DNA of 64,000 nucleotides from an uncultured Actinomycetota bacterium (GTDB lineage Bacteria; Actinomycetota; Actinomycetes; JAHEKZ01), in NCBI GenBank assembly GCA_963718235.1, contig CAVQYR010000002.1:608001-672000 (forward strand). Direction: 5' to 3'. The translations under genes and the position numbers were made by a program. The notes beneath the pieces are model-generated. The model was not told the origin of the DNA. It made no database searches and saw only the letters and a list, made by a program, of their open reading frames with translations. Positions 1 through 64,000 of this stretch are shown piece by piece (within the stretch, counting starts at the first letter, position 1; the number at the start of each line of letters is the position of its first letter).

Positions 1-768
1 GGCGGTGCCTTCGGGCTCGCCGTCCAGTACGGGATGCTGGGCTCGTACGGAATCAAGGCCGGACCGACGACGAGTGCGATCGCGATCAACTCGCTGTGGA
101 ACATCCTGGCCACCCTCGCGCTCCCCATGGTCGGGGCGTTGGCGCTGCTGGTCTCCGGCGACCTCACCACCCACGCCGTCGTGGTGGGCCTCCTGAGCCT
201 GCTGGTGATCGCCGTGTCCGGCGTACTCCTGTGGGTCGTCGTGCGCAGCGAGAACGGCGCACGCAAGGTCGGCGAGCTCCTGGACCGGATCGTGTCGTGG
301 GGACTGCACGTCGTCCACCGACCGCGTCAGCTGGACGTCACGACGCAGGTGCTCGACCTCAGGCACCACGTCGAAGGCGTGGTGCGTGCGCACTGGCTGG
401 TCCTGTCGATCAGCAACCTGGCGATGCAGCTCACGTCGTGGTTCGTGCTGTTCGTCGCCCTGCGGGGCATCCAGTCGGAGTCCGGGCCGCCGTACGTCAC
501 CTGGAGCGAGTCGCTGGCCGCGTTCGCGTCGGCCCGCCTGGCCAGCTTCATCCCGGTGACTCCCGGGGGCCTGGGCACGGTCGACGCGGCGCTGACGACC
601 CTGCTGGTGAACTTCGGCGCGACCAACAACCAGGCCTTGGCGGCCGACCTGGTCTGGAGGGCTGGCACCTTCATCCCCCAGGTCGTGCTCGGCGTGCTGA
701 CCTTCCTGTGGTGGCGGGTGACGTCCAAGCGGCGCAGGGCCAGGCTGGCCGCCGAGTCCGCGGGCTGA
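1..768 (+). CDS. Lysylphosphatidylglycerol synthase TM-domain (UPF0104/YbhN-like) membrane protein, 5' truncated by window
   Basis: Frame open from base 1; multiple TM helices; family motif 'FIPVTPGGLGTVDAAL' and 'AADLVWR'. Confidence 0.8.
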   Translation, partial: GGAFGLAVQYGMLGSYGIKAGPTTSAIAINSLWNILATLALPMVGALALLVSGDLTTHAVVVGLLSLLVIAVSGVLLWVVVRSENGARKVGELLDRIVSWGLHVVHRPRQLDVTTQVLDLRHHVEGVVRAHWLVLSISNLAMQLTSWFVLFVALRGIQSESGPPYVTWSESLAAFASARLASFIPVTPGGLGTVDAALTTLLVNFGATNNQALAADLVWRAGTFIPQVVLGVLTFLWWRVTSKRRRARLAAESAG

Positions 769-933
769 GCCGACCAGCGGAGCCGACCGGGCCAACCGCG
801 TCGAGCAGCAGGCCGTGGGACCAAGGGCCCGCTGCAGGCGCGGCGCACCGCGTGCGAGACTCGGTGGACCGGCTCCACCCCCGCCGCCGCTACCGGCCGT
901 CGCAACCCGGCCGCCGACCTCGTGGAGGGCTCC

Positions 934-2217
<1,284 letters not shown>

Positions 2218-2607
2218 TCAGCTGCCGAGCTCGGCATCCAGGGCTGCTCGCTCGGCATCGTTCAGCGGGCGTGAGCGCTTGGTCTGCAGGTCTCGGGCGA
2301 CCAGCACGCACTCGCCTTGTGCGGCAATGGTCCCGTCGCGTTTGAGCACGGTCTCCTTGGTGCGCACGCTCGACGTTCCGTAGCCGACCAGCTCGCTGCG
2401 CACGGTGATCTCGCCGTCGTCCTGAGTGACCTCGTCGCGGAAGTCGATCGCGACCCGAGCGATGACGATGTCGTAGGCGGAGTCGCCGAACAGCTGCACG
2501 CTCAGCTGGTCGCGTGCCTCTTCCAGGTAGTTCAGGTAGACCGCGTTGTTGACGTGCCCATAGGCGTCCATGTCGGCCCAGCGCACCCGGATGCGTACCT
2601 CGACCAT
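2218..2607 (-). CDS. Acyl-CoA thioesterase (4HBT/YbgC hotdog family)
   Basis: 'VRWADMDAYGHVNNAVYLNYLEEAR' signature; TACCGT -10-like box 6 nt upstream of ATG 2607. Confidence 0.9.
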   Translation of the reverse strand: MVEVRIRVRWADMDAYGHVNNAVYLNYLEEARDQLSVQLFGDSAYDIVIARVAIDFRDEVTQDDGEITVRSELVGYGTSSVRTKETVLKRDGTIAAQGECVLVARDLQTKRSRPLNDAERAALDAELGS

Positions 2608-2827
2608 GGCGACACGGTATCGCTGGCGGTGGGGTGGGCCGTGCGGCCCGGCTCGGGCAGCGACGCGACCGGGGCGAGTGGAACCTCCCGGGCGGCTCCG
2701 GTTCCGCTGAGCCAGTGAGTAGGAGAGCTGTCGGACCTGAACCTCCCCCCCCCTGCGCCAACGCGCCGCACCAGCCGCAAGCGACTCGTCCGACTCGGCC
2801 GCAGCGTGAGTGGGTAGCGTCGTCGGC

Positions 2828-4039
2828 ATGCGGCTGCTGCACACGTCCGACTGGCATCTCGGGCGTACCCTGCACAACGAGTCGTTGCTCGACGCCCAGC
2901 GGGGTGCTCTCGGCCAGATCGTCGACCTCGTCGACACCCACGACGTCGACGCGGTGCTCGTCTCCGGCGACGTCTTCGACCGAGCGGTCCCCCCGGTCGA
3001 GGCGGTGACGATGCTGGCCGAGACCCTGCACCAGCTCACCGCGCGCGTGCCCGTGGTGGTGATCTCGGGCAACCACGACTCCGCGGTGCGGCTGGGCTTC
3101 GGTGCTGACCTGTTCGCCCACCCCCTGCACGTGCGTACCCGCGCCGACCAGGTCGGCCGACCGGTCGAGCTCGCCAACGAGCACGGCCCAGTGCTGATCT
3201 ACCCGATCCCCTTCCTCGACCCCGATGCCGCCCGGTACGTCCTGGCTGACGGCGACGAACCACTGGAGCGCAGTCACGACGCGGTGCTCCGGGCGGCCAT
3301 GCGCCGGGTCACGACCGACCTGCAGCAGCGAACGAACGAGTCGGGCGACTCGGTCCGCAGCGTGGTGATGGCTCACGCCTTCGTGGTCGCGGGCCCGTCC
3401 CTCGACGACGAGCAGACCCGCAGTGACAGTGAGCGCGACATCCGGGTCGGTGGCACCGACAGCGTCTCCTCGAGCCTGTTCGCCGGCGTCGACTACGTCG
3501 CTCTGGGGCATCTGCACGCGCCACAGCAGCCGCGGTCGCCTGAGCAGGGCGGACGCAAGAGCATCCTCCGCTACTCGGGATCGCCGTTGCGGTACTCCTT
3601 CTCCGAGGCGACGCACACCAAGTCGGTCACTCTGGTCGATCTCGACTCGTCCGGTGTGACGGCCATCACCGCCGTCCCTCTGGCCCAGCCGCGTGAGATG
3701 GCCGTTCTGGTCGGCGCCTTCGACGACCTGCTCGACCCGGATCGCCATGTCGGTCTGACACAGGCGTGGGCCCAGCTGACCGTCACCGACCCGGCCCGTC
3801 CCGAGCAGATGGTGCCCCGGCTGCGCGAGCGGTTCCCGCATGCCCTCGTCGTGCGGCACCAGCCCGCGTCAGGCCCGCTGCTCACCAGTGGGGGCGGGTC
3901 CGGAGTCGAGGCTCTCGACCCCTTGGAGGTCGTCGAGTCCTTCGTCCAGTACGTGACCGGCGCTGACGCGAGCCCCGACGAACTCAGGGTCTTCGCCTCG
4001 GCCTACGAGTCCGTGAACGCGGCCGAGCGGAGCGCTTGA
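2828..4039 (+). CDS. sbcD: Exonuclease SbcCD subunit D (Mre11-like)
   Basis: MRLLHTSDWHLG, GDVFD, SGNHDS, ALGHLH, RYSGSPLRYSFSE metallophosphoesterase motifs. Confidence 0.95.
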   Translation: MRLLHTSDWHLGRTLHNESLLDAQRGALGQIVDLVDTHDVDAVLVSGDVFDRAVPPVEAVTMLAETLHQLTARVPVVVISGNHDSAVRLGFGADLFAHPLHVRTRADQVGRPVELANEHGPVLIYPIPFLDPDAARYVLADGDEPLERSHDAVLRAAMRRVTTDLQQRTNESGDSVRSVVMAHAFVVAGPSLDDEQTRSDSERDIRVGGTDSVSSSLFAGVDYVALGHLHAPQQPRSPEQGGRKSILRYSGSPLRYSFSEATHTKSVTLVDLDSSGVTAITAVPLAQPREMAVLVGAFDDLLDPDRHVGLTQAWAQLTVTDPARPEQMVPRLRERFPHALVVRHQPASGPLLTSGGGSGVEALDPLEVVESFVQYVTGADASPDELRVFASAYESVNAAERSA

Positions 4040-7035
4040 TGCGGCTCCATCGGCTCACGCTGCGTGCGGTCGGGCCGTTCGCCGGGCAGTACTCCGTCGA
4101 CTTCGACCGACTGGGATCGTCCGGGCTCTTCCTGCTGGAGGGGCCGACCGGGGCCGGCAAGTCGAGCATCATCGACGCCGTCGTCTTCGCGCTGTACGGC
4201 AAGGTCGCCGGGCACGACGCCAGCGACGACCGGATGCACTCCGACTTCGCCGAGCCGAACGTCGAGCCCTTCGTCGAGCTCGACTTCAGCACCTCGTCGG
4301 GGCTCTACCGGGTGCGCCGGACCCCGAAGTACGAGCGACCGAAGGTGCGTGGCACCGGGACCGCCACCCAGAACGCCACGGCCAGGCTGTGGCGGTTGGC
4401 CAGCCCCGACTCCGAGACCGGCGAGCCGCTGACGACCCGGATCGAGGAGACCGCCACCGCCGTCCTCGACGCGGTCGGGCTGAGCCGTGACCAGTTCGTG
4501 CAGACGGTGGTGCTGCCACAGGGTGAGTTCGCGTCGTTCCTGCGTGCGCCGGCCGAGAGCCGGCGCGCCATGCTGCAGCGGCTGTTCGGCACCGAGGTCT
4601 ACGACAAGGTCGTCCGCCGTCTGGAGGAGATGCGCCGGTCGGCCCACGAGGCGCGGCGGGAGTCCGACGTCCGGGTACGGGAGGCGGTGGCCGCATTCGG
4701 CGGAGCGGCGGGGCTGGAGCCCGACGACGCGTCCGCACTGATGGCGAGGGTCGACGACCTGGACGATGCCGACACACAGGTGGCCGCGGGGCGGGCGGTT
4801 ATCGAGCGGCTCGAGGGTGAGTCCACGCTGCTGGCTGAGCTCCGATCCGAGGCGCTTCGCACCGCGCAGCAGCGGGCGACCGAGCTCCACCAGGCGCGTG
4901 ACCGGGAGGAGCGGCGCCAGCGCAAGGAGACGCTCGTGTCCAGGGCCGACGAGCTCGCGACCACACGCGACGCGCAGCAGACGCTGCGCCGGCGCCTCGA
5001 CCTGGCCGAGCGGGCTGAACGGGTCAGGGCGGTGCTCGACGGTCTGCGCAGCTGCGAGCGACGACTCGCCGTGGTGGAGCAGCGCATCGAACGGGCCACC
5101 CGGGTGCTCCCCGAGCACCTCCGTGATGCCGCACCCGCCCGATGGTCGCTCGAGGCGCGCCAGCTGCGAGACGACGCCGCACAGCTCGCCGACCGGGTCG
5201 ACGACGAGGAGTCGCTGCCGCTGCGGCGCCAGGAGACGATCCTGGCCCGGTCGGCCGCAGACGAGCTGCACGAGCTGCTCGCGCAGGCCACGGCGACAGC
5301 AGCTGCACTGCCCGAGCAGGTCGAGCAGCTGCGGCTCCAGCGCGACGAGGTCGTGCGGCGCATCGCCGGCGCCGACTCGGCGACTGCTGGCCTCCGGGTC
5401 GCTGCCGCGCAGCACGCCGCCGCACAACGCGTCGACGACCTGACCGTGTCCCTGACCACTGCAGCGACTCGGGCCGAGCGCGCCGCCGAGAGCGCACGAG
5501 CGGCGCAGGAGCACGAGAACGACCTGCGCCAACGACACATCGCCGGCATGGCTGGGGCACTGGCCGCTGGTCTGGCCAGGGACCAGCCGTGCCCGGTGTG
5601 CGGGTCCTTGGAGCACCCGCGCCCGGCCCGTCGTCAACCGGGCGACGTCGACGCGGCCGAGGTCGACGCCGCGGAGCAGGTGCGGCGAGCATCGCTCGAG
5701 GCGCTCGAGGCGGCGTCCTCGACCGTGGCGCAGCTGCGGGCCGAGCTCGCCTCGGCGAGGGCCGAGTCCGGCGGCCTTGCCGCCGCCGCCGCCGCCGCGG
5801 CGGTCGTGGCAGCCGAACGGAGAGTGGGCGACGTGTCAGCCGCGCAGATCGACCGCGACCGGATCGAGACCGCGCTCGCTGCCCTCGAGGTACGCCGTGC
5901 TGAGCTCGCCGAGGCGTCGGTCTTGCTGACGTCGCAGTCGACGGCCGCGGCCACGAGGGCCTCCGCCCTGGAGGAAGCCCTCGATGTGCTCGAGGGCCTG
6001 CTGCTCGCGGCCCGTGGCCCGCACGAGTCGGTGGCTGCCCGCGTGACCTCGATGCTTCGGGCCGCCGAGCGGCTGGAGGCGGCCGAGGCTGCGGCCCATG
6101 AGCTGCAGGCCGTTCGCGACGAACGAGCCGGGTGGGCCGACAAGCTCGCCCAGGCGTGCCGTGAGCAGGGCTTCGCCGACAGCACAGCCGTCGACGAGGC
6201 GTTGGTCTGCGACGACGAACGCCACGTGTGGGCGTCGGAGGTGGCCCGGTACGACAACGACGTGGCAGCCGTGTCAGCCGCGTTGGCCGACCCGTCGCTG
6301 GGCTCGGTCGACGTCGATGCCGTCATCGACCTGTCACCCCTGGTCGAAGCCGACCTCGCCGCCAGCGATCGTGCCCGGCGAGCCGAGGGCCGGGCAGCGT
6401 CCCTCGAGCAGCGGCTGAGGACGACCCGCGCCGCGTTCGACTCCTGGCGGTCGACCCTGGCCGACCGTTCGAGGCAGCTCACCGACACAGCCACCGTCAT
6501 CCGCACCGCCAACCTGATGGCCGCGGCGACCAGTGACAACGCGCGGGCGATGACGCTGCCGACCTACGTGCTGCTCGAGCGGTTCAGGGCGGTCGTGGCC
6601 GCCGCCAACGAGCGGCTGTCCCAGATGAGCGACGGTCGGTACGCACTCGAGCACAAGGAGGAGCGCGACGCGGGGCGCCGCTCGGGCCTTGGGCTCGTCG
6701 TCCGGGACACCCTCACCGAGCAGTCCCGCGCCCCCGGGACTCTGTCGGGCGGAGAGACCTTCTACTGCTCGTTGGCCCTGGCCCTCGGCCTGGCCGACGT
6801 CGTGACGGCGGAGGCTGGCGGGATCGACCTCGGGACTCTCTTCGTCGACGAGGGGTTCGGCATGCTCGACCCCGACACACTGGAGCAGGTCCTCGGCGTG
6901 CTCGGTGGCCTGCGGTCCGGCGGCCGAGTGGTCGGGATCGTCAGCCACGTTCCCGAGCTGAACGAGCGGATCAGCGAACGGGTCGTGGTCCGCCGCAAGG
7001 CCGACGGCTCGAGCCGGCTGGAGGTCGTCGCGTGA
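4039..7035 (+). CDS. sbcC: Exonuclease SbcCD subunit C (Rad50-like SMC ATPase)
   Basis: Walker A GPTGAGKS, Q-loop LPQGEF, zinc hook CPVCGS, signature LSGGE, Walker B LFVDEGFG, H-loop VSHV; ATG overlaps the sbcD stop. Confidence 0.95.
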   Translation: MRLHRLTLRAVGPFAGQYSVDFDRLGSSGLFLLEGPTGAGKSSIIDAVVFALYGKVAGHDASDDRMHSDFAEPNVEPFVELDFSTSSGLYRVRRTPKYERPKVRGTGTATQNATARLWRLASPDSETGEPLTTRIEETATAVLDAVGLSRDQFVQTVVLPQGEFASFLRAPAESRRAMLQRLFGTEVYDKVVRRLEEMRRSAHEARRESDVRVREAVAAFGGAAGLEPDDASALMARVDDLDDADTQVAAGRAVIERLEGESTLLAELRSEALRTAQQRATELHQARDREERRQRKETLVSRADELATTRDAQQTLRRRLDLAERAERVRAVLDGLRSCERRLAVVEQRIERATRVLPEHLRDAAPARWSLEARQLRDDAAQLADRVDDEESLPLRRQETILARSAADELHELLAQATATAAALPEQVEQLRLQRDEVVRRIAGADSATAGLRVAAAQHAAAQRVDDLTVSLTTAATRAERAAESARAAQEHENDLRQRHIAGMAGALAAGLARDQPCPVCGSLEHPRPARRQPGDVDAAEVDAAEQVRRASLEALEAASSTVAQLRAELASARAESGGLAAAAAAAAVVAAERRVGDVSAAQIDRDRIETALAALEVRRAELAEASVLLTSQSTAAATRASALEEALDVLEGLLLAARGPHESVAARVTSMLRAAERLEAAEAAAHELQAVRDERAGWADKLAQACREQGFADSTAVDEALVCDDERHVWASEVARYDNDVAAVSAALADPSLGSVDVDAVIDLSPLVEADLAASDRARRAEGRAASLEQRLRTTRAAFDSWRSTLADRSRQLTDTATVIRTANLMAAATSDNARAMTLPTYVLLERFRAVVAAANERLSQMSDGRYALEHKEERDAGRRSGLGLVVRDTLTEQSRAPGTLSGGETFYCSLALALGLADVVTAEAGGIDLGTLFVDEGFGMLDPDTLEQVLGVLGGLRSGGRVVGIVSHVPELNERISERVVVRRKADGSSRLEVVA

Positions 7036-7799
7036 GCCGACCGCTCGCCCCACCGCCCACGCTGCGCGCCACCCTCGATGGCCCCGAACGACAGCTGATC
7101 CAGGCGGTCGTCGGTCCGGCCGACGACGACCTGCTCCGTCCGCTGCGTGATGCCCGCGGGCGGGAGTTCCAGCGGCTGGAGTTCCTGGGCGACTCGGTGC
7201 TCGACCTGGTCCTCGCGGTGCACGCGTGCGCCGAGCCCACGTGCCCGTCGTGTCGACGGGTCGACGGGCACGTCACCCGGCTGGTCACCGACGTGCAGCT
7301 CGGTCGCCGGGCGCGGTCCCGGGGGCTCGGCGACTGGCTGGAGTGGCAGGCCTCCGACGAGCGCCTGGCCGACCTGGTCGAGGCATGCGTCGCGGTGGCG
7401 TTCGTGGCCGGTTCGTGGGCGCGGGCCTGTGCCTGCACCGCTTCCCTCGTCCATCCGCTGGGTCCGGCGACGACCCGGACGCTGGAGCAGGGATGGGTCG
7501 GGCCCGACACCCCCACACCGGTCCGCGCAACGGGCTCGGCGCTGCTCGAGCTCGCTGCCGGACAGACCGTCTTCGTGCAGCACCCTGACGCCGACGAAGG
7601 GGAGCTCTCCCGCCGCCGAGCCGAGCTGCACCAGGCGAGCCGGGTCGCCCATCGTGCCCGGCGGCGCCATCTCGTCGATGAGCACGGTGCCGATGCGGGG
7701 GTGAGCGACCGGGTCGAGGTGCTGCTGGCTGACCGCCTACTGAGCGCCGGCGCCGACGCGGCCCTGCAGGACGCGGTATCCGTCCTCGTCGACGAATGA
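7032..7799 (+). CDS. RNase III-domain protein with two tandem RNase III-like domains and no dsRBD
   Basis: Signature QRLEFLGDSVLDL and LADLVEA in the first half; degenerate second copy (ATGSALLEL...HPDADEGELSRRRAEL...VSDRVE). GTGA overlap with the sbcC stop. Confidence 0.75.
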   Translation: MSRPLAPPPTLRATLDGPERQLIQAVVGPADDDLLRPLRDARGREFQRLEFLGDSVLDLVLAVHACAEPTCPSCRRVDGHVTRLVTDVQLGRRARSRGLGDWLEWQASDERLADLVEACVAVAFVAGSWARACACTASLVHPLGPATTRTLEQGWVGPDTPTPVRATGSALLELAAGQTVFVQHPDADEGELSRRRAELHQASRVAHRARRRHLVDEHGADAGVSDRVEVLLADRLLSAGADAALQDAVSVLVDE

Positions 7800-8042
7800 C
7801 AGGGGAGCGACCAGTGACACCGTGCGGCTCGCCGCGTGCCGTTCTGCCGGGCTTCGCGACGACGTGAGCACCGCAGTCAGGGCTGCAGCGACGACCACGC
7901 CGCTCACGAGAGGCACGATGCCGGGGGCGCCGAGAAGGATGAGCAGCAGTCCGGCCGTCACGCCCGACGTGGCACCGACGAGCACACGCGTCGTCACCGG
8001 ACCCGGGGAAGCGGCCGCGGGGAAGTGCGGCTGTCGAGACAT
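7737..8042 (-). CDS. Small hypothetical membrane protein (two hydrophobic segments)
   Basis: 'VTAGLLLILLGAPGIVPLVSGVVVAAALTAVL'; fills an otherwise empty gap; overlaps the convergent gene by 63 nt. Confidence 0.4.
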   Translation of the reverse strand: MSRQPHFPAAASPGPVTTRVLVGATSGVTAGLLLILLGAPGIVPLVSGVVVAAALTAVLTSSRSPAERHAASRTVSLVAPLSFVDEDGYRVLQGRVGAGAQ

Positions 8043-8126
8043 GGAGGACAGCGTGGCCAAGAACGGGCCCTTTCCGACGTTGCGACACGCAGGTGCCCGT
8101 CCCGCGGGACGTGGCAGGCTGGGGTG

Positions 8127-9023
8127 GTGACCGACCTGATGCGGGACTTGGCAGTCGATGACGGGCGCCGCCTCGACGTCCTCGTCGGGGGTGCTGCCAC
8201 CGGGCCGGTGGTCGTGCTGCACCACGGCACCCCGTCGGACGCGACGTGCTGGGCGGACTGGCACGAGGACGCCGTTCGCCGCGGCGTCCGGATCGTCTCG
8301 GTGAGCCGGCCTGGGTACGCCACCTCCACCCGGCTGCCGGGACGCCACGTGGCCCAGGCCGCCGACGACGTCGCCGCTGTGCTCGACGCGCTCGGCGTCG
8401 ACGAGTACGTGACGGCCGGCTGGTCCGGGGGAGGCCCGCACGCGCTCGCGTGCGCAGCGCTGCACGGCGGTCGCTGCCTGGGGGCCGCGACGCTGGCCGG
8501 TGTAGCGCCGTACGGCGTCCCGGGGCTGGACTTCCTCGACGGAATGGGTCCGGAGAACGTCGCCGAGTTCGGGGCGAGCCTGCGGGGTGAGCCGGACCTG
8601 CGGGCCTGGCTCGCCGAGCACGGGGAGCCCTTCCGGCACGTCACCGGTGCCGAGCTGGCCGACGCCTTCGGGGGGCTCGTGCCCGCCATCGACAAGCAGG
8701 TCCTGCAAGGGGGCTACGCCGACCACATGGCGGCCGAGACGCGCCGGGCACTGAGCGGCGGGTTCGACGGCTGGGTCGACGACGACCTCGCCTTCGTCCG
8801 CCCCTGGGGTTTCGACCTGGACCAGGTCACCGTCCCGGTCACGGTCTGGCAGGGCGATCTCGACCTCATGGTCCCCCCGGCGCACGGAGCCTGGCTGGTC
8901 GACCACGTCCCGGGTGCGCAGGCGCGTAGGCCGAGCGGGCACGGACACATCTCGCTGGTCACCGAGCACCGGGGTGAGATCCTGGACTGGCTGCTGGCCC
9001 AGCCGGCGGCGAAGGCGCGCTGA
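8127..9023 (+). CDS. Alpha/beta fold hydrolase
   Basis: HHGTP oxyanion motif, RPGY, nucleophile elbow GWSGGG, WQGDLD, GHGHIS. Start could be 8124, 8127 or 8139. Confidence 0.88.
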   Translation: MTDLMRDLAVDDGRRLDVLVGGAATGPVVVLHHGTPSDATCWADWHEDAVRRGVRIVSVSRPGYATSTRLPGRHVAQAADDVAAVLDALGVDEYVTAGWSGGGPHALACAALHGGRCLGAATLAGVAPYGVPGLDFLDGMGPENVAEFGASLRGEPDLRAWLAEHGEPFRHVTGAELADAFGGLVPAIDKQVLQGGYADHMAAETRRALSGGFDGWVDDDLAFVRPWGFDLDQVTVPVTVWQGDLDLMVPPAHGAWLVDHVPGAQARRPSGHGHISLVTEHRGEILDWLLAQPAAKAR

Positions 9024-9027
9024 GCCG

Positions 9028-9735
9028 GTGAGCGAGCTGGTGTACCCGCCGGTGATGGGGGCGTTGCGCGCGGCGTTCGTCGGGCTCGGGCTGAAGCTGC
9101 AGGTGCACGGCGGCGAGAACGTCCCGCGCGTTGGCGGCGCCGTGCTGGCGAGCAACCACGTGAGCCACCTCGACTTCGTGTTCGTCGGGCTCGGCGGGCG
9201 GCCGTCGAAGCGACTGGTCCGGTTCATGGCCAAGAAGGCGGTGTTCGACCACCCGGTGGCCGGGCCGCTGATGCGCGGCATGAAGCACATCCCGGTCGAC
9301 CGAGAGGCCGGCGCGTCCAGCTACGCCGAGGCGCTGCGGATGCTGCGGGCCGGTGAGGTGATCGGGGTCTTCCCCGAGGCCACCATCAGCCGCAGCTTCC
9401 AGCCCAAGGAGTTCAAGACCGGAGCCGTGCGCCTCGCCAGGGCCACGCGCACGCCGCTGGTCCCCGTGGCCGTGTGGGGCACCCAGCGGTTGTGGACCTA
9501 CGACGAACGGTCCAGCCTGCGGCAGCGCGGGGTGCCGATCGCGGTGTGGGTCGGCGAGCCCGTCGATGCGACCGGCGACCAGCACGAGGCGACCGCTCGG
9601 CTGCGCCACGCGGTGCGTGGTCTGCTCGACCAGGCGCGCGCCGACTACCCCGACGACGGCGCAGGAGCCTGGTGGCAGCCGGCCGACCTCGGTGGTTCCG
9701 CACCCACCCCCGCGACGTTCGGCGACGACGCCTGA
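9028..9735 (+). CDS. 1-acyl-sn-glycerol-3-phosphate acyltransferase (PlsC family)
   Basis: NHVSHLD (HX4D), FMAK, VFPEATIS motifs. Confidence 0.9.
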   Translation: MSELVYPPVMGALRAAFVGLGLKLQVHGGENVPRVGGAVLASNHVSHLDFVFVGLGGRPSKRLVRFMAKKAVFDHPVAGPLMRGMKHIPVDREAGASSYAEALRMLRAGEVIGVFPEATISRSFQPKEFKTGAVRLARATRTPLVPVAVWGTQRLWTYDERSSLRQRGVPIAVWVGEPVDATGDQHEATARLRHAVRGLLDQARADYPDDGAGAWWQPADLGGSAPTPATFGDDA

Positions 9736-9756
9736 CCGGCTCGATCCGGACCAGGG

Positions 9757-10212
9757 TCAGCCGGTACCTGCGGCGGCCTGGTCACCGGCCAGGCAGCGGG
9801 CCCACGCGCCGCGAGTCGGCGCATCGAGCACCTCCGGGCGGGTCAGCAGCCAGCGCAGGAGGTGGTCGCCGGGCAGGAACGCGATGCCGAACTCGGTGGA
9901 CTCGCCGTGGCCGCCGTCGACCGGGAGCACCCCCACGCTGTGCGGCCAGACCCGGTCGTGCGTGGCCACCAGGAGCCGGTCGCTGAGCATCCGGGCGGTC
10001 GAGTGGATCGAGCGGATCCGGTCGTCGGGTGTGCTGGGTGTTTCCGCCACCGGGTGCAGGGCGAACAGCCCCCCTGGGCCGAGAGCGACGCAGTAGTCCT
10101 CGTGCTGCTCGACGAACGGCCAGGCCGACCGGGGCAGCTTGCCGACGACCCAGCTCACCAGGTCGTCTGGCCCGTCGACCCAGCGCCGAACCATGCCGCC
10201 GATCATGATCAC
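9757..10212 (-). CDS. Hypothetical protein, degenerate NERD-like fold
   Basis: 'DYCVALGPGGLFAL' and 'LLRWLLTRPEVL' resemble actinobacterial NERD proteins; the catalytic ExK is missing. Confidence 0.45.
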   Translation of the reverse strand: MIMIGGMVRRWVDGPDDLVSWVVGKLPRSAWPFVEQHEDYCVALGPGGLFALHPVAETPSTPDDRIRSIHSTARMLSDRLLVATHDRVWPHSVGVLPVDGGHGESTEFGIAFLPGDHLLRWLLTRPEVLDAPTRGAWARCLAGDQAAAGTG

Positions 10213-10294
10213 CCCGATGTCTCGTCCGTCGTCCGGTTCATCGGCCGGGTGACGGCGGGACTTCAGTGTTCGGCGCGGGCGTAGGTGCCGTGGG

Positions 10295-11254
10295 TCATTC
10301 GTCCGTTTTGCGGCTTTCGGTCATCGGGAGACCCAGGTGCTCGTCCTTGTAGGCGCGGGCGTCCTCCAGCGGCTCCAGGTGCGTGTGCACCTCGGCGTCC
10401 GGGAGTGCCGTGCACACGGCGGACTCGAGGTCCTCGAGCAGGTCGTGACCCTGCTGCACCGACCAGGCCCCGGGGACCAGCACGTGGACCGAGACGAACC
10501 GATGGTGGCCCGACTCCCGGGTCTGCAGGGCGTGGAACTGCACGTCGTCACGGCGGAACCGGTCCAGCACCCCCAGGATGAGGGCGTGGTCCTCGGCGGG
10601 CAGCGCATGGTCCATCAGGCCGGCGGTGGACCTGAGCACGAGCCGGGTGCCCATCACCAGGATGTTGAGCGCCACGACGATGGCGACGACCGGGTCGAGC
10701 CGCTCCCAGCCGGTGACGGCCACGAGGCCGACGGCGACGATCACGCCCACCGACGTCCATACGTCGGTGAGGAGGTGGTGGCCGTCGGCCTCCAGGGTGA
10801 TCGACCGGTGCTGGCGCCCCACGCGCAGCAGCAGCACCCCGACCACGCCGTTGATCACCGTGGCCACGGCCGAGATCGCCAGTCCCAGCCCGACCGACTC
10901 CAGAGGCTTCGGGTTGATCAGCCGCTCGACCGCGCTGGCCATGATCACCGCGGCGGCCACGAAGATCATGAGCCCTTCGATCCACGCCGAGAAGTACTCC
11001 GCCTTGCCGTGTCCGAAGTGGTGGTTGTGGTCCGCCGGCATCGCCGCCACCCGCAGCGCCACCAGCGCGACGACGGCGGCCACCAGGTTCACCACCGACT
11101 CCGCTGCGTCGGACAGCAGACCCACCGACCCGGTGACCACGAAGGCCCCCGTCTTCAGGGTGATCGTGGCCAGGGCCGCCGCGATCGACAGCCAGGCGTA
11201 CTTCGTGAGCGACGGCCGTCCTTCGACGACTGGTGAAGGGCTGGCGTCGGTCAC
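10295..11254 (-). CDS. Cation diffusion facilitator family transporter
   Basis: GSVGLLSDAAES, HHFGHGKAEY, ADGHHLLTDVWTS, C-terminal HTHLEP dimerisation domain. Confidence 0.92.
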   Translation of the reverse strand: MTDASPSPVVEGRPSLTKYAWLSIAAALATITLKTGAFVVTGSVGLLSDAAESVVNLVAAVVALVALRVAAMPADHNHHFGHGKAEYFSAWIEGLMIFVAAAVIMASAVERLINPKPLESVGLGLAISAVATVINGVVGVLLLRVGRQHRSITLEADGHHLLTDVWTSVGVIVAVGLVAVTGWERLDPVVAIVVALNILVMGTRLVLRSTAGLMDHALPAEDHALILGVLDRFRRDDVQFHALQTRESGHHRFVSVHVLVPGAWSVQQGHDLLEDLESAVCTALPDAEVHTHLEPLEDARAYKDEHLGLPMTESRKTDE

Positions 11255-11303
11255 GCCCCCAGCCTGCCAGGTGCCGGAGCGCAGGGCGGCTGCGTGCGGC
11301 TCG

Positions 11304-12215
11304 TCACGGCTCGCCGAGACGGGCCCGCGACTGGTCGTAGATGCGCTGGAGCACCGGGTCGGGGGAGTGGCCCAGGCGGCGCTGGGACCGGTAGGCCTCC
11401 GCGGCGGCCGTGCGTGCGTCGAGCGCCTGCTCGACCCGCTCGGAGTGGTCGGGGTGGTCGGTGAGCAGGAACGACGGGACAGCCTCGGCGAAGCGGACCA
11501 CGACCTCTGCCGCCCGGGCGGCCCGGGCCGGCTCGGAGACGTGCGGCTCCCGGTAGGGCCACCAGAGGTGGACGGCGTCACCGGCGAGGGTGAGGGCTGC
11601 CCCCTGCGGGACCCGGTCGAGGACGACCGCCATGACATGGGGGGCCAGGACGTCTGCGGCGAACCTCAGGTCGGCAGCGTGCACCGTGTGCTGGGCATCG
11701 AAGTCGACCGACTCGGTCGCCCAGCCGGTACCCGGATCGTCCAGGCCGCGCTCGGACCGGGGGAGCACGGCCATGGCCGGGAGCCAGGCGCCGCTGAGCC
11801 GGGTCAGTGCGCCGGCCCACCGGGGTCGCGCCCCGGCCACGGCGTCGTCGAGGGCTGAGCTGGCCGTGCCCCACGCGCTCTCGATCGCGGCGCCGAGCAG
11901 GTCGCTGACCGGGTCGCCGCCGAGTCCGAACGACCCGGCGCCCGGTTCGTCGGAGGTCGACAGATCGGGGTCACGGGCGGTCACGGCGAGGACGCCGTAG
12001 GCGGGTCGGGCCATAGGCTGGTCAGCCAGACCGCTCCACTGGAGCAGGCGTCCGGAGCCCTTGCCGTCACCGAGGCGCCAGGGGTGCAGGCGGGGGAGGA
12101 CCGACACGGTCCGGTTCATCGCGCCCAGCAGCCACAGCTCGGTGAGCGGGTCGACGGCGTCCCAGGCGCCGTCCCAGCTGGGAGCCGGCTCAGGCGGGGT
12201 CCGGGCGTGGGTCAC
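11304..12215 (-). CDS. Hypothetical protein (actinobacterial, DUF3137-like segment)
   Basis: 'ESVDFDAQHTVHAADLRFAADVLAPHVM' resembles a recurrent actinobacterial motif; GTGA overlap with the upstream gene. Confidence 0.55.
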   Translation of the reverse strand: MTHARTPPEPAPSWDGAWDAVDPLTELWLLGAMNRTVSVLPRLHPWRLGDGKGSGRLLQWSGLADQPMARPAYGVLAVTARDPDLSTSDEPGAGSFGLGGDPVSDLLGAAIESAWGTASSALDDAVAGARPRWAGALTRLSGAWLPAMAVLPRSERGLDDPGTGWATESVDFDAQHTVHAADLRFAADVLAPHVMAVVLDRVPQGAALTLAGDAVHLWWPYREPHVSEPARAARAAEVVVRFAEAVPSFLLTDHPDHSERVEQALDARTAAAEAYRSQRRLGHSPDPVLQRIYDQSRARLGEP

Positions 12216-12556
12216 CCGGAGGTTGTCGGCAGGTCCGAGGGTGCGGCTGAGCGATGACGGGTGGCTGCGTACGACACGGCCCCGGTCACGGCGGCGACGG
12301 TGACTACCGACGGCCAGGCCCCGATCTGCCGGGCCAGCGGGTGCGAGACCACGAACGCGGCGGCGTAGGTTGCGCCCAGCGCCACAGCGGTGGCCGGTCC
12401 GTGACCAAGCCACCAGCGTCGGATGCACCAGGTGCCGCCCGCGAGCAGGACGACTCCGCCGGCCGCGCGGACCTCGGTGACCGCTGCGACGCCGTAGCCG
12501 ACGACCAGCGAACCTGCGGCCACACTCGCCGTCGTCGCTGCTGAGGGAGTGGACAC
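12212..12556 (-). CDS. Small hypothetical membrane protein
   Basis: About four TM segments; 'FVVSHPLARQIGAWPSV'; starts 4 nt after the mmuM stop. Confidence 0.65.
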   Translation of the reverse strand: MSTPSAATTASVAAGSLVVGYGVAAVTEVRAAGGVVLLAGGTWCIRRWWLGHGPATAVALGATYAAAFVVSHPLARQIGAWPSVVTVAAVTGAVSYAATRHRSAAPSDLPTTSG

Positions 12557-12560
12557 GGGC

Positions 12561-13490
12561 TCAGGCCAGCGCGTGGACGGCGGCAGCGACCCGTTCGATG
12601 TCCTGCGGCCCGACTCGACAGCAGCCGCCGACCAGCCGGGCACCGTCGTCGAGCCACTGGGTGACCGCCTCGGGGTCGAGACCACCGCGGCCGACCCAGC
12701 AGCGCTCCTCGGCGTCCCACTGCTCGCCGGAGTTGGGGTAGACGACCACCGCCTTGCCCGACCCCGTGCGCGCAGGGGCGACGGCGGCACCGGCGTCACC
12801 CGGCGTCGAGCAGTTCACCCCGACCGCGACGAGAGCGGGGACGTCGTGGGCCATCGCCCAGACCTCCTTCAGCGGCTCGCCGCTGCGCAGCCTGGCTCCG
12901 TCGACCGACACCGACAGCCACGCCGCGGCGCCGAGCCGGTCGACCTCTTCCAGCAGCGCCTCGACCTCGGCCAGCTGGGGGATCGTCTCCAGAGCGAGCA
13001 CGTCGGCCCCGGCGTCGAGCAGCACCTCGAGCCGTGGGCGGTGGAACGCGCGCAGCGTCTTCACCGGGACCCGGTAGTCGCCGCTGTACTCCTCGCCACC
13101 GGCGAGCATCGCCCCGTACGGGCCGACCGAGCCGGCGACGAACCGGTCCCGGCTGTCGGCTGTGGCGGCCTCCTGCTGCTCGCGGGCCTGCTGGGCCAGC
13201 GCGACGCTTCGGCGCAGCAGCCGGGTGGTCTCGTCGCCGGTCAGCCCGGCCCGGGCGAACCCTTCGTAGGTGGCCTGGTAGCTGGCCGTCGTGGCGACCT
13301 CGGCCCCCGCCGCGAAGAACGTGCGGTGCGCCTCGACGATCGCCTCCGGGTCGTCGCGCAGCAGGCGCGCGGACCACAGGGCGCTGCTCAGGTCGTGTCC
13401 CTGGGACTCCAGCTGCGTGGCCAACCCGCCATCGAGAACCACCGGCCGTTGGGCCATCACGTCAGCCAGGGTTGCGGTTGGATGGCTCAC
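12561..13490 (-). CDS. mmuM: Homocysteine S-methyltransferase
   Basis: VLDGGLATQLE, LWSARLL, AGSVGPYGA, GVNC, YPNSGE, VGGCCRVGP zinc-ligand motifs. Confidence 0.93.
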   Translation of the reverse strand: MSHPTATLADVMAQRPVVLDGGLATQLESQGHDLSSALWSARLLRDDPEAIVEAHRTFFAAGAEVATTASYQATYEGFARAGLTGDETTRLLRRSVALAQQAREQQEAATADSRDRFVAGSVGPYGAMLAGGEEYSGDYRVPVKTLRAFHRPRLEVLLDAGADVLALETIPQLAEVEALLEEVDRLGAAAWLSVSVDGARLRSGEPLKEVWAMAHDVPALVAVGVNCSTPGDAGAAVAPARTGSGKAVVVYPNSGEQWDAEERCWVGRGGLDPEAVTQWLDDGARLVGGCCRVGPQDIERVAAAVHALA

Positions 13491-13522
13491 GTCGTCGATT
13501 CTTGCACCGACCGGAGGACCCC

Positions 13523-15181
13523 ATGACCGCCCCCGACCTCATCTTCGTCAACGGCCAGGTGTTCGTCGGTGACGGGCGGCCACCTCGGCGGGCCGCGGTT
13601 GCGGTCACCGGGGGTCGGATCAGCGCGGTCGGCAGCGACCAGGAGGTTGGCGACCTCCGCGGGTCGGGGACCACCGTCGTCGACCTCGGTGGCTCACTGC
13701 TCACCCCTGGCTTCCACGACGCGCACATCCATCCGGTCTACGCCGGCGCGCAGATGATCCAGTGCGACCTGCACGGGATCGTCACCCAGGACGAGTCGGT
13801 GGCTGCGGTGGCCGCATTCGCCGCGTCGCACCCGGAGGCGGAGTGGGTGCTGGGCGGGGGCTGGTCGATGGAGGCCTTCCCGGGCGGGCTCCCGACCCGG
13901 CAGATGCTGGACGCCGTCGTCCCCGACCGCCCGGTGTTCCTGCCGAACCGCGACGGCCACGGAGGCTGGGTCAACAGCGAGGCGCTGCGTCGGGCCGGCA
14001 TCACCAAGGACACTGCGGACCCGGCCGACGGGCGGATCGAGCGCGACGCCGACGGTGAGCCGCTCGGCACCCTGCAGGAGGGTGCGATGGCGATGGTCAG
14101 CCACCTCGTCCCGTCGCTGTCGGCCGCTGACTACGACCGGGCCTTCGACGCCGCCCAGGCCTACCTCCTGTCGCTCGGCATCACCGGGTGGCAGGACGCC
14201 ATCGTGGGCGAGGTCAACGGGCGTCCGGACAACCTCGAGGCCTACCTGCGGGCGGACTCCGACGGCCGGCTGAAGGCCCGGGTCGTCGGTGCTCTGTGGT
14301 GGGACCGTGAGCGGGGCGCTGAACAGATCCCGGAGCTGCTCGAGCGGCGGGCGGCGGGGATGGGCCAGCGCTTCCGGGCCACGAGCGTGAAGATCATGCA
14401 GGACGGCGTCGCCGAGAACTTCACCGCCGCGATGATCGAGCCGTACCTCGACACCTGCGGGTGCACGTCGTCCAACGCGGGGATCAGCTTCGTCGAGGCG
14501 AAGGCTCTGAAGTCGTACGTGACCGCGCTGGACGCCGAGGGCTTCCAGGTGCACTTCCACGCCCTGGGGGACCGGGCGGTGCGTGAGGCGCTGGACGCGC
14601 TCGAGGCCGCGAGAGACACCAACGGCCCCAACGACCACCGGCACCACCTGGCCCACATCCAGGTGGTCCACCCCGACGACGTCCCCCGGTTCGCCCGGCT
14701 CGACGCCCTGGCCAACATGCAGCCTCTGTGGGCCGCCCACGAGCCGCAGATGGACGAGCTGACCATCCCGTACCTCGGGGAGCCCCGCTGGCGCCACCAG
14801 TACCCCTTCGGTGACCTCGAGCGGGCCGGGGCCCGACTCGTGGGCGGCAGCGACTGGTCGGTCAGCAGCCCCGACGTGATGTGGGGGTCACACGTCGCGG
14901 TCAACCGGGTCGCACCTCCGGAGGAGGGTGACGAGGGTGGCGAGGTCGACCCGTTCCTGCCGGAGCAGCGGCTGTCGCTGGCGAGCACGTTGACCGCGTA
15001 CACCGCGGGCAGCGCCTTCGCCAACCACCTGGACGACGTCGTCGGCACGATCGAGCCGGGCAAGTGTGCGGACCTCGTCGTGCTCGACGCCGACCCGTTC
15101 GCCGGACCGGCCCTGGACATCCACGCCGCCCGGGTACGCGCGACCTACATCGACGGCGAGCCGGTCTACGTCTCGAGCTGA
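13523..15181 (+). CDS. Amidohydrolase (YtcJ-like, Amidohydro_3)
   Basis: PGFHDAHIH, DGHGGWVNS, KIMQDG, HFHALGDRA, GGSDWSVS, GTIEPGKCADLVVLD; GGAGG RBS. Confidence 0.9.
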   Translation: MTAPDLIFVNGQVFVGDGRPPRRAAVAVTGGRISAVGSDQEVGDLRGSGTTVVDLGGSLLTPGFHDAHIHPVYAGAQMIQCDLHGIVTQDESVAAVAAFAASHPEAEWVLGGGWSMEAFPGGLPTRQMLDAVVPDRPVFLPNRDGHGGWVNSEALRRAGITKDTADPADGRIERDADGEPLGTLQEGAMAMVSHLVPSLSAADYDRAFDAAQAYLLSLGITGWQDAIVGEVNGRPDNLEAYLRADSDGRLKARVVGALWWDRERGAEQIPELLERRAAGMGQRFRATSVKIMQDGVAENFTAAMIEPYLDTCGCTSSNAGISFVEAKALKSYVTALDAEGFQVHFHALGDRAVREALDALEAARDTNGPNDHRHHLAHIQVVHPDDVPRFARLDALANMQPLWAAHEPQMDELTIPYLGEPRWRHQYPFGDLERAGARLVGGSDWSVSSPDVMWGSHVAVNRVAPPEEGDEGGEVDPFLPEQRLSLASTLTAYTAGSAFANHLDDVVGTIEPGKCADLVVLDADPFAGPALDIHAARVRATYIDGEPVYVSS

Positions 15182-15194
15182 CGCCGAGGCCCCA

Positions 15195-16775
15195 CTACGA
15201 CGCGGAGGGTGCTTCCTCCTCCGCCGCGTGCACGGCGACGGCACCGCGGTCGCGGCGGGTCGGTGCGCCGAGCACGAAGAAGAGCGCGCCGAGGGCCACG
15301 AAGACGAGCAGCGGGATCGCCTCGGTGAAGAAGTAGCTCCACTTCTCGCTCGCCAGCCAGTCGTCGGGTCGGAAGTCGTCACCGAACCACGCGACGCCGA
15401 AGCCTGGAGCCACCAGCTGGATCGAGGCGAAGACCACCAGCAGGGTCAGCCAGACCGACAGGAAGGGGGCCCAGGGGGCGCGGAACGAGCGTGGGTGGTC
15501 GGGGAACTTCACCCGCAGCCGCCACAGGGCCGGGAACACCCCGATGTAGGAGATCAGGGTGGTCGACACGGCGATGCCGAGGATCGCGCCGAAGTACTTC
15601 GCGGCGTTTCCGTTGCTGATCTCGTGGACCATGATCAGCACCACCGTCGACAGCACACCGGACAGCACGTTCACCCGCACCGGGGTTCCGAACCGCGGGC
15701 TGAACCGGCCGAGGTAGCGCGGCGCCGCACCGTCGTAGCCCGACACGGCCAGCGCCCGGTCTGAGCCCATGATCCAGGTCGTGCCGGACGAGAGCGCGCA
15801 CAGGATGAACAGGATCGCGGCGAAGTCGCCGAGCACAGCACCGGCACCGGTCAACGTCGCGGTTCCGTCACTGGCGATGTCGCCGCCGTAGATCGTGAAC
15901 ACCGACTTGATGGCGTCGATGAAGCCACCGAGGTTGGTGACCTGGTCGACGGGCAGGACCACCAGGATGCCGAGGACGGGGACGCCGTAGAGCAGGATCG
16001 CCACGATCGCGGACCGAAGGATCGAGTAGGGGACGTCCTTCTGCGAGTCCTTCATCTCGTCGCCGGCGGTGTTCGGCAGCTCGAAGCCGACCAGGCTGAA
16101 CATGATCAGGCCGATCAGCGCGACAAACCCGGCGTAGGAGATCTTGAAGTCGCCCGGGTGCACGCCGTTCACACCGTTCTGGATGGCGAAGATGATCACC
16201 GAGATCGTGAAGAAGCCCAGGAGCAGGAAACGGGCGAAGGCGCCGGAGATGGGGATCCACTTACCGACGGAGAACGACAGGATGGCCGAGAAGGTACCGA
16301 CCCAGATGAACACGAGCCCGAACAGGTAGAAGGCCCAGGTCGGCAGCGTGCCCCCGTCGTTGAAGAAGATCTCGTAGGTGGCGATCGACAGGGTGGCCAG
16401 CGTGCCGCCGAACCAGACCGGGTTGGTGATCCAGTAGAGGAAGTTGTTGACGGCGCCGACGAACCGCCCGAACGCGAGCCGTGCCCACAGGTACGGGCCG
16501 CCTTCTTCGGGGAATGCTGTGCCGAGCTCGGCGAACAACAGGCCGCTGGGGATGAAGAAGACGACACCGAGGATGAGCAGCCAGCTGAAGGCCTCGGCCC
16601 CGGAGGCGGCGATGGCGCCGATCGAGTCGACGCCGACCAGGGTGCAGATCGTGAACAGCAGGATCTCGCGGCGGCCGAAGTGGCGTTGGAGGTGACTGGT
16701 CTCCTCGACGGCATCGCTGGTGAGGTCGAGCTCACGGACCTCGGCGACGGTCGGGATGTGGGGGGCTTCACTCAT
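15195..16775 (-). CDS. APC family amino acid/polyamine permease
   Basis: About 12 TM helices; AELGTAFPEEGGPYLW, GFELPNTAGDEMKD. Confidence 0.9.
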   Translation of the reverse strand: MSEAPHIPTVAEVRELDLTSDAVEETSHLQRHFGRREILLFTICTLVGVDSIGAIAASGAEAFSWLLILGVVFFIPSGLLFAELGTAFPEEGGPYLWARLAFGRFVGAVNNFLYWITNPVWFGGTLATLSIATYEIFFNDGGTLPTWAFYLFGLVFIWVGTFSAILSFSVGKWIPISGAFARFLLLGFFTISVIIFAIQNGVNGVHPGDFKISYAGFVALIGLIMFSLVGFELPNTAGDEMKDSQKDVPYSILRSAIVAILLYGVPVLGILVVLPVDQVTNLGGFIDAIKSVFTIYGGDIASDGTATLTGAGAVLGDFAAILFILCALSSGTTWIMGSDRALAVSGYDGAAPRYLGRFSPRFGTPVRVNVLSGVLSTVVLIMVHEISNGNAAKYFGAILGIAVSTTLISYIGVFPALWRLRVKFPDHPRSFRAPWAPFLSVWLTLLVVFASIQLVAPGFGVAWFGDDFRPDDWLASEKWSYFFTEAIPLLVFVALGALFFVLGAPTRRDRGAVAVHAAEEEAPSAS

Positions 16776-17650
16776 GGTCGTGGACCGTAGCGCAGCCCGG
16801 GCTGTTCGAGCAGCCATTGGGGCGACTCTCTTCCCACGCCCTGCGGCAGTCTCGTCCGAAGGCCGTGGTCGCTGGTGACCACCGCGGTGGCCCCGGTGCT
16901 GACCAGCTCGATCGTGGTCGAGACGACCGTGTCGTCACCGCTGCCCGGGGCCGCGACGACTCGCAGCCACTCCGAACGGGTCGGTGCCGCTGGTCTGGCC
17001 GCTCCTTCGACCACTGCGACGACCTCACAGATCACGATCAGCTCACCAGACCCCGAGCGGGTGACCTGCCCACGTAACCCCGCGAGCTCCGCGAGCGCGG
17101 ACCTGGTCGCGCCCAGCCGGTCGCGCCACCAGCCCTGCTCCACGTAGCGGAACGGCTGCGTCCCGACCACATTCGCCAGGTCGACCACGAGCCGGGTGGG
17201 TGTCGCGGTCACCGACGGCCAGCTGCGCGCGAACCCGGGGTGCAGGTCGAGGACGGAGACGTCCGCGAGCGGGAGCCACCGCAGCTCGGCGCTCTCGTCG
17301 TTCGGCACGGTCGGCAGCGGATGCGTCGTGTGCGCCACCACGGTGTCGTAGCTCCACGTGCGGTGGTCCTCGCGCTGCACCTCGGCGACGACGACCTGAC
17401 CGGTGTCGATCGCGGTCTCCTCATGCGCCTCACGCAGCGCTGCGGTGCAGGCGTCCTCGTGGCTGTCGCGTGCGCCTCCGGGGATGCCCCACGTCCCACC
17501 GTTGTGAGTCCACTCGGCGCGGTGCTGCATCAGAACCTGGGCCTGGCCGTTGTCGTCGACGGTGTAGAGGAGCAGCCCAGCAGCGCCATGCCGGCCCCAG
17601 TGCCGGTGTCCCTCGGCGCACTCGACCCAGCCGTTGCCGTCGCCCCTCAT
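16772..17650 (-). CDS. NUDIX hydrolase fused to a C-terminal NYN/PIN-like domain
   Basis: Nudix box GGARDSHEDACTAALREAHEET; C-terminal VVDLANVVG...VVEG...SGDDTVV...VVTSDHGL. Confidence 0.82.
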   Translation of the reverse strand: MRGDGNGWVECAEGHRHWGRHGAAGLLLYTVDDNGQAQVLMQHRAEWTHNGGTWGIPGGARDSHEDACTAALREAHEETAIDTGQVVVAEVQREDHRTWSYDTVVAHTTHPLPTVPNDESAELRWLPLADVSVLDLHPGFARSWPSVTATPTRLVVDLANVVGTQPFRYVEQGWWRDRLGATRSALAELAGLRGQVTRSGSGELIVICEVVAVVEGAARPAAPTRSEWLRVVAAPGSGDDTVVSTTIELVSTGATAVVTSDHGLRTRLPQGVGRESPQWLLEQPGLRYGPRP

Positions 17651-17729
17651 ACGTCGTGGGTACCACGGAGCGAGCGCGGCCGCAGCCCTCGGGGCAGGCT
17701 CGAGTGCAGCCCGCGGTCGTGGCAGCGGG

Positions 17730-18692
17730 TCAGTGAGCGGTCGTGGGGATCTGGCCCATGCGCCCGGCCTGGAAGTCCTCCAGGGCCGCGATGATCTCGG
17801 CCTTGGTGTTCATGACGAAGGGGCCGTAGTGCTCGATCGGCTCGCGAATGGGGCGACCGCCGAGGAGCAGCACGTCCATGGCGGGGGCCGATGGGTCCTG
17901 GGAGCCGTCGGCCTGGACGGTCAGCGCGTCGCCGGGACCGAACACGGCCATCTGGCCCTCGCCGAGTGGCGCCCCCTCCGCACCGGCGCTGCCCTGGCCG
18001 GCGAGCACGTAGACCAACGCGTTGAAGTCGGGCTCCCAGGGAACCTGCAGCTGGGCGCCAGCCTGGATGGTCGCGTGCGCGTAGGTGATCGGCGTCCAGG
18101 TGACGCCGGGGCCTCGCTGACCAGCCAGGTCGCCGGCGATGAGCCGCACGAGCGCGCCACCGTCGTCGCTGGCCAGGAGGGCGACGTTTCCGCGACCGAT
18201 GTCCTGGTAGCGGGGGGCGGTCATCTTGTCGGTGCTCGGCAGGTTCACCCACAGCTGGATGCCGTGGAACAGCCCGCCCGACATCACGAGGGACTCAGGG
18301 GGGGTCTCGATGTGGAGCAGCCCGCTGCCGGCGGTCATCCACTGCGTGTCGCCGTCGGCGATGTAGCCGCCCCCGCCAGTGGAGTCCTGGTGCTGGAAGG
18401 CCCCGTCGATGATGTAGGTGACGGTCTCGAAGCCACGGTGCGGGTGCCAGGGCGTTCCCTTCGGCTCACCGGGGGCGTACTCGACGGCCCCCATGTGGTC
18501 CAGGAGCAGGAACGGGTCGGTCACGCTCAGCGCGGTGCGCCCGGGGAAGGGGCGGCGGACCGGGAAGCCCTCGCCCTCGAGGGTGGCGATGGCCGTGACC
18601 ACCCCAGCCACGGGACGCTGGGTCGCCACTGCGGCGTCCGGACGTGGGATGCGGGGCAGCACCATCAGGTCGTCGGGTGTCACGGCGGGCAT
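17730..18692 (-). CDS. Pirin family protein
   Basis: DPFLLLDHMG, HPHRGFETVTY, QWMTAGSGLLHIE, YGPFVMNT. Confidence 0.93.
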   Translation of the reverse strand: MPAVTPDDLMVLPRIPRPDAAVATQRPVAGVVTAIATLEGEGFPVRRPFPGRTALSVTDPFLLLDHMGAVEYAPGEPKGTPWHPHRGFETVTYIIDGAFQHQDSTGGGGYIADGDTQWMTAGSGLLHIETPPESLVMSGGLFHGIQLWVNLPSTDKMTAPRYQDIGRGNVALLASDDGGALVRLIAGDLAGQRGPGVTWTPITYAHATIQAGAQLQVPWEPDFNALVYVLAGQGSAGAEGAPLGEGQMAVFGPGDALTVQADGSQDPSAPAMDVLLLGGRPIREPIEHYGPFVMNTKAEIIAALEDFQAGRMGQIPTTAH

Positions 18693-18803
18693 CGGGGTCA
18701 CCTCGGTCGGCGTCGTGGATGTTGAGAAGACAACGAATCCCGGCTGCGGCTGATTCCGGTCGGCCCTGCCGCTGGACGATCGGCTGCCCCTACCGTGGGG
18801 ATC

Positions 18804-20099
18804 ATGGACGCGAACCCACGCGACCGCTACCTGGACCTGTTGCGGGGTGCCAGCATCGTGGCGGTGGTCGTGGGCCACTGGCTCGTGGCCGACCTGTACT
18901 ACGCGGGCGGGCAGCTCGGGCTGCACAGCTCATTGGCCGAGGTGCCCCAGATGTGGCCGTTGACCTGGGTCTTCCAGGTCATCCCGGTGTTCTTCTTCGT
19001 GGCCGGGGCGGTGAACGGGCCGAGCTGGCAGCGAGGACAGGCGCGAGGCTCGGGGTATGCCGCGTTCGTCACCCGGCGGGTGCACCGGGTGCTGGTCCCG
19101 ACCCTCGTCGCGGTGTCGGTGATCGCCGTCGTGTCCGCGCTGCTGCAGTGGTCCGGGGGCGGTGGAGTGGCCGGTGGTGGGGCGATGCTGCTCCAGCCGC
19201 TGTGGTTCCTCGCGGTGTACCTGGCCCTGATCGCCCTGACGCCGTGGACCTGGGCCGCGTACCGACGTCTCGGGAACTGGCTGCTGCTCGTCCTCCTCGT
19301 GGTGGTGGTTCTGGCCGACGTCGGTCGGGTCGGTCTCGGGCACGAGTCCACCGGGTACGTGAACGTCGTGGTCGTGTGGCTGTTCGTCTACGTGCTCGGG
19401 TTCTCCTTCGCCCAGTCCTGGCTGACCCGACGGCGTGCCGCGGCACTGGCCACGGTCGGCGCAGTCGCTCTGGTCGCCCTGGTCACGGTGGGTCCCTACC
19501 CGACCCGGATGGTGGGGATCCCCGGGGACCGCCTGAGCAACATGCACCCGCCGACCCTGGCGATCCTCGCCCTGGCCGGGGCCCAGATCGGTCTGCTGGT
19601 CGTGCTGCGGCCGCTGCTGACCCGGTGGCTGCAGGGGCCTCGGGTGTGGTTCGCGGTGGTGTGGCTCAACCTGTCGATCATGACTCTGTACCTCTGGCAC
19701 CAGTTCGCGATGGTGACCGCAGCGCGCCTCCTGCTGGCCGCCGGCGTGCCCCAGCCTGAGCCCGGCACTGCCACGTGGTGGCTCATGCGGGTGGCGTGGG
19801 TCGTGCTGGCCGGCCTCGTGCTGCTGGCACTCGTCCTGGTGTTCGGGCGGTTCGAGCGACGTCCTGCCCCACCTGCCCCCGAACCGTCGACGGCGGCGAA
19901 CGTCGCTGCAACCGCCGTGGTCGGCCTCCTGTTCGCCGGGCTGCTGGGTCTCGCCGGGACTCGGGTCACCGAGATCGCCGAGGTGCAGCGCCCGCTGGGG
20001 ATCCCCCTCAGCCCGCTCATGGCGCTGGGGCTGATCTGGCTGGCCGCGCTGGTCCTGCGGCTGAGCCGAGGCCTGCCGATTGCGGCGAGGTCGGTCTAG
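18804..20099 (+). CDS. Acyltransferase 3 family membrane protein
   Basis: RDRYLDLLRG...VVVGHW, QVIPVFFFVAG, PLWFLAVY, MTLYLWH. Confidence 0.88.
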   Translation: MDANPRDRYLDLLRGASIVAVVVGHWLVADLYYAGGQLGLHSSLAEVPQMWPLTWVFQVIPVFFFVAGAVNGPSWQRGQARGSGYAAFVTRRVHRVLVPTLVAVSVIAVVSALLQWSGGGGVAGGGAMLLQPLWFLAVYLALIALTPWTWAAYRRLGNWLLLVLLVVVVLADVGRVGLGHESTGYVNVVVVWLFVYVLGFSFAQSWLTRRRAAALATVGAVALVALVTVGPYPTRMVGIPGDRLSNMHPPTLAILALAGAQIGLLVVLRPLLTRWLQGPRVWFAVVWLNLSIMTLYLWHQFAMVTAARLLLAAGVPQPEPGTATWWLMRVAWVVLAGLVLLALVLVFGRFERRPAPPAPEPSTAANVAATAVVGLLFAGLLGLAGTRVTEIAEVQRPLGIPLSPLMALGLIWLAALVLRLSRGLPIAARSV

Positions 20100-20101
20100 G
20101 C

Positions 20102-20755
20102 CTACCGGCCGACTCCCGCGGTGTGGTGGTCGTCGTTGTACCGACGCAGCTCCCACTCAGGGGGTGAGCTGTCGTCGCTGTGGTGACCCACCCACTCGGT
20201 CAACGCCGTGTGCCGGGTGCGAAACGTCGTGCGCGGAGGTTCCAGCCAGGTTCCTCGCCCCCAGCCGCTCATCGCCAGGTCGATCACCCCGCCGTGGGTG
20301 AACACGATGACCGAACGGCCCCGTTCGCGACGGGCGAGCCGGTCGAGCGCGTGCCCTACCCGGAAGGCGAAGTCCGCGTAGCTCTCGGTCTGGGGGCTCG
20401 GGCGGTCGAACAGACCCTCGCCGGTGACCAGTCGGTCCCAGGCCGCCTCGATCTCGGCGAACGTCACGTCGGAGACCTCCTCGCCGATCCGCCACTCCTG
20501 CAGCTCGGGGTCGGCCTCGACCGGCACGCCCAACGCGGGCGCCACGATCTGCGCCGTCTGCCACGCCCGAGGGAAGGTGCTGGCGACCACGGTGTCCGCG
20601 TGCAGCTCGCGGGTCGAGGCCAACCGGTCGTGCAGGGCCCGGGCCTGCGCCACCCCACGGTCGGTCAACCCCTCGGTGTCGAGCAGCGCCGGGCCGTCGG
20701 TGGCGAGGTTGACATGGGCCTCGCCGTGGCGCACGAGGACGATCCGGGTCTGCAC
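20102..20755 (-). CDS. Histidine phosphatase (phosphoglycerate mutase family)
   Basis: LVRHGEA, RAWQTA, VFTHGGVI motifs. Confidence 0.9.
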   Translation of the reverse strand: MQTRIVLVRHGEAHVNLATDGPALLDTEGLTDRGVAQARALHDRLASTRELHADTVVASTFPRAWQTAQIVAPALGVPVEADPELQEWRIGEEVSDVTFAEIEAAWDRLVTGEGLFDRPSPQTESYADFAFRVGHALDRLARRERGRSVIVFTHGGVIDLAMSGWGRGTWLEPPRTTFRTRHTALTEWVGHHSDDSSPPEWELRRYNDDHHTAGVGR

Positions 20756-20777
20756 CGCGCCAGCCTAGGCGCTGCGC

Positions 20778-21518
20778 TCACTCCGGTACGAACCCCTGGT
20801 CGAGCTGCCACGGTCGTACCGGTGAGTTCTCGATGAGCCATGTCTCGAGCTCCTTCATGACTCCGGTGAGCACCAGGAGACCGACCACGACGAAGGCAGC
20901 CCCCACCGTGCGTCGTACCCATCCGTGCGGGTCGGCAGCCCACCCGAGCCTGCGCACGGCGGACTGTCCCGCGACCGCGATCACCAGCAGCGTGCCGCAC
21001 AGGCCGACGGCGTAGGCCACGAGCAGCAGCAGCCCGTACGCGGCGTCGGCCGGCAGCACGGTCACGACCACGTAGCCGTAGAGCGGGCTGCAGCTCGTGA
21101 AGACCGGACCCAGCGCTGCGCCGGTGAGGATGTCACCGGTCACGCCACCTCGACGGCGGGCCGCGCTCATCCGGGCGCTGCTGCGGGCCTGGAGCCCGAG
21201 CCGGACGCTGACCGCGTCCCACGTCTGGGGGAAGAGGGCGGCGAGCCCGAGGGCGACCAGCAGACCGCCACTGACCCACTGCCACACCTGCGGAGGTACT
21301 CCGATGAGCGCGGTGCTCGCTTTGAGGAGCAACGTGAAGACGACCACCGACAGTCCCAGCGACGCGACGATGACCGCCGGCCCCCGCCAGCGTCGCGCGG
21401 CCGGGTCGTCGACGGCGTCGCCGATGCTTCCCCCGACGATCACGGGGAGGAGCGGGAGGACGCAGGGTGCAAGCGTGGTCAGCGCGCCGGCCACCAGCGC
21501 ACCGAGTACGGCGAGCAC
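20778..21518 (-). CDS. Cytochrome c biogenesis CcdA / DsbD-TM family protein
   Basis: AGALTTLAPCVLPLLP and GPVFTSCSP carry the two redox cysteines; six TM helices. Confidence 0.88.
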   Translation of the reverse strand: MLAVLGALVAGALTTLAPCVLPLLPVIVGGSIGDAVDDPAARRWRGPAVIVASLGLSVVVFTLLLKASTALIGVPPQVWQWVSGGLLVALGLAALFPQTWDAVSVRLGLQARSSARMSAARRRGGVTGDILTGAALGPVFTSCSPLYGYVVVTVLPADAAYGLLLLVAYAVGLCGTLLVIAVAGQSAVRRLGWAADPHGWVRRTVGAAFVVVGLLVLTGVMKELETWLIENSPVRPWQLDQGFVPE

Positions 21519-21521
21519 GAC

Positions 21522-22028
21522 CTACTGGACCTGGTCGGCGATCTCCGCGGCGGACGTCGACCCGGACCACTTGGCGAGCTGACCGCCGTCGGCGTCGACC
21601 TGGACGAACGTGTGCTGAACGGTCACGCCGTACTTCTGGCGCAGCTCGGTCATGCTGTCGAAGTCGGTCTTGACGATGGTCAGGCCGTCGGGCACCGGCT
21701 GGCTGGTCAGGTTCGCCTCCGCGGCCTGGCAGGTGGGGCACCAGCCGGCGTGGAAGAACAGGACCACGTCTCCTCCGCGGTCGAAGGTCGCGGGGTCGCC
21801 TCGGTAGTCGTCGTAGTCGATGTAGGACCCGGGGATGGCTGAGGCGGTCGCAGGCGGCTTCGACTTCGTGGTGTCCGTGGTGGTCGACTCGGCCGGAGCC
21901 GGGCTCGACGACACCGGGTCGCTCGAGTCGGAACCGGTACTCGTGCCGGCGCCGCCACATCCCGCCAGCAGCAGGACGGCGAGTGCGGCTGCGGACGCCG
22001 CAGCGGGAAGACGGGTCGCGCGGTTCAT
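21522..22028 (-). CDS. Thioredoxin-like lipoprotein
   Basis: Lipobox LLAGC, S/T/P linker, FHAGWCPTC active site, KYGVTVQHTF. Confidence 0.88.
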   Translation of the reverse strand: MNRATRLPAAASAAALAVLLLAGCGGAGTSTGSDSSDPVSSSPAPAESTTTDTTKSKPPATASAIPGSYIDYDDYRGDPATFDRGGDVVLFFHAGWCPTCQAAEANLTSQPVPDGLTIVKTDFDSMTELRQKYGVTVQHTFVQVDADGGQLAKWSGSTSAAEIADQVQ

Positions 22029-22202
22029 GGTGCTCCTGCCTGAGAAGTCGGGGCCTGAGGCCCATTGGATCCCAGGTCCGGCCCGTTGGCGCGTCCGCCC
22101 AGCCGTTCGTCACGGCTTCGTAAGGGCTGCGTCCACCGGCGGGTCAGGTGATGTTCACCTTCTGGCCGATCGCGATTCACCTGCGACTCCTAGCGTCCGA
22201 GC

Positions 22203-22796
22203 ATGGACCGGTTGCCCGACGTCGGATCGGGTTTCGGCGTGCCGCAGGTCGTCGAGGCCTCACTCCTGGTGGCTGAGCTCTTCGGCCCCGACTCGCCCCG
22301 CTACCACCACATGCGCGGGGCAGCGCGGTTCGCCGGCGAGGCTGCTCGGGTCCTCGCGCCCGACGACGCCGACCTGGTGACCGCGGCCGTGTGGCTGCAT
22401 GACATCGGCTATGCCGTCCCGCACCACGGCTTCCACTCCGTCGACGGCGCCGAGTTCCTGCTTCGGGCCGGCTGGCCACCACGGCTCGCCGCCCTGGTGG
22501 CCCACCACTCGTTCGCCGCGGTCGTGGCCCCCGCCGCAGGGATGACCGAGCCCCTGGCCCGGTTCCCCGACGAAGGCGGACTCCTGCCCGACCTGGTGGT
22601 CTACGGCGACATGGCCGTCGACGCCGATGGACATCCGGTGTGCCTGGCCGAGCGCTTCGCCGGGATCCGTGAACGCCATCCGAGTGGTACCCCCAACGGA
22701 CTGGTCCAGGTCCAGCGTGAGCGCCTCATCGTCGAGGCCGTGGACCGGGTGGAGCGTGCCCTGGACCACGCCCTGCGGATTCCGGTCTCGGCCTAG
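22203..22796 (+). CDS. HD-domain phosphohydrolase
   Basis: H...WLHDIGY...GFHSVDGA...VAHHS...YGDM. Confidence 0.82.
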   Translation: MDRLPDVGSGFGVPQVVEASLLVAELFGPDSPRYHHMRGAARFAGEAARVLAPDDADLVTAAVWLHDIGYAVPHHGFHSVDGAEFLLRAGWPPRLAALVAHHSFAAVVAPAAGMTEPLARFPDEGGLLPDLVVYGDMAVDADGHPVCLAERFAGIRERHPSGTPNGLVQVQRERLIVEAVDRVERALDHALRIPVSA

Positions 22797-23917
22797 CCGC
22801 CCAGGGCCTTCTCCACCTCGGCCACCAGCGCGTCGGCCCGGGTGTGGTCACCCAGGGCTCGGGTCACGTAGGCGAAGGCGTAGCCCTTGTCGAGGGAGGC
22901 GAACCCGACACTTCCCCCGATTCCGCCCAGTCCGACGTCGGCGCCGTCTCGCTGCATCGCGGTGGTCCAGGACACGTCCCGTTCGAGAGTACGGTCCCAC
23001 CCCTCGACCTGGGGCTCGACCAGGCTGGCGAACCCCCGGTGGCCGAGCAGGCGAGCGAGGTCGCTGTCGCTGCGCAGCAGCTGGTCGTACAGCCCCAGGA
23101 CGCCCCGTGCCGAGGCGTGCATGCCGATGGCGGGAAACTCGGTCTGTCGCCACCGCCGGTGGTTCAGCACGGTCACCTCCAGGGCACCAGGGGGCCGGGT
23201 CAGCGCACGGTGGCGAAGCGTCCCGGAGGGCCCGGCGATGTCCTGCGGCCACAGCGGCGACCGGTACTCGAGATCGGCGACCCGGTCGAGCTGCTCGAGG
23301 GGGACCCCGAACCAGGCGTCCCAGCCCATCGGCCGGGCCACCCGCGTGCGGAACACCTCGCCAAGGCTCTGACCCGCGACCGCCCGGACGACGCCGTCGA
23401 GCAGGTGACCGTAGGTCAGAGCGTGCTCGCCATGGGCTGTGCCGGGTGACCACAGCGGCTCAGCACCGGCCAACCAGGTGGTCAGCACGTCGTGGTCCAT
23501 GAGGTCGGAAGACGTCAGCGACCCGCCGAAGGCGGGCAGTCCGGCCTGGTGGGTGAGCAGGTGACCCACGGTCGTCGACTCCTTGCCCGCGCACCCGTAC
23601 CCAGGCCACACGTCACCGACCCTCGTGTCGAGGGAGACGAGCCCGTCGTGGACGAGCAGCAGGAGGGTGAGCGCGGCGTACGGCTTGCTCACCGAGTAGG
23701 TGTGCACGAGCGTGTCGGGCTGCCACAGCCGGGACCGGCGTGAGTCGGCCCACCCGCCCACCAGGTCGACGACCACGGCTCCGCCGACCGACACGGCCAG
23801 CGCCGCGCCGGTCTCACTGCCCTCGTGGAGCGAAGCCTCGAACCGCCCCCGGACACCGCCGAAGCCCGCAGCCGTGTGGCCCCTGACGGAGTCGGTCGAC
23901 CCCCCCTTGGCATCCAC
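22793..23917 (-). CDS. Serine hydrolase (beta-lactamase-related esterase)
   Basis: YSVSK (SxxK), LLTHQAGLP, HALTYG, GGIGGS. Start approximate. Confidence 0.88.
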   Translation of the reverse strand: MDAKGGSTDSVRGHTAAGFGGVRGRFEASLHEGSETGAALAVSVGGAVVVDLVGGWADSRRSRLWQPDTLVHTYSVSKPYAALTLLLLVHDGLVSLDTRVGDVWPGYGCAGKESTTVGHLLTHQAGLPAFGGSLTSSDLMDHDVLTTWLAGAEPLWSPGTAHGEHALTYGHLLDGVVRAVAGQSLGEVFRTRVARPMGWDAWFGVPLEQLDRVADLEYRSPLWPQDIAGPSGTLRHRALTRPPGALEVTVLNHRRWRQTEFPAIGMHASARGVLGLYDQLLRSDSDLARLLGHRGFASLVEPQVEGWDRTLERDVSWTTAMQRDGADVGLGGIGGSVGFASLDKGYAFAYVTRALGDHTRADALVAEVEKALGG

Positions 23918-23954
23918 GGCTCCATGACACCACGAACGGGCAAGGGGGGCCGGG

Positions 23955-24890
23955 TCAGCGACCTGGTGTCGCGCTCCAGACAAGATGCGGCTTCATCGCG
24001 CGACTCGTCCCGACGACGCCGTCGTGGTCGACCCACAGCGCCGCCAGCCCGACGTCGTCCGCGCGGGCCCGGATCCGGCCCCTGCCGGTGACGAACAGCA
24101 CCTTGCTCCAGACCTCCGCCGTCGCCGCGTCGTCGGCGATGACCGTGACCGCGACGAGGCCCGAACGCGCCGGGGCGTCGGTCCGTGGGTCGATCAGGTG
24201 GTGCACGTCGGACTCGCCGGCCCGCCAGCGTCTGATCCGGGTCGACGAGGTCGCGCATGCGGTGTCGTTCACCGCGAGCACGGCCACCGGCTCGGAGCCT
24301 CCTCGGGGGTCCTCGACGCCGACCCGCCACCCGTCGCCCTCCGGCCCTCCGCCCAGCGTCTGCAGGTCGCCCCCGGCCTCGACCAGCGCCGCCCGACCGG
24401 CACCGCGCAGCCGGTCGGCGGCCCACCGACAGGCCAGGCCCTTGCCGATCCCGCCGAGGTCGACCGGTTCACGACCCAGCAGGACGGCTGCGCGTCCTAC
24501 GTCGAAGCGAGGCTTCCACCCGCGTCGGCGCGTCGCTCGCTCGGTCGGCGCAGCGGCCCTTGGCACCGACACCGACCCCTGGGCGAACGGCAGGGTCTTG
24601 TCATAGCCCAGGGCGCTGAGGGTCTGGAGCACCCGGGGGTCGAACAACCCGTCGGTCAACACGTATGCGTCGCGGGCCGCGACGAGGGCGTCGAAGCACT
24701 CGACCGGCACCGTGTGCCACTGCTTCGGCGCCGCGTTGGCCCTCATGAGCGGACTGTCCGGGTCGAAGCGGGTGCACGCGCGCTCGACCCGGACGAACAC
24801 GTCCTGGGCTGCTCCTAGCGCCTCCGCTGCGGTCGCGCCCGGGTCCAGGACCCGCAGCGTCACGTCGGTGGCCATCGCGCGAAAGGTCAC
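23955..24890 (-). CDS. apbE: FAD:protein FMN transferase
   Basis: FRAMAT, TRFDPDS, TDGLFDP, DLGGIGKG, EAGGDL, ATSS, HHLIDPRT motifs; no signal peptide visible. Confidence 0.9.
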   Translation of the reverse strand: MTFRAMATDVTLRVLDPGATAAEALGAAQDVFVRVERACTRFDPDSPLMRANAAPKQWHTVPVECFDALVAARDAYVLTDGLFDPRVLQTLSALGYDKTLPFAQGSVSVPRAAAPTERATRRRGWKPRFDVGRAAVLLGREPVDLGGIGKGLACRWAADRLRGAGRAALVEAGGDLQTLGGGPEGDGWRVGVEDPRGGSEPVAVLAVNDTACATSSTRIRRWRAGESDVHHLIDPRTDAPARSGLVAVTVIADDAATAEVWSKVLFVTGRGRIRARADDVGLAALWVDHDGVVGTSRAMKPHLVWSATPGR

Positions 24891-24932
24891 GACCCGTTCG
24901 CTCGACCGCCGACTCCACGCCGCTCACCCCGG

Positions 24933-25361
24933 TCACGGTGCGGTTGCCCCGGAGGCCCCCGTGGTCGTGGTCGTGGCGGGAGCCTGGGTCTGCGGCGCGG
25001 CCGCCGGTTGGTTGGGGATCGACGGCGAGCCGGACGAAGGGGCCGTCCACGAGGAGGACCCGGAGCTGCTGACGTAGGTGGAGGCTCCCTGCCGGACCGA
25101 GTGGGTCTGCGCCCTGACCGCGTCCAGTCGCTTCCGAAGGGAGGCGATCTGCCGGTCCTCGGAGCGGACCGCACGCTGGAGGGCCACCGCAACGGCGTCG
25201 TGCGGTCCGTCGCGGGTGACCTCGACCCCGCCCTGCGCGGCCTCGTCCCCGCTCGCCACCGGGGTCGTCGACTGCTGCGTCACGTAGGTGCTGGCGCCGA
25301 CGAGCAGCGCCAGGGTGGCCGGAGCCGCGACTGCTGCGAACGTGAAACGGGAGTCAGTCAT
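24933..25361 (-). CDS. Exported/anchored low-complexity protein ending in TTTTTGASGAT; candidate ApbE flavinylation substrate
   Basis: N-terminal hydrophobic segment, short coiled-coil-like region, S/P/A/T linker, overlapping TGAS and SGAT motifs; overlaps the upstream gene (ATGACTGA). Confidence 0.7.
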   Translation of the reverse strand: MTDSRFTFAAVAAPATLALLVGASTYVTQQSTTPVASGDEAAQGGVEVTRDGPHDAVAVALQRAVRSEDRQIASLRKRLDAVRAQTHSVRQGASTYVSSSGSSSWTAPSSGSPSIPNQPAAAPQTQAPATTTTTGASGATAP

Positions 25362-25818
25362 CGTGCTCGCCACCCTCGTCCTCGTCGTCTTCGTCCTCGT
25401 CGTCTTCACCGTTGCCTCCACCGCTTGCACCCGTAGAGGTGTCCGTCGTCGGGGGCTGGCTGGGTGCGGCGGTGGCCGGTGCGGGTGCAGGATCCGGCGC
25501 CGCGGTCGTCACCGTTGCCGCCGCGACGGCCGCGGCGGCCGCCACCTGCTGCTCGCGACGGGCGGCGGCCAGGCCGTCCTCAGCGCGGGCGAGGCGCTCC
25601 AGCAGCCGGTCGATCTGGTCGTGCTTCCCGGCGAACGTCACCCACAGCCGCTTCTTGGCAGCAGCCTGCGCGTCGAGCACCACTGAGCTGGCCTCCGGTT
25701 CGGCGACCGCGTCGGTGACGCCCTCCGGCGATCGGTCCGCCGCGAGGGCTGCGCCCGTGCCTCCGAGCACGCTGGCGACGGCCGCTGCGCCGACGACGAG
25801 GCGTTGGCTGAGTCTCAT
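25354..25818 (-). CDS. Exported low-complexity protein with DTSTGAS motif and acidic tail; candidate ApbE flavinylation substrate
   Basis: Signal peptide (MRLSQRLVVG...AALAA), coiled-coil-like region, A/P/T linker, DTSTGAS, EDDEDEDDEDEGGEHDD tail; AAGGGA RBS. Confidence 0.7.
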   Translation of the reverse strand: MRLSQRLVVGAAAVASVLGGTGAALAADRSPEGVTDAVAEPEASSVVLDAQAAAKKRLWVTFAGKHDQIDRLLERLARAEDGLAAARREQQVAAAAAVAAATVTTAAPDPAPAPATAAPSQPPTTDTSTGASGGGNGEDDEDEDDEDEGGEHDD

Positions 25819-25911
25819 CTGAGGTCCCTTCGGTTGCGGTGCATCGGGTCGATCGTCGGTCGTCGACCCCGCGGGACCAAGCGGGTTAAGGGTGCGTTAG
25901 CACGATGCTGG

Positions 25912-27364
25912 TCAGACCTTGTTCTGAGCCGCCGTTTCGTCACCCAGGGAGACGAGGGTCGTCACGAACTCATCGACCATCGCTCGGGTCGTGCGGGCGT
26001 TGATGAAGCAGGGTCGGATCGCGAAGGCGTCACCGACGACGGTCGCGCTCGGCAGGAAGGGCGTCTCTCGGACCAGGCGTCGCAGCAGCCTCTGGTTCAG
26101 CTCGTCCAGCTGCTTGCCGTCGAGGGCGCCGTCACCGACGTAGCGGACGCAGGCAATGGACAGCTCTGGTTCGGTGAGACTCTCCAGGCGCGGGTGAGCC
26201 GTGGCGAGGTCGCTCACCGCGGTGGCGAAGTCGTTGTCGCGCATGATGCGCGTGCGTACCTCGTTGCGTCCTTGCTCCCGCAGCAGGGCCCAGACCATCG
26301 CCCCCCGAGCGGGCGCTGACAGCTCGACGCCCATGTCGGCGTAGGGGATGCCGATCGCGTCCATGGACACCTCGACGTCGTCGGCGCCTGCGAACGACCC
26401 TTCGAGGTAGTCCGCGGGCTCCTGGGTGAAGGCGCGGATCAGCAGGGACCGGTCACGGACGAACGTCGCGGCCACGCCGACCGGTGCCGCGAGCCACTTG
26501 TGGGGGTCGACGATGGCCGAGTCGGCCAGCTCGAGCCCGTCGTAGCGGTCGGCCACCCGTGGGTCGAGGCTTCCGACGAGTCCGTACGCACCGTCGACGT
26601 GGAACCAGATGCCGTGCTCACGGGCGATCTCACCGATCCGGCGCAGGGGGTCGATGGCTCCGGTGTTCGTGGTCCCGGCGGACGCCACGACGCACAGAGG
26701 CAGCACGCCACGGCTCCGGTCGCCTGCGATCAGCTCGGCGAGCGACATCCGGACGCATGCGCTGACGGTCGTCGATGGGCACGGCTCGAACGGCCGCCCG
26801 TCCGATGCCCAGCACCGCCGCGGCCCGATGGATCGTGTGATGCGCCTCCTCGCTGGCGTAGATCGCGCAGGGACGGTCGACCCCGGTCGCGGCGACGTCG
26901 ACGCCGACCTGCTCGAACGCCCACTGTCGAGCAGCGCCCAGGGCCACCAGGTTGGCCACGGAGCCTCCGCTGGAGTACACGCCCAACATGCGTGGCGCGA
27001 GCCCGCACAGCTGCGCAAGCCACTCCAGCGACGTCTCCTCGAGTCGGTTGAACGCGGTGATCGAGTAGCGCTGGGGGGAGGCAACCATCGCGGCTGTGGC
27101 CGCGAGCACCGGGGCCGTCGTCGGCCCTGTGGTGACGAAGCCCCAGAACGTGGGTGAGGAGATGGGTCCCCCGCCGGGGACCACGACGTCGAGCAGCTCC
27201 CGGGTCACCGCGTCGATGCCGACGCCCTCGTCAGGGAGCGGCAGGTCGGTCAGCGTCTCCCATGAGGTGCGTGCTCTCACCGCGTCCGGATGCTCGAACC
27301 GGGCGAAGGCGTCCAGCCGGTCACCCACGGCCTTCAGCCGGTCGCCGTAGTGCTCGGTCTCCAT
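25912..27364 (-). CDS. Group II pyridoxal-dependent decarboxylase, one frameshift near 26745
   Basis: N-terminal frame has SGGSVAN and EEAHHTI; C-terminal frame has SAGTTNTGAID, HVDGAYG, DPHKWL. Removing one base near 26745 joins them. Confidence 0.85.
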
Positions 27365-27426
27365 GGTCCGACCGTAGTGCTGACCGGGCTTCATCGGGCT
27401 GTTCGTCCCTGGCAGGGTGTGCACCC

Positions 27427-28281
27427 ATGAGCTGGACCTTCAGCGAGGATGTCGACGCGTACGCGGACGCCGTCGGTCCGCTGCTCTCACGGTGGCCGGC
27501 GGAGCACACGATCGCGCTGACCGTGATCGAGTACGCCAGGCGGCAGCCCGGGCCCGGCGACCCGCCCGAGCTGTACGGCTGGTGGACCGACGATTCCGGC
27601 GCGGTCACCGGCGCGATGCTGCACACGCCTGGTTACGAGCCGTTGCTGGAGCGGGTGCCTGACGAGGCAGTCCGCCCCCTGCTCGACGCGCTGGTCGAAC
27701 GGGGTCATGGCGTCACGGGAGTCAACGGCCCGGCGCAGGAGGCCCTCACCTTCGCCGCGGTGGCATCGTCGACCTTGGGCTGCCGAGCCGAGCTGGGCCA
27801 CGCCATGCGGCTGTTCCGGCTCGACGACCTCCAGGTCCCCGACCCCCTCCCACCGGGCGCGGCCCGCTCGGCCGGCCACGCGGACGAGCCCTGGCTGGCC
27901 GAGTGGGTGCAGGCGTTCGCCACCGAGGCCCACTCACCGGTCGCTGACCCGGTCGGCGAAGTGGTGAAGCGGCTCGGTCACGACGGCTTCCGGGTCTGGG
28001 TCGACGGCGAGGGGGAGCCCGTCTCGATGGCTGCACGCGGCCTTCCGGCCGCCGGGGTCAGCCGGATCGGTCCCGTGTACACGCCACCCCGACAACGCCG
28101 CCACGGGTACGGGGCCGCGGTCACCGCGGCTGCCGCTGCGTCGATCCTCCAAGAGGGTGCCCTTCCGGTGCTCTTCACCGACCTGGCCAACCCGACGTCC
28201 AACGCGCTGTACCAGCGGCTGGGGTTCCGGTCGGTGAGCAACCGGGTCTGGCTGACGTTCCACGACCCTGAGGCAGGCTGA
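27427..28281 (+). CDS. GNAT family N-acetyltransferase
   Basis: RIGPVYTPPRQRRHGYG, LFTDLANPTSNALYQRLGF. Confidence 0.88.
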   Translation: MSWTFSEDVDAYADAVGPLLSRWPAEHTIALTVIEYARRQPGPGDPPELYGWWTDDSGAVTGAMLHTPGYEPLLERVPDEAVRPLLDALVERGHGVTGVNGPAQEALTFAAVASSTLGCRAELGHAMRLFRLDDLQVPDPLPPGAARSAGHADEPWLAEWVQAFATEAHSPVADPVGEVVKRLGHDGFRVWVDGEGEPVSMAARGLPAAGVSRIGPVYTPPRQRRHGYGAAVTAAAAASILQEGALPVLFTDLANPTSNALYQRLGFRSVSNRVWLTFHDPEAG

Positions 28282-28285
28282 GGCT

Positions 28286-29158
28286 GTGACACGAGACCTG
28301 GTGCTGGTCGTCAACCCCGCGTCAGGGGGCGGCAAGGGTCGCCGCCTGGCGCCTCGGGTGCTGCAGGCACTGCGCAGCGGTGGATGGGTCGTCCGTGCGC
28401 ACGAGAGCCGCGACATGGACCACGTCGAGGAGCTGACGGCTGCTGCACAGCCGGACCAGGTTGTCGCCGTGCTCGGTGGTGACGGCACCCTCGGCCGAGC
28501 AGCCTCGGGGACCTTCCACTCCGGGGCGCTGCTCGCCCCTCTTCCCGGTGGGCGCGGCAACGACTTCTGCCGAGTACTTGGTGTCCCTGGTGATCCGGTG
28601 GCAGCGGCGAGGGCCCTGAACGCAGCAACCGAGCGCCGAGTCGACGCCGGCCTGGCCGGGGCGCGGCTGTTCGTCTGCGTGGCCCACGCCGGGTTCGACT
28701 CCGTGGCGAACGACATCGCCAACCGGACACCCGTCTTGCGCGGCACACCGGTCTATCTGTATGCCGCCCTACGAACGGTCGTGGGCTGGACACCCGCGAC
28801 GTTCACCGTCGACGTCGGTGAGGGGCCGCGGGAGTACCCGGGCTGGACCGTGGCGGTGGGCAACGCCGGTCTGTACGGCGGTGGCATGCGGATCACCCCG
28901 AACGCGTCCATCGACGACGGGATCCTCGATGTCACCATCGCCGGCGACATCACCCGTGCTGAGTTCCTGCAGCTGTTGCCGCGGGTGTTCAACGGGAGCC
29001 ACGTCAACCATCCGAAGGTGACCACGCTGGTCGGCCGCGAGATCGCGATCGCCGCCAGTCGACCGTTCGATGTCTACGCCGACGGGGAGCTGGTGGGACC
29101 GCTGCCGATGACGATCCGGTCGATGCCGAACGCACTGCGGGTGCTCGCGGGACGTTGA
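28286..29158 (+). CDS. Diacylglycerol kinase family lipid kinase (YegS/DagK-like)
   Basis: VNPASGGG, GGDGT, PGGRGNDF, YGGGM, DDGILDV, YADGE. Confidence 0.9.
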   Translation: MTRDLVLVVNPASGGGKGRRLAPRVLQALRSGGWVVRAHESRDMDHVEELTAAAQPDQVVAVLGGDGTLGRAASGTFHSGALLAPLPGGRGNDFCRVLGVPGDPVAAARALNAATERRVDAGLAGARLFVCVAHAGFDSVANDIANRTPVLRGTPVYLYAALRTVVGWTPATFTVDVGEGPREYPGWTVAVGNAGLYGGGMRITPNASIDDGILDVTIAGDITRAEFLQLLPRVFNGSHVNHPKVTTLVGREIAIAASRPFDVYADGELVGPLPMTIRSMPNALRVLAGR

Positions 29159-29246
29159 CCGAGCAGGTGTGGGGGCCGGGTTCGCGTGCCACAGGACTAG
29201 GGTGGACAGCAGGCTCACCGGACCTGACGCCGAGGGGATGCGACCC

Positions 29247-30137
29247 ATGAGCAAGAGGTCGAAGAAGCGCAAGAAGCCCCACGAGACCGACCACGCGGCA
29301 GGTTCACACGAGTCGCCCCCCGCACCGGTAGACGGCCCATCAGACGAACCAGCAGCCGCCAAGCCGAAGATGAAGCGCAAGGAGTACGAGCGGGACATGC
29401 GTGTGCTGCAGGGTGAGCTGGTGGCCATGCAGGAGTGGGTCAAGGCCACCGGCGCCAAGGTCTGCATCGTGTTCGAGGGGCTGGACTCGGCGGGCAAGGG
29501 CGGCACTATCCGGCGGATCACCGAGCGGACCAGCCCGCGGGTGTTCAAGCACATCGCGCTTCCGGCACCGACCGAGCGCGAGAAGTCGCAGATGTACGTG
29601 CAGCGGTACATGGCCCACTTCCCCTCGGCCGGCGAGGTCGCCATCTTCGACCGGAGCTGGTACAACCGCGCGGGCGTCGAGCCGGTCATGGGCTACTGCA
29701 CGCCGGAGCAGACGCGCAAGTTCCTCGACATGGTGCCCTTGGTCGAGAAGGCGATGGTCGACAACGGGATCATCTTGATCAAGTACTGGCTCAACGTCAG
29801 CGTCCACGAGCAGACCCGCCGGCTGGAGAACCGGATCGAGGACCCGCGCAAGATCTGGAAGCTGTCGCCGACCGACCTGAAGTCCTACCGTCGCCACTAC
29901 GCCTACTGCCGGGCCCGCGATGCGATGTTCGCGGCCACCGACACCGCGTGGGCACCCTGGTTTGTTGCGGACAACGACGACAAGAAGCGCGGGCGGCTGA
30001 ACATCATCTCCCACTTGTTGACCCAGGTCCCCTACACGCCGCTACCGCCCCAGGACGTGAAGATGCCCAGGAAGCCGACCCCACGGGGCTACCTGGAGCC
30101 GGACCGTCCGCTGCGCCGGGTACCGACTCCTTTCTAG
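29247..30137 (+). CDS. ppk2: Polyphosphate kinase 2
   Basis: FEGLDSAGKGG (Walker A), FDRSWYNRAGVE, WKLSPTD, DDKKRGRLNII. Confidence 0.93.
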   Translation: MSKRSKKRKKPHETDHAAGSHESPPAPVDGPSDEPAAAKPKMKRKEYERDMRVLQGELVAMQEWVKATGAKVCIVFEGLDSAGKGGTIRRITERTSPRVFKHIALPAPTEREKSQMYVQRYMAHFPSAGEVAIFDRSWYNRAGVEPVMGYCTPEQTRKFLDMVPLVEKAMVDNGIILIKYWLNVSVHEQTRRLENRIEDPRKIWKLSPTDLKSYRRHYAYCRARDAMFAATDTAWAPWFVADNDDKKRGRLNIISHLLTQVPYTPLPPQDVKMPRKPTPRGYLEPDRPLRRVPTPF

Positions 30138-30192
30138 GTCGTACGCGACGACCCCTGGCGACCGCGGTGACGCTCAAGACGAAGGACTGGCG

Positions 30193-32973
30193 ATGACGGA
30201 CAGGAACGTGGTGTCGGGTGCGGCAGCTCCGGACACCGGGAGTGGTGTGGCTGAACGCTGGTTCGCCCTGACCCCTGAGGAGGTGACCCAGAAGCTCGGG
30301 GTCGACCCCGCCCAAGGCCACCCAGCCGCCAAGGCTGCGGAGCTGTTGGCGACCAACGGACCGAACGCCTTGGCCGCGGAGAAGCCGCCGGCGGGGTGGA
30401 AGCTGTTCCTTGCGCAGTACAAGTCCTACATGCAGATCATCTTGGTCGGGGCGGCGGTCGCGTCGATCCTGATCGGGCAGATCACCACCGGGATCGCCGT
30501 CCTGCTGATCACCGCGCTGAACGCCCTCGGTGGTCTGCGCCAGCAGGGCAAGGCCGAGAGTGCGATGAACGCACTGCAGTCCATGCTGAAGACCTCCGCC
30601 CGGGTCCGACGCGACGGGACCGAGGTCAAGGTCGACGCCGACCAGGTGGTCGTCGGCGACGTGGTCCTGCTCGCCGCAGGCGACGACGTCTGCGCCGACG
30701 GGCGGCTCGTCGAGGCGACCTCCCTGCAGATCGACGAGTCCGCCCTGACTGGCGAGAGCGTTCCCGCGTCGAAGGGCACAGACGTGGTCACGGACCCGAA
30801 TCCGGTGCTGGGTGACCAGTCGAACATGGCGTTCATGAACACGCCGGTGACCCACGGCAGCGGGGTCATGATCGTCACCGGGACAGGTGCGGACACCGCG
30901 GTCGGCACCATCTCCGGGATGTTGAAGTCGACGCCCACCCTCAAGACCCCGATGACCCAGCAGCTGGACACGTTGACGTTGTGGATCGCCGCAGCGGCCG
31001 GGCTGACCATCGCGGTCATGTTCGCCCTGGGCATCTCCCGTGACGAGTCCACGGAGGTGATCTTCACCACGGCGATCGCGTTGGCGCTGGCGGCGGTGCC
31101 GATGGCCATGCCGACCGTGCTCCAGGTCATCCTGTCCGGCGGGTCTCGAGAGCTCGCGGCACACGGCGCGGTCGTGAAGAGCCTGGCCTCCGTGGAGACC
31201 CTGGGCTCGACGTCGGCGATCAACTCCGACAAGACCGGCACGCTGACCATGAACCAGGTCACCGTCACCGAGGTGATCGATCCCACCGACCGTTTCGCGA
31301 TCAGCGGGATGGGGTACGGCCTCGACGGCGAGGTGAAGCACACGGCTGGCAACACCAACACGATCGAGGCGGCGATTCTGCCGTTCCTGATCTGCAACGA
31401 CGCCAAGCTCGTGGACGGCAAGGTGGTGGGAGACCCCACGGAGGGGGCGCTGCTGGTCCTGGGCCACAAGGCCAAGCTGGACGTCGACGGCACCCAGGCG
31501 GCGTACCCCCGGCTGGCGACGCTGCCGTTCGACCCCACCTACAAGCTGATGGCTGTCTTCTGCAACGCCAAGAACGAAGCGGGGAACCCCGTCGTCCGAG
31601 CGTTCGTCAAGGGCGCCGCTCCGGCCGTGATCGGACGAGCCACGTCCGCCCTGGCCAAGGGTGAGACCGTCCCTTGGGGCGCCGAGCAGGACGGACGGGC
31701 CGGTCAGGAGCAGGACCGCCTCGGCGGCCAAGGCCTGCGGATCATGGCCGCGGCCATGAAGGACATCGACCCCAAGGACTTCGACCCCGACGGCGACCTG
31801 CTGTCCCTGGTCCAGGGCCTGCAGCTGACCGCGATGGTCGGGATGGTCGACCCGCCTCGGCAGGAGTCCAAGGACGCGGTTCGGGCCGCCCAGGACGCGA
31901 ACATCCGGGTCCGCATGGTGACGGGGGACGACGTCGTCACGGGTGCCGCGATCGCCAAACAGCTCGGTATCCCGGGCGAGGCTGTCCTCGGCACCGACTT
32001 CGCGGCCCTGTCAGAGGGTGAGCGCCTCGAACGGATCGACAAGATCGGCGTGGTCGGTCGAGTGTCACCCGAACACAAGGTGCTCATGGTCCAGACCCTG
32101 CTCAAGACGGGCGACGTCGTCGCGATGACTGGCGACGGGGTCAACGACGCACCGGCGATCAAGACCGCCGACATCGGCATCGCCATGGGCACGGGCACCC
32201 AGGTCGCCAAGAACGCCGGAAAGATGATCCTCACCGACGACAACTTCGCCACGATCGTGCGTGCCGTGTTCGTGGGACGCAAGGTCTACGACAACATGCT
32301 GAAGTACATCCGCTTCATGCTCGTCGCCCTGGTCACCTACGTGGTCACGTTCCTGATGGCCAGCATCCTCAACATCGCCGGCGGACAGCCCTTCACCGCC
32401 GTCCAGATCCTGTGGATCAACTTCCTGATCACCGCACCGGTCGGCATCGCGTTGGGCCTGGACAAGGCCACCCCCGGGCTGATGAAGCGCCAGCCCCGCC
32501 CACGCTCGGCCCCGATCATGTCTCCGGCTGTGATCATCACCGTCGCCCTGGCCGGGCTGTTCATGTCGGTGGCGATCAACCTGCTCATCGTGTTCGGGGA
32601 GAACGAGTACGACAAGACCTCGATCGGCAGCACGATGGGTCTGGTCGCCTTCTCGCTGATGCTCGTGGTCGCCGCCTTCGAGAGCCGCGACGACAAGATG
32701 TCGATCCTGCGCCAGGAGACCTTCGACAACCGCACGGTGAACATGACCGCCGTCGTGGAGGTCGCCCTGGCCATCCTGATCGCGAAGGGCGTCTTCCTGC
32801 CGTCCCTGCTCAGCACGACCGAGCTCACCGGCGAGCAATGGCTGCTCGGCGCCGTCCCTGCGCTGCTGCTCTTCATCGGGTGGGAGCTCGGGAAGTGGGT
32901 GGCGCGACTCAGGACGAGCGATGCCGAAGCCGCAGAGCCGGTAGGGGCGCTCGCGGCCACGGCTTCCGCGTGA
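30193..32973 (+). CDS. P-type ATPase of P2-like architecture with a non-canonical membrane site
   Basis: LTGES, DKTGTLT, GDPTEGA, KGA, MVDPPR, TGDGVNDAPA all intact; TM4 reads PMAMP instead of PEGLP. Confidence 0.92.
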   Translation: MTDRNVVSGAAAPDTGSGVAERWFALTPEEVTQKLGVDPAQGHPAAKAAELLATNGPNALAAEKPPAGWKLFLAQYKSYMQIILVGAAVASILIGQITTGIAVLLITALNALGGLRQQGKAESAMNALQSMLKTSARVRRDGTEVKVDADQVVVGDVVLLAAGDDVCADGRLVEATSLQIDESALTGESVPASKGTDVVTDPNPVLGDQSNMAFMNTPVTHGSGVMIVTGTGADTAVGTISGMLKSTPTLKTPMTQQLDTLTLWIAAAAGLTIAVMFALGISRDESTEVIFTTAIALALAAVPMAMPTVLQVILSGGSRELAAHGAVVKSLASVETLGSTSAINSDKTGTLTMNQVTVTEVIDPTDRFAISGMGYGLDGEVKHTAGNTNTIEAAILPFLICNDAKLVDGKVVGDPTEGALLVLGHKAKLDVDGTQAAYPRLATLPFDPTYKLMAVFCNAKNEAGNPVVRAFVKGAAPAVIGRATSALAKGETVPWGAEQDGRAGQEQDRLGGQGLRIMAAAMKDIDPKDFDPDGDLLSLVQGLQLTAMVGMVDPPRQESKDAVRAAQDANIRVRMVTGDDVVTGAAIAKQLGIPGEAVLGTDFAALSEGERLERIDKIGVVGRVSPEHKVLMVQTLLKTGDVVAMTGDGVNDAPAIKTADIGIAMGTGTQVAKNAGKMILTDDNFATIVRAVFVGRKVYDNMLKYIRFMLVALVTYVVTFLMASILNIAGGQPFTAVQILWINFLITAPVGIALGLDKATPGLMKRQPRPRSAPIMSPAVIITVALAGLFMSVAINLLIVFGENEYDKTSIGSTMGLVAFSLMLVVAAFESRDDKMSILRQETFDNRTVNMTAVVEVALAILIAKGVFLPSLLSTTELTGEQWLLGAVPALLLFIGWELGKWVARLRTSDAEAAEPVGALAATASA

Positions 32974-32983
32974 GCGCAATGGG

Positions 32984-33055
32984 TGCCCCCGGCAGGATTC
33001 GAACCTGCGCGCATGCCTCCGGAGGGCACCGCTCTATCCCCTGAGCTACGGGGGC
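32984..33055 (-). tRNA. tRNA-Arg (anticodon CCG)
   Basis: Minus strand GCCCCCGTAGCTCAGGGGATAGAGCGGTGCCCTCCGGAGGCATGCGCGCAGGTTCGAATCCTGCCGGGGGCA folds as a cloverleaf; anticodon loop CT-CCG-GA; CCA not encoded. Confidence 0.96.
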
Positions 33056-33120
33056 CAGGGACGGCGCCGAGGCTAGCAGCCGCTGGATCCGGGTTCCGAA
33101 TCGAGCCGGCCGGTCGCCGG

Positions 33121-33522
33121 TCAGTCGGCTTGCAGCGCCTGACGCGTGGCCTTGGAGACCTTGGCAGCGCCCGACTCCAGCGCCTTGCGGTGCCAAGGGA
33201 CGACCCCGTCGATCTCGATGTCCAGGGAGATGCTGAGCACGGTCCGAATCAGCACGATGACCCCGAGGACGAGCACGTTGTCCAGCGTCGGGTCCACCGT
33301 CACCGTCCGGGTGAGATCGGCGGCGATCAGGATCTCCAGGGCCAGCAGCAGGGCCCCGCCGAACACGGTGCGAAAGGTCCTCACGCTTGCGTGCATGCCG
33401 CGGCGGCGCTGCAGCGAGATCGCCGACACGAGGGCCGACCAGACCAGCCCCAGGAACAGGACCAGGACTCCGGTGACCTCGAAGACGACGGTGACCCGCT
33501 CGAAGAACTCAGTGGCGGTCAC
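33121..33522 (-). CDS. DUF1622 family membrane protein
   Basis: ALLLALEILIAADLTRTV...LGVIVLIRTVLS.SLDIEIDG.VPW. Confidence 0.85.
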   Translation of the reverse strand: MTATEFFERVTVVFEVTGVLVLFLGLVWSALVSAISLQRRRGMHASVRTFRTVFGGALLLALEILIAADLTRTVTVDPTLDNVLVLGVIVLIRTVLSISLDIEIDGVVPWHRKALESGAAKVSKATRQALQAD

Positions 33523-33526
33523 TGGG

Positions 33527-35017
33527 CTAGCGTACGACGACCCGCAGCAGGCTCATGTCACGTGCGATCGCGCCCCGGACGTGCCCGAACGGGGCAGCCG
33601 CGGTCGCCTGGAGGAACTCGACGACCTCGGCGGACACCACCTCGCCCGGGAGCAGGTTCGGGATCCCGGGCGGGTAGGCGGCGACGGTGTCGGCGGAGAC
33701 CCGACCGACCGCATCCCGGGCGTCGACGACCTCGGTGGGCGCGAAGTAGGCGTCGCGGACGCTGGTGGCGCGCTCACCGCAGGCCGGCAGCTCGATGTGC
33801 CGGGCACTGGTCGCGCCGGTCGCAGGCAGCCGGTGCAGCGCGTCGGTGAACCGGTCGACGTCTGGGGTGGCTCCGGCCCCGATCACGGCGACGACGACCG
33901 CGTCGGTCGACATCTCCAGGTGGATCTGCTCGTGCTCGAACAACAGGTGTCGGGCCTCGTGCCCGCTGATGTCCCCGGCCCGGGTGTCGATGACCACACG
34001 CAGCGGGTCGAGACGCAGCACGTCGTCGAAGGCGAGGATGCGCTCGTCGGCCAGTCTGAAACGTCCCTCGCGCTCCACCGCGTGGCGCATCTTGGCTGCG
34101 GCCTCGACGCTCGCGGTGATCGTGTCGTGACCGTTGACCGCGAGCTGGCGCCGGGCCAGGTCCAGGGAGGCCATGAGGAGGGCGCTGGCCGACGTCGACT
34201 GCATCGAGCGAAACGCTCGGTCGATGAGGGGCTCGAGGCGGTCGGCGAACTCGCCGTGACCGAGGTGCAGCATGGCCGACTGGGTCAGGCTGCCGGCCAG
34301 CTTGTGCGTCGAGGAGATCACCAGATCTGCGCCGAGGCGCAGCGCATTGGTCGGGAGCTGCGGGTGGAACCCGAAGTGGGAGCCCCACGCCTCGTCGACG
34401 ACGAGTGGCACGCCATGGCGGTGCGCGACGTCCGCGAGTGCCTCGACGTCGGCCACCGCGCCGAAGTACGACGGTGTGACGACGTAGGCGGCGGTCGAAC
34501 CAGGGTGAGCGGTCAGCGCGAGCTCGAGGCCGTCGGGCGTGACGCCGTGGGCGATCCCGAGCTCGGTGTCGATCGACGGGTGGACGAACTGAGCGTCGAG
34601 GCCGGCGAGGGCCAGGCCGTCGACGACGCTGGAGTGGACCGACCGCTGGACGAGCAGCTGGGTGCCCATGCCGCGCAGGGCGAGGCACGCCACCAGGTTG
34701 CCCTTGGAGGCCCCGTTGGTGAGGAACCAGGTGCGGCGGGCTCCCCACGCCTGGGCGGCGAGGTAGGCAGCCTGCCCGAGCGGGGTCGGGTGGTCGCCGT
34801 AGTCGATCCCGTCGGTGAGCGGGGGGATGTCCAGCTCGAGCGCCCGCATCCCGAGGAACTCGGCCAGCCCCGGCTGGGCGGTGGCCGACGCCTGGTGCCC
34901 CGGGACGTCCAGGCGCAGGGGTGCGGTGGCGGCGTAGGCCTGGAGGGCCTGCGCGTAGGGGGCAGCGGTCTGGTCGAGGCCGGGCAGGGTCGCGGCGAGG
35001 GAGTCGAAGGGAGTCAC
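33527..35017 (-). CDS. Orn/Lys/Arg decarboxylase family PLP enzyme
   Basis: VPGH, FLTNGAS, RSVHSS, TPSYFG, VDEAWGSH, SSTHK (PLP Lys), YPPGIP. Confidence 0.9.
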   Translation of the reverse strand: MTPFDSLAATLPGLDQTAAPYAQALQAYAATAPLRLDVPGHQASATAQPGLAEFLGMRALELDIPPLTDGIDYGDHPTPLGQAAYLAAQAWGARRTWFLTNGASKGNLVACLALRGMGTQLLVQRSVHSSVVDGLALAGLDAQFVHPSIDTELGIAHGVTPDGLELALTAHPGSTAAYVVTPSYFGAVADVEALADVAHRHGVPLVVDEAWGSHFGFHPQLPTNALRLGADLVISSTHKLAGSLTQSAMLHLGHGEFADRLEPLIDRAFRSMQSTSASALLMASLDLARRQLAVNGHDTITASVEAAAKMRHAVEREGRFRLADERILAFDDVLRLDPLRVVIDTRAGDISGHEARHLLFEHEQIHLEMSTDAVVVAVIGAGATPDVDRFTDALHRLPATGATSARHIELPACGERATSVRDAYFAPTEVVDARDAVGRVSADTVAAYPPGIPNLLPGEVVSAEVVEFLQATAAAPFGHVRGAIARDMSLLRVVVR

Positions 35018-35113
35018 GGTGCCAGCATGCCCGGGTTCAGTGCCCAAGAGAAGTGGGCATCTGTCTTGCTCTGCTCCAGAGTCAGTATGGTGCTCACGCT
35101 AGGCTGCTGTGCT

Positions 35114-36013
35114 GTGCTGGACCTTCGACAGCTGACCGTGCTGCAGGCCGTGGCCCGGACGGGCTCCCTGGCTGCCGCCGCCCGCGAGCTGCACTACAGC
35201 CAGCCCACCGTCGCCCACCATCTGCAGGCGCTCGAGTCCCACCTCGGCGCCACCCTGGTGGAGCGCTCGGCCCGGGGGAGCGCCCTGACCGACCTCGGGC
35301 TGCTGTTCCTCGACCACGTCGAGGCCGTGGTCGACCGGCTCGCCTCGGCCGAGTCGGAGGTGAGAGCCCTCGCCCGGCACGGGGTGGTGACCCTGCGGAT
35401 CGGGACGTTCCCCACGGCGGGTGCACACGTGCTGCCCCGAGCCGTGGCAGCGGTGCAGCGGCGCACCGGCGTCCGGGTCGAGCTCGTCGAGGCCGAGCCG
35501 CCCCGGCTGCTGGCCCGCCTGGCGGGGCGCGAGCTGCATGCCGCGCTGATCTACGACCACCCCGACCACCCGGTGCACCTCGTGGAGGAGCTCGTCGTCA
35601 CGACCCTGTTCGACGACCCGTTCCTGGTGGTCCTGCCCGAGAGCCACCCGATGGCTCGTCGTCGCCACGTGCCGCTGCCCGCGCTGGCCGACGACGGATG
35701 GATCCTGTCCCACGACATCTCCGAGCCCGGTGACCAGGCCCTGCGGGCGGCCTGTGCGGCCGAGGGCTTCCTGCCCCGGCCGATCCTGCGCACCGACGAC
35801 TACGACGTCATCTTCGGCTTCGTGGCGGCCGGCGTCGGGATCGCACTGGTGCCGCAGATGGCCCTCGCGGAACGGGCCGGCGTCGTCGTCCGGCCCCTGG
35901 CCGACGTCTCGCTGGCCCGGTCGGTCCGGTTCGCCACCCATCGCGAAGGCGCACCTCCGGCGGTCGCGCCCCTGCTCCAGGCCCTGCGCCACGAGGCCCG
36001 TCAGCGGCGCTGA
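35114..36013 (+). CDS. LysR family transcriptional regulator, divergent from the decarboxylase
   Basis: HTH 'GSLAAAARELHYSQPTVAHHLQALE' plus substrate-binding domain. Confidence 0.92.
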   Translation: MLDLRQLTVLQAVARTGSLAAAARELHYSQPTVAHHLQALESHLGATLVERSARGSALTDLGLLFLDHVEAVVDRLASAESEVRALARHGVVTLRIGTFPTAGAHVLPRAVAAVQRRTGVRVELVEAEPPRLLARLAGRELHAALIYDHPDHPVHLVEELVVTTLFDDPFLVVLPESHPMARRRHVPLPALADDGWILSHDISEPGDQALRAACAAEGFLPRPILRTDDYDVIFGFVAAGVGIALVPQMALAERAGVVVRPLADVSLARSVRFATHREGAPPAVAPLLQALRHEARQRR

Positions 36014-36055
36014 TGCCGAGATCGGCCGGCCCGATGAGCTCTCTGGGCTCCAGGG

Positions 36056-36877
36056 CTACAGGGTCTGCACGCCGCTGCTCGTGACCGTGATCCTGCGGTC
36101 CCGACGGATCATGATGATGGCGGCGACGAGCGCGCTGATGAAGACCAGCACCTGCACCGCGAGGTCCGCGACGGCAAGGGTTCCGGTCGGGGCAGGCACG
36201 AACACCGACATGTCCCAGAGGCCGTGGGCGATCATGCCGACCACGAGGAGCCCCCGCACGCGGCGGAACAGGTACAGCACGACGCCGGCAGCGGAGGCCT
36301 GGAGGCACTGGTTGACCACGGTGGCGGGCGGAGAGCCGTTGAGGATGTTGGTGAGGTGGAAGAACCCGAACCACAGCGACGAGATCAGCATCACCCACGC
36401 CTCCGGGCGGAGGTTGGTGCGCAGGCTGCGCAGGATGATGCCGCGGAAGAGCGTCTCCTCGGCGAAGCCCACCAGGACGCCGGCCGCCAGGATCGCCAGG
36501 ATCAGGTCGGTGGGGGCCTCGCTCCAGTCAGCGACGGCGAGATGGACGACGATACCCACCGCGAACAGCGCGAGGGGTACCCAGAGGAACCCGTACACGG
36601 GAAGCCGCTGGGGGTCCTTGAAGACCCAGTCCCACCGCGCCCAGAGCACGAACACGATCAGCACGAGGGAACCACCGACCAGCGGGATCACCGCCGTCCG
36701 GAAGGCGTTCGCGCCGCTGTCGAACCACTCGTCGTAGGCGATTCCCGACGTGGAGGAGAGCCCGATGAACACGACGACGTAAGCGATGAACACTCCGACC
36801 GCCACCGGCACTGAGGGTGCGACCCGCCAGTTCGGCGATGTCGTGGTCGAGGTCGGCTGGGCGGCGTCCGCGCTCAT
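36056..36877 (-). CDS. CPBP (Abi/CAAX protease-like) intramembrane metalloprotease
   Basis: EETLFRG, FGFFH, HGLWD motifs. Confidence 0.88.
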   Translation of the reverse strand: MSADAAQPTSTTTSPNWRVAPSVPVAVGVFIAYVVVFIGLSSTSGIAYDEWFDSGANAFRTAVIPLVGGSLVLIVFVLWARWDWVFKDPQRLPVYGFLWVPLALFAVGIVVHLAVADWSEAPTDLILAILAAGVLVGFAEETLFRGIILRSLRTNLRPEAWVMLISSLWFGFFHLTNILNGSPPATVVNQCLQASAAGVVLYLFRRVRGLLVVGMIAHGLWDMSVFVPAPTGTLAVADLAVQVLVFISALVAAIIMIRRDRRITVTSSGVQTL

Positions 36878-37004
36878 CGGTGGAACTCCGTTCGTGGTCG
36901 GGTCGGACCGAATCCAAGCGCAAACGACCGCGGTTCGCACCTCCGCGCACGGCGCCCACGGCGAGCCACCGAGGTCTCGCCTCGGTGGTGCCTACAGTGG
37001 GCTC

Positions 37005-37787
37005 GTGAGCGCAGGTGCAGCCCGAGACCCCGAGCGTCACGTGCTCGTCGACCGCTCCGGACGGGCCGTGCTCTCGTTCGTGCCCTACGGCGGGACACCC
37101 GGAGCCGACGCCGCCACCGCGCTGGCTCCGGTCGACGACGTCGTCCCGGTCGTCCTGGAGCAGCTGGCCGGGGCGCCCCTGGCCTCCGCGGACGACGCTC
37201 TCGTGGACGCGCTCGTAGCCGCGGGTGCCACGCCGCTGCGCTTCGCGCACCTGTTCAGCCGCGACCTGGTCGAGGACCCACCCGACCCGGCGTGGAAGGC
37301 GCCTCGGCTCCCGCCCGGGGTGCGGCTGGAGACCGACCCGCAGTCCGGCGGGGTGGAGCTGATCGACCAAGGGCGGTTGTCGATCCGGGCGTACCCGCAC
37401 GGGCACGCCGACCACGAGGGTGACGACGCCGAGCATGCGGCGAGCCAGCTGGCCCGGCTGTACGGCGGTGACTACATCGGCGAGGTGCTCACCGGATCGG
37501 TGCTGGCCGTCGACGGCGACCGGCTCGTCGCCGTGCTGATCGTCAACCGGATGCCCGGGACCGCGCCGCTCGGGGGCCCGTGGGTCAGCGAGGTCTTCCG
37601 CGAGCCGCACCCCCACTACGTGGGCCTCGGTACGACGTTGCTGCACCGGGCGATGGCGGTCCTCGCCGAGGCAGGGGAGGCCACCCTCTCCCTGGTGGTG
37701 ACCGACGGCAACCCCGCCCGGACGGTGTACGAGCGCGCGGGCTTCCGGTACTGCGGCAGCTCGCGAAAGGTGCGCCTACCTGGGTGA
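37005..37787 (+). CDS. GNAT family N-acetyltransferase
   Basis: C-terminal GLGTTLL...LSLVVTDGNPARTVYERAGF. Confidence 0.8.
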   Translation: MSAGAARDPERHVLVDRSGRAVLSFVPYGGTPGADAATALAPVDDVVPVVLEQLAGAPLASADDALVDALVAAGATPLRFAHLFSRDLVEDPPDPAWKAPRLPPGVRLETDPQSGGVELIDQGRLSIRAYPHGHADHEGDDAEHAASQLARLYGGDYIGEVLTGSVLAVDGDRLVAVLIVNRMPGTAPLGGPWVSEVFREPHPHYVGLGTTLLHRAMAVLAEAGEATLSLVVTDGNPARTVYERAGFRYCGSSRKVRLPG

Positions 37788-38780
37788 GGCGAGCCCCTCG
37801 CCGGCCCCGGTCGTCGTCACGGCGGCAGCGATCTCGGAGCGATCGGCCTCGGTGAGCTCCAGCGAACCGGCTCCGACCCAGCCCTCGACCTGCTCCGGGC
37901 GCCGCGCACCGACGATCGCCCCGGTGACCCCCGTCCAGGCCAGCGTCCACGCCACGGCGACCTCCGCCAGGGAGGCACCGTGCCGCTGGGCGACCGGGCG
38001 CAGGGCGTCGACGAGTGCCAGGTTGGCGTCGAGTGAGGTGGTGAAGTCGTCGTCGGACGAGCGCCAGTCATCGTCCGGGAGCGCCGCCACCCGCTCTTTG
38101 GAGAATGCGCCCGTGAGCAGACCCGACTGCATCGGGGAGTAGACGATCACGGCCGTGCCGTTCGTCGCGCACCACGGGATCACGTCGGCCGCGGCCCGAC
38201 GGTCGATCAGCGAGAAGGGCGGCTGCAGCGAGTCGACATGCCCGACCGCCTCGGCCCGGTCGAGCTCGTCGACGTCGAAGTTGCTCAGCCCCACCGCCTC
38301 GAAGAGCCCCTCCTGCTTCATGTCGAGCAGCGCCTGCCAGTACACCTCGAGCTCGACGCCGTCCTCGGCCGGCCAGTGCATCTGCATGAGGTCGACCTGG
38401 TCGACCCGAAGCCGCCGCAGCGACGCCTCTACCTGTCGGCGTAGGGCGGCGATGTCGCCGGTGGAGATCGGCTCGACCATGCGCTCCTGAGGTTCCACCG
38501 GGCCGCACTTGGTGAACACGTAGGGCCGATCGGCGTCGGAGTAGACGCTGAGGGCTTCGGCCACGATCTCCTCGCTGTGCCCGTAGCCGTAGACCCAGGC
38601 GGTGTCGATCCAGTTCACCCCGGCCTCGACCGCGCACCTGATCGCGGCCACCGACGTGTCGTCGTCCTGGGTTCCCCACCCGCCGGACCAGCCGGTTCCA
38701 CCGACGGCCCAGGCGCCGAACCCGACGCGGGTGATGTGCATGGCCGTTGTCCCGAGTGGAACCTGAGGAAGAGAGGTCAT
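37776..38780 (-). CDS. Aldo/keto reductase
   Basis: GFGAW, WIDTAWVYG, TKCG, MHWP, GLSNF, YSPMQSGLL. Confidence 0.92.
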   Translation of the reverse strand: MTSLPQVPLGTTAMHITRVGFGAWAVGGTGWSGGWGTQDDDTSVAAIRCAVEAGVNWIDTAWVYGYGHSEEIVAEALSVYSDADRPYVFTKCGPVEPQERMVEPISTGDIAALRRQVEASLRRLRVDQVDLMQMHWPAEDGVELEVYWQALLDMKQEGLFEAVGLSNFDVDELDRAEAVGHVDSLQPPFSLIDRRAAADVIPWCATNGTAVIVYSPMQSGLLTGAFSKERVAALPDDDWRSSDDDFTTSLDANLALVDALRPVAQRHGASLAEVAVAWTLAWTGVTGAIVGARRPEQVEGWVGAGSLELTEADRSEIAAAVTTTGAGEGLASPR

Positions 38781-38881
38781 GGTGCGATCGTGCCACGGGG
38801 TCGTCCGGGTGGAGGATGCTGGAGCACTGGCTCTCGCGCGTCGGATGACTCCCGCGAGTCCTGTGCGGGAGACTCGCAGCC

Positions 38882-40555
38882 GTGAGTTCCTGCCCCGAAG
38901 GCAGCCGAAGGTCTCGCACCACGCTGCTCTCGCTGACCTACCCGGGGCTGGTCGGTGCCCTGCTCTTCTTCTTCTTGTCGCTCACGCCGTCACTGCTGCC
39001 GCGTCCGTGGGTGTACGAGGCGCTGGTGGCTGGTGTCGCCTCGTTGTTCGGCTACGCCCTCGGCACTTTCGTCTGGTGGGCGATCCGCAAGGTCTGGAGA
39101 CTGCCGGCGGCCCCCCGCGTCTCGCGCTGGGGCTGGATCGGGCTTGCCGTCGCGGGGCCCGTCGTGGTCGTCGGCTCCCTCTACGCCGGCTACCGCTGGC
39201 AGAACCAGGTCCGCGAGCTCGTCGGCGAGCCCGAGTCCCCGCGGGGCCACTTCATCCTGATCGCACTGGTCAGTGCTTTGGTCTTCGTCCTGTTCCTCGT
39301 GATCGCCAGGGGCGTGCGCTGGCTCACCCGGTCGGCCACTTCCCTGCTCGGTCGCGTGATTCCGCGGGCGATGGCGCAGACCGTCGCCGTCCTCTCCGTC
39401 GCCCTGGCGCTGTACTGGGTGGTGACCGGCGTCGCCTTCGAAGAGGCGGTGAGGTTCGCCGACAAGACCTACTCTGCTGAGAACGAGGGGACGCCGGTCG
39501 GAGTCACCCAGCCCACCTCGTCGCTGCGCTCGGGCAGCAACGACTCGCTGGCGCCGTGGGACACCCTCGGGTACCAGGGCCGCGGTTTCGTCGCGAGCGG
39601 ACCGACGGCGTCCGACATCACCGCGGTCACTGGCGAACCGGCCCTCGACCCGATCCGGGTCTACGCCGGGCTGGACAGCGCGGGCACGGCGCAGGAGCGG
39701 GCCGAGCTGATGGTGCGTGAGCTCGAGCGCACCGGTGCATTCGACCGCCGGGTACTCGTGGTGGCCGCAGCCACCGGAACCGGCTGGCTCGAACCGGCGG
39801 GGGTCAACTCGGTCGAGTACCTCTGGGGCGGCGACACGGCCATCGCCAGTATCCAGTACTCCTTCCTGCCGAGCTGGATCTCGTTCCTGGTCGACAAGGA
39901 GCGCGCGGCGGAAGCGGGGCAGGCGCTGTTCGACGCGGTGTACGGCCGGTGGTCCGAGCTTCCGGCCAGGCAGCGCCCGAAGCTGATCGCCTACGGCCTC
40001 AGCCTCGGGTCGTTCGCCGGGCAGGACGCCTTCTCCAGCGCGGTCGACATGGCCGCGCGCACCGACGGTGCGCTCTGGCTCGGGTCGCCGAGCTTCAGCG
40101 AGCCGCACGGCCAGATCGAGTCCGACCGCGACCCCGGCAGCCCGCAGTGGCGTCCGGTCTACCGGGACGGCGAGACCGTGCGCTTCGGTGCGATCTCCGC
40201 GGACTTCGTCGGAGCATCGAGCACGGAGTGGACGTTCCCCAGGGTGGCGTACCTGCAGCACGCCAACGACCCCGTGGTGTGGTGGGATCCTGCTCTGCTC
40301 CTCGAGCGACCGGACTGGCTGGACGAACCGCCGGGGACGGACCGCTCGCCGGCGATGCGCTGGATTCCGGTGGTGACCTTCCTGCAGGTGACCGTCGACC
40401 AGTTCTTCGGTACGTCGGTACCGGACCTGCAGGGCCACAACTACGGCGGCACCATGGTCGACGCGTGGCAGGCGGTCGTCCCGGCCGACGGGTGGACCGA
40501 GGCCGACCTCGTGGCGCTGCAGAAGAAGATCGACGACGAGCCGGACGACGACTGA
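38882..40555 (+). CDS. Membrane-anchored alpha/beta hydrolase (Abhydrolase_9/DUF2319-like)
   Basis: SLTPSLLPR, WDTLGYQGR, PIRVYAG, TGTGW, QYSFLPSW, YGLSLG, HANDPVVWW. Confidence 0.85.
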   Translation: MSSCPEGSRRSRTTLLSLTYPGLVGALLFFFLSLTPSLLPRPWVYEALVAGVASLFGYALGTFVWWAIRKVWRLPAAPRVSRWGWIGLAVAGPVVVVGSLYAGYRWQNQVRELVGEPESPRGHFILIALVSALVFVLFLVIARGVRWLTRSATSLLGRVIPRAMAQTVAVLSVALALYWVVTGVAFEEAVRFADKTYSAENEGTPVGVTQPTSSLRSGSNDSLAPWDTLGYQGRGFVASGPTASDITAVTGEPALDPIRVYAGLDSAGTAQERAELMVRELERTGAFDRRVLVVAAATGTGWLEPAGVNSVEYLWGGDTAIASIQYSFLPSWISFLVDKERAAEAGQALFDAVYGRWSELPARQRPKLIAYGLSLGSFAGQDAFSSAVDMAARTDGALWLGSPSFSEPHGQIESDRDPGSPQWRPVYRDGETVRFGAISADFVGASSTEWTFPRVAYLQHANDPVVWWDPALLLERPDWLDEPPGTDRSPAMRWIPVVTFLQVTVDQFFGTSVPDLQGHNYGGTMVDAWQAVVPADGWTEADLVALQKKIDDEPDDD

Positions 40556-40621
40556 GGTCATCCCCGGGCCAGGATCGACGACCTCTGGCCCCGGTCCTGA
40601 ACGGCGTGACAGGATCGGTCC

Positions 40622-43144
40622 ATGACTGATGCGACCTTCGTGAACCCTGCCGTGAACCGCGCCGTAGAGGCCGCCGAGACCGCAGCGACCTCCGACCTGC
40701 CGGCGCGAGCCCAGTACATCGTCGTCGGCGGTGGCGTGATCGGCACGTCGATCGCCTACCACCTGATGGTGCACGGGGCCAAGGACGTCCTGCTCCTGGA
40801 ACGCAAGCAGCTGACGTCGGGTACCACGTGGCACGCTGCGGGGCTGATCGCGTCCGGGGGCTCGATGGACGAGGACTCCGCCTGGATGATCCGCTACTCA
40901 CGCGACCTGTACGACGGCACCCTCGAGGCCGAGACCGGGTTGTCCACCGGGTTCAACCAGTGCGGTTACCTGCAGCTGGCCACGTCGAAGCGACGGTTCG
41001 ACGCCTACCGCCGTGAGACCGACTTCCTTCGCGCGTACGGGATCGACAAGCACATCCTGTCCGTTTCGGAGGTCGCCGACCTCGTGCCGCACGTGCGCAC
41101 CGACGACGTGTTCGGCGGCTTCTTCACGCCGGACGAGGGTCGGGCGAACCCGGTCGACGTCGCGATGTCGATGGCGCGGGGGGCTCGGATGCGCGGTGCC
41201 CGGGTGGTCGAGAACTGCGAGGTCACGGGATTCCTCACGGCCGACGGCGTGTGCACCGGGGTGATGACCGAGCGCGGGCCGGTGGAGGCGGAGAAGGTGG
41301 TGCTCGCGTCCGGTCTCTGGGGGCGCGAGCTGGCTGCGAAGGCGGGCGTGCTCGCCCCGCTGCAGGCCGCCGAGCACGAGTACCTGCTGACCGAGCCCAT
41401 CGACTGGGTCGGCCCCGACTTCCCGGTCGTGGAGGTGCCCGAGGAGTACGCGTACTTCAGGGAGGAGGTCGGAGGGCTGCTCGTGGGTCTGTTCGAGCCC
41501 ACCGCCAAGGCGTGGTCGCTGGACGGCACCCCCCAGGACTCCGCGTTCGCGGTGTTGCCTCCCGACTGGGACCGGCTCACCCCGTTCCTGGAGACCGCGT
41601 TCAGCCGGTTCGAGGGTCTCGCCGATGCGGGCATCCGCACGCTCTTCGCCGGGCCGGAGAGCTTCACCGACGACATCGTCCCCCTGATGGGGGAGTCGCC
41701 CGAGCTGGCGAACCTGTACCTCGCCTGCGGCCTGAACTCGGTCGGGATCCTGCTCGGTGGCGGCATGGGCAACATGTACGCCCAGTGGCTGATCGAGGGT
41801 GTGTGCCCGGTCGACCTGGCCCACGTCTCGGTCGACCGAGCCCATGACTTCCAGGCCACGAGGCGGTTCCGTGAGGAGCGCACCGTCGAGCGGCTCGGCA
41901 ACCTGCTCAACGACGGCGCGTGGCCCAACCTGCAACCGCGCACGGCGCGCAACGTGCGGCTCTCGCCGCTGCACGACCAGCACGTGGCAGACGGTGCGTA
42001 CTTCGGCGTGTCAGCGGGTTGGGAGTACGCCGACTTCTTCGCCGGCCCCGGGCAGTCGCCCACCGTCGACTTCGGGTTCGAGCGTGGCATCGCCTTCGAG
42101 CACTCCGGCCGTGAGGCGCTCAACATGCGCGCGAACGTCGGTCTCGTCGACATGACCCTCATGAGCAAGTTCGAGATCGTCGGCCCCGACGCCTGTGCGC
42201 TGCTCAACCGGGTGTGCACCAACGACGTCGACGTCGAGCCCGGACGCCTGGTGTACACCACCTGGGTCAACGAGGAGGGCGGGATCATGGCCGACGGGAC
42301 GGTCACTCGTCTCGCCGAGGACCGATACCTGCTCATGGTCTCCGACGTGATCCACCGTCGAATCCCGTCGTGGCTGCGGAGGCACACCCGAGACGACGAG
42401 TTTGTCGTGGTCACCGACGTGACGTCCGGGTACGCCCTGTTCTCCTTGCAGGGGCCGAAGTCCCGTGAGCTGCTGCAGCGGCTCACGCCCGACGATGTGT
42501 CGAACGAGGCGTTCCCCTACCTCACTGCCCAGCGGATCGAGGTCGGGTACACCCCTGTGATGGCTCTTCGGGTCACCTACGTCGGTGAGCTGGGCTGGGA
42601 CATCGCCGTTCCCACGGAGTTCGCCGCGACGTTGTACAGACAGGTCCGCGAAGCAGGAGAAGACCTCGGGTTCCTCCCCAGTGGCATGGGTGCGCTGTCC
42701 AGCATGAGGCTGGAGAAGGCCTACCGCGACATGGCCCACGACATCGACAGCAAGGACAACCCGATCGAGGTCGGGCTCGGGTTCACCGTCTCCTGGGACA
42801 AGCCGGGCGGTTTCGTCGGGCGCGACGCGTTGCTCAAGGCCAAGGAGGCCGGGGCGCCGAGTCGTCGGCTCGTCCAGTTCCTGCTGGAGGACCCGTCGCA
42901 GGATCTCCTGGGTGGGGAGCCGATCTACCAGGACGGCGAGCACGTCGGCTACATGCGCACCGGAGCGTACGGCCACACGCTGGGCGGCGCGGTCGGCCTG
43001 GGGATGGTCGAGCGCGAGGAGCCGATCCCGGCGTCGGCCATCGCCGAGGGGTCCTTCGAGGTGCAGATCTACGGTGACCTGTACCGCGCCAAGGCCTCGC
43101 TGCGGCCGATGTTCGACCCGGACCGCGAGCGCCCCCGCTCCTAG
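40622..43144 (+). CDS. FAD-dependent oxidoreductase with GcvT domain (dimethylglycine/sarcosine dehydrogenase-like)
   Basis: GGGVIG, TSGTTWHAAG, GPESFT, then GcvT motifs YVGELGW and SMRLEKAY. Confidence 0.9.
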   Translation: MTDATFVNPAVNRAVEAAETAATSDLPARAQYIVVGGGVIGTSIAYHLMVHGAKDVLLLERKQLTSGTTWHAAGLIASGGSMDEDSAWMIRYSRDLYDGTLEAETGLSTGFNQCGYLQLATSKRRFDAYRRETDFLRAYGIDKHILSVSEVADLVPHVRTDDVFGGFFTPDEGRANPVDVAMSMARGARMRGARVVENCEVTGFLTADGVCTGVMTERGPVEAEKVVLASGLWGRELAAKAGVLAPLQAAEHEYLLTEPIDWVGPDFPVVEVPEEYAYFREEVGGLLVGLFEPTAKAWSLDGTPQDSAFAVLPPDWDRLTPFLETAFSRFEGLADAGIRTLFAGPESFTDDIVPLMGESPELANLYLACGLNSVGILLGGGMGNMYAQWLIEGVCPVDLAHVSVDRAHDFQATRRFREERTVERLGNLLNDGAWPNLQPRTARNVRLSPLHDQHVADGAYFGVSAGWEYADFFAGPGQSPTVDFGFERGIAFEHSGREALNMRANVGLVDMTLMSKFEIVGPDACALLNRVCTNDVDVEPGRLVYTTWVNEEGGIMADGTVTRLAEDRYLLMVSDVIHRRIPSWLRRHTRDDEFVVVTDVTSGYALFSLQGPKSRELLQRLTPDDVSNEAFPYLTAQRIEVGYTPVMALRVTYVGELGWDIAVPTEFAATLYRQVREAGEDLGFLPSGMGALSSMRLEKAYRDMAHDIDSKDNPIEVGLGFTVSWDKPGGFVGRDALLKAKEAGAPSRRLVQFLLEDPSQDLLGGEPIYQDGEHVGYMRTGAYGHTLGGAVGLGMVEREEPIPASAIAEGSFEVQIYGDLYRAKASLRPMFDPDRERPRS

Positions 43145-43153
43145 AGCCGGAGG

Positions 43154-44494
43154 TCAGGGGGCCCGGGGTTCGCTGAGGACCTGTTGTCCAGCAGGGCCGC
43201 GGAAGGACAGGTCGCCGTTGCTGCCGCGGCCCGGATCCATGGCGACGACCCGCCAACCGCCGCGGCGGGGCTCGCGGTGGACCCGGTTGTGGTGCCAGCG
43301 GCACAACAGCAGCGCATTCGCCAGGTCGGTGGCGCCACCGTGCTCCCAAGGGATGAGGTGGTGGGCGTCGGTGTACCGGGGTGGGCGGGTGCACCCGGGG
43401 AAGCGGCACCCGGCGTCGCGCACGACGAGCGCGCGTCGCTGCTCGGGGGTGAACAGACGGGCTCGTCGTCCGACGTCCAACGGAGCCGAGTCCGGTCCGA
43501 GGAGCACCCGGCCGACCCGGGCGTCGCACAGCAGGCGGTGCACGTCGTCCATGGGTAGTCCGAGTGGGCCACCGGGGGCGTCATGGACCACCGCGAGACG
43601 CGCTCGGTGCAGGGTCAGCGTGTCGGGCGTGCACCCGGACCGGACAGGCCGATTGGGCAGCAGCGCGGTCATGGGCAGGACGATGTCGACGGCAGCCACG
43701 CTTCCGGACAGCTGCGGCAGCTGTTCGCTGCGCAGCGCCACCGCGGCGACCTCGATGAGCGCGTCTGCGCGGCGCTGCCCGGCCGAGCGTAGATCGCTGC
43801 TGTCGACCGGCACCATCAGCGGCGCCAAGGCAGCCGTGAGGGTGGCGGTGCCTTCGGCGTCCAGCAGTCCGTCGACCGCGGTCATGCCGTCCAACAACGG
43901 GGAGAGGGAAAGGTGCCGTCGGGTGAACTGCCGGTCCCGCTCGCCCAGCTCACCGTCGGGGTCGACCACATCCAGCAGCCTGCGGCCGGCCCTGCGCACC
44001 GCAGCGGGGTCGCTGTGGGCAGCCAGCTCGTGCAGCAGCGGCACCGCCTGCTCCAGCTCACCGGGCGCGTGGCGCAGCGGTCGCAGCGCGGAGCTCATCG
44101 CTCGCACGTGCTCGAACCGCAGCTCCCCGCGCCGAGTCGCCCCCAACGAGTCGGACAGCGGCTGCCAGTCCCGCGCCACCCGCACTCGGGACCGGGCGTC
44201 CCCGACCGACAACCGAAGCTCGTGATGCAACCACGCCGTGGTGTCGCGCTGCCCGGACATGACCGGGGCGTCACCGAGGGCGTCGAACGTGGCCAACGTG
44301 CGGGTGAACATCACCTCGGCCGTGTCGACGAGCTGGCGCAGCCCGGCCAACCACCCGGCTCGCGCGGTGGGGGAGACCGCGTCGTCGACGCGCTCCTCCA
44401 GCAGCCGCAACCGCTCGACGACCTCGAGCAGCTCGCGGGGCGGGTCGAACGGGACGCTCGTCGACCGGCCGAGCGGACCGGGTCCGGGAACCAA
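43154..44494 (-). mobile_element. DUF222 (REP13E12-type) HNH endonuclease gene; 5' end uncertain
   Basis: RSAGQRRADAL, RLLCDA, LDVGRRARLFT...RDAGCRFPGC...DAHHLIPWEHGGATDLANALLLCRWHH. Confidence 0.85.
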
Positions 44495-44656
44495 AGGAAC
44501 ACATCCTTCGAGAGGCTGGAGACTGAGCCCTCGCGCAGGTCGGCGACGGCCTGGACGACCGACTGCTCATCAACGTCTTGACCCAAGGTGCGCTCTGCCC
44601 GGCGACCGAGGTGGTGCCTCGATCCCGCGACTCCCACATGCTCGTCCAGTACCGCA

Positions 44657-44678
44657 AACCTACGCGGCACCTCTGACA
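44657..44678 (-). promoter_or_regulatory. RecA-NDp / PafBC-type DNA-damage promoter
   Basis: Minus strand TGTCAG-N10-TAGGTT matches TGTC(A/G)G-N10-TANNNT and points at the HNH gene. Confidence 0.65.
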
Positions 44679-44736
44679 GTTCGTGTGCCAACAGGATCAG
44701 ATCCACAACCGTCGTATCGCTCGGAGAAGCGAACTG

Positions 44737-46105
44737 CTAGCTCCGGACGGGGAAGCGTCCCACCACACGTTCTATGTCGCCGGCGACGGCGAGCGTCGTC
44801 AGGTCGCCGAGGTAGGGGCCGACGACCTGCAGCCCCACGGGAAGCCCCGCCGGTCCGCCGGGGGCCAGCCCCACCGGGGAGTGCGGTCGCCGGAAGGTGA
44901 AGCAGCGTCGCCAGGGCCGGCCAGAAGAGCGAGGTCGGGCTGTACGGCCGAGCGACGGCGTCGACGTCGAGGGTCCGGTGCTCGGCGGGGCGATGGTCGT
45001 GCGGGAACGCCGCGACCGGAAAGGTCGGGAGCAGCAGCGCGTCGTACCGGCCGAAGAACTCCTGCATGGACTGCTGAAGGCCGAGTCGGCGCTCGTTGGA
45101 GGCGAGCCACCGGGTGTGCGTGAGCCCGCGGTCCTCGTCGACCACCGGCCGGAGCATCGTGGTGTAGAGGTCGGCGACGTCGTGCAGGTCGACGGGGAGG
45201 ACGGGGCTGCGGTCGATCGTGCAGCCGGCTCGCGCGACGGTGTCCATGGCCTGGCCCAGGACCGACCGCACCGACGTGTCGACCGGGGTGGCCGGGTCGT
45301 CCATGACGGCGGCCAGACGCCACGAGCGAAGCCCCTGCTTGGCCGGTGGCGGAAGCTCGAGGCGCCACCCGGCGGACTGAGGAGGGATCGGACCGCAGAT
45401 CACGGTGAGCGCCAGCGGCAGGTCGCCCACGCTTCGGGCCATCGGACCGACCACCCCCAGGTCGGGTTGGCTCAGCGACCCGGGAGGTCCGGGGATGTGG
45501 CCGCGTTGGGGCACCACGCCGTGGGTCGGCTTGTGCCCGGCGACCCCGCAGAAGCCGGCCGGGACCCGGATGGACCCACCGATGTCGCTGCCGAGCTCCA
45601 GCGACGTCAGACCAGCGGCGAGGGCGGCAGCGGAGCCCCCCGACGAGCCGCCGCACGTGCGGGTGAGGTCCCAGGGGTTGTGCGTCGTCCCGAACAGCTC
45701 GTTGGTGGTCTGCCAGTCGCCGGCCAGCGCAGGGGTGTTCGTCTTGCCGACGATGATCGCCCCGGCGTCGCGCAGCCGGGCCACGGCGACCGCGTCGGCG
45801 GTCGGCCGGTGGTCGGTGAGGACCGGGCTCCCGGCGGTCGTGCGCAGCCCCACCGTCTCGAAGGTGTCCTTGACGGTGATCGGCAGGCCGTGCAGGGGGC
45901 CGAGGAACCGCCCGCGGGCGAGCGCCTCGTCGGCCAGCCGGGCGGAGACCCGGGCCCGGTCGGCGTCGATGCTGACGACCGCGCGGACGACGTCGTTGAC
46001 CGAAGCGATCCGCTCCAGGTGCTCGGCCAGCAGATCTCGGGCACTGACCTGCCTGCTGCGCAACGCGGCGAGCAGGTCGCGTGCGGTCGACGTCGCGAGG
46101 TCCAC
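44737..46105 (-). CDS. Amidase signature family protein, one frameshift near 44878
   Basis: GPLHGLPITVKD, GKTNTP, GGSSGGSAAA, GSDIGGSIRVPA. Removing one base from the run at 44876-44879 restores the canonical LPVGLQVVGPYLGD C-terminus. Confidence 0.87.
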
Positions 46106-46156
46106 CGGGCCAGCCTCCCACTGTCGGTGTGACGGCCGAGCGCCTACCGTCGTGCC

Positions 46157-46660
46157 GTGGGCACGGAGCTGCTGGGTGATGCGCCGACGACGCGCTCGGA
46201 CCGACGCGGTGTGCCGAGAGCGTTGGTCCTCGCCGGTCTCGCTGTGGTGCTGTTGTCGACCCTGGTCGGGGTCGCTGTCTCTCGCGCTGGCCGTGACGTC
46301 GGTGCCGCCACCCCGGTCCTCGGCGGGCCGCTGCTCCGCCCCGACCGTTCCCACGACGTTCCCGTCTCCTGGTATGCCGTGCACGGCGTCGAGGCGCGCG
46401 CCCTGACCGTCGGCTACTGGGTGGGGGCGTGCTCGGAGCCGGGCGAGGTCCAGGTGGTCAGGCAGTTGCCACGGGTGGTTCTCGTCACCGCCACGTCCGT
46501 CGCCCCCCGGGCGGGGACGACGTGCGCGGGCGCGAGGACCGAGGTCAGCGACACCGTCGTCCTCGCCCTCCCGCTCGGTGACCGGGCGGTTGTCGACGCC
46601 CGTTCGGCCCAGCCGTTGCCCCGCCAGCGGCTGGACCGACGTCCCGCCGACGGCCTCTGA
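46157..46660 (+). CDS. Hypothetical membrane-anchored/secreted protein with a Cys pair
   Basis: N-terminal TM segment; GAC...TTC...LPLGDRAVVD; TACCGT -10-like box upstream. Confidence 0.6.
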   Translation: MGTELLGDAPTTRSDRRGVPRALVLAGLAVVLLSTLVGVAVSRAGRDVGAATPVLGGPLLRPDRSHDVPVSWYAVHGVEARALTVGYWVGACSEPGEVQVVRQLPRVVLVTATSVAPRAGTTCAGARTEVSDTVVLALPLGDRAVVDARSAQPLPRQRLDRRPADGL

Positions 46661-46674
46661 GTCGCTCGCTGGCG

Positions 46675-48105
46675 TCAGTGGCCGGTGAGCCGACGCATCA
46701 CGTGGTCGCGCAGCCTGGCCGGTCGTCCGGTGATCTGCTCGCTCGCATCGATCGACGCGGCCAGCCGGATGCCCGCGTTGATCCCGATCCAGCGCAGCGG
46801 CTCGGGCTCCCACGCGGGGGAGTGGTGGCCCACCCAGGGCAGCGAGAGAAGCTCGTCGTCGTCCACCGAGCGCTGCCCAGACTCCTCTACGTCGACGAGC
46901 GCTGCCACGGTCCGACCGGCCAGGTTGGTCAGAGCGACACCGTCACCGGAGTAGCCGCCCGCGGTGATCACGTCGGTCGTGGTGTCGTGCACGACCGAGG
47001 GCCACCAGTCACGGGGGATGCCCAGCACGCCTCCCCACCCATGGGTGATGGCGGAGCCCACGAGCTGAGGGAAGAACTCGAGCAGGCTGAGTCGAAGCGC
47101 GTCGTAGACCGCCGGCGCCCGGTCGAAGCGAGGCGAGATGGCCGACCCGTAGTGGTAGGGGACGCCTCGCCCACCGAGGACGACCCGGTCGTCAGCCGTG
47201 CGCTGCGCATAGACGATGAAGCGTCGCTCGTCGTTGAACGTGTCGCGGTGCTGCCACCCGACCTCGTCCCAGAAGGACGTCGGAAGCGGTTCGGTGGCGA
47301 TCACCATCGAGTACATGGGGAGCAGCCGTCGGCGCTGACCGTCGAGCGTGCGGGTGTAGCCCTCGGTGGCCCGAACCACGTACTTCGCCGTGACATCACC
47401 CGACGGCGTGCGCGCCACGCGCGGCCCGATGCTCGTGACCGGCGTCTGCTCGTACACCGTGACGCCCATGCGCTCGACGACCTCGGCCAGGCCGCGCGCC
47501 AGCCGGGCCGGATCGATCGCCGCGCAGTGAGGCGTCCACAGGGCCCCGAACACCCCGTCCGCCGCGAGTCGCTCGCGGGCCTGGTCCCGGTCGAGCCAGA
47601 CCACGTCGTGCTGCTCCCACGCGTGCTCGTGCCGCAGCACCTCCTGGAGGCGGTCGACCTGCAGGGGGCTTCGCGCGAACCGCAGGTACCCGCCCTTGGC
47701 GAACCGCGCATCGATCCCTTCGGCAGCCGCCACGTCGCCGACCTCGTCGACGCACTGGTGGGCGGCCCGCTGCATGGCCAGCGCCGACGCGCGGCTCGAC
47801 CGCGCGGCGATGGTGTCCAGGTCGAGGGGCAGCAGGCCCGAGCACCAGCCCCCGTTGCGTCCGGACGCACCGAACCCAGCGGTCTCGGCCTCGAGGACGG
47901 CAATGGAGAGGTCGGGACGGCGACGGGCCAGGTAGTAGGCCGACCACAGACCGGTGAACCCGGCCCCGACGATGACGACGTCGAAGTCGGCGGGACCGGC
48001 CAGCGCGGCGCGCGCGGCATGCGGCTCGTCGCCGGGCAGTGAGTCCCACCACAGGGACAGCGATCGGTAGTCGCCGTGAGACCTCGGCGCTGTGCTCCTG
48101 TTCAC
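46675..48105 (-). CDS. FAD-dependent oxidoreductase (DAO / PuuB-like amine oxidase)
   Basis: SLWWDS, VGAGFTGLW, GASGRNGGW, RATEGY, GGYSGDGV, WEPEPLRW. Start approximate. Confidence 0.88.
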   Translation of the reverse strand: MNRSTAPRSHGDYRSLSLWWDSLPGDEPHAARAALAGPADFDVVIVGAGFTGLWSAYYLARRRPDLSIAVLEAETAGFGASGRNGGWCSGLLPLDLDTIAARSSRASALAMQRAAHQCVDEVGDVAAAEGIDARFAKGGYLRFARSPLQVDRLQEVLRHEHAWEQHDVVWLDRDQARERLAADGVFGALWTPHCAAIDPARLARGLAEVVERMGVTVYEQTPVTSIGPRVARTPSGDVTAKYVVRATEGYTRTLDGQRRRLLPMYSMVIATEPLPTSFWDEVGWQHRDTFNDERRFIVYAQRTADDRVVLGGRGVPYHYGSAISPRFDRAPAVYDALRLSLLEFFPQLVGSAITHGWGGVLGIPRDWWPSVVHDTTTDVITAGGYSGDGVALTNLAGRTVAALVDVEESGQRSVDDDELLSLPWVGHHSPAWEPEPLRWIGINAGIRLAASIDASEQITGRPARLRDHVMRRLTGH

Positions 48106-48145
48106 GGTGCTGGCCACCTCACTGTTCGGTGTCTCGCATGAGCGC

Positions 48146-48646
48146 TCACTGTTCGATGACGCGCATGAGCTTGGTGATGACCGGGTGGTACCCACGCCGG
48201 CGGTAGAAGCGTTCGGCGTCGTCGTTGCCGACCATGACCGCGATGAACGAAGCCCCGACCCCCATCGCGTGGAGCTCGGCGTCGACGGCGTCCAGCAACG
48301 TGCTCCCCAGCCCCTGCCCGCGCAGCTCCGGGGCGACGACGAGGGTCTCGACCTCCGCGTAGCGGTCCCCGGTCGGCCAGGTGTCGTCCGCCCCCCGGTG
48401 CATCGCGACCATCGCATAGCCGACGAGTCGCGACCCGGCGCGGGCCAGGACTGCGAACGCGGCCGGGTCGGTCAGGACCTGCTCGTACACGACTCGACGC
48501 AACGCCCACGACTGGTCTCGCTCGATCACCGGGCCGGGCCCGACCTGCTCGTGGTGGTCGAACAGGGACAGCCACAGGTCCGAGAGCTCGTCCAGCGCTG
48601 CAGCACCGAGCAGCGCGTCACCTCGCACCACCGACACGTCGACCAC
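48146..48646 (-). CDS. GNAT family N-acetyltransferase
   Basis: LVVAPELRGQGLGSTLL, NDDAERFYRRRGY. Confidence 0.88.
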   Translation of the reverse strand: MVDVSVVRGDALLGAAALDELSDLWLSLFDHHEQVGPGPVIERDQSWALRRVVYEQVLTDPAAFAVLARAGSRLVGYAMVAMHRGADDTWPTGDRYAEVETLVVAPELRGQGLGSTLLDAVDAELHAMGVGASFIAVMVGNDDAERFYRRRGYHPVITKLMRVIEQ

Positions 48647-48689
48647 GAGGGTCCCTCCTTCTGGGTCACGTCAGGCTAGCGTCGACGCC

Positions 48690-49097
48690 GTGACCACTCC
48701 CACGCCCTACCGGGTCATGGTCGTCGACGACTCCGCGACGATCCGCGACCTCATCGCGGTCAACCTCGAGCTCGAGGGCTACGACGTCGACACCGCCGAG
48801 GACTCCGACGCGTGTCTGGCGTACCTGGCGCTCGTGGTCGCAGGTGAGGTCCCCCTCCCGGACATCTTCCTGCTCGACGTGGTCATGCCGGGTGTCAACG
48901 GTGTCGAGCTGACCCGTCGGCTGAAGGCCGACCCGCTGACCGCCCACATCCCCGTCCTCATCGTCAGCGCCTCGGCCCAGCAGCGCGACTTCGAGGTCGC
49001 CCGGGCGGCCAAGGCCGACGGCTACCTCACCAAGCCGTTCGACCCCGACGAGCTCGTGGGCACCGTGGCGCGGCTCATCGCGGACGTGGCGTCGTGA
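48690..49097 (+). CDS. Single-domain response regulator (receiver only)
   Basis: VVDD, LLDVVMP, VSA, TKPFDPDEL. Confidence 0.9.
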   Translation: MTTPTPYRVMVVDDSATIRDLIAVNLELEGYDVDTAEDSDACLAYLALVVAGEVPLPDIFLLDVVMPGVNGVELTRRLKADPLTAHIPVLIVSASAQQRDFEVARAAKADGYLTKPFDPDELVGTVARLIADVAS

Positions 49098-49447
49098 CAG
49101 CGGTCCCCATCGCCGTCTCGGCACTCCTCGCGTTCGGCTTCGTGATGATCGGACTGGCCAAGGTCCAGCAGCTTCCGGCGTCCACAGCGGTACGGGACCG
49201 GTTGGGGATCGGGTCCTCGCTCTGGCGGACGCTCGGAGTGGTGGAGCTCGTGGCCGCCGTGGCGCTCGTCGTCGGGGTGGTCGCCCTGCCGGCCCTGGCC
49301 GTGACCGCACTCGTCGGCCTGGCCCTCCTCACTGCCGCGGCCGTGGTGGCCCACCTCCGGGTCTCCGACCATCCCGGCGCGGTCCCTGCGGCCGTGCTCC
49401 TGGTGACCTGCCTGGTCGACCTGTGGTTGGTCGCGCAGTTCCGGTGA
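49094..49447 (+). CDS. DoxX-like membrane protein
   Basis: GLAKV...WRTLGVVELVAAVALVVG...VAHLRVSD; four TM helices. Confidence 0.75.
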   Translation: MTAVPIAVSALLAFGFVMIGLAKVQQLPASTAVRDRLGIGSSLWRTLGVVELVAAVALVVGVVALPALAVTALVGLALLTAAAVVAHLRVSDHPGAVPAAVLLVTCLVDLWLVAQFR

Positions 49448-49470
49448 CGACCGACGACTACCCTTGACGG

Positions 49471-51139
49471 GTGACTCCCGCCGAACTCGCCCTCGCCGTA
49501 CGAGGTGCCCTCGAAGCCGCCTTGGCAGACGGTGATCTCGTCGTCACCGACCCCGTGTCGACGGTCGAGGTGCGGGTCGAGCGACCCCGACAGAAGGACC
49601 ACGGTGACTACGCGACGAACCTCGCGCTCACCCTGGCCAAGGGCGCTGGTCGTCCTCCGCGGGAGGTCGCCGAGGTCCTGGCCGCCCACCTGTCGAGGGT
49701 GCCCGGCGTGGCCCGGGTCGACGTGGCCGGTCCAGGCTTCCTGAACATCACGCTGGACGCCGCCGCCCAAGGTGAGCTGGCCCGGGTCATCGTCGGCGAG
49801 GGCGCCCGCTACGGCAGCAACGAGACCCTCTCGGGCAGGCACATCAACCTGGAGTTCGTCTCCGCCAACCCGACGGGTCCGATTCACCTGGGCGGCACGC
49901 GATGGGCGGCGGTCGGGGACTCGCTGGCTCGGATCCTCGCCGCCAGTGGGGCGAAGGTCGCCCGCGAGTACTACTTCAACGACCACGGGGCGCAGATCGA
50001 CCGCTTCGCGCGGTCACTTGCTGGCTCGCGCACAGGGTGCCGACGTCCCGGAAGACGGTTACGCGGGCCAGTACATCGACGACATCGCGGGGCGCGTCGT
50101 GGCCGCCGTCCCTGATGTGTTGGACCTGCCGACTGCCGAGGCTCAGGAAGTCTTTCGTGTGCAGGGCGTCTCGATGATGTTCGACGAGATCAAGGAAACC
50201 CTGGCCGACTTCGGCGTCCACTTCGACGTCTACTTCCACGAGAACTCCCTGCACGAGTCAGGAGCGGTCCAGCATGCTGTCGATCGGCTCCGTGAGCTCG
50301 GGCACATCTATGAGAGCGACGGTGCGGTCTGGCTGCGTACCAGCGCCTTCGGGGACGACAAGGACCGCGTCGTCATCAAGGGTGACGGAACGCCCGCCTA
50401 CATCTCCGGCGACCTCGCCTACTACCTCGACAAGCGCGAGCGCGGCTTCGACCAGGTGATCATCATGCTCGGCGCGGACCATCATGGGTACATCGGGCGA
50501 ATGATGGCCATGTGCCGGTGTTTCGGCGACACGCCCCACGAGAACCTCGAGATCCTGATCGGGCAGATGGTCAACCTCGTGCGCGACGGCAAGCCCCTTC
50601 GGATGAGCAAGCGGGCAGGCACGGTCGTGACGCTCGAAGACCTGGTCGACGCGGTCGGTGTCGACGCGGCGCGCTACGCGCTGACCCGGTCGTCGGCTGA
50701 CTCCTCGATCGACATCGACCTCGACCTGTTGGCGCGACAGACCAACGACAACCCGGTCTTCTACGTGCAGTACGCCCATGCGCGGATCTCGTCGTTGCTG
50801 CGCAACGCCGGCGACCTCGGGCTCACCGTCGACCTCGACGGCTTCCGGCCGGAGCTGCTGAGCACCGACCAGGAGGGCGCCCTGCTCGGAGCACTCGGGG
50901 AGTTCCCGCGGGTCGTGGCGTCGGCAGCAGAGCTCCGCGAGCCGCACCGGGTCGCTCGCTACCTGGAGGGGCTGGCCACCGCCTACCACCGCTTCTACGA
51001 CACCTGCCGGGTCCTGCCCCGTGGCGACGAGGTCGTCGACGACACGATGCGCGCTCGCCTCGTGCTCACCGCGGCGACCCGCCAGGTCCTGGCCAACGGG
51101 CTCGAGCTGCTCGGAGTCAGCGCTCCCGAGCGGATGTAG
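49471..51139 (+). CDS. argS: Arginine--tRNA ligase, one frameshift near 50018
   Basis: [21 protein letters not shown] in the first frame; [26 protein letters not shown] in the second. An extra T at 50018-50019 splits them. Confidence 0.93.
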
Positions 51140-51172
51140 CCCGTCACGCGTCGTGCGGCCTAGGGTCACCCC

Positions 51173-51550
51173 ATGGCCGACTTCGAGCCGGTGTTCCAGA
51201 CGCTTCGCGCCATCCTCGAGCCGTACGCCGAGGAGATGGAAGTCAACGCCGACACCCCGACCGAGTACGGGCTGCAGACCCACTGGCGCCGGCCCGAGGA
51301 CGGCTACCCGGGGTACTTCGGGTCGGTCAGGAGGGGCAAGCGCTACGTGTCCTTCCACCTGATGCCCGTCTATGCGTTCCCAAACCTGCTCGAGGACGTC
51401 TCCCCGGATCTGCTCCGACGGATGCAGGGCAAGTCCTGCTTCAACTTCACCAGGACCGACGACGCGCTGTTCTCCGAGCTGAGGGCGCTCACCCAGCGAG
51501 GCTATGAGGCCTATGCATCAGCCGGACGGCTCGACGACGGGGGCCGCTGA
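51173..51550 (+). CDS. DUF1801/YdhG-like small protein
   Basis: YFGSVRRGKRYVSFHLMPVY...RMQGKSCFNF. Confidence 0.7.
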   Translation: MADFEPVFQTLRAILEPYAEEMEVNADTPTEYGLQTHWRRPEDGYPGYFGSVRRGKRYVSFHLMPVYAFPNLLEDVSPDLLRRMQGKSCFNFTRTDDALFSELRALTQRGYEAYASAGRLDDGGR

Positions 51551-51562
51551 GAGACTGGGCGG

Positions 51563-53016
51563 ATGCGCGCCCACCCCGCCGGACCGTTGCACGCCGACCT
51601 CCTGAGCGAGCCGGGTCCGAGCAGCCCACCGGGCGACGTCAACGCACTGGGGGACGGGCTGTGGCCGGCCGCCACCGCGCGGTCGGACGCCGGTGAGCTG
51701 ACCCTGCACGGCCGCCCGGTCACGGACCTGGCGGGCACCTTCGGCTCCCCGGTCCTCCTCCTCGACGAGGCCGACTTCCGTCGTCGAGCACGGGAGTTCC
51801 ACGACGTGTTCGGGGCGAACGTCAACTACGCCGGCAAGGCCTTCCTGACCACCGACGTCGCGCGGTGGGTGGCCGAGTGCGGTCTGGGTCTCGATGTCGC
51901 CACCGGGGGAGAGCTGTCGGTAGCGCTTCGGGCCGGGTTCCCCCCGGACCGCTTGCTCATGCACGGCAACAACAAGTCGGTGGGTGAGCTGCGCAAGGCC
52001 CTGGAGGTGGGAGTCGGTCGGATCGTGGTCGACTCCTTCGAGGAGATCGACCGACTGACTGCGCTCGCCCGCGAGCACGGTGTCCGCCCCGCGTGCTGGT
52101 GCGAGTGACGGTCGGGGTCGAGGCCCACACCCACGAGTTCATCGCGACCGCCCATGAGGATCAGAAGTTCGGCTTCTCCCTCGTGGGTGGCGCGGCTGCC
52201 GAAGCCGTCGCTGCGGTCCTGGGGCAGCCGACGCTGCAGCTGGTGGGACTGCACTCACACATCGGGTCGCAGATCTTCGACACCTCCGGGTTCGAGGTGG
52301 CCGCCCATCGGGCGGTGGCGCTTCTGGCTTCGATCCGTGACCGGCACGGCGTCCAGCTTCCTGAGCTCAACCTCGGAGGCGGCCTGGGGATCGCCTACGT
52401 GGAGGGAGACGACCCGCTCGACCTGCGGCGGGTCGGGTCGCAGCTCGCGGACATCGTCGAACGCGAGTGCCGAGGGTTCGGGCTCGACGTCCCGACGCTC
52501 GTGGTCGAGCCGGGTCGGGCCATCGTCGGCCCGACCGCCCTGACCGTGTACGAGGTGGGCACGGTCAAGCCGGTCGAGCTCGATGGCGGGGTGGTGCGGC
52601 ACTACGTGAGTGTCGACGGCGGGATGAGTGACAACGTACGGACCGCTCTCTACGACGCGGAGTACACGACCGTGCTGGCGTCGCGACGTTCTTCGGCGGC
52701 ACCAGTGCTCTGCCGCGTCGTCGGCAAGCACTGTGAGACCGGAGACGTCGTGGTGCACCAGGCGTGGCTGCCGGGAGACATCGTCGCGGGTGACCTGCTC
52801 GCCGTGGCGGCTACCGGTGCCTACTGCCGGTCGATGGCGTCGACCTACAACTTCCTCGGCCGGCCTCCGGTCGTGGCCGTGGACGACAGCGGACGACCGC
52901 CGAGGCTGCTCCTGAGGCGTGAGACCGTCGACGACCTGCTGGCCCTCGACGTGGGAGCACAGGCGCCCATGGGAGGCTTGGCCCCTGACGAGTCCCACGT
53001 GGGAGGCAGAGCATGA
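51563..53016 (+). CDS. lysA: Diaminopimelate decarboxylase, one frameshift near 52090
   Basis: YAGKAF, HGNNKS in the first frame; [30 protein letters not shown] in the second. One C is missing from the run at 52087-52090. Confidence 0.93.
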
Positions 53017-54311
53017 GCGGCCGGGCCCTGACCGTTGCGCTGCTGGGCGCCGGAGTCGTCGGGTCGGAGGTCGCCCGACTGCTCGTCGAGCAGCGCGACG
53101 ACCTCACCGCCCGGGTCGGGGCCCCCCTGGACCTCGTGGGGATCGGCGTCCGGAGGCTCGACGTCGACCGCCGCCTGGACGTCGACCCCGGCCTGTTCAC
53201 CTCCGACCTGGTCGGGCTCATCCGTGACCGCCGCCCCGACATCGTGGTCGAGGTGCTCGGGGGCATCGAGCCGGCGCGGACGCTGATCCTCGAGGCGTTC
53301 GGGGTCGGCGCCGGTGTCGTGACCGCGAACAAAGCCCTCCTCGCCGAGGACGGCCCCGTGCTCTACGAGGCATCGGCCCGGGAACGACTCGACCTCTACT
53401 ACGAGGCGAGCGTGGCCGGGGCCATCCCCCTGCTGCGTCCGCTGCGCGAGTCGCTCGTGGGCGACCGGGTCCAGCGAGTGCTGGGCATCGTCAACGGGAC
53501 CACGAACTACATCCTGACCAGGATGGACGAGTCGGGCGCCGCCTTCGCCGATGCCCTGTCCGAGGCGCAGGCGCTCGGCTACGCCGAGGCCGACCCGACC
53601 GCCGACATCGAGGGGTACGACGCTGCCGCAAAGGCCGCGATCATCGCTGCGCTCGCGTTCCACTCACGGGTGGGGATCTCCGACGTCTACCGCGAGGGCA
53701 TCAGCGGCGTCACCGCGAACGACGTGGCCGCCGCCCGGGAGACCGGACACGTGATCAAGCTGCTGGCCATCGCCGAGCGCTCCCTCGACGGGCGGGGGAT
53801 CAGCGTGCGGGTCCACCCGGCGATGGTTCCGCGGACGCACCCGCTGGCCGGGGTACGCGACGCCTACAACGCCGTGTTCGTCGAGTCCGAGGCGGCTGGC
53901 CAGCTGATGTTCTACGGGCGCGGCGCCGGCGGTGCTCCAACGGCGTCGGCCGTGCTGGGTGACATCGTGGCCGTCGCACGCAACCGGATCAGCGGGGGCC
54001 ACGGGCCGCGTGAGTCCTCCTACGCGGCGCTCCCCGTGCTGGAGGTGGGAGCCTCGACGACCCGGTACTACGTGGCGGTCGACGTCGCAGACAAGACGGG
54101 AGTGCTGGCGGCCGTGGCCCATGCATTCGCTGAGCACAGCGTCAGCATCGAGACCCTGCGGCAGGACGGTCACGGTGACGAGGCCACCTTGCAGATCGTC
54201 ACGCACGAGGCCAGGGAGTCCGACCTCGCCGCCACCGTCGAGACGCTGCGCGGGCTCGACGTCGTCCGTTCGGTTGCGTCGGTCATGCGCGTGGTGGGTG
54301 AGCACCAGTGA
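53013..54311 (+). CDS. hom: Homoserine dehydrogenase
   Basis: [44 protein letters not shown]-terminal ACT domain. Confidence 0.95.
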
Positions 54312-55399
54312 GCTCCGCAGAGGTTCGGGCCATGGGACGCACCCACCAGTGGCGTGGGGTCATCGCCGAGTACCGCCAGCGACTCCCGGTCAGCGACTCG
54401 ACGCCGGTGGTCAGCCTGTGTGAGGGCGGCACTCCGCTCGTCCGGGCCAACGTCGTCAGTGAGCTCACCGCCTGTGAGGTGTGGCTCAAGGTCGAAGGGG
54501 CCAACCCGACCGGGTCGTTCAAGGACCGCGGCATGACCCTGGCGATCTCGAAGGCAGCCGAGCAGGGAGCCCAGGCGGTGATCTGCGCCTCGACGGGCAA
54601 CACCAGCGCGAGTGCGGCCGCCTACGCGGTCCGGGCCGGCATGGTGTGCGCCGTCCTGGTCCCATCCGGCAAGATCGCCCTCGGCAAGCTGTCCCAGGCC
54701 CTGGCCCACGGCGCCAAGCTGTTGCAGGTCGACGGCAACTTCGACGAGTGCCTGACCTTGGCCCGAGAGCTCTCCGAGCAGTACCCCGTTGCGCTGGTCA
54801 ACAGCGTGAACCCGGTCCGCATCGAGGGGCAGAAGACTGCAGCCTTCGAGATCGTCGACATGTTGGGTGATGCACCCGACATCCATGCCCTCCCGGTGGG
54901 CAACGCAGGCAACATCACCGCCTACTGGCGCGGCTACTGCGAGTACGCCGCCGACGCGGTCAGCAGCCGTCGACCCCGGATGTGGGGCTACCAGGCGGCC
55001 GGTGCCGCCCCGATCGTTCTCGGGGAGCCGGTCGCCCGTCCGTCGACCATTGCCACGGCGATCCGGATCGGCAACCCGGCCTCGTGGTCCTACGCGGTGG
55101 CCGCCCGCGACGAGTCCGAGGGCCACATCCACTCGGTCACCGACCGGGAGATCCTCAACGCCTACCGCCTGCTCGCCTCGCAGGAGGGCGTGTTCGTCGA
55201 ACCGGCGTCGGGGGCCAGCGTCGCAGGCATCCTCAAGTCGCACGCGGCGGGGCTCCTCGACCCCGGGCAGACGGTGGTCTGCACGGTGACCGGCCACGGC
55301 CTCAAGGACCCGGACTGGGCGATCTCGGGCGCCCCGCAGCCGGTGACCGTGGCCGCCGAGCCACGGGCCGCCGCCGCGGCGCTCGGGCTGGAGGGCTAG
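54308..55399 (+). CDS. thrC: Threonine synthase
   Basis: [34 protein letters not shown]. Alternative start ATG 54332. Confidence 0.95.
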
Positions 55400-55410
55400 T
55401 GGGGGCGCCG

Positions 55411-56310
55411 ATGTTCCGTGCCGCCACGTTGCGGGTGCGGGTTCCTGCGTCCAGCGCCAACCTGGGTCCCGGTTACGACACGTTCGGGCTGGCACTGGCT
55501 CTCCACGACGAGGTCGTCGTGCGGGTCGGTGAGGACGGCCTGGACGTCGACGTCGCAGGGGAGGGCGCGGAGAAGGTCCGCCGCGACCGTCGCAACCTGG
55601 TCGTGAAGTCCATGGACAAGGCGTTCGCCGCGCTGGGTGGTCGTCCCCGGGGCCTGGAGGTGCGGTGCCTGAACCGGATCCCGCACGGGCGGGGTCTTGG
55701 CTCCTCGGCCGCGGCCGTGGTCGCCGGCATCACGGCGGCGCGGGCACTGACCGTGGGTGGCGACGAGCGGCTGCCGGAGTCGGCCGTCCTGGCGCTGGCG
55801 GCTTCGATGGAGGGCCACCCGGACAACGTCGCCGCCACGCTCTCGGGAGGGTTCACCCTCGCATGGACGAGTGACTCCGAGGTGCGCAGCCTGTCGCTTC
55901 GTCCGTCGCCACACGTGGTGCCGGTGGCCTTCATCCCGGCCACGCAGGTGCCGACCACCAAGGCACGTAGGGCGCTTCCGGAGCTCGTGCCGCACCAGGA
56001 CGCCGCAACCAACAGCGCACGCGCGGCGCTGCTGGTCGAGGCCATCACCCATCGTCCGGACCTGCTCCTCACAGCGACCGAGGACCTGCTCCATCAGGAG
56101 TACCGGCGGTCGGTGATGCCGCGATCGCTCGCGCTGGTCGACCAGCTGCGGGCGGCCGGCCACCCCGCGGTGGTGTCCGGGGCGGGGCCGTCGGTGCTGG
56201 TCCTCGCTGCTGACGAAGCGGTCGACGCTCTGCTCACCAAGGCTCCCCGGGGGTGGCGGGTCGAGGTGCTCGGCGTCGACAACGACGGCGTCCAGGTCCT
56301 GCCGCTGTGA
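55411..56310 (+). CDS. thrB: Homoserine kinase
   Basis: VPASSANLGPGYD, IPHGRGLGSSAA, EGHPDN, SGAGPS. Confidence 0.95.
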   Translation: MFRAATLRVRVPASSANLGPGYDTFGLALALHDEVVVRVGEDGLDVDVAGEGAEKVRRDRRNLVVKSMDKAFAALGGRPRGLEVRCLNRIPHGRGLGSSAAAVVAGITAARALTVGGDERLPESAVLALAASMEGHPDNVAATLSGGFTLAWTSDSEVRSLSLRPSPHVVPVAFIPATQVPTTKARRALPELVPHQDAATNSARAALLVEAITHRPDLLLTATEDLLHQEYRRSVMPRSLALVDQLRAAGHPAVVSGAGPSVLVLAADEAVDALLTKAPRGWRVEVLGVDNDGVQVLPL

Positions 56311-56583
56311 CCGGCGCCACGGCGTGCGGTCGACACCGCGCCACCCGTTCGGCCCACGACACGACACCGGTTCGGACCCGGGGGGAAGGTCTGGGGCGCT
56401 CGAGGTGTTACGGTAGGTGCGTATCCCGGCACGGTTGATTCCTGCTGGTGGTACTCCCCGCCGCGACGCGATCGTTCTCGCGCCTCGCGGCCCCTGAACC
56501 CCCCGCCGTGCGGCCTGTCCGGCGTACCCGAGGGGTGCTTCGAAGGCGAGCGCTTTCTCGCCGTCCGCTCGGAAGGACTCTGT

Positions 56584-58402
56584 GTGAGCGACACCCAGCT
56601 CGACACCACGGCTGCCGACGCAGCCCCCGCCACGACCCGTGCTTCCGGCACGCGCAAGACCTCGACCGGCTCCCGCGGCAACGGTCTGTCGACCATGCTG
56701 CTGCCTGAGCTGCAGGCCATGGCCTCCGGACTCGGCATCAGCGGCACCGGCCGGATGCGCAAGAGCCAGCTGGTCGACGCGATCTCCGCGCACCAGGCCT
56801 CCAGCCGGGCGGCCCGCCCGGCCACCGACGCCGCGGGCGGTTCGGCGACCGACGCCGCAGCCGGTGCTGCATCCGGCAAGGCCACTGGTGCTCGGCGCGA
56901 GACCCGGTCCGACACCCCGCCGGAGAACCGGCCGGACACCTCCGCTGAAGGGCGCAGGGAGACCGCGTCGACCTCGGCCGGGCAGTCCGGGACCACCCAG
57001 CGACCCCCGCGCGAGCGCGGAACAGAGCAGCCAGCAGCAGACCCAGCAGCAGACCCAGCAGCAGACCCAGCAGCAGACCCAGCAGCAGACCCAGCAGCAG
57101 GGCGCCCGGGACGACGACTACGACAGCGGCGGCAGCCGCAGCAGCCGTCGGCGCCGCCGGGGTCGAGACCGCTACCGCGACCGCGACCGCGACCGGCGTC
57201 CCGCATCGGGGCGCGACCGGTACGACGCCGCCGAGCCGCAGCTCAACGAGGGCGACGTCGTGGTGCCCGTGGCCGGGATCCTCGACGTCCTCGACAACTA
57301 CGCGTTCGTCCGCACGTCGGGGTACCTATCCGGGCCCAACGACGTCTACGTCTCGTTGGCCCAGGTCCGCAAGCACGGCCTGCGTCGCGGCGACGCGATC
57401 ACCGGCGCGGTGCGCCAACAGGCCGAGGGCGAGCGACGCGAGAAGTTCAACGCGCTCGTGCGGCTCGACACCGTCAACGGCCTGGAGCCCGATGCCGCCC
57501 GTCAGCGGGCCGACTTCTCCAAGCTCACCCCGCTGTACCCGCAGGAGCGACTGCGACTCGAGACCGAGCCCCAGCTGCTGACGACCCGGGTCATCGACCT
57601 GGTGGCGCCGATCGGCAAGGGCCAGCGCGGTCTGATCGTGTCTCCGCCCAAGGCCGGCAAGACCATGGTGCTCCAGTCGATCGCCAACGCGATCACGACG
57701 AACAACCCTGAGGTCCACCTCATGGTCGTCCTCGTCGACGAACGCCCCGAAGAGGTCACCGACATGCAGCGCACGGTGAAGGGTGAGGTCATCGCCTCCA
57801 CCTTCGACCGTCCGGCGGAGGACCACACGACCGTGGCCGAGCTCGCGATCGAGCGGGCGAAGCGGCTGGTCGAGATGGGCCACGACGTCGTCGTGCTGCT
57901 CGACTCGATCACCCGCCTCGGCCGGGCGTACAACCTGGCGGCGCCGGCATCGGGTCGCATCCTGTCCGGTGGTGTCGACTCCTCGGCGCTGTACCCGCCC
58001 AAGCGGTTCTTCGGTGCTGCGCGCAACATCGAGCACGGTGGTTCGTTGACCGTGCTCGCGACGGCGCTCGTGGAGACCGGGTCCAAGATGGACGAAGTCA
58101 TCTTCGAGGAGTTCAAGGGCACCGGAAACATGGAGCTCAAGCTCGACCGGAAGCTGGCGGACAAGCGCGTCTTCCCTGCGGTCGACGTCGACCCGTCCGG
58201 CACCCGCAAAGAGGAGCTGCTCCTCGGAGCTGACGAGCTCAAGGTGGTCTGGAAGCTTCGTCGGGTCCTGCACGCACTCGACGGCCAGCAGTCGATCGAG
58301 CTGCTGCTGAACAAGCTGCGTGAGACCAAGAGCAACGCCGAGTTCCTGATGCAGGTGCAGAAGACCACCCCCGGTGGCCTGGCAGCCAGCGACGACGACT
58401 GA
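56584..58402 (+). CDS. rho: Transcription termination factor Rho, one frameshift near 57020
   Basis: N-terminal [13 protein letters not shown]...RKSQLVDAI; then [44 protein letters not shown] in the +1 frame. Confidence 0.95.
57032..57100 (+). repeat. Perfect 12-bp tandem repeat (CAGCAGCAGACC) x5.75 encoding (QQQT)5QQQ within rho
   Basis: Read directly from the sequence. Confidence 0.95.
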
Positions 58403-58525
58403 GCCGGTCAGCGCGGCATTTGGACCTGAGGTTCTCGGCTGGAATACTTGGCCGACCGGCTCCGGTTCACGGTGTGGGCAGTCGGCCCCCATCGACCCGG
58501 CGGCTGTCATCGACGAGGAGATCCC

Positions 58526-58732
58526 GTGAAGCCCGACATTCACCCGACGTACGTGAACACCGAGGTCACCTGTACCTGTGGCAACACGTTCACGACCCGC
58601 AGCACCGCCAAGAACGGCGTGATCCACGCTGATGTCTGCAGCAGCTGCCACCCGTTCTACACGGGCAAGCAGAAGATCCTGGACACCGGCGGCCGGGTCG
58701 CCCGCTTCGAGAAGCGGTACGGCAAGAAGTAG
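58526..58732 (+). CDS. rpmE: 50S ribosomal protein L31 (zinc-binding C+ type)
   Basis: MKPDIHPTY...CTCGN...[13 protein letters not shown]; GAGGAG RBS. Confidence 0.97.
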
Positions 58733-58740
58733 CGACGTCG

Positions 58741-58786
58741 ACGGCGTCGGTCGGGCGAACCGCCCGCACCGGCGCCGTTCGCTTTG
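58741..58786 (+). terminator. GC-rich hairpin after rpmE (possible intrinsic terminator or stabiliser)
   Basis: ACGGCGTCGGT-CGGGCG-AAC-CGCCCG-C-ACCGGCGCCGT followed by TCGCTTT. Confidence 0.5.
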
Positions 58787-58807
58787 CCCGGATCGCGAGG
58801 AGGCCCC

Positions 58808-59881
58808 ATGTTCGAGCAGGTCGAGACGCTCGTCACCGAGCGCGCCGAGCTCGAACGGCGCCTGACCGACCCCGCGGTCCACGCCGACCAGGGGCTGGCC
58901 CGACGGCTGGGCCGACGCTATGCCGAGCTCGGTCCAGTGGTCTCCACCTACCTCGAGTGGCGCGAGGTCGGAGGCGATCTCCAGGCCGCCGAGGAGCTGG
59001 TCGGCGCCGATGCGTCGTTCCGCGACGAGGCCGACGCGTTGACCCGCCGTCAGGCCGAGCTCGGGGAACAGCTGCGACGCCTGCTCCTGCCCCGTGACCC
59101 GCACGACGCCAAGGACGTCATCGTGGAGGTCAAGGCCGGGGAGGGTGGCGAGGAGTCGGCGCTGTTCGCCGGCGACCTCCTGCGGATGTACCTGCGCTAC
59201 GCCGAGCGCCGTGGGTGGCAGTCGGAGGTCCTTTCGGCGACCGAGTCCGACCTCGGCGGCTACAAGGACGTCGCCGTCGCAGTGAAGTCCCGGGGGGTCC
59301 CCGAGGGCGGACACGGCGTGTGGTCCAGGCTGAAGTACGAGGGTGGGGTGCACCGGGTGCAGCGGGTGCCGGTCACCGAGAGCCAGGGTCGGATCCACAC
59401 CTCTGCCGCGGGCGTTCTCGTCCTGCCCGAGGCCGAGGACGTCGACGTCGAGATCGACCCGAACGACCTGCGGATCGACGTCTTCCGCAGCTCCGGACCC
59501 GGAGGGCAGAGCGTCAACACCACGGACTCCGCCGTTCGGATCACCCACGTGCCGAGCGGGATCGTGGTCAGCTGCCAGAACGAGAAGAGCCAGCTGCAGA
59601 ACAAGGAGCAGGCCATGCGCATCCTGCGGGCGCGGATGCTGGCCGTCGCCCAGGAGGAGGCCGACCGCGAGGCGGCCGACACCCGGCGGTCCCAGGTACG
59701 TACGGTCGACCGCTCCGAGCGCATCCGGACCTACAACTTCGCCGAGAACCGGATCGCCGACCACCGAGTCGGGTACAAGGCGTACAACCTCGACGCCGTG
59801 CTCGACGGCGACCTCGATGCGGTCATCGACGCCTGTGTCGATGCCGACGAGCAGGCGAAGCTGACCGAGGGCGGACCGTGA
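58808..59881 (+). CDS. prfA: Peptide chain release factor 1
   Basis: [11 protein letters not shown] (PxT motif), [15 protein letters not shown]. Confidence 0.96.
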
Positions 59882-60795
59882 CGTCGCGCCCCGTGACGTC
59901 GCGCCCTGTGGCGGCCCGGGTCGGGGCGGCCGCGACCCTGCGCGCGGCCCTCGCCGAGGCCGACCAAGCGTTGGCCACAGCTGGGGTCGCGTCACCGCGG
60001 CCCGATGCCGAGGAGCTCGCGTCGCACCTGCTGGGAGTGGGCCGCGCCGAGCTGTGGCGGCACCTCGACGCCGCACCGCCGGCTGGGTTCGGCGACCTCG
60101 TCCAGCGGCGGGCCCTCAGGGTGCCGCTGCAGCACATCACCGGAACGGCGTACTTCCGCCACCTCACCCTCCATGTCGGTCCCGGGGTGTTCGTGCCGCG
60201 ACCGGAGACCGAGGTGGTGGTCGAGCACGCGATCGGGCTGGTGCGGTCGATGGCCGCCGTCCTGCGCGTCGGCCGTCCACTGGTCGCGGTCGACCTGGGC
60301 GCCGGGTCCGGGGCGATCGCCTTGTCCCTCGCCCACGAGGTGCCCGACCTGGAGGTCCATGCCGTGGAGGTCGACCCGGGGGTGATCCCGTGGCTGCGGC
60401 ACAACGCGATGGACACCCGCGTGCAGGTGCACGAGGAGGACCTGGCCGAGACGTTGCCCGGGGTCGACGGGCAGGTGGACCTCGTCGTCTCCAACCCCCC
60501 GTACATCCCGCGGGACGCCATCCCGCGCGACCCGGAGGTCGCTCGATTCGACCCCCCACAGGCCCTCTACTCCGGCATCGACGGGCTGGACCACCTGCGC
60601 GCCGTCGAGCGGGTGGCGCACCGGCTGCTCCGGCCCGGCGGGTACGTCGTCGCCGAGCACGCCGACCAGCAGGGACGCAGCGCCCCTCAGGTGTTCGCTT
60701 CCAGGCCCGGCTGGTCGGACGTCGAGGACCACCCGGACCTCCTGGGCCGGCCGCGCTACGTCGTCGCGCGCCGTGAGCGCTCCAGGGGAGACTGA
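59878..60795 (+). CDS. prmC: Release factor glutamine methyltransferase
   Basis: [31 protein letters not shown]; follows prfA. Confidence 0.94.
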
Positions 60796-60799
60796 CATC

Positions 60800-61486
60800 A
60801 TGCGCCGGCTCGACTGCTCCACCCTCGACGGCCGTGACTCCGTGCTGGCTCTGGCCGCCGGTGCGCTGCGCCGGCACCAGCTGGTGGTGTTCCCGACCGA
60901 CACGATGTACGCGGTGGCGTGCGACGCCTTCTCCGAGACCGGTGTCGAGGCGCTGAACGAGGCCAAGGGGCGTCTGTCGTCCGTGCCGCTGCCGGTGATG
61001 ATCGGGTCGATGCGCGCGCTCGACGGGATCGTGACCGGCCTGAGCCCGAACGCCCGCGACCTGCTCCGTGGGTTCTGGCCAGGACCCCTGACGGCCGTGT
61101 GCCGCGCCCAGCCCAGCCTGAGGTGGGACCTCGGAGGAGACGACCCCGTGGGGGCGCAGCGGGTGGCGGTCCGGATGCCGCTCCACCCCTTGGCCCTGGG
61201 CCTGCTGGGCGACGTCGGCCCACTGGCCGTGATCGGGGCCAACCGGGTGGGCGAGCCGATCCCGGTCGACTGCGACGCGGCGGTCGACCAGCTCGGTGAC
61301 GCCGTGTCGGTCTACCTCGACGCCGGTGCGTGTCCAGCGGGGGCGTCGTCGAGCGTCGTCGACCTCACTGGCACGCCTCCCACCCTGCTTCGCGCCGGTG
61401 CCCTGACGCTCGAGGTGCTCCACGAGGTCATGCCGGACCTCGTCGACCCTTCCGCCGAACCGGGGCAGGCGGCAGGCGGCCCGTGA
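60800..61486 (+). CDS. tsaC: L-threonylcarbamoyladenylate synthase (TsaC/Sua5 YrdC domain)
   Basis: VFPTDTMY, AKGR, FWPGPLT, AVRMP, SSVVDL, LLRAGAL. Confidence 0.88.
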   Translation: MRRLDCSTLDGRDSVLALAAGALRRHQLVVFPTDTMYAVACDAFSETGVEALNEAKGRLSSVPLPVMIGSMRALDGIVTGLSPNARDLLRGFWPGPLTAVCRAQPSLRWDLGGDDPVGAQRVAVRMPLHPLALGLLGDVGPLAVIGANRVGEPIPVDCDAAVDQLGDAVSVYLDAGACPAGASSSVVDLTGTPPTLLRAGALTLEVLHEVMPDLVDPSAEPGQAAGGP

Positions 61487-62049
61487 GCACCTTCTCCCTG
61501 CTGTACGTCTGCACGGGCAACATCTGCCGCTCACCGATGGCCGAGCGGGTCACCAGGCAGCGGCTGCGCAAACAGCTCGACCCGATCGTGGTCGCCAGCT
61601 CCGGGACCTGGGCGCAAGCCGGCTCGCCGATGACGCCGTTCGCGGCCGCGGCGCTGCGCGAGCACGGAGCCGACCCGGAGGGGTTCACCGCCCGAGCGCT
61701 CACGGCCGACCAGGTCGCCGCGGCCGACCTGGTCCTGACGGCGACCGTCGAGCACCGCGCGGCGGTGGTCGGCCTCGTCCCCTCCGCAGTGCGGCGGACC
61801 TTCACCCTGCTGGAGTTCGCCCGGCTCGTCTCGCCCGGCCCTCGAGGTGATGTGGCTACGGATACGGTCGAACGGGCGCGGGCGCTGGTTGCGGAGACAC
61901 TCGTTCGGCGAGGAGTGGACCCGCACGGCGCGCCGGGCGCCGACGACCTCGATGACCCCTACGGCGCCCCGATCCGGGTCTACCGTGAGAGGCTGCGAGA
62001 GATCGCCGCAGCGGTCGACCAGGTCGTGGCCGCGCTTGTCCCGTCGTGA
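61483..62049 (+). CDS. Low molecular weight protein phosphatase
   Basis: [13 protein letters not shown] (CX5R) and DPYG. Confidence 0.9.
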
Positions 62050-62072
62050 CGCCTTCCTCCAAGGAGATCGCC

Positions 62073-63380
62073 GTGCCAAACCCGACGCCCATGCCCTACT
62101 GGGGTCCCGACTTCGGGGCCCTGCAGTCGGAGGACCCCGAGATCGCCGCTGTGCTCCTCGACGAGCTCGACCGGCTCCGGGGCGGACTCCAGCTCATTGC
62201 CAGCGAGAACTTCACGTCCCCTGCGGTCCTGGCGGCCACCGGCTCGACGCTGTCGAACAAGTACGCGGAGGGCTACGCGGGACGCCGCTACTACGGCGGG
62301 TGTGCTGAGGTCGACATCGCCGAGGAGATCGGGATCGCCCGGGCCAAGGAGCTGTTCGGGGCGGAGCACGCCAACCTCCAGCCGCACTCCGGGGCCTCGG
62401 CGAACCTCGCGGTGTATGCCGCCCTGCTCGAGCCCGGCGACACGGTGCTGGCCATGGACCTCAAGCACGGAGGTCACCTCACCCACGGTTCGCCGGTGAA
62501 CTTCTCGGGCAAGTGGTTCAAGCCGGTGTCGTACGGCGTGGACGCGGAGACCGAGCTCATCGACTACGACCACCTGCGTGACCAGGCTCGGGAGCACCGG
62601 CCGAAGATGATCATCGCGGGGGCCACGGCCTACCCACGACTCATCGACTTCGCGGCCTTCCGCGAGATCGCTGACGAGGTCGGCGCCTGGCTGATGGTCG
62701 ATGCCGCCCACTTCATCGGGCTGGTGGCGGGCAAGGCGATCCCGTCGCCGGTCCCCTACGCGGACGTCGTGTCGTTCACCACGCACAAGGTGCTCCGCGG
62801 ACCGCGTGGTGGCATGGTCCTGTGCCGCGAGGAGCTGGCCCAGCGGATCGACAAGGCGGTGTTCCCGTTCCTGCAGGGCGGGCCCCTCATGCATGTGGTC
62901 GCGGCCAAGGCGGTGGCCCTGAAGGAGGCGGCGTCGCCGGCCTACCAGACCTACGCACGCCAGGTGATCGCCAACGCCCAGTCGTTGGTCCAGGGCCTGG
63001 CGGCCGAGGGCATGCGACCGGTGTCGGGCGGCACCGACACCCACCTGGCCCTGATCGACCTCCGCGGTGTCGGCGTCACGGGGCGCGACGCGGAGCTGCG
63101 CTGCGACGCTGCCCGGATCACCTTGAACAAGAACGCGATCCCGTTCGACCCCGAGAAGCCCATGGTGGCGTCGGGGGTGCGGGTCGGGACGCCGTCGGTC
63201 ACCACCCAGGGCATGGTCGAGCCGCAGATGAAGGAGGTGGCCGGGCTGATCGGGCGCGCCGTCACCGCCGACCTGGACACCGAGGTCGGCCGAGCCACGG
63301 TTCGCGAGGTGGCCACGGCGGTGACCTCGCTGGTCGAGCAGTACCCGGCCTACCCGACGCCCGCCGGCTGGCCCGGCTGA
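62073..63380 (+). CDS. glyA: Serine hydroxymethyltransferase
   Basis: [39 protein letters not shown]; AAGGAG RBS before GTG 62073. Confidence 0.96.
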
Positions 63381-63399
63381 CCAGGCTGACCCAAGCCTC

Positions 63400-64000
63400 G
63401 TGCGCGAGTACCTCCTCGTCCTCCTCACCGCCGCCGCACTGACCTACGTGTCCGTGCCGGTGGTGCGGTGGTGGGCGGTCCGGCACAACGTGATGGCCGA
63501 CATCCGCGACCGTGACGTCCACGACAGCCCGATCCCGCGCCTCGGGGGCCTGGCCATGTTCGTCGGGTTCGCCGGCGGCCTGCTGCTGGCCAGCAAGCTG
63601 CCCCTGCTGAGTGGGGTCTTCGCCGAGTCTCGCGACGCGGTGGCGGTGCTCAGTGGTGCCACCCTGATCGTGCTGCTCGGCGCGGCCGATGACATCTGGG
63701 GTCTCGACGCGCTCACCAAGCTCGCCGGGCAGGTGCTGGCAGCGGGGGTCATGGTCGTGCAAGGGGTCCAGCTGCTCTGGCTCCCCTTCGGTGGGGTCAC
63801 CGTGCTCGACTTCCAGACGAGCGTCATCGTCACCGTGCTGGTGGTGGTCGTCACGGTCAACGCGATCAACTTCATCGACGGCCTGGACGGGCTGGCCGCC
63901 GGAATCGTGGGAATCGGCTCGCTGGCCTTCTTCGCCTTCTCGTACTTCCTGTCGGTCACCAATGGCATCGACCGCGCCACGACGGCCGCCCTGCTGACCG
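63400..64000 (+). CDS. wecA: Undecaprenyl/decaprenyl-phosphate GlcNAc-1-phosphate transferase (WecA/Rfe, MraY family), 3' truncated by window
   Basis: MREYLLV..., RDRDVHDSPIPRLGG, GAADDIW, NAINFIDGLDGLAAG; absent from the ORF track because no stop falls in the window. Confidence 0.9.
   Translation, partial: MREYLLVLLTAAALTYVSVPVVRWWAVRHNVMADIRDRDVHDSPIPRLGGLAMFVGFAGGLLLASKLPLLSGVFAESRDAVAVLSGATLIVLLGAADDIWGLDALTKLAGQVLAAGVMVVQGVQLLWLPFGGVTVLDFQTSVIVTVLVVVVTVNAINFIDGLDGLAAGIVGIGSLAFFAFSYFLSVTNGIDRATTAALLT

Follow-up and report, generated by a model that had tools for sequence, protein, structure and literature searches.

A single-chain tandem RNase III-like protein with one intact and one degenerate domain, encoded next to sbcC in an uncultured actinomycetote

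A 255-residue protein with two RNase III-like domains is encoded directly behind the sbcD and sbcC genes in the window, which is the whole 64,000-nt stretch of DNA analyzed here (Table 1). The sequence-only reading had placed its open reading frame at 7032-7799, and the frame was found at exactly these coordinates on the + strand. As read from the sequence, a GGAGG Shine-Dalgarno element lies 7 nt 5' of the GTG start, inside sbcC, and the start shares four nucleotides with the sbcC stop codon in the form GTGA. The adjoining sbcC is the sole copy in the genome, and the C519/C522 hook of its product is invariant. The probable true start of sbcD is at 2828, since the MRLLHTSDWHLG with which its relatives begin aligns with residue 7.

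Table 1. Features of the sbcDC and tandem RNase III locus (window coordinates; residues are those of the tandem protein)
Feature	Coordinates	Strand	Basis or detail
sbcD, Mre11-type nuclease	2810..4039	+	Pfam Metallophos and SbcD_C
sbcC, Rad50-type ATPase, 999 aa, CPVCG zinc hook	4036..7035	+	Pfam AAA_23 and SbcC_Walker_B
Translation start region	7020..7035	+	GGAGG 7020-7024, GTG 7032, sbcC stop TGA 7033-7035
ORF of the 255-aa tandem RNase III-like protein	7032..7799	+	stop included; GTG start
Domain A, ~residues 30-145, RNase III domain, catalytically intact by motifs	7119..7466	+	PF00636, profile matches, conservation
RNase III signature QRLEFLGDSVLDL with E50 and D54	7170..7208	+	conservation and alignment to Drosha
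LADLVEA motif with D114 and E117	7365..7385	+	conservation and alignment to Drosha
Span of four candidate metal ligands, H64, C71, C74 and H141	7221..7454	+	conservation
Candidate metal ligand H64	7221-7223	+	
Candidate metal ligand C71	7242-7244	+	
Candidate metal ligand C74	7251-7253	+	
Candidate metal ligand H141	7452-7454	+	
Domain B, ~residues 160-255, degenerate RNase III domain	7509..7796	+	profile of 18 B halves, dN/dS, AF2
Degenerate signature VRATGSALLEL; E position R165, D position S169	7521..7553	+	homologue alignment
D188-E189-G190, P..DEG.LS motif of RNase III	7593..7601	+	conservation; retained in domain B only
SDRVE, remnant of the second catalytic motif, D226 and E229	7704..7718	+	homologue alignment

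The whole protein passes the Pfam cut-offs of the RNase III superfamily, matching both PF00636 (49.9 bits, E 6e-13, cut-off 27) and PF14622 (41.4 bits, E 1.9e-10, cut-off 35) in two stretches each. The Pfam scan gave no dsRBD (dsrm, PF00035) at E values up to 1 and no other domain, PAZ, helicase and zinc-finger modules included. The two helical domains fill all 255 residues, in agreement with the earlier claim that a dsRBD is absent. When the protein and two distant homologues were searched against the PADLOC-DB defence models, no family was found at E values up to 0.001.

The motifs originally quoted for domain A are all present: QRLEFLGDSVLDL from nucleotide 7170 (Q47), LVTDVQLGRRARSRGLGDWL at residues 84-103 and LADLVEA at residues 112-118. 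Scanned alone, the N-terminal half scores 31.6 bits on PF00636, above the 27-bit cut-off, and a profile of A halves matches Drosha (3e-15) and E. coli RNase III (7.2e-9) in the PDB. In this alignment QRLEFLGDS and LADLVEA stand opposite QRMEFLGDS and LADLLES of Drosha IIIb. All 108 homologues retain each of the four catalytic carboxylates attributed to domain A, namely E50, D54, D114 and E117, and also D87 and R111; in Aquifex RNase III, E40, D44, D107 and E110 hold two Mg2+ ions, as described in the available part of PMC3867540. Conservation further suggests a probable His2Cys2 metal site in domain A. The candidate ligands H64 and H141 are each found in 106 of the 108 homologues and C71 and C74 each in 102, and a pattern of His, at least two Cys and His occurs in 102; all four ligands are absent together in two of the 108 and in three of four distant type-3 homologues.

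The strings quoted for domain B (VRATGSALLELAAG, HPDADEGELSRRRAEL and VSDRVEVLL) were likewise found. As a single sequence the C-terminal half scores 22 bits on PF00636, below the 27-bit cut-off, but a profile of 18 C halves matches RNase III structures at 1.3e-9 to 2e-8, among them Drosha (1.3e-9), C. jejuni RNase III (8.8e-9, spanning positions 15-103 of the 107 in the profile) and the RNase III of M. tuberculosis and of E. coli (1e-8 each). These profile matches identify domain B as a genuine RNase III domain and bear out its description as a repeat of the fold. So does the claimed loss of the signature E and D, which are R165 and S169 in this protein: position 169 is A in 56 homologues, S in 52 and D in none of the 108, while 80 homologues have R at position 165 and 14 have E. 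In the remnant of the second motif, position 226 is D in 60, S in 38 and N in 8 of the 108, and position 229 is E in 91, D in 10 and Q in 6. More distant homologues carry RLALLGD...ADSVQA in domain B, with E replaced by A and by Q. The D188-E189-G190 motif, which aligns with the EG(x)L motif of Drosha and Dicer-like proteins, is kept in 104, 104 and 105 of the 108 homologues, respectively. The RNase III signature and its four metal-binding carboxylates are thus complete in domain A and incomplete in domain B.

The AF2 model of the protein is all-helical (pLDDT 95.5, pTM 0.93), with a pLDDT of at least 94 across most of domain B, and places the C-terminal half as an RNase III fold against the N-terminal half. 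In a Foldseek comparison with the PDB, the whole chain matched Drosha, DCL1, Dicer and DCL3 over 280-390 columns, with query-normalized TM scores (TMq) of 0.59-0.66 (best matches 9asn, E 2.2e-5; 6lxe, TMq 0.65; 7vg2, TMq 0.66), whereas bacterial RNase III monomers were matched over only 122-144 columns, about half of the model, with TMq values of 0.33-0.40. A mitoribosomal RNase III-like protein, 6ywe_9, was also among the matches. The two RNase III folds of the single chain are therefore predicted to pack as an intramolecular pseudo-dimer, a pairing that rests on one AF2 model and these Foldseek scores. Pfam, the family profiles, AF2 and Foldseek agree with the sequence-only reading of a single-chain tandem RNase III with one intact and one degenerate domain.

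The 108 homologues range from 206 to 291 aa in length, with a median of 255. As judged from substitution rates, purifying selection acts on both halves. Of the 14 closest pairs that 13 sequences provided, 13 gave dN/dS values between 0.10 and 0.27 in half A and between 0.09 and 0.25 in half B; the other pair had a saturated dS in half B. The gene is present in 18 of the 20 genomes of the host's order, and a sample of 401 genomes from across the class contained 23 with a full-length match. In the order of genome G345, it is carried by families f58 (19 of 33 genomes) and f57 (1 of 1), and was not found in f52, f54 and f60 (0 of 32 each) or f49 (0 of 16). Because the family is small and restricted to a few, mostly uncultured, Actinomycetota lineages, its biology is specialized and not universal.

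The genome's rnc was identified at G000:C2:777188-777826, where it scores 233.8 bits on TIGR02191 (cut-off 166.25), compared with ~20 bits per stretch for the tandem protein, which reaches 41.5 bits in hmmscan. As the genome holds this separate full-scoring gene, the tandem gene is neither the housekeeping rnc, as had been proposed from the sequence, nor a decayed copy of it. Assignment as the housekeeping rnc was rejected on the missed TIGR02191 cut-off, the lack of a dsRBD and the full-scoring gene elsewhere in the genome. A decayed ordinary rnc, the outcome against which a homologue survey had been suggested, was rejected on the conservation of a ~255-aa family with purifying selection on both halves.

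The neighbourhood of the gene differs between clades. In the host's order, sbcC lies directly upstream in 16 of the 18 gene-bearing genomes, and the 4-nt GTGA overlap was seen in 10 of the 12 relatives for which the sbcDC-rn3 region was fetched. One genome of the comparison, G001, is without both the tandem gene and SbcC. A search for SbcC across G003 and G004, which belong to the same family and are 88 and 90% complete, found none, and both retain the tandem gene, in G004 as a copy shortened at the C-terminus. In G345 and G181, SbcC is distant from the gene. The gene order in genus g160 is MaoC, tandem gene, SSB-like and ABC-F, with the SSB-family gene directly downstream in 10 of 10 loci, and in genera g125 and g110 it is NlpC/P60, tandem gene and SDR. 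Since the stop codon of the tandem gene overlaps the SDR start in G181, start/stop overlap is not specific to sbcC. The DNA beside the gene showed neither an Rfam family nor a structured RNA. In the host's order, the arrangement suggests that sbcC and the tandem gene are translationally coupled and that the protein may have a role alongside DNA-end processing; the link to DNA metabolism is weak.

We consider it probable that the protein is a minimal single-chain RNase III pseudo-dimer with one active site that nicks one strand of an RNA-containing duplex. Its two RNase III folds would pack like the subunits of bacterial RNase III or the IIIa and IIIb domains of Drosha and Dicer. The N-terminal domain alone would hold two Mg2+ ions through its four carboxylates, and the C-terminal domain, conserved but without catalysis of its own, would pair with it and complete the valley in which the substrate binds. 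With the full set of carboxylates confined to the N-terminal domain, a single-strand cut is the most likely outcome, and the enzyme would act as a Mg2+-dependent endonuclease that leaves a single-strand nick in an RNA-containing duplex, where ordinary RNase III makes a staggered cut through both strands. Candidate substrates are dsRNA, RNA:DNA hybrids or structured RNA, and, as the protein has no recognizable RNA-binding module, substrate binding may need a partner. Nicking by a single centre, an idea already put forward in the sequence-only reading, is reasonable by analogy: E. coli RNase III heterodimers in which engineering has left a single functional site nick dsRNA, and trypanosome KREN/KREPB pairs have one catalytic site and cleave one strand (both from the available parts of PMC3867540 and PMC9508840).

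The gene's position invites a reading in which the protein is an accessory nuclease of SbcCD, acting at DNA ends, hairpins or stalled forks to nick or clear away the RNA of RNA:DNA hybrids or R-loops. This reading is a narrower version of the main explanation, in that it specifies substrate and partner. The GTGA overlap and the Shine-Dalgarno element within sbcC, the recurrence of the arrangement (16 of 18 genomes, 10 of 12 junctions), the adjoining sbcC being the genome's only one, the joint absence from G001 and the SSB-family gene 3' of all ten g160 loci speak for it, but the SSB-like/ABC-F pair may be a conserved pair of actinobacterial synteny independent of the tandem gene, and synteny within one order can reflect inheritance and not function. 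SbcC is moreover distant from the gene in G345 and G181, and the gene is kept in G003 and G004, where no SbcC was found. A sister family of ~500 aa from Acidimicrobiales relatives, with inserted RNase H-like folds, also speaks for this reading. Its fold resembles RNase HI (3hst_B, 120 columns, rmsd 3.6, E 1.5e-3) and its D/E/E/D set is invariant, but the model has a pLDDT of 74 and the fold has no Pfam support. On balance, an SbcCD accessory role is possible but doubtful. Its most specific form, in which the nickase is the RNA-cutting arm of SbcCD at breaks, hairpins and stalled forks, nicks the RNA of RNA:DNA hybrids or R-loops, and gained RNase HI-like domains by fusion, to the same end, in the ~500-aa relatives, is speculative and decidedly unlikely.

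The persistence of the gene without SbcC in G003 and G004 and its changing neighbours would fit a function separate from SbcCD, such as site-specific processing of stable RNA (maturation of rRNA or tRNA in the manner of Mini-III, or cutting of a particular mRNA or antisense duplex); Mini-III, per the available part of PMC3867540, is a dsRBD-less bacterial RNase III and a site-specific rRNA maturase. A core maturation step would, however, be expected to be more widespread than 23 of 401 genomes of the class, and no Rfam family or structured RNA lay beside the gene, so that we regard this explanation as rather unlikely. Canonical bacterial RNase III domains homodimerize, and domain B follows domain A in the place of the rnc dsRBD; two chains could conceivably associate through their A domains to rebuild a two-site centre, with domain B as an accessory or substrate-binding module replacing the dsRBD. 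While higher-order assembly is compatible with all results, AF2 sets B against A (pTM 0.93), the whole chain fits IIIa/IIIb pairs (TMq 0.59-0.66) better than monomers (0.33-0.40), and domain B, as an RNase III fold, is the natural partner of A, which makes such an A-A' dimer quite improbable. Catalytically silent tandem RNase III domains exist in chloroplast RNC1 (PMC3867540, available part), 6ywe_9 is among the fold matches, and the G004 copy is shortened, all of which would suit a non-catalytic RNA-binding or scaffold protein like RNC1 and the mitoribosomal RNase III-like proteins, or an rnc duplicate in decay. Against this, the four domain A carboxylates are kept in 108 of 108 homologues, dN/dS is ~0.1-0.27 across both halves, the ~255-aa family is conserved and an intact rnc lies elsewhere in the genome, and we hold this last explanation to be very improbable indeed.

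A conserved bacterial family consisting of the pseudo-dimer core only, with one site off, would provide the smallest natural model for the catalytic core of Dicer and Drosha. To our knowledge, single-strand duplex nickases of the RNase III type have so far been limited to the trypanosome editosome and to heterodimers engineered from the E. coli enzyme; the protein would be a natural single-strand duplex nickase and is a possible tool enzyme. If the coupling to SbcCD is functional, it would tie RNA cleavage to bacterial DNA-end processing, and if the protein were truly an RNA-cutting arm of SbcCD, it would be a prokaryotic counterpart to the tandem RNase III enzymes in eukaryotic break repair.

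Canonical Rnc (TIGR02191) shares with domain A the fold and the four-carboxylate two-metal site, but is a homodimer with one RNase III domain and one dsRBD per chain and two active sites. In the available part of PMC3867540, tandem RNase III pseudo-dimers are presented as eukaryotic (Drosha, Dicer and RNC1), and bacteria as having homodimeric Rnc and Mini-III. Mini-III of Bacillus subtilis is also a bacterial RNase III without a dsRBD (PMC3867540, same part), yet it is a ~140-aa single-domain homodimer with two active sites, whereas the tandem protein has two domains and one site and does not classify as a Mini-III. Chloroplast RNC1 likewise has tandem RNase III domains outside the Dicer/Drosha class (again from that part of PMC3867540), both catalytically silent, unlike the fully intact domain A.

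Drosha and Dicer, the best whole-chain structural matches of the model, likewise combine two RNase III domains, IIIa and IIIb, in one chain as a pseudo-dimer, and, compared by sequence with plant DCLs, domain B is IIIa-like and domain A IIIb-like. Both of their domains are active, compared with one in the tandem protein, and they carry PAZ, helicase or dsRBD modules, whereas the tandem protein is bacterial, only 255 aa long and has none. Giardia Dicer is a minimal form of Dicer. The order of domains is also reversed, the IIIa-like domain B being C-terminal, and the duplication is probably independent of that in Drosha and Dicer. The closest functional analogue, in likeness of working and not in membership, would be the trypanosome editosome pairs of KREN1-3 with KREPB6-8, in which an RNase III pair likewise has a single catalytic site and is modelled to cleave one strand (PMC9508840, available part). 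Those pairs are two polypeptides with zinc fingers and other motifs that work in a large complex in eukaryotic mitochondria, whereas the tandem protein is one short chain without such modules.

The protein was matched over two stretches by both PF00636 (E 6e-13, 49.9 bits) and PF14622 (1.9e-10), and the Pfam scan gave no dsRBD match, as the sequence-only reading had held. Scanned singly, the N-terminal half (domain A) scored 31.6 bits against PF00636, above the Pfam cut-off of 27, and the C-terminal half (domain B) scored 22 bits, under that cut-off. A profile of 18 C-terminal halves from relatives was searched against solved structures and matched Drosha (1.3e-9), M. tuberculosis RNase III (1e-8), E. 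coli RNase III (1e-8), and C. jejuni RNase III (8.8e-9), the last over profile positions 15-103 of 107. The domain A profile matched Drosha (3e-15) and E. coli RNase III (7.2e-9), and aligned the domain A strings QRLEFLGDS and LADLVEA to QRMEFLGDS and LADLLES of IIIb, one of the two RNase III domains of Drosha. The proposed tandem of RNase III folds was thus sustained half by half, by Pfam for domain A and by the family profile against structures for domain B. An alignment of A with B by hhalign was weak (E 0.0085, 85 colinear columns) and, while it fits an ancient duplication, it proves nothing; because of this weakness, reliance was placed on each half's separate match to RNase III instead. 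At the C terminus (window 7689-7796, residues 220-254), Pfam scored Ntox34 (bacterial toxin 34) at 20.2-21.4 bits, below its cut-off of 25; this was set aside as, probably, a chance similarity of helical segments.

An AlphaFold2 model built on a 25-sequence alignment is all-helical, with a mean pLDDT of 95.5 and a pTM of 0.93. Its top Foldseek matches in the PDB were the tandem IIIa/IIIb cores of Drosha, DCL1, Dicer, and DCL3, which aligned over 280-390 columns with TM scores normalized to the query (TMq) of 0.59-0.66 and E values as low as 2.2e-5. For monomers of bacterial RNase III, the alignment spanned only 122-144 columns (TMq 0.33-0.40). Since a TM score >0.5 over the whole chain requires the simultaneous superposition of both halves, the model places A and B as an RNase III-type pseudo-dimer, in agreement with the intramolecular dimer proposed from the sequence. 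As predicted by this model, the protein would be a monomer with an RNase III-type A-B interface. A viral fold library yielded no relative from phages, and its matches to RNase III proteins of giant viruses were weak (E of 3e-3 at best).

Conservation was assessed in an alignment of all 108 homologs from a search of 5.8 billion proteins (206-291 residues, median 255). According to the Nicholson review (PMC3867540), both catalytic Mg2+ ions of Aquifex RNase III are bound by E40, D44, D107, and E110. Equivalents of all four carboxylates are present in domain A, where E50, D54, D114, and E117 were found in 108/108 homologs. In domain B the signature D was found in 0/108, the signature-E position is mostly R (80/108), and the full carboxylate set is never present; in remoter homologs this domain reads RLALLGD...ADSVQA (E to A, E to Q). 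Both halves of the sequence-only reading's claim, an intact domain A and a degenerate domain B, therefore stood, and by its residue pattern the protein is a pair of one putatively live site (A) and one putatively dead site (B). In its own numbering, E. coli RNase III has E38, E41, D45, E65, D114, and E117. The motif P..DEG.LS was found only in domain B (D188 and E189 each 104/108, G190 105/108), and its place in domain A is occupied by an EP.C..C insert. The DEG glutamate from one RNase III subunit may line the active site of the partner subunit. Four co-conserved residues of domain A (H64, C71, C74, and H141) would fit a candidate structural His2Cys2 metal site, which looks to take the place of the usual P..DEG.L segment. 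A pattern of His, at least two Cys, and His was present in 102/108 homologs, and the four residues are jointly lost in 2/108 and in 3 of 4 distant type-3 homologs.

Features of the RNase III-like gene, its product, and its neighbors (positions are those of the window unless residues are named; counts are from 108 homologs)
Feature	Position	Strand	Details
RNase III-like gene	7032..7799	+	255 residues, GTG start
Domain A	E50, D54, D87, R111, D114, E117		each conserved in 108/108
Domain B, signature E	residue 165		R 80, E 14, others 14
Domain B, signature D	residue 169		A 56, S 52, D 0
Domain B	residue 226		D 60, S 38, N 8, others 2
Domain B	residue 229		E 91, D 10, Q 6, gap 1
H64, C71, C74, H141 (candidate metal site)	7221-7454	+	present in 106, 102, 102, 106
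sbcD			upstream of RNase III-like gene; Metallophos + SbcD_C
sbcC			directly upstream of RNase III-like gene; AAA_23 + SbcC_Walker_B, invariant CPVCG hook
Alpha/beta hydrolase gene	7836-9023		downstream, between RNase III-like gene and acyltransferase gene
PlsC-type acyltransferase gene			downstream of alpha/beta hydrolase gene

The gene had been set apart from the housekeeping RNase III gene, rnc, and this distinction was confirmed: the protein scored 41.5 bits with TIGR02191, the NCBIfam rnc equivalog, far under the cut-off of 166.25, and a separate rnc (233.8 bits) is present at another locus of the window's genome (G000:C2:777188-777826). The alternative that the gene is a decayed ordinary rnc was rejected, as dN/dS is low on both halves and the gene is present in 18/20 genomes of the window's order. 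Thirteen sequences from that order were compared in their 14 closest pairs: Nei-Gojobori dN/dS was 0.10-0.27 in half A and, in 13 pairs, 0.09-0.25 in half B, with one further pair saturated; these ratios are rough because several dS values are >1.

In a class-wide sample of 401 genomes, 67 matched at E <= 1e-8, but only 23 of these carry the family at full length, of which 18 belong to the window's order and the others are the genomes G345, G181, G247, G217, and G169. The remaining matches (among them genome G050, to which no weight is given) were ordinary rnc at about 35-43 bits. Within the order of G345, the family was found in 20/151 genomes (19/33 in family f58 and 1/1 in f57), and none was found in families f52, f54, f60 (each 0/32), or f49 (0/16). 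A library of 1.84 billion representatives yielded 34 clusters at E <= 1e-30 and 182 at E <= 1e-10, and the ESM Atlas a single cluster, actinobacterial and labeled 'RNase III domain-containing', with 96 members. Homologs are annotated at source as 'dsRNA-specific ribonuclease', 'ribonuclease III domain-containing protein', or 'hypothetical protein', and their named source organisms are Actinomycetes MAGs, Nanopelagicales MAGs, and the cultured Geodermatophilus pulveris (homolog P0105, named by NCBI). A contig scan with family-derived patterns (LEFLGDSVLD, ADLVEACVA) was discarded as too generic, its 51 confirmed loci being ordinary rnc from unrelated phyla.

Within the window's lineage, coupling of the gene to SbcCD is real. 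The end of sbcC, which is single-copy in the window's genome, lies directly upstream of the gene in 16 of the 18 gene-bearing genomes of the order, and a 4-nt overlap between the two was found at 10 of the 12 relatives' junctions compared. Genomes G003 and G004 (88 and 90% complete) keep the gene and have no SbcC detected anywhere, and G001 has neither. In genus g160 the order is MaoC - gene - SSB-family - ABC-F, with the SSB-family gene directly after in 10/10 loci and the ABC-F ATPase gene present in the 9 loci whose flank extends that far (L086:9920-10522, L093-L102). An SSB-like/ABC-F synteny occurs in mycobacteria. In genera g125 and g110 the order is NlpC/P60 - gene - SDR (7 loci), with the gene's stop overlapping the start of SDR in G181; CarD and a type III PKS adjoin the gene in G169; and sbcC lies at other loci than the gene in G345 and G181. 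Given these differing contexts outside the order, together with G003 and G004, the SbcCD coupling is neither universal nor obligatory. Complex prediction with SbcD 1-345, SbcC 1-195, and SbcC 800-999 (coiled coil and zinc hook omitted) gave 0.00 twice and counts neither way.

At the window's own locus, GGAGG (7020-7024) lies 7 nt 5' of the GTG start, and the TGA stop of the 999-residue sbcC ORF ahead overlaps that start as GTGA. All peptide strings cited from the sequence alone were found in place in the ORF translation and alignment. A promoter and terminator scan of window 2300-8400 found none, and an Rfam search of window 1-16000 found no family. The relatives' SbcD begins at MRLLHTSDWHLG, which matches residue 7 of the ORF listed from 2810 in the window; translation of sbcD therefore probably starts at 2828. 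By its own alignment, sbcC would likewise start one codon further on, at 4039 instead of 4036. At three relatives' loci (L114 in G018, L115 in G017, and L117 in G015), sbcC is in 2-3 pieces in different frames, with 6-26 stops if read through, and neither sbcD nor the RNase III-like gene is disrupted; the broken copies, in few-contig assemblies, are either pseudogenes or indel errors. The G004 copy (L071 / L092:8973-9653) is C-terminally shortened to 227 residues, its match stopping at profile position 223 of 259, and may be decaying in that genome. Two near-identical sbcC - RNase III-like gene junctions in G014 (L068 and L073, on contigs C15 and C3), each at a contig end, probably reflect strain variation or a duplication in the assembly. 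In most relatives the alpha/beta-hydrolase gene is missing at its position and the acyltransferase gene directly follows the RNase III-like gene; in L065 the hydrolase gene appears inverted. The 7836-9023 ORF looks non-coding over its first ~100 codons, so the gene itself probably begins at a later codon.

A sister family of ~500 residues was found outside the window (P0143, P0163, P0155, and P0268-P0275; 10 aligned), one member of which is an Acidimicrobiales MAG by NCBI name. Its domain A appears live (E31, D35, D96, and E99 in 10/10) and its domain B dead, with a ~100-residue insert added behind A and a ~110-residue extension at the C terminus. In an AF2 model of moderate quality (pLDDT 74, pTM 0.58), both additions have a beta-beta-beta-alpha-beta-alpha-beta topology, and Foldseek matched the model to the M. 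tuberculosis Rv2228c N-terminal domain (3hst_B; 120 columns, rmsd 3.6, E 1.5e-3), with HIV-1 RT also among the RNase H matches. The two added domains are thus predicted to be RNase H-like in topology; Pfam finds no RNase H in them by sequence, and D140, E178, E199, and D242 of the insert are invariant among the 10 aligned. The sister family was found in 0/401 genomes sampled across the phylum, in a search without a positive control. The SbcCD and SSB-like contexts (two of three), together with this family, give a rather doubtful hint of DNA-associated nucleic acids, possibly RNA:DNA hybrids.

PADLOC gave no defense-system match for the protein. No bacterial single-chain tandem RNase III was found in the portion of the literature covered, to which parts of the Nicholson review belong but most subscription journals and supplements do not, and an earlier mention elsewhere is possible; within the same bounds, the full-text literature gave no account of coupling between sbcCD and an RNase III gene. 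By their membership tests, the protein belongs to none of Rnc, Mini-III, or the Dicer/Drosha class proper. In mode of working, its nearest likeness would be to the KREN/KREPB pairs of the trypanosome editosome, RNase III pairs with one catalytic site whose architecture is not related.
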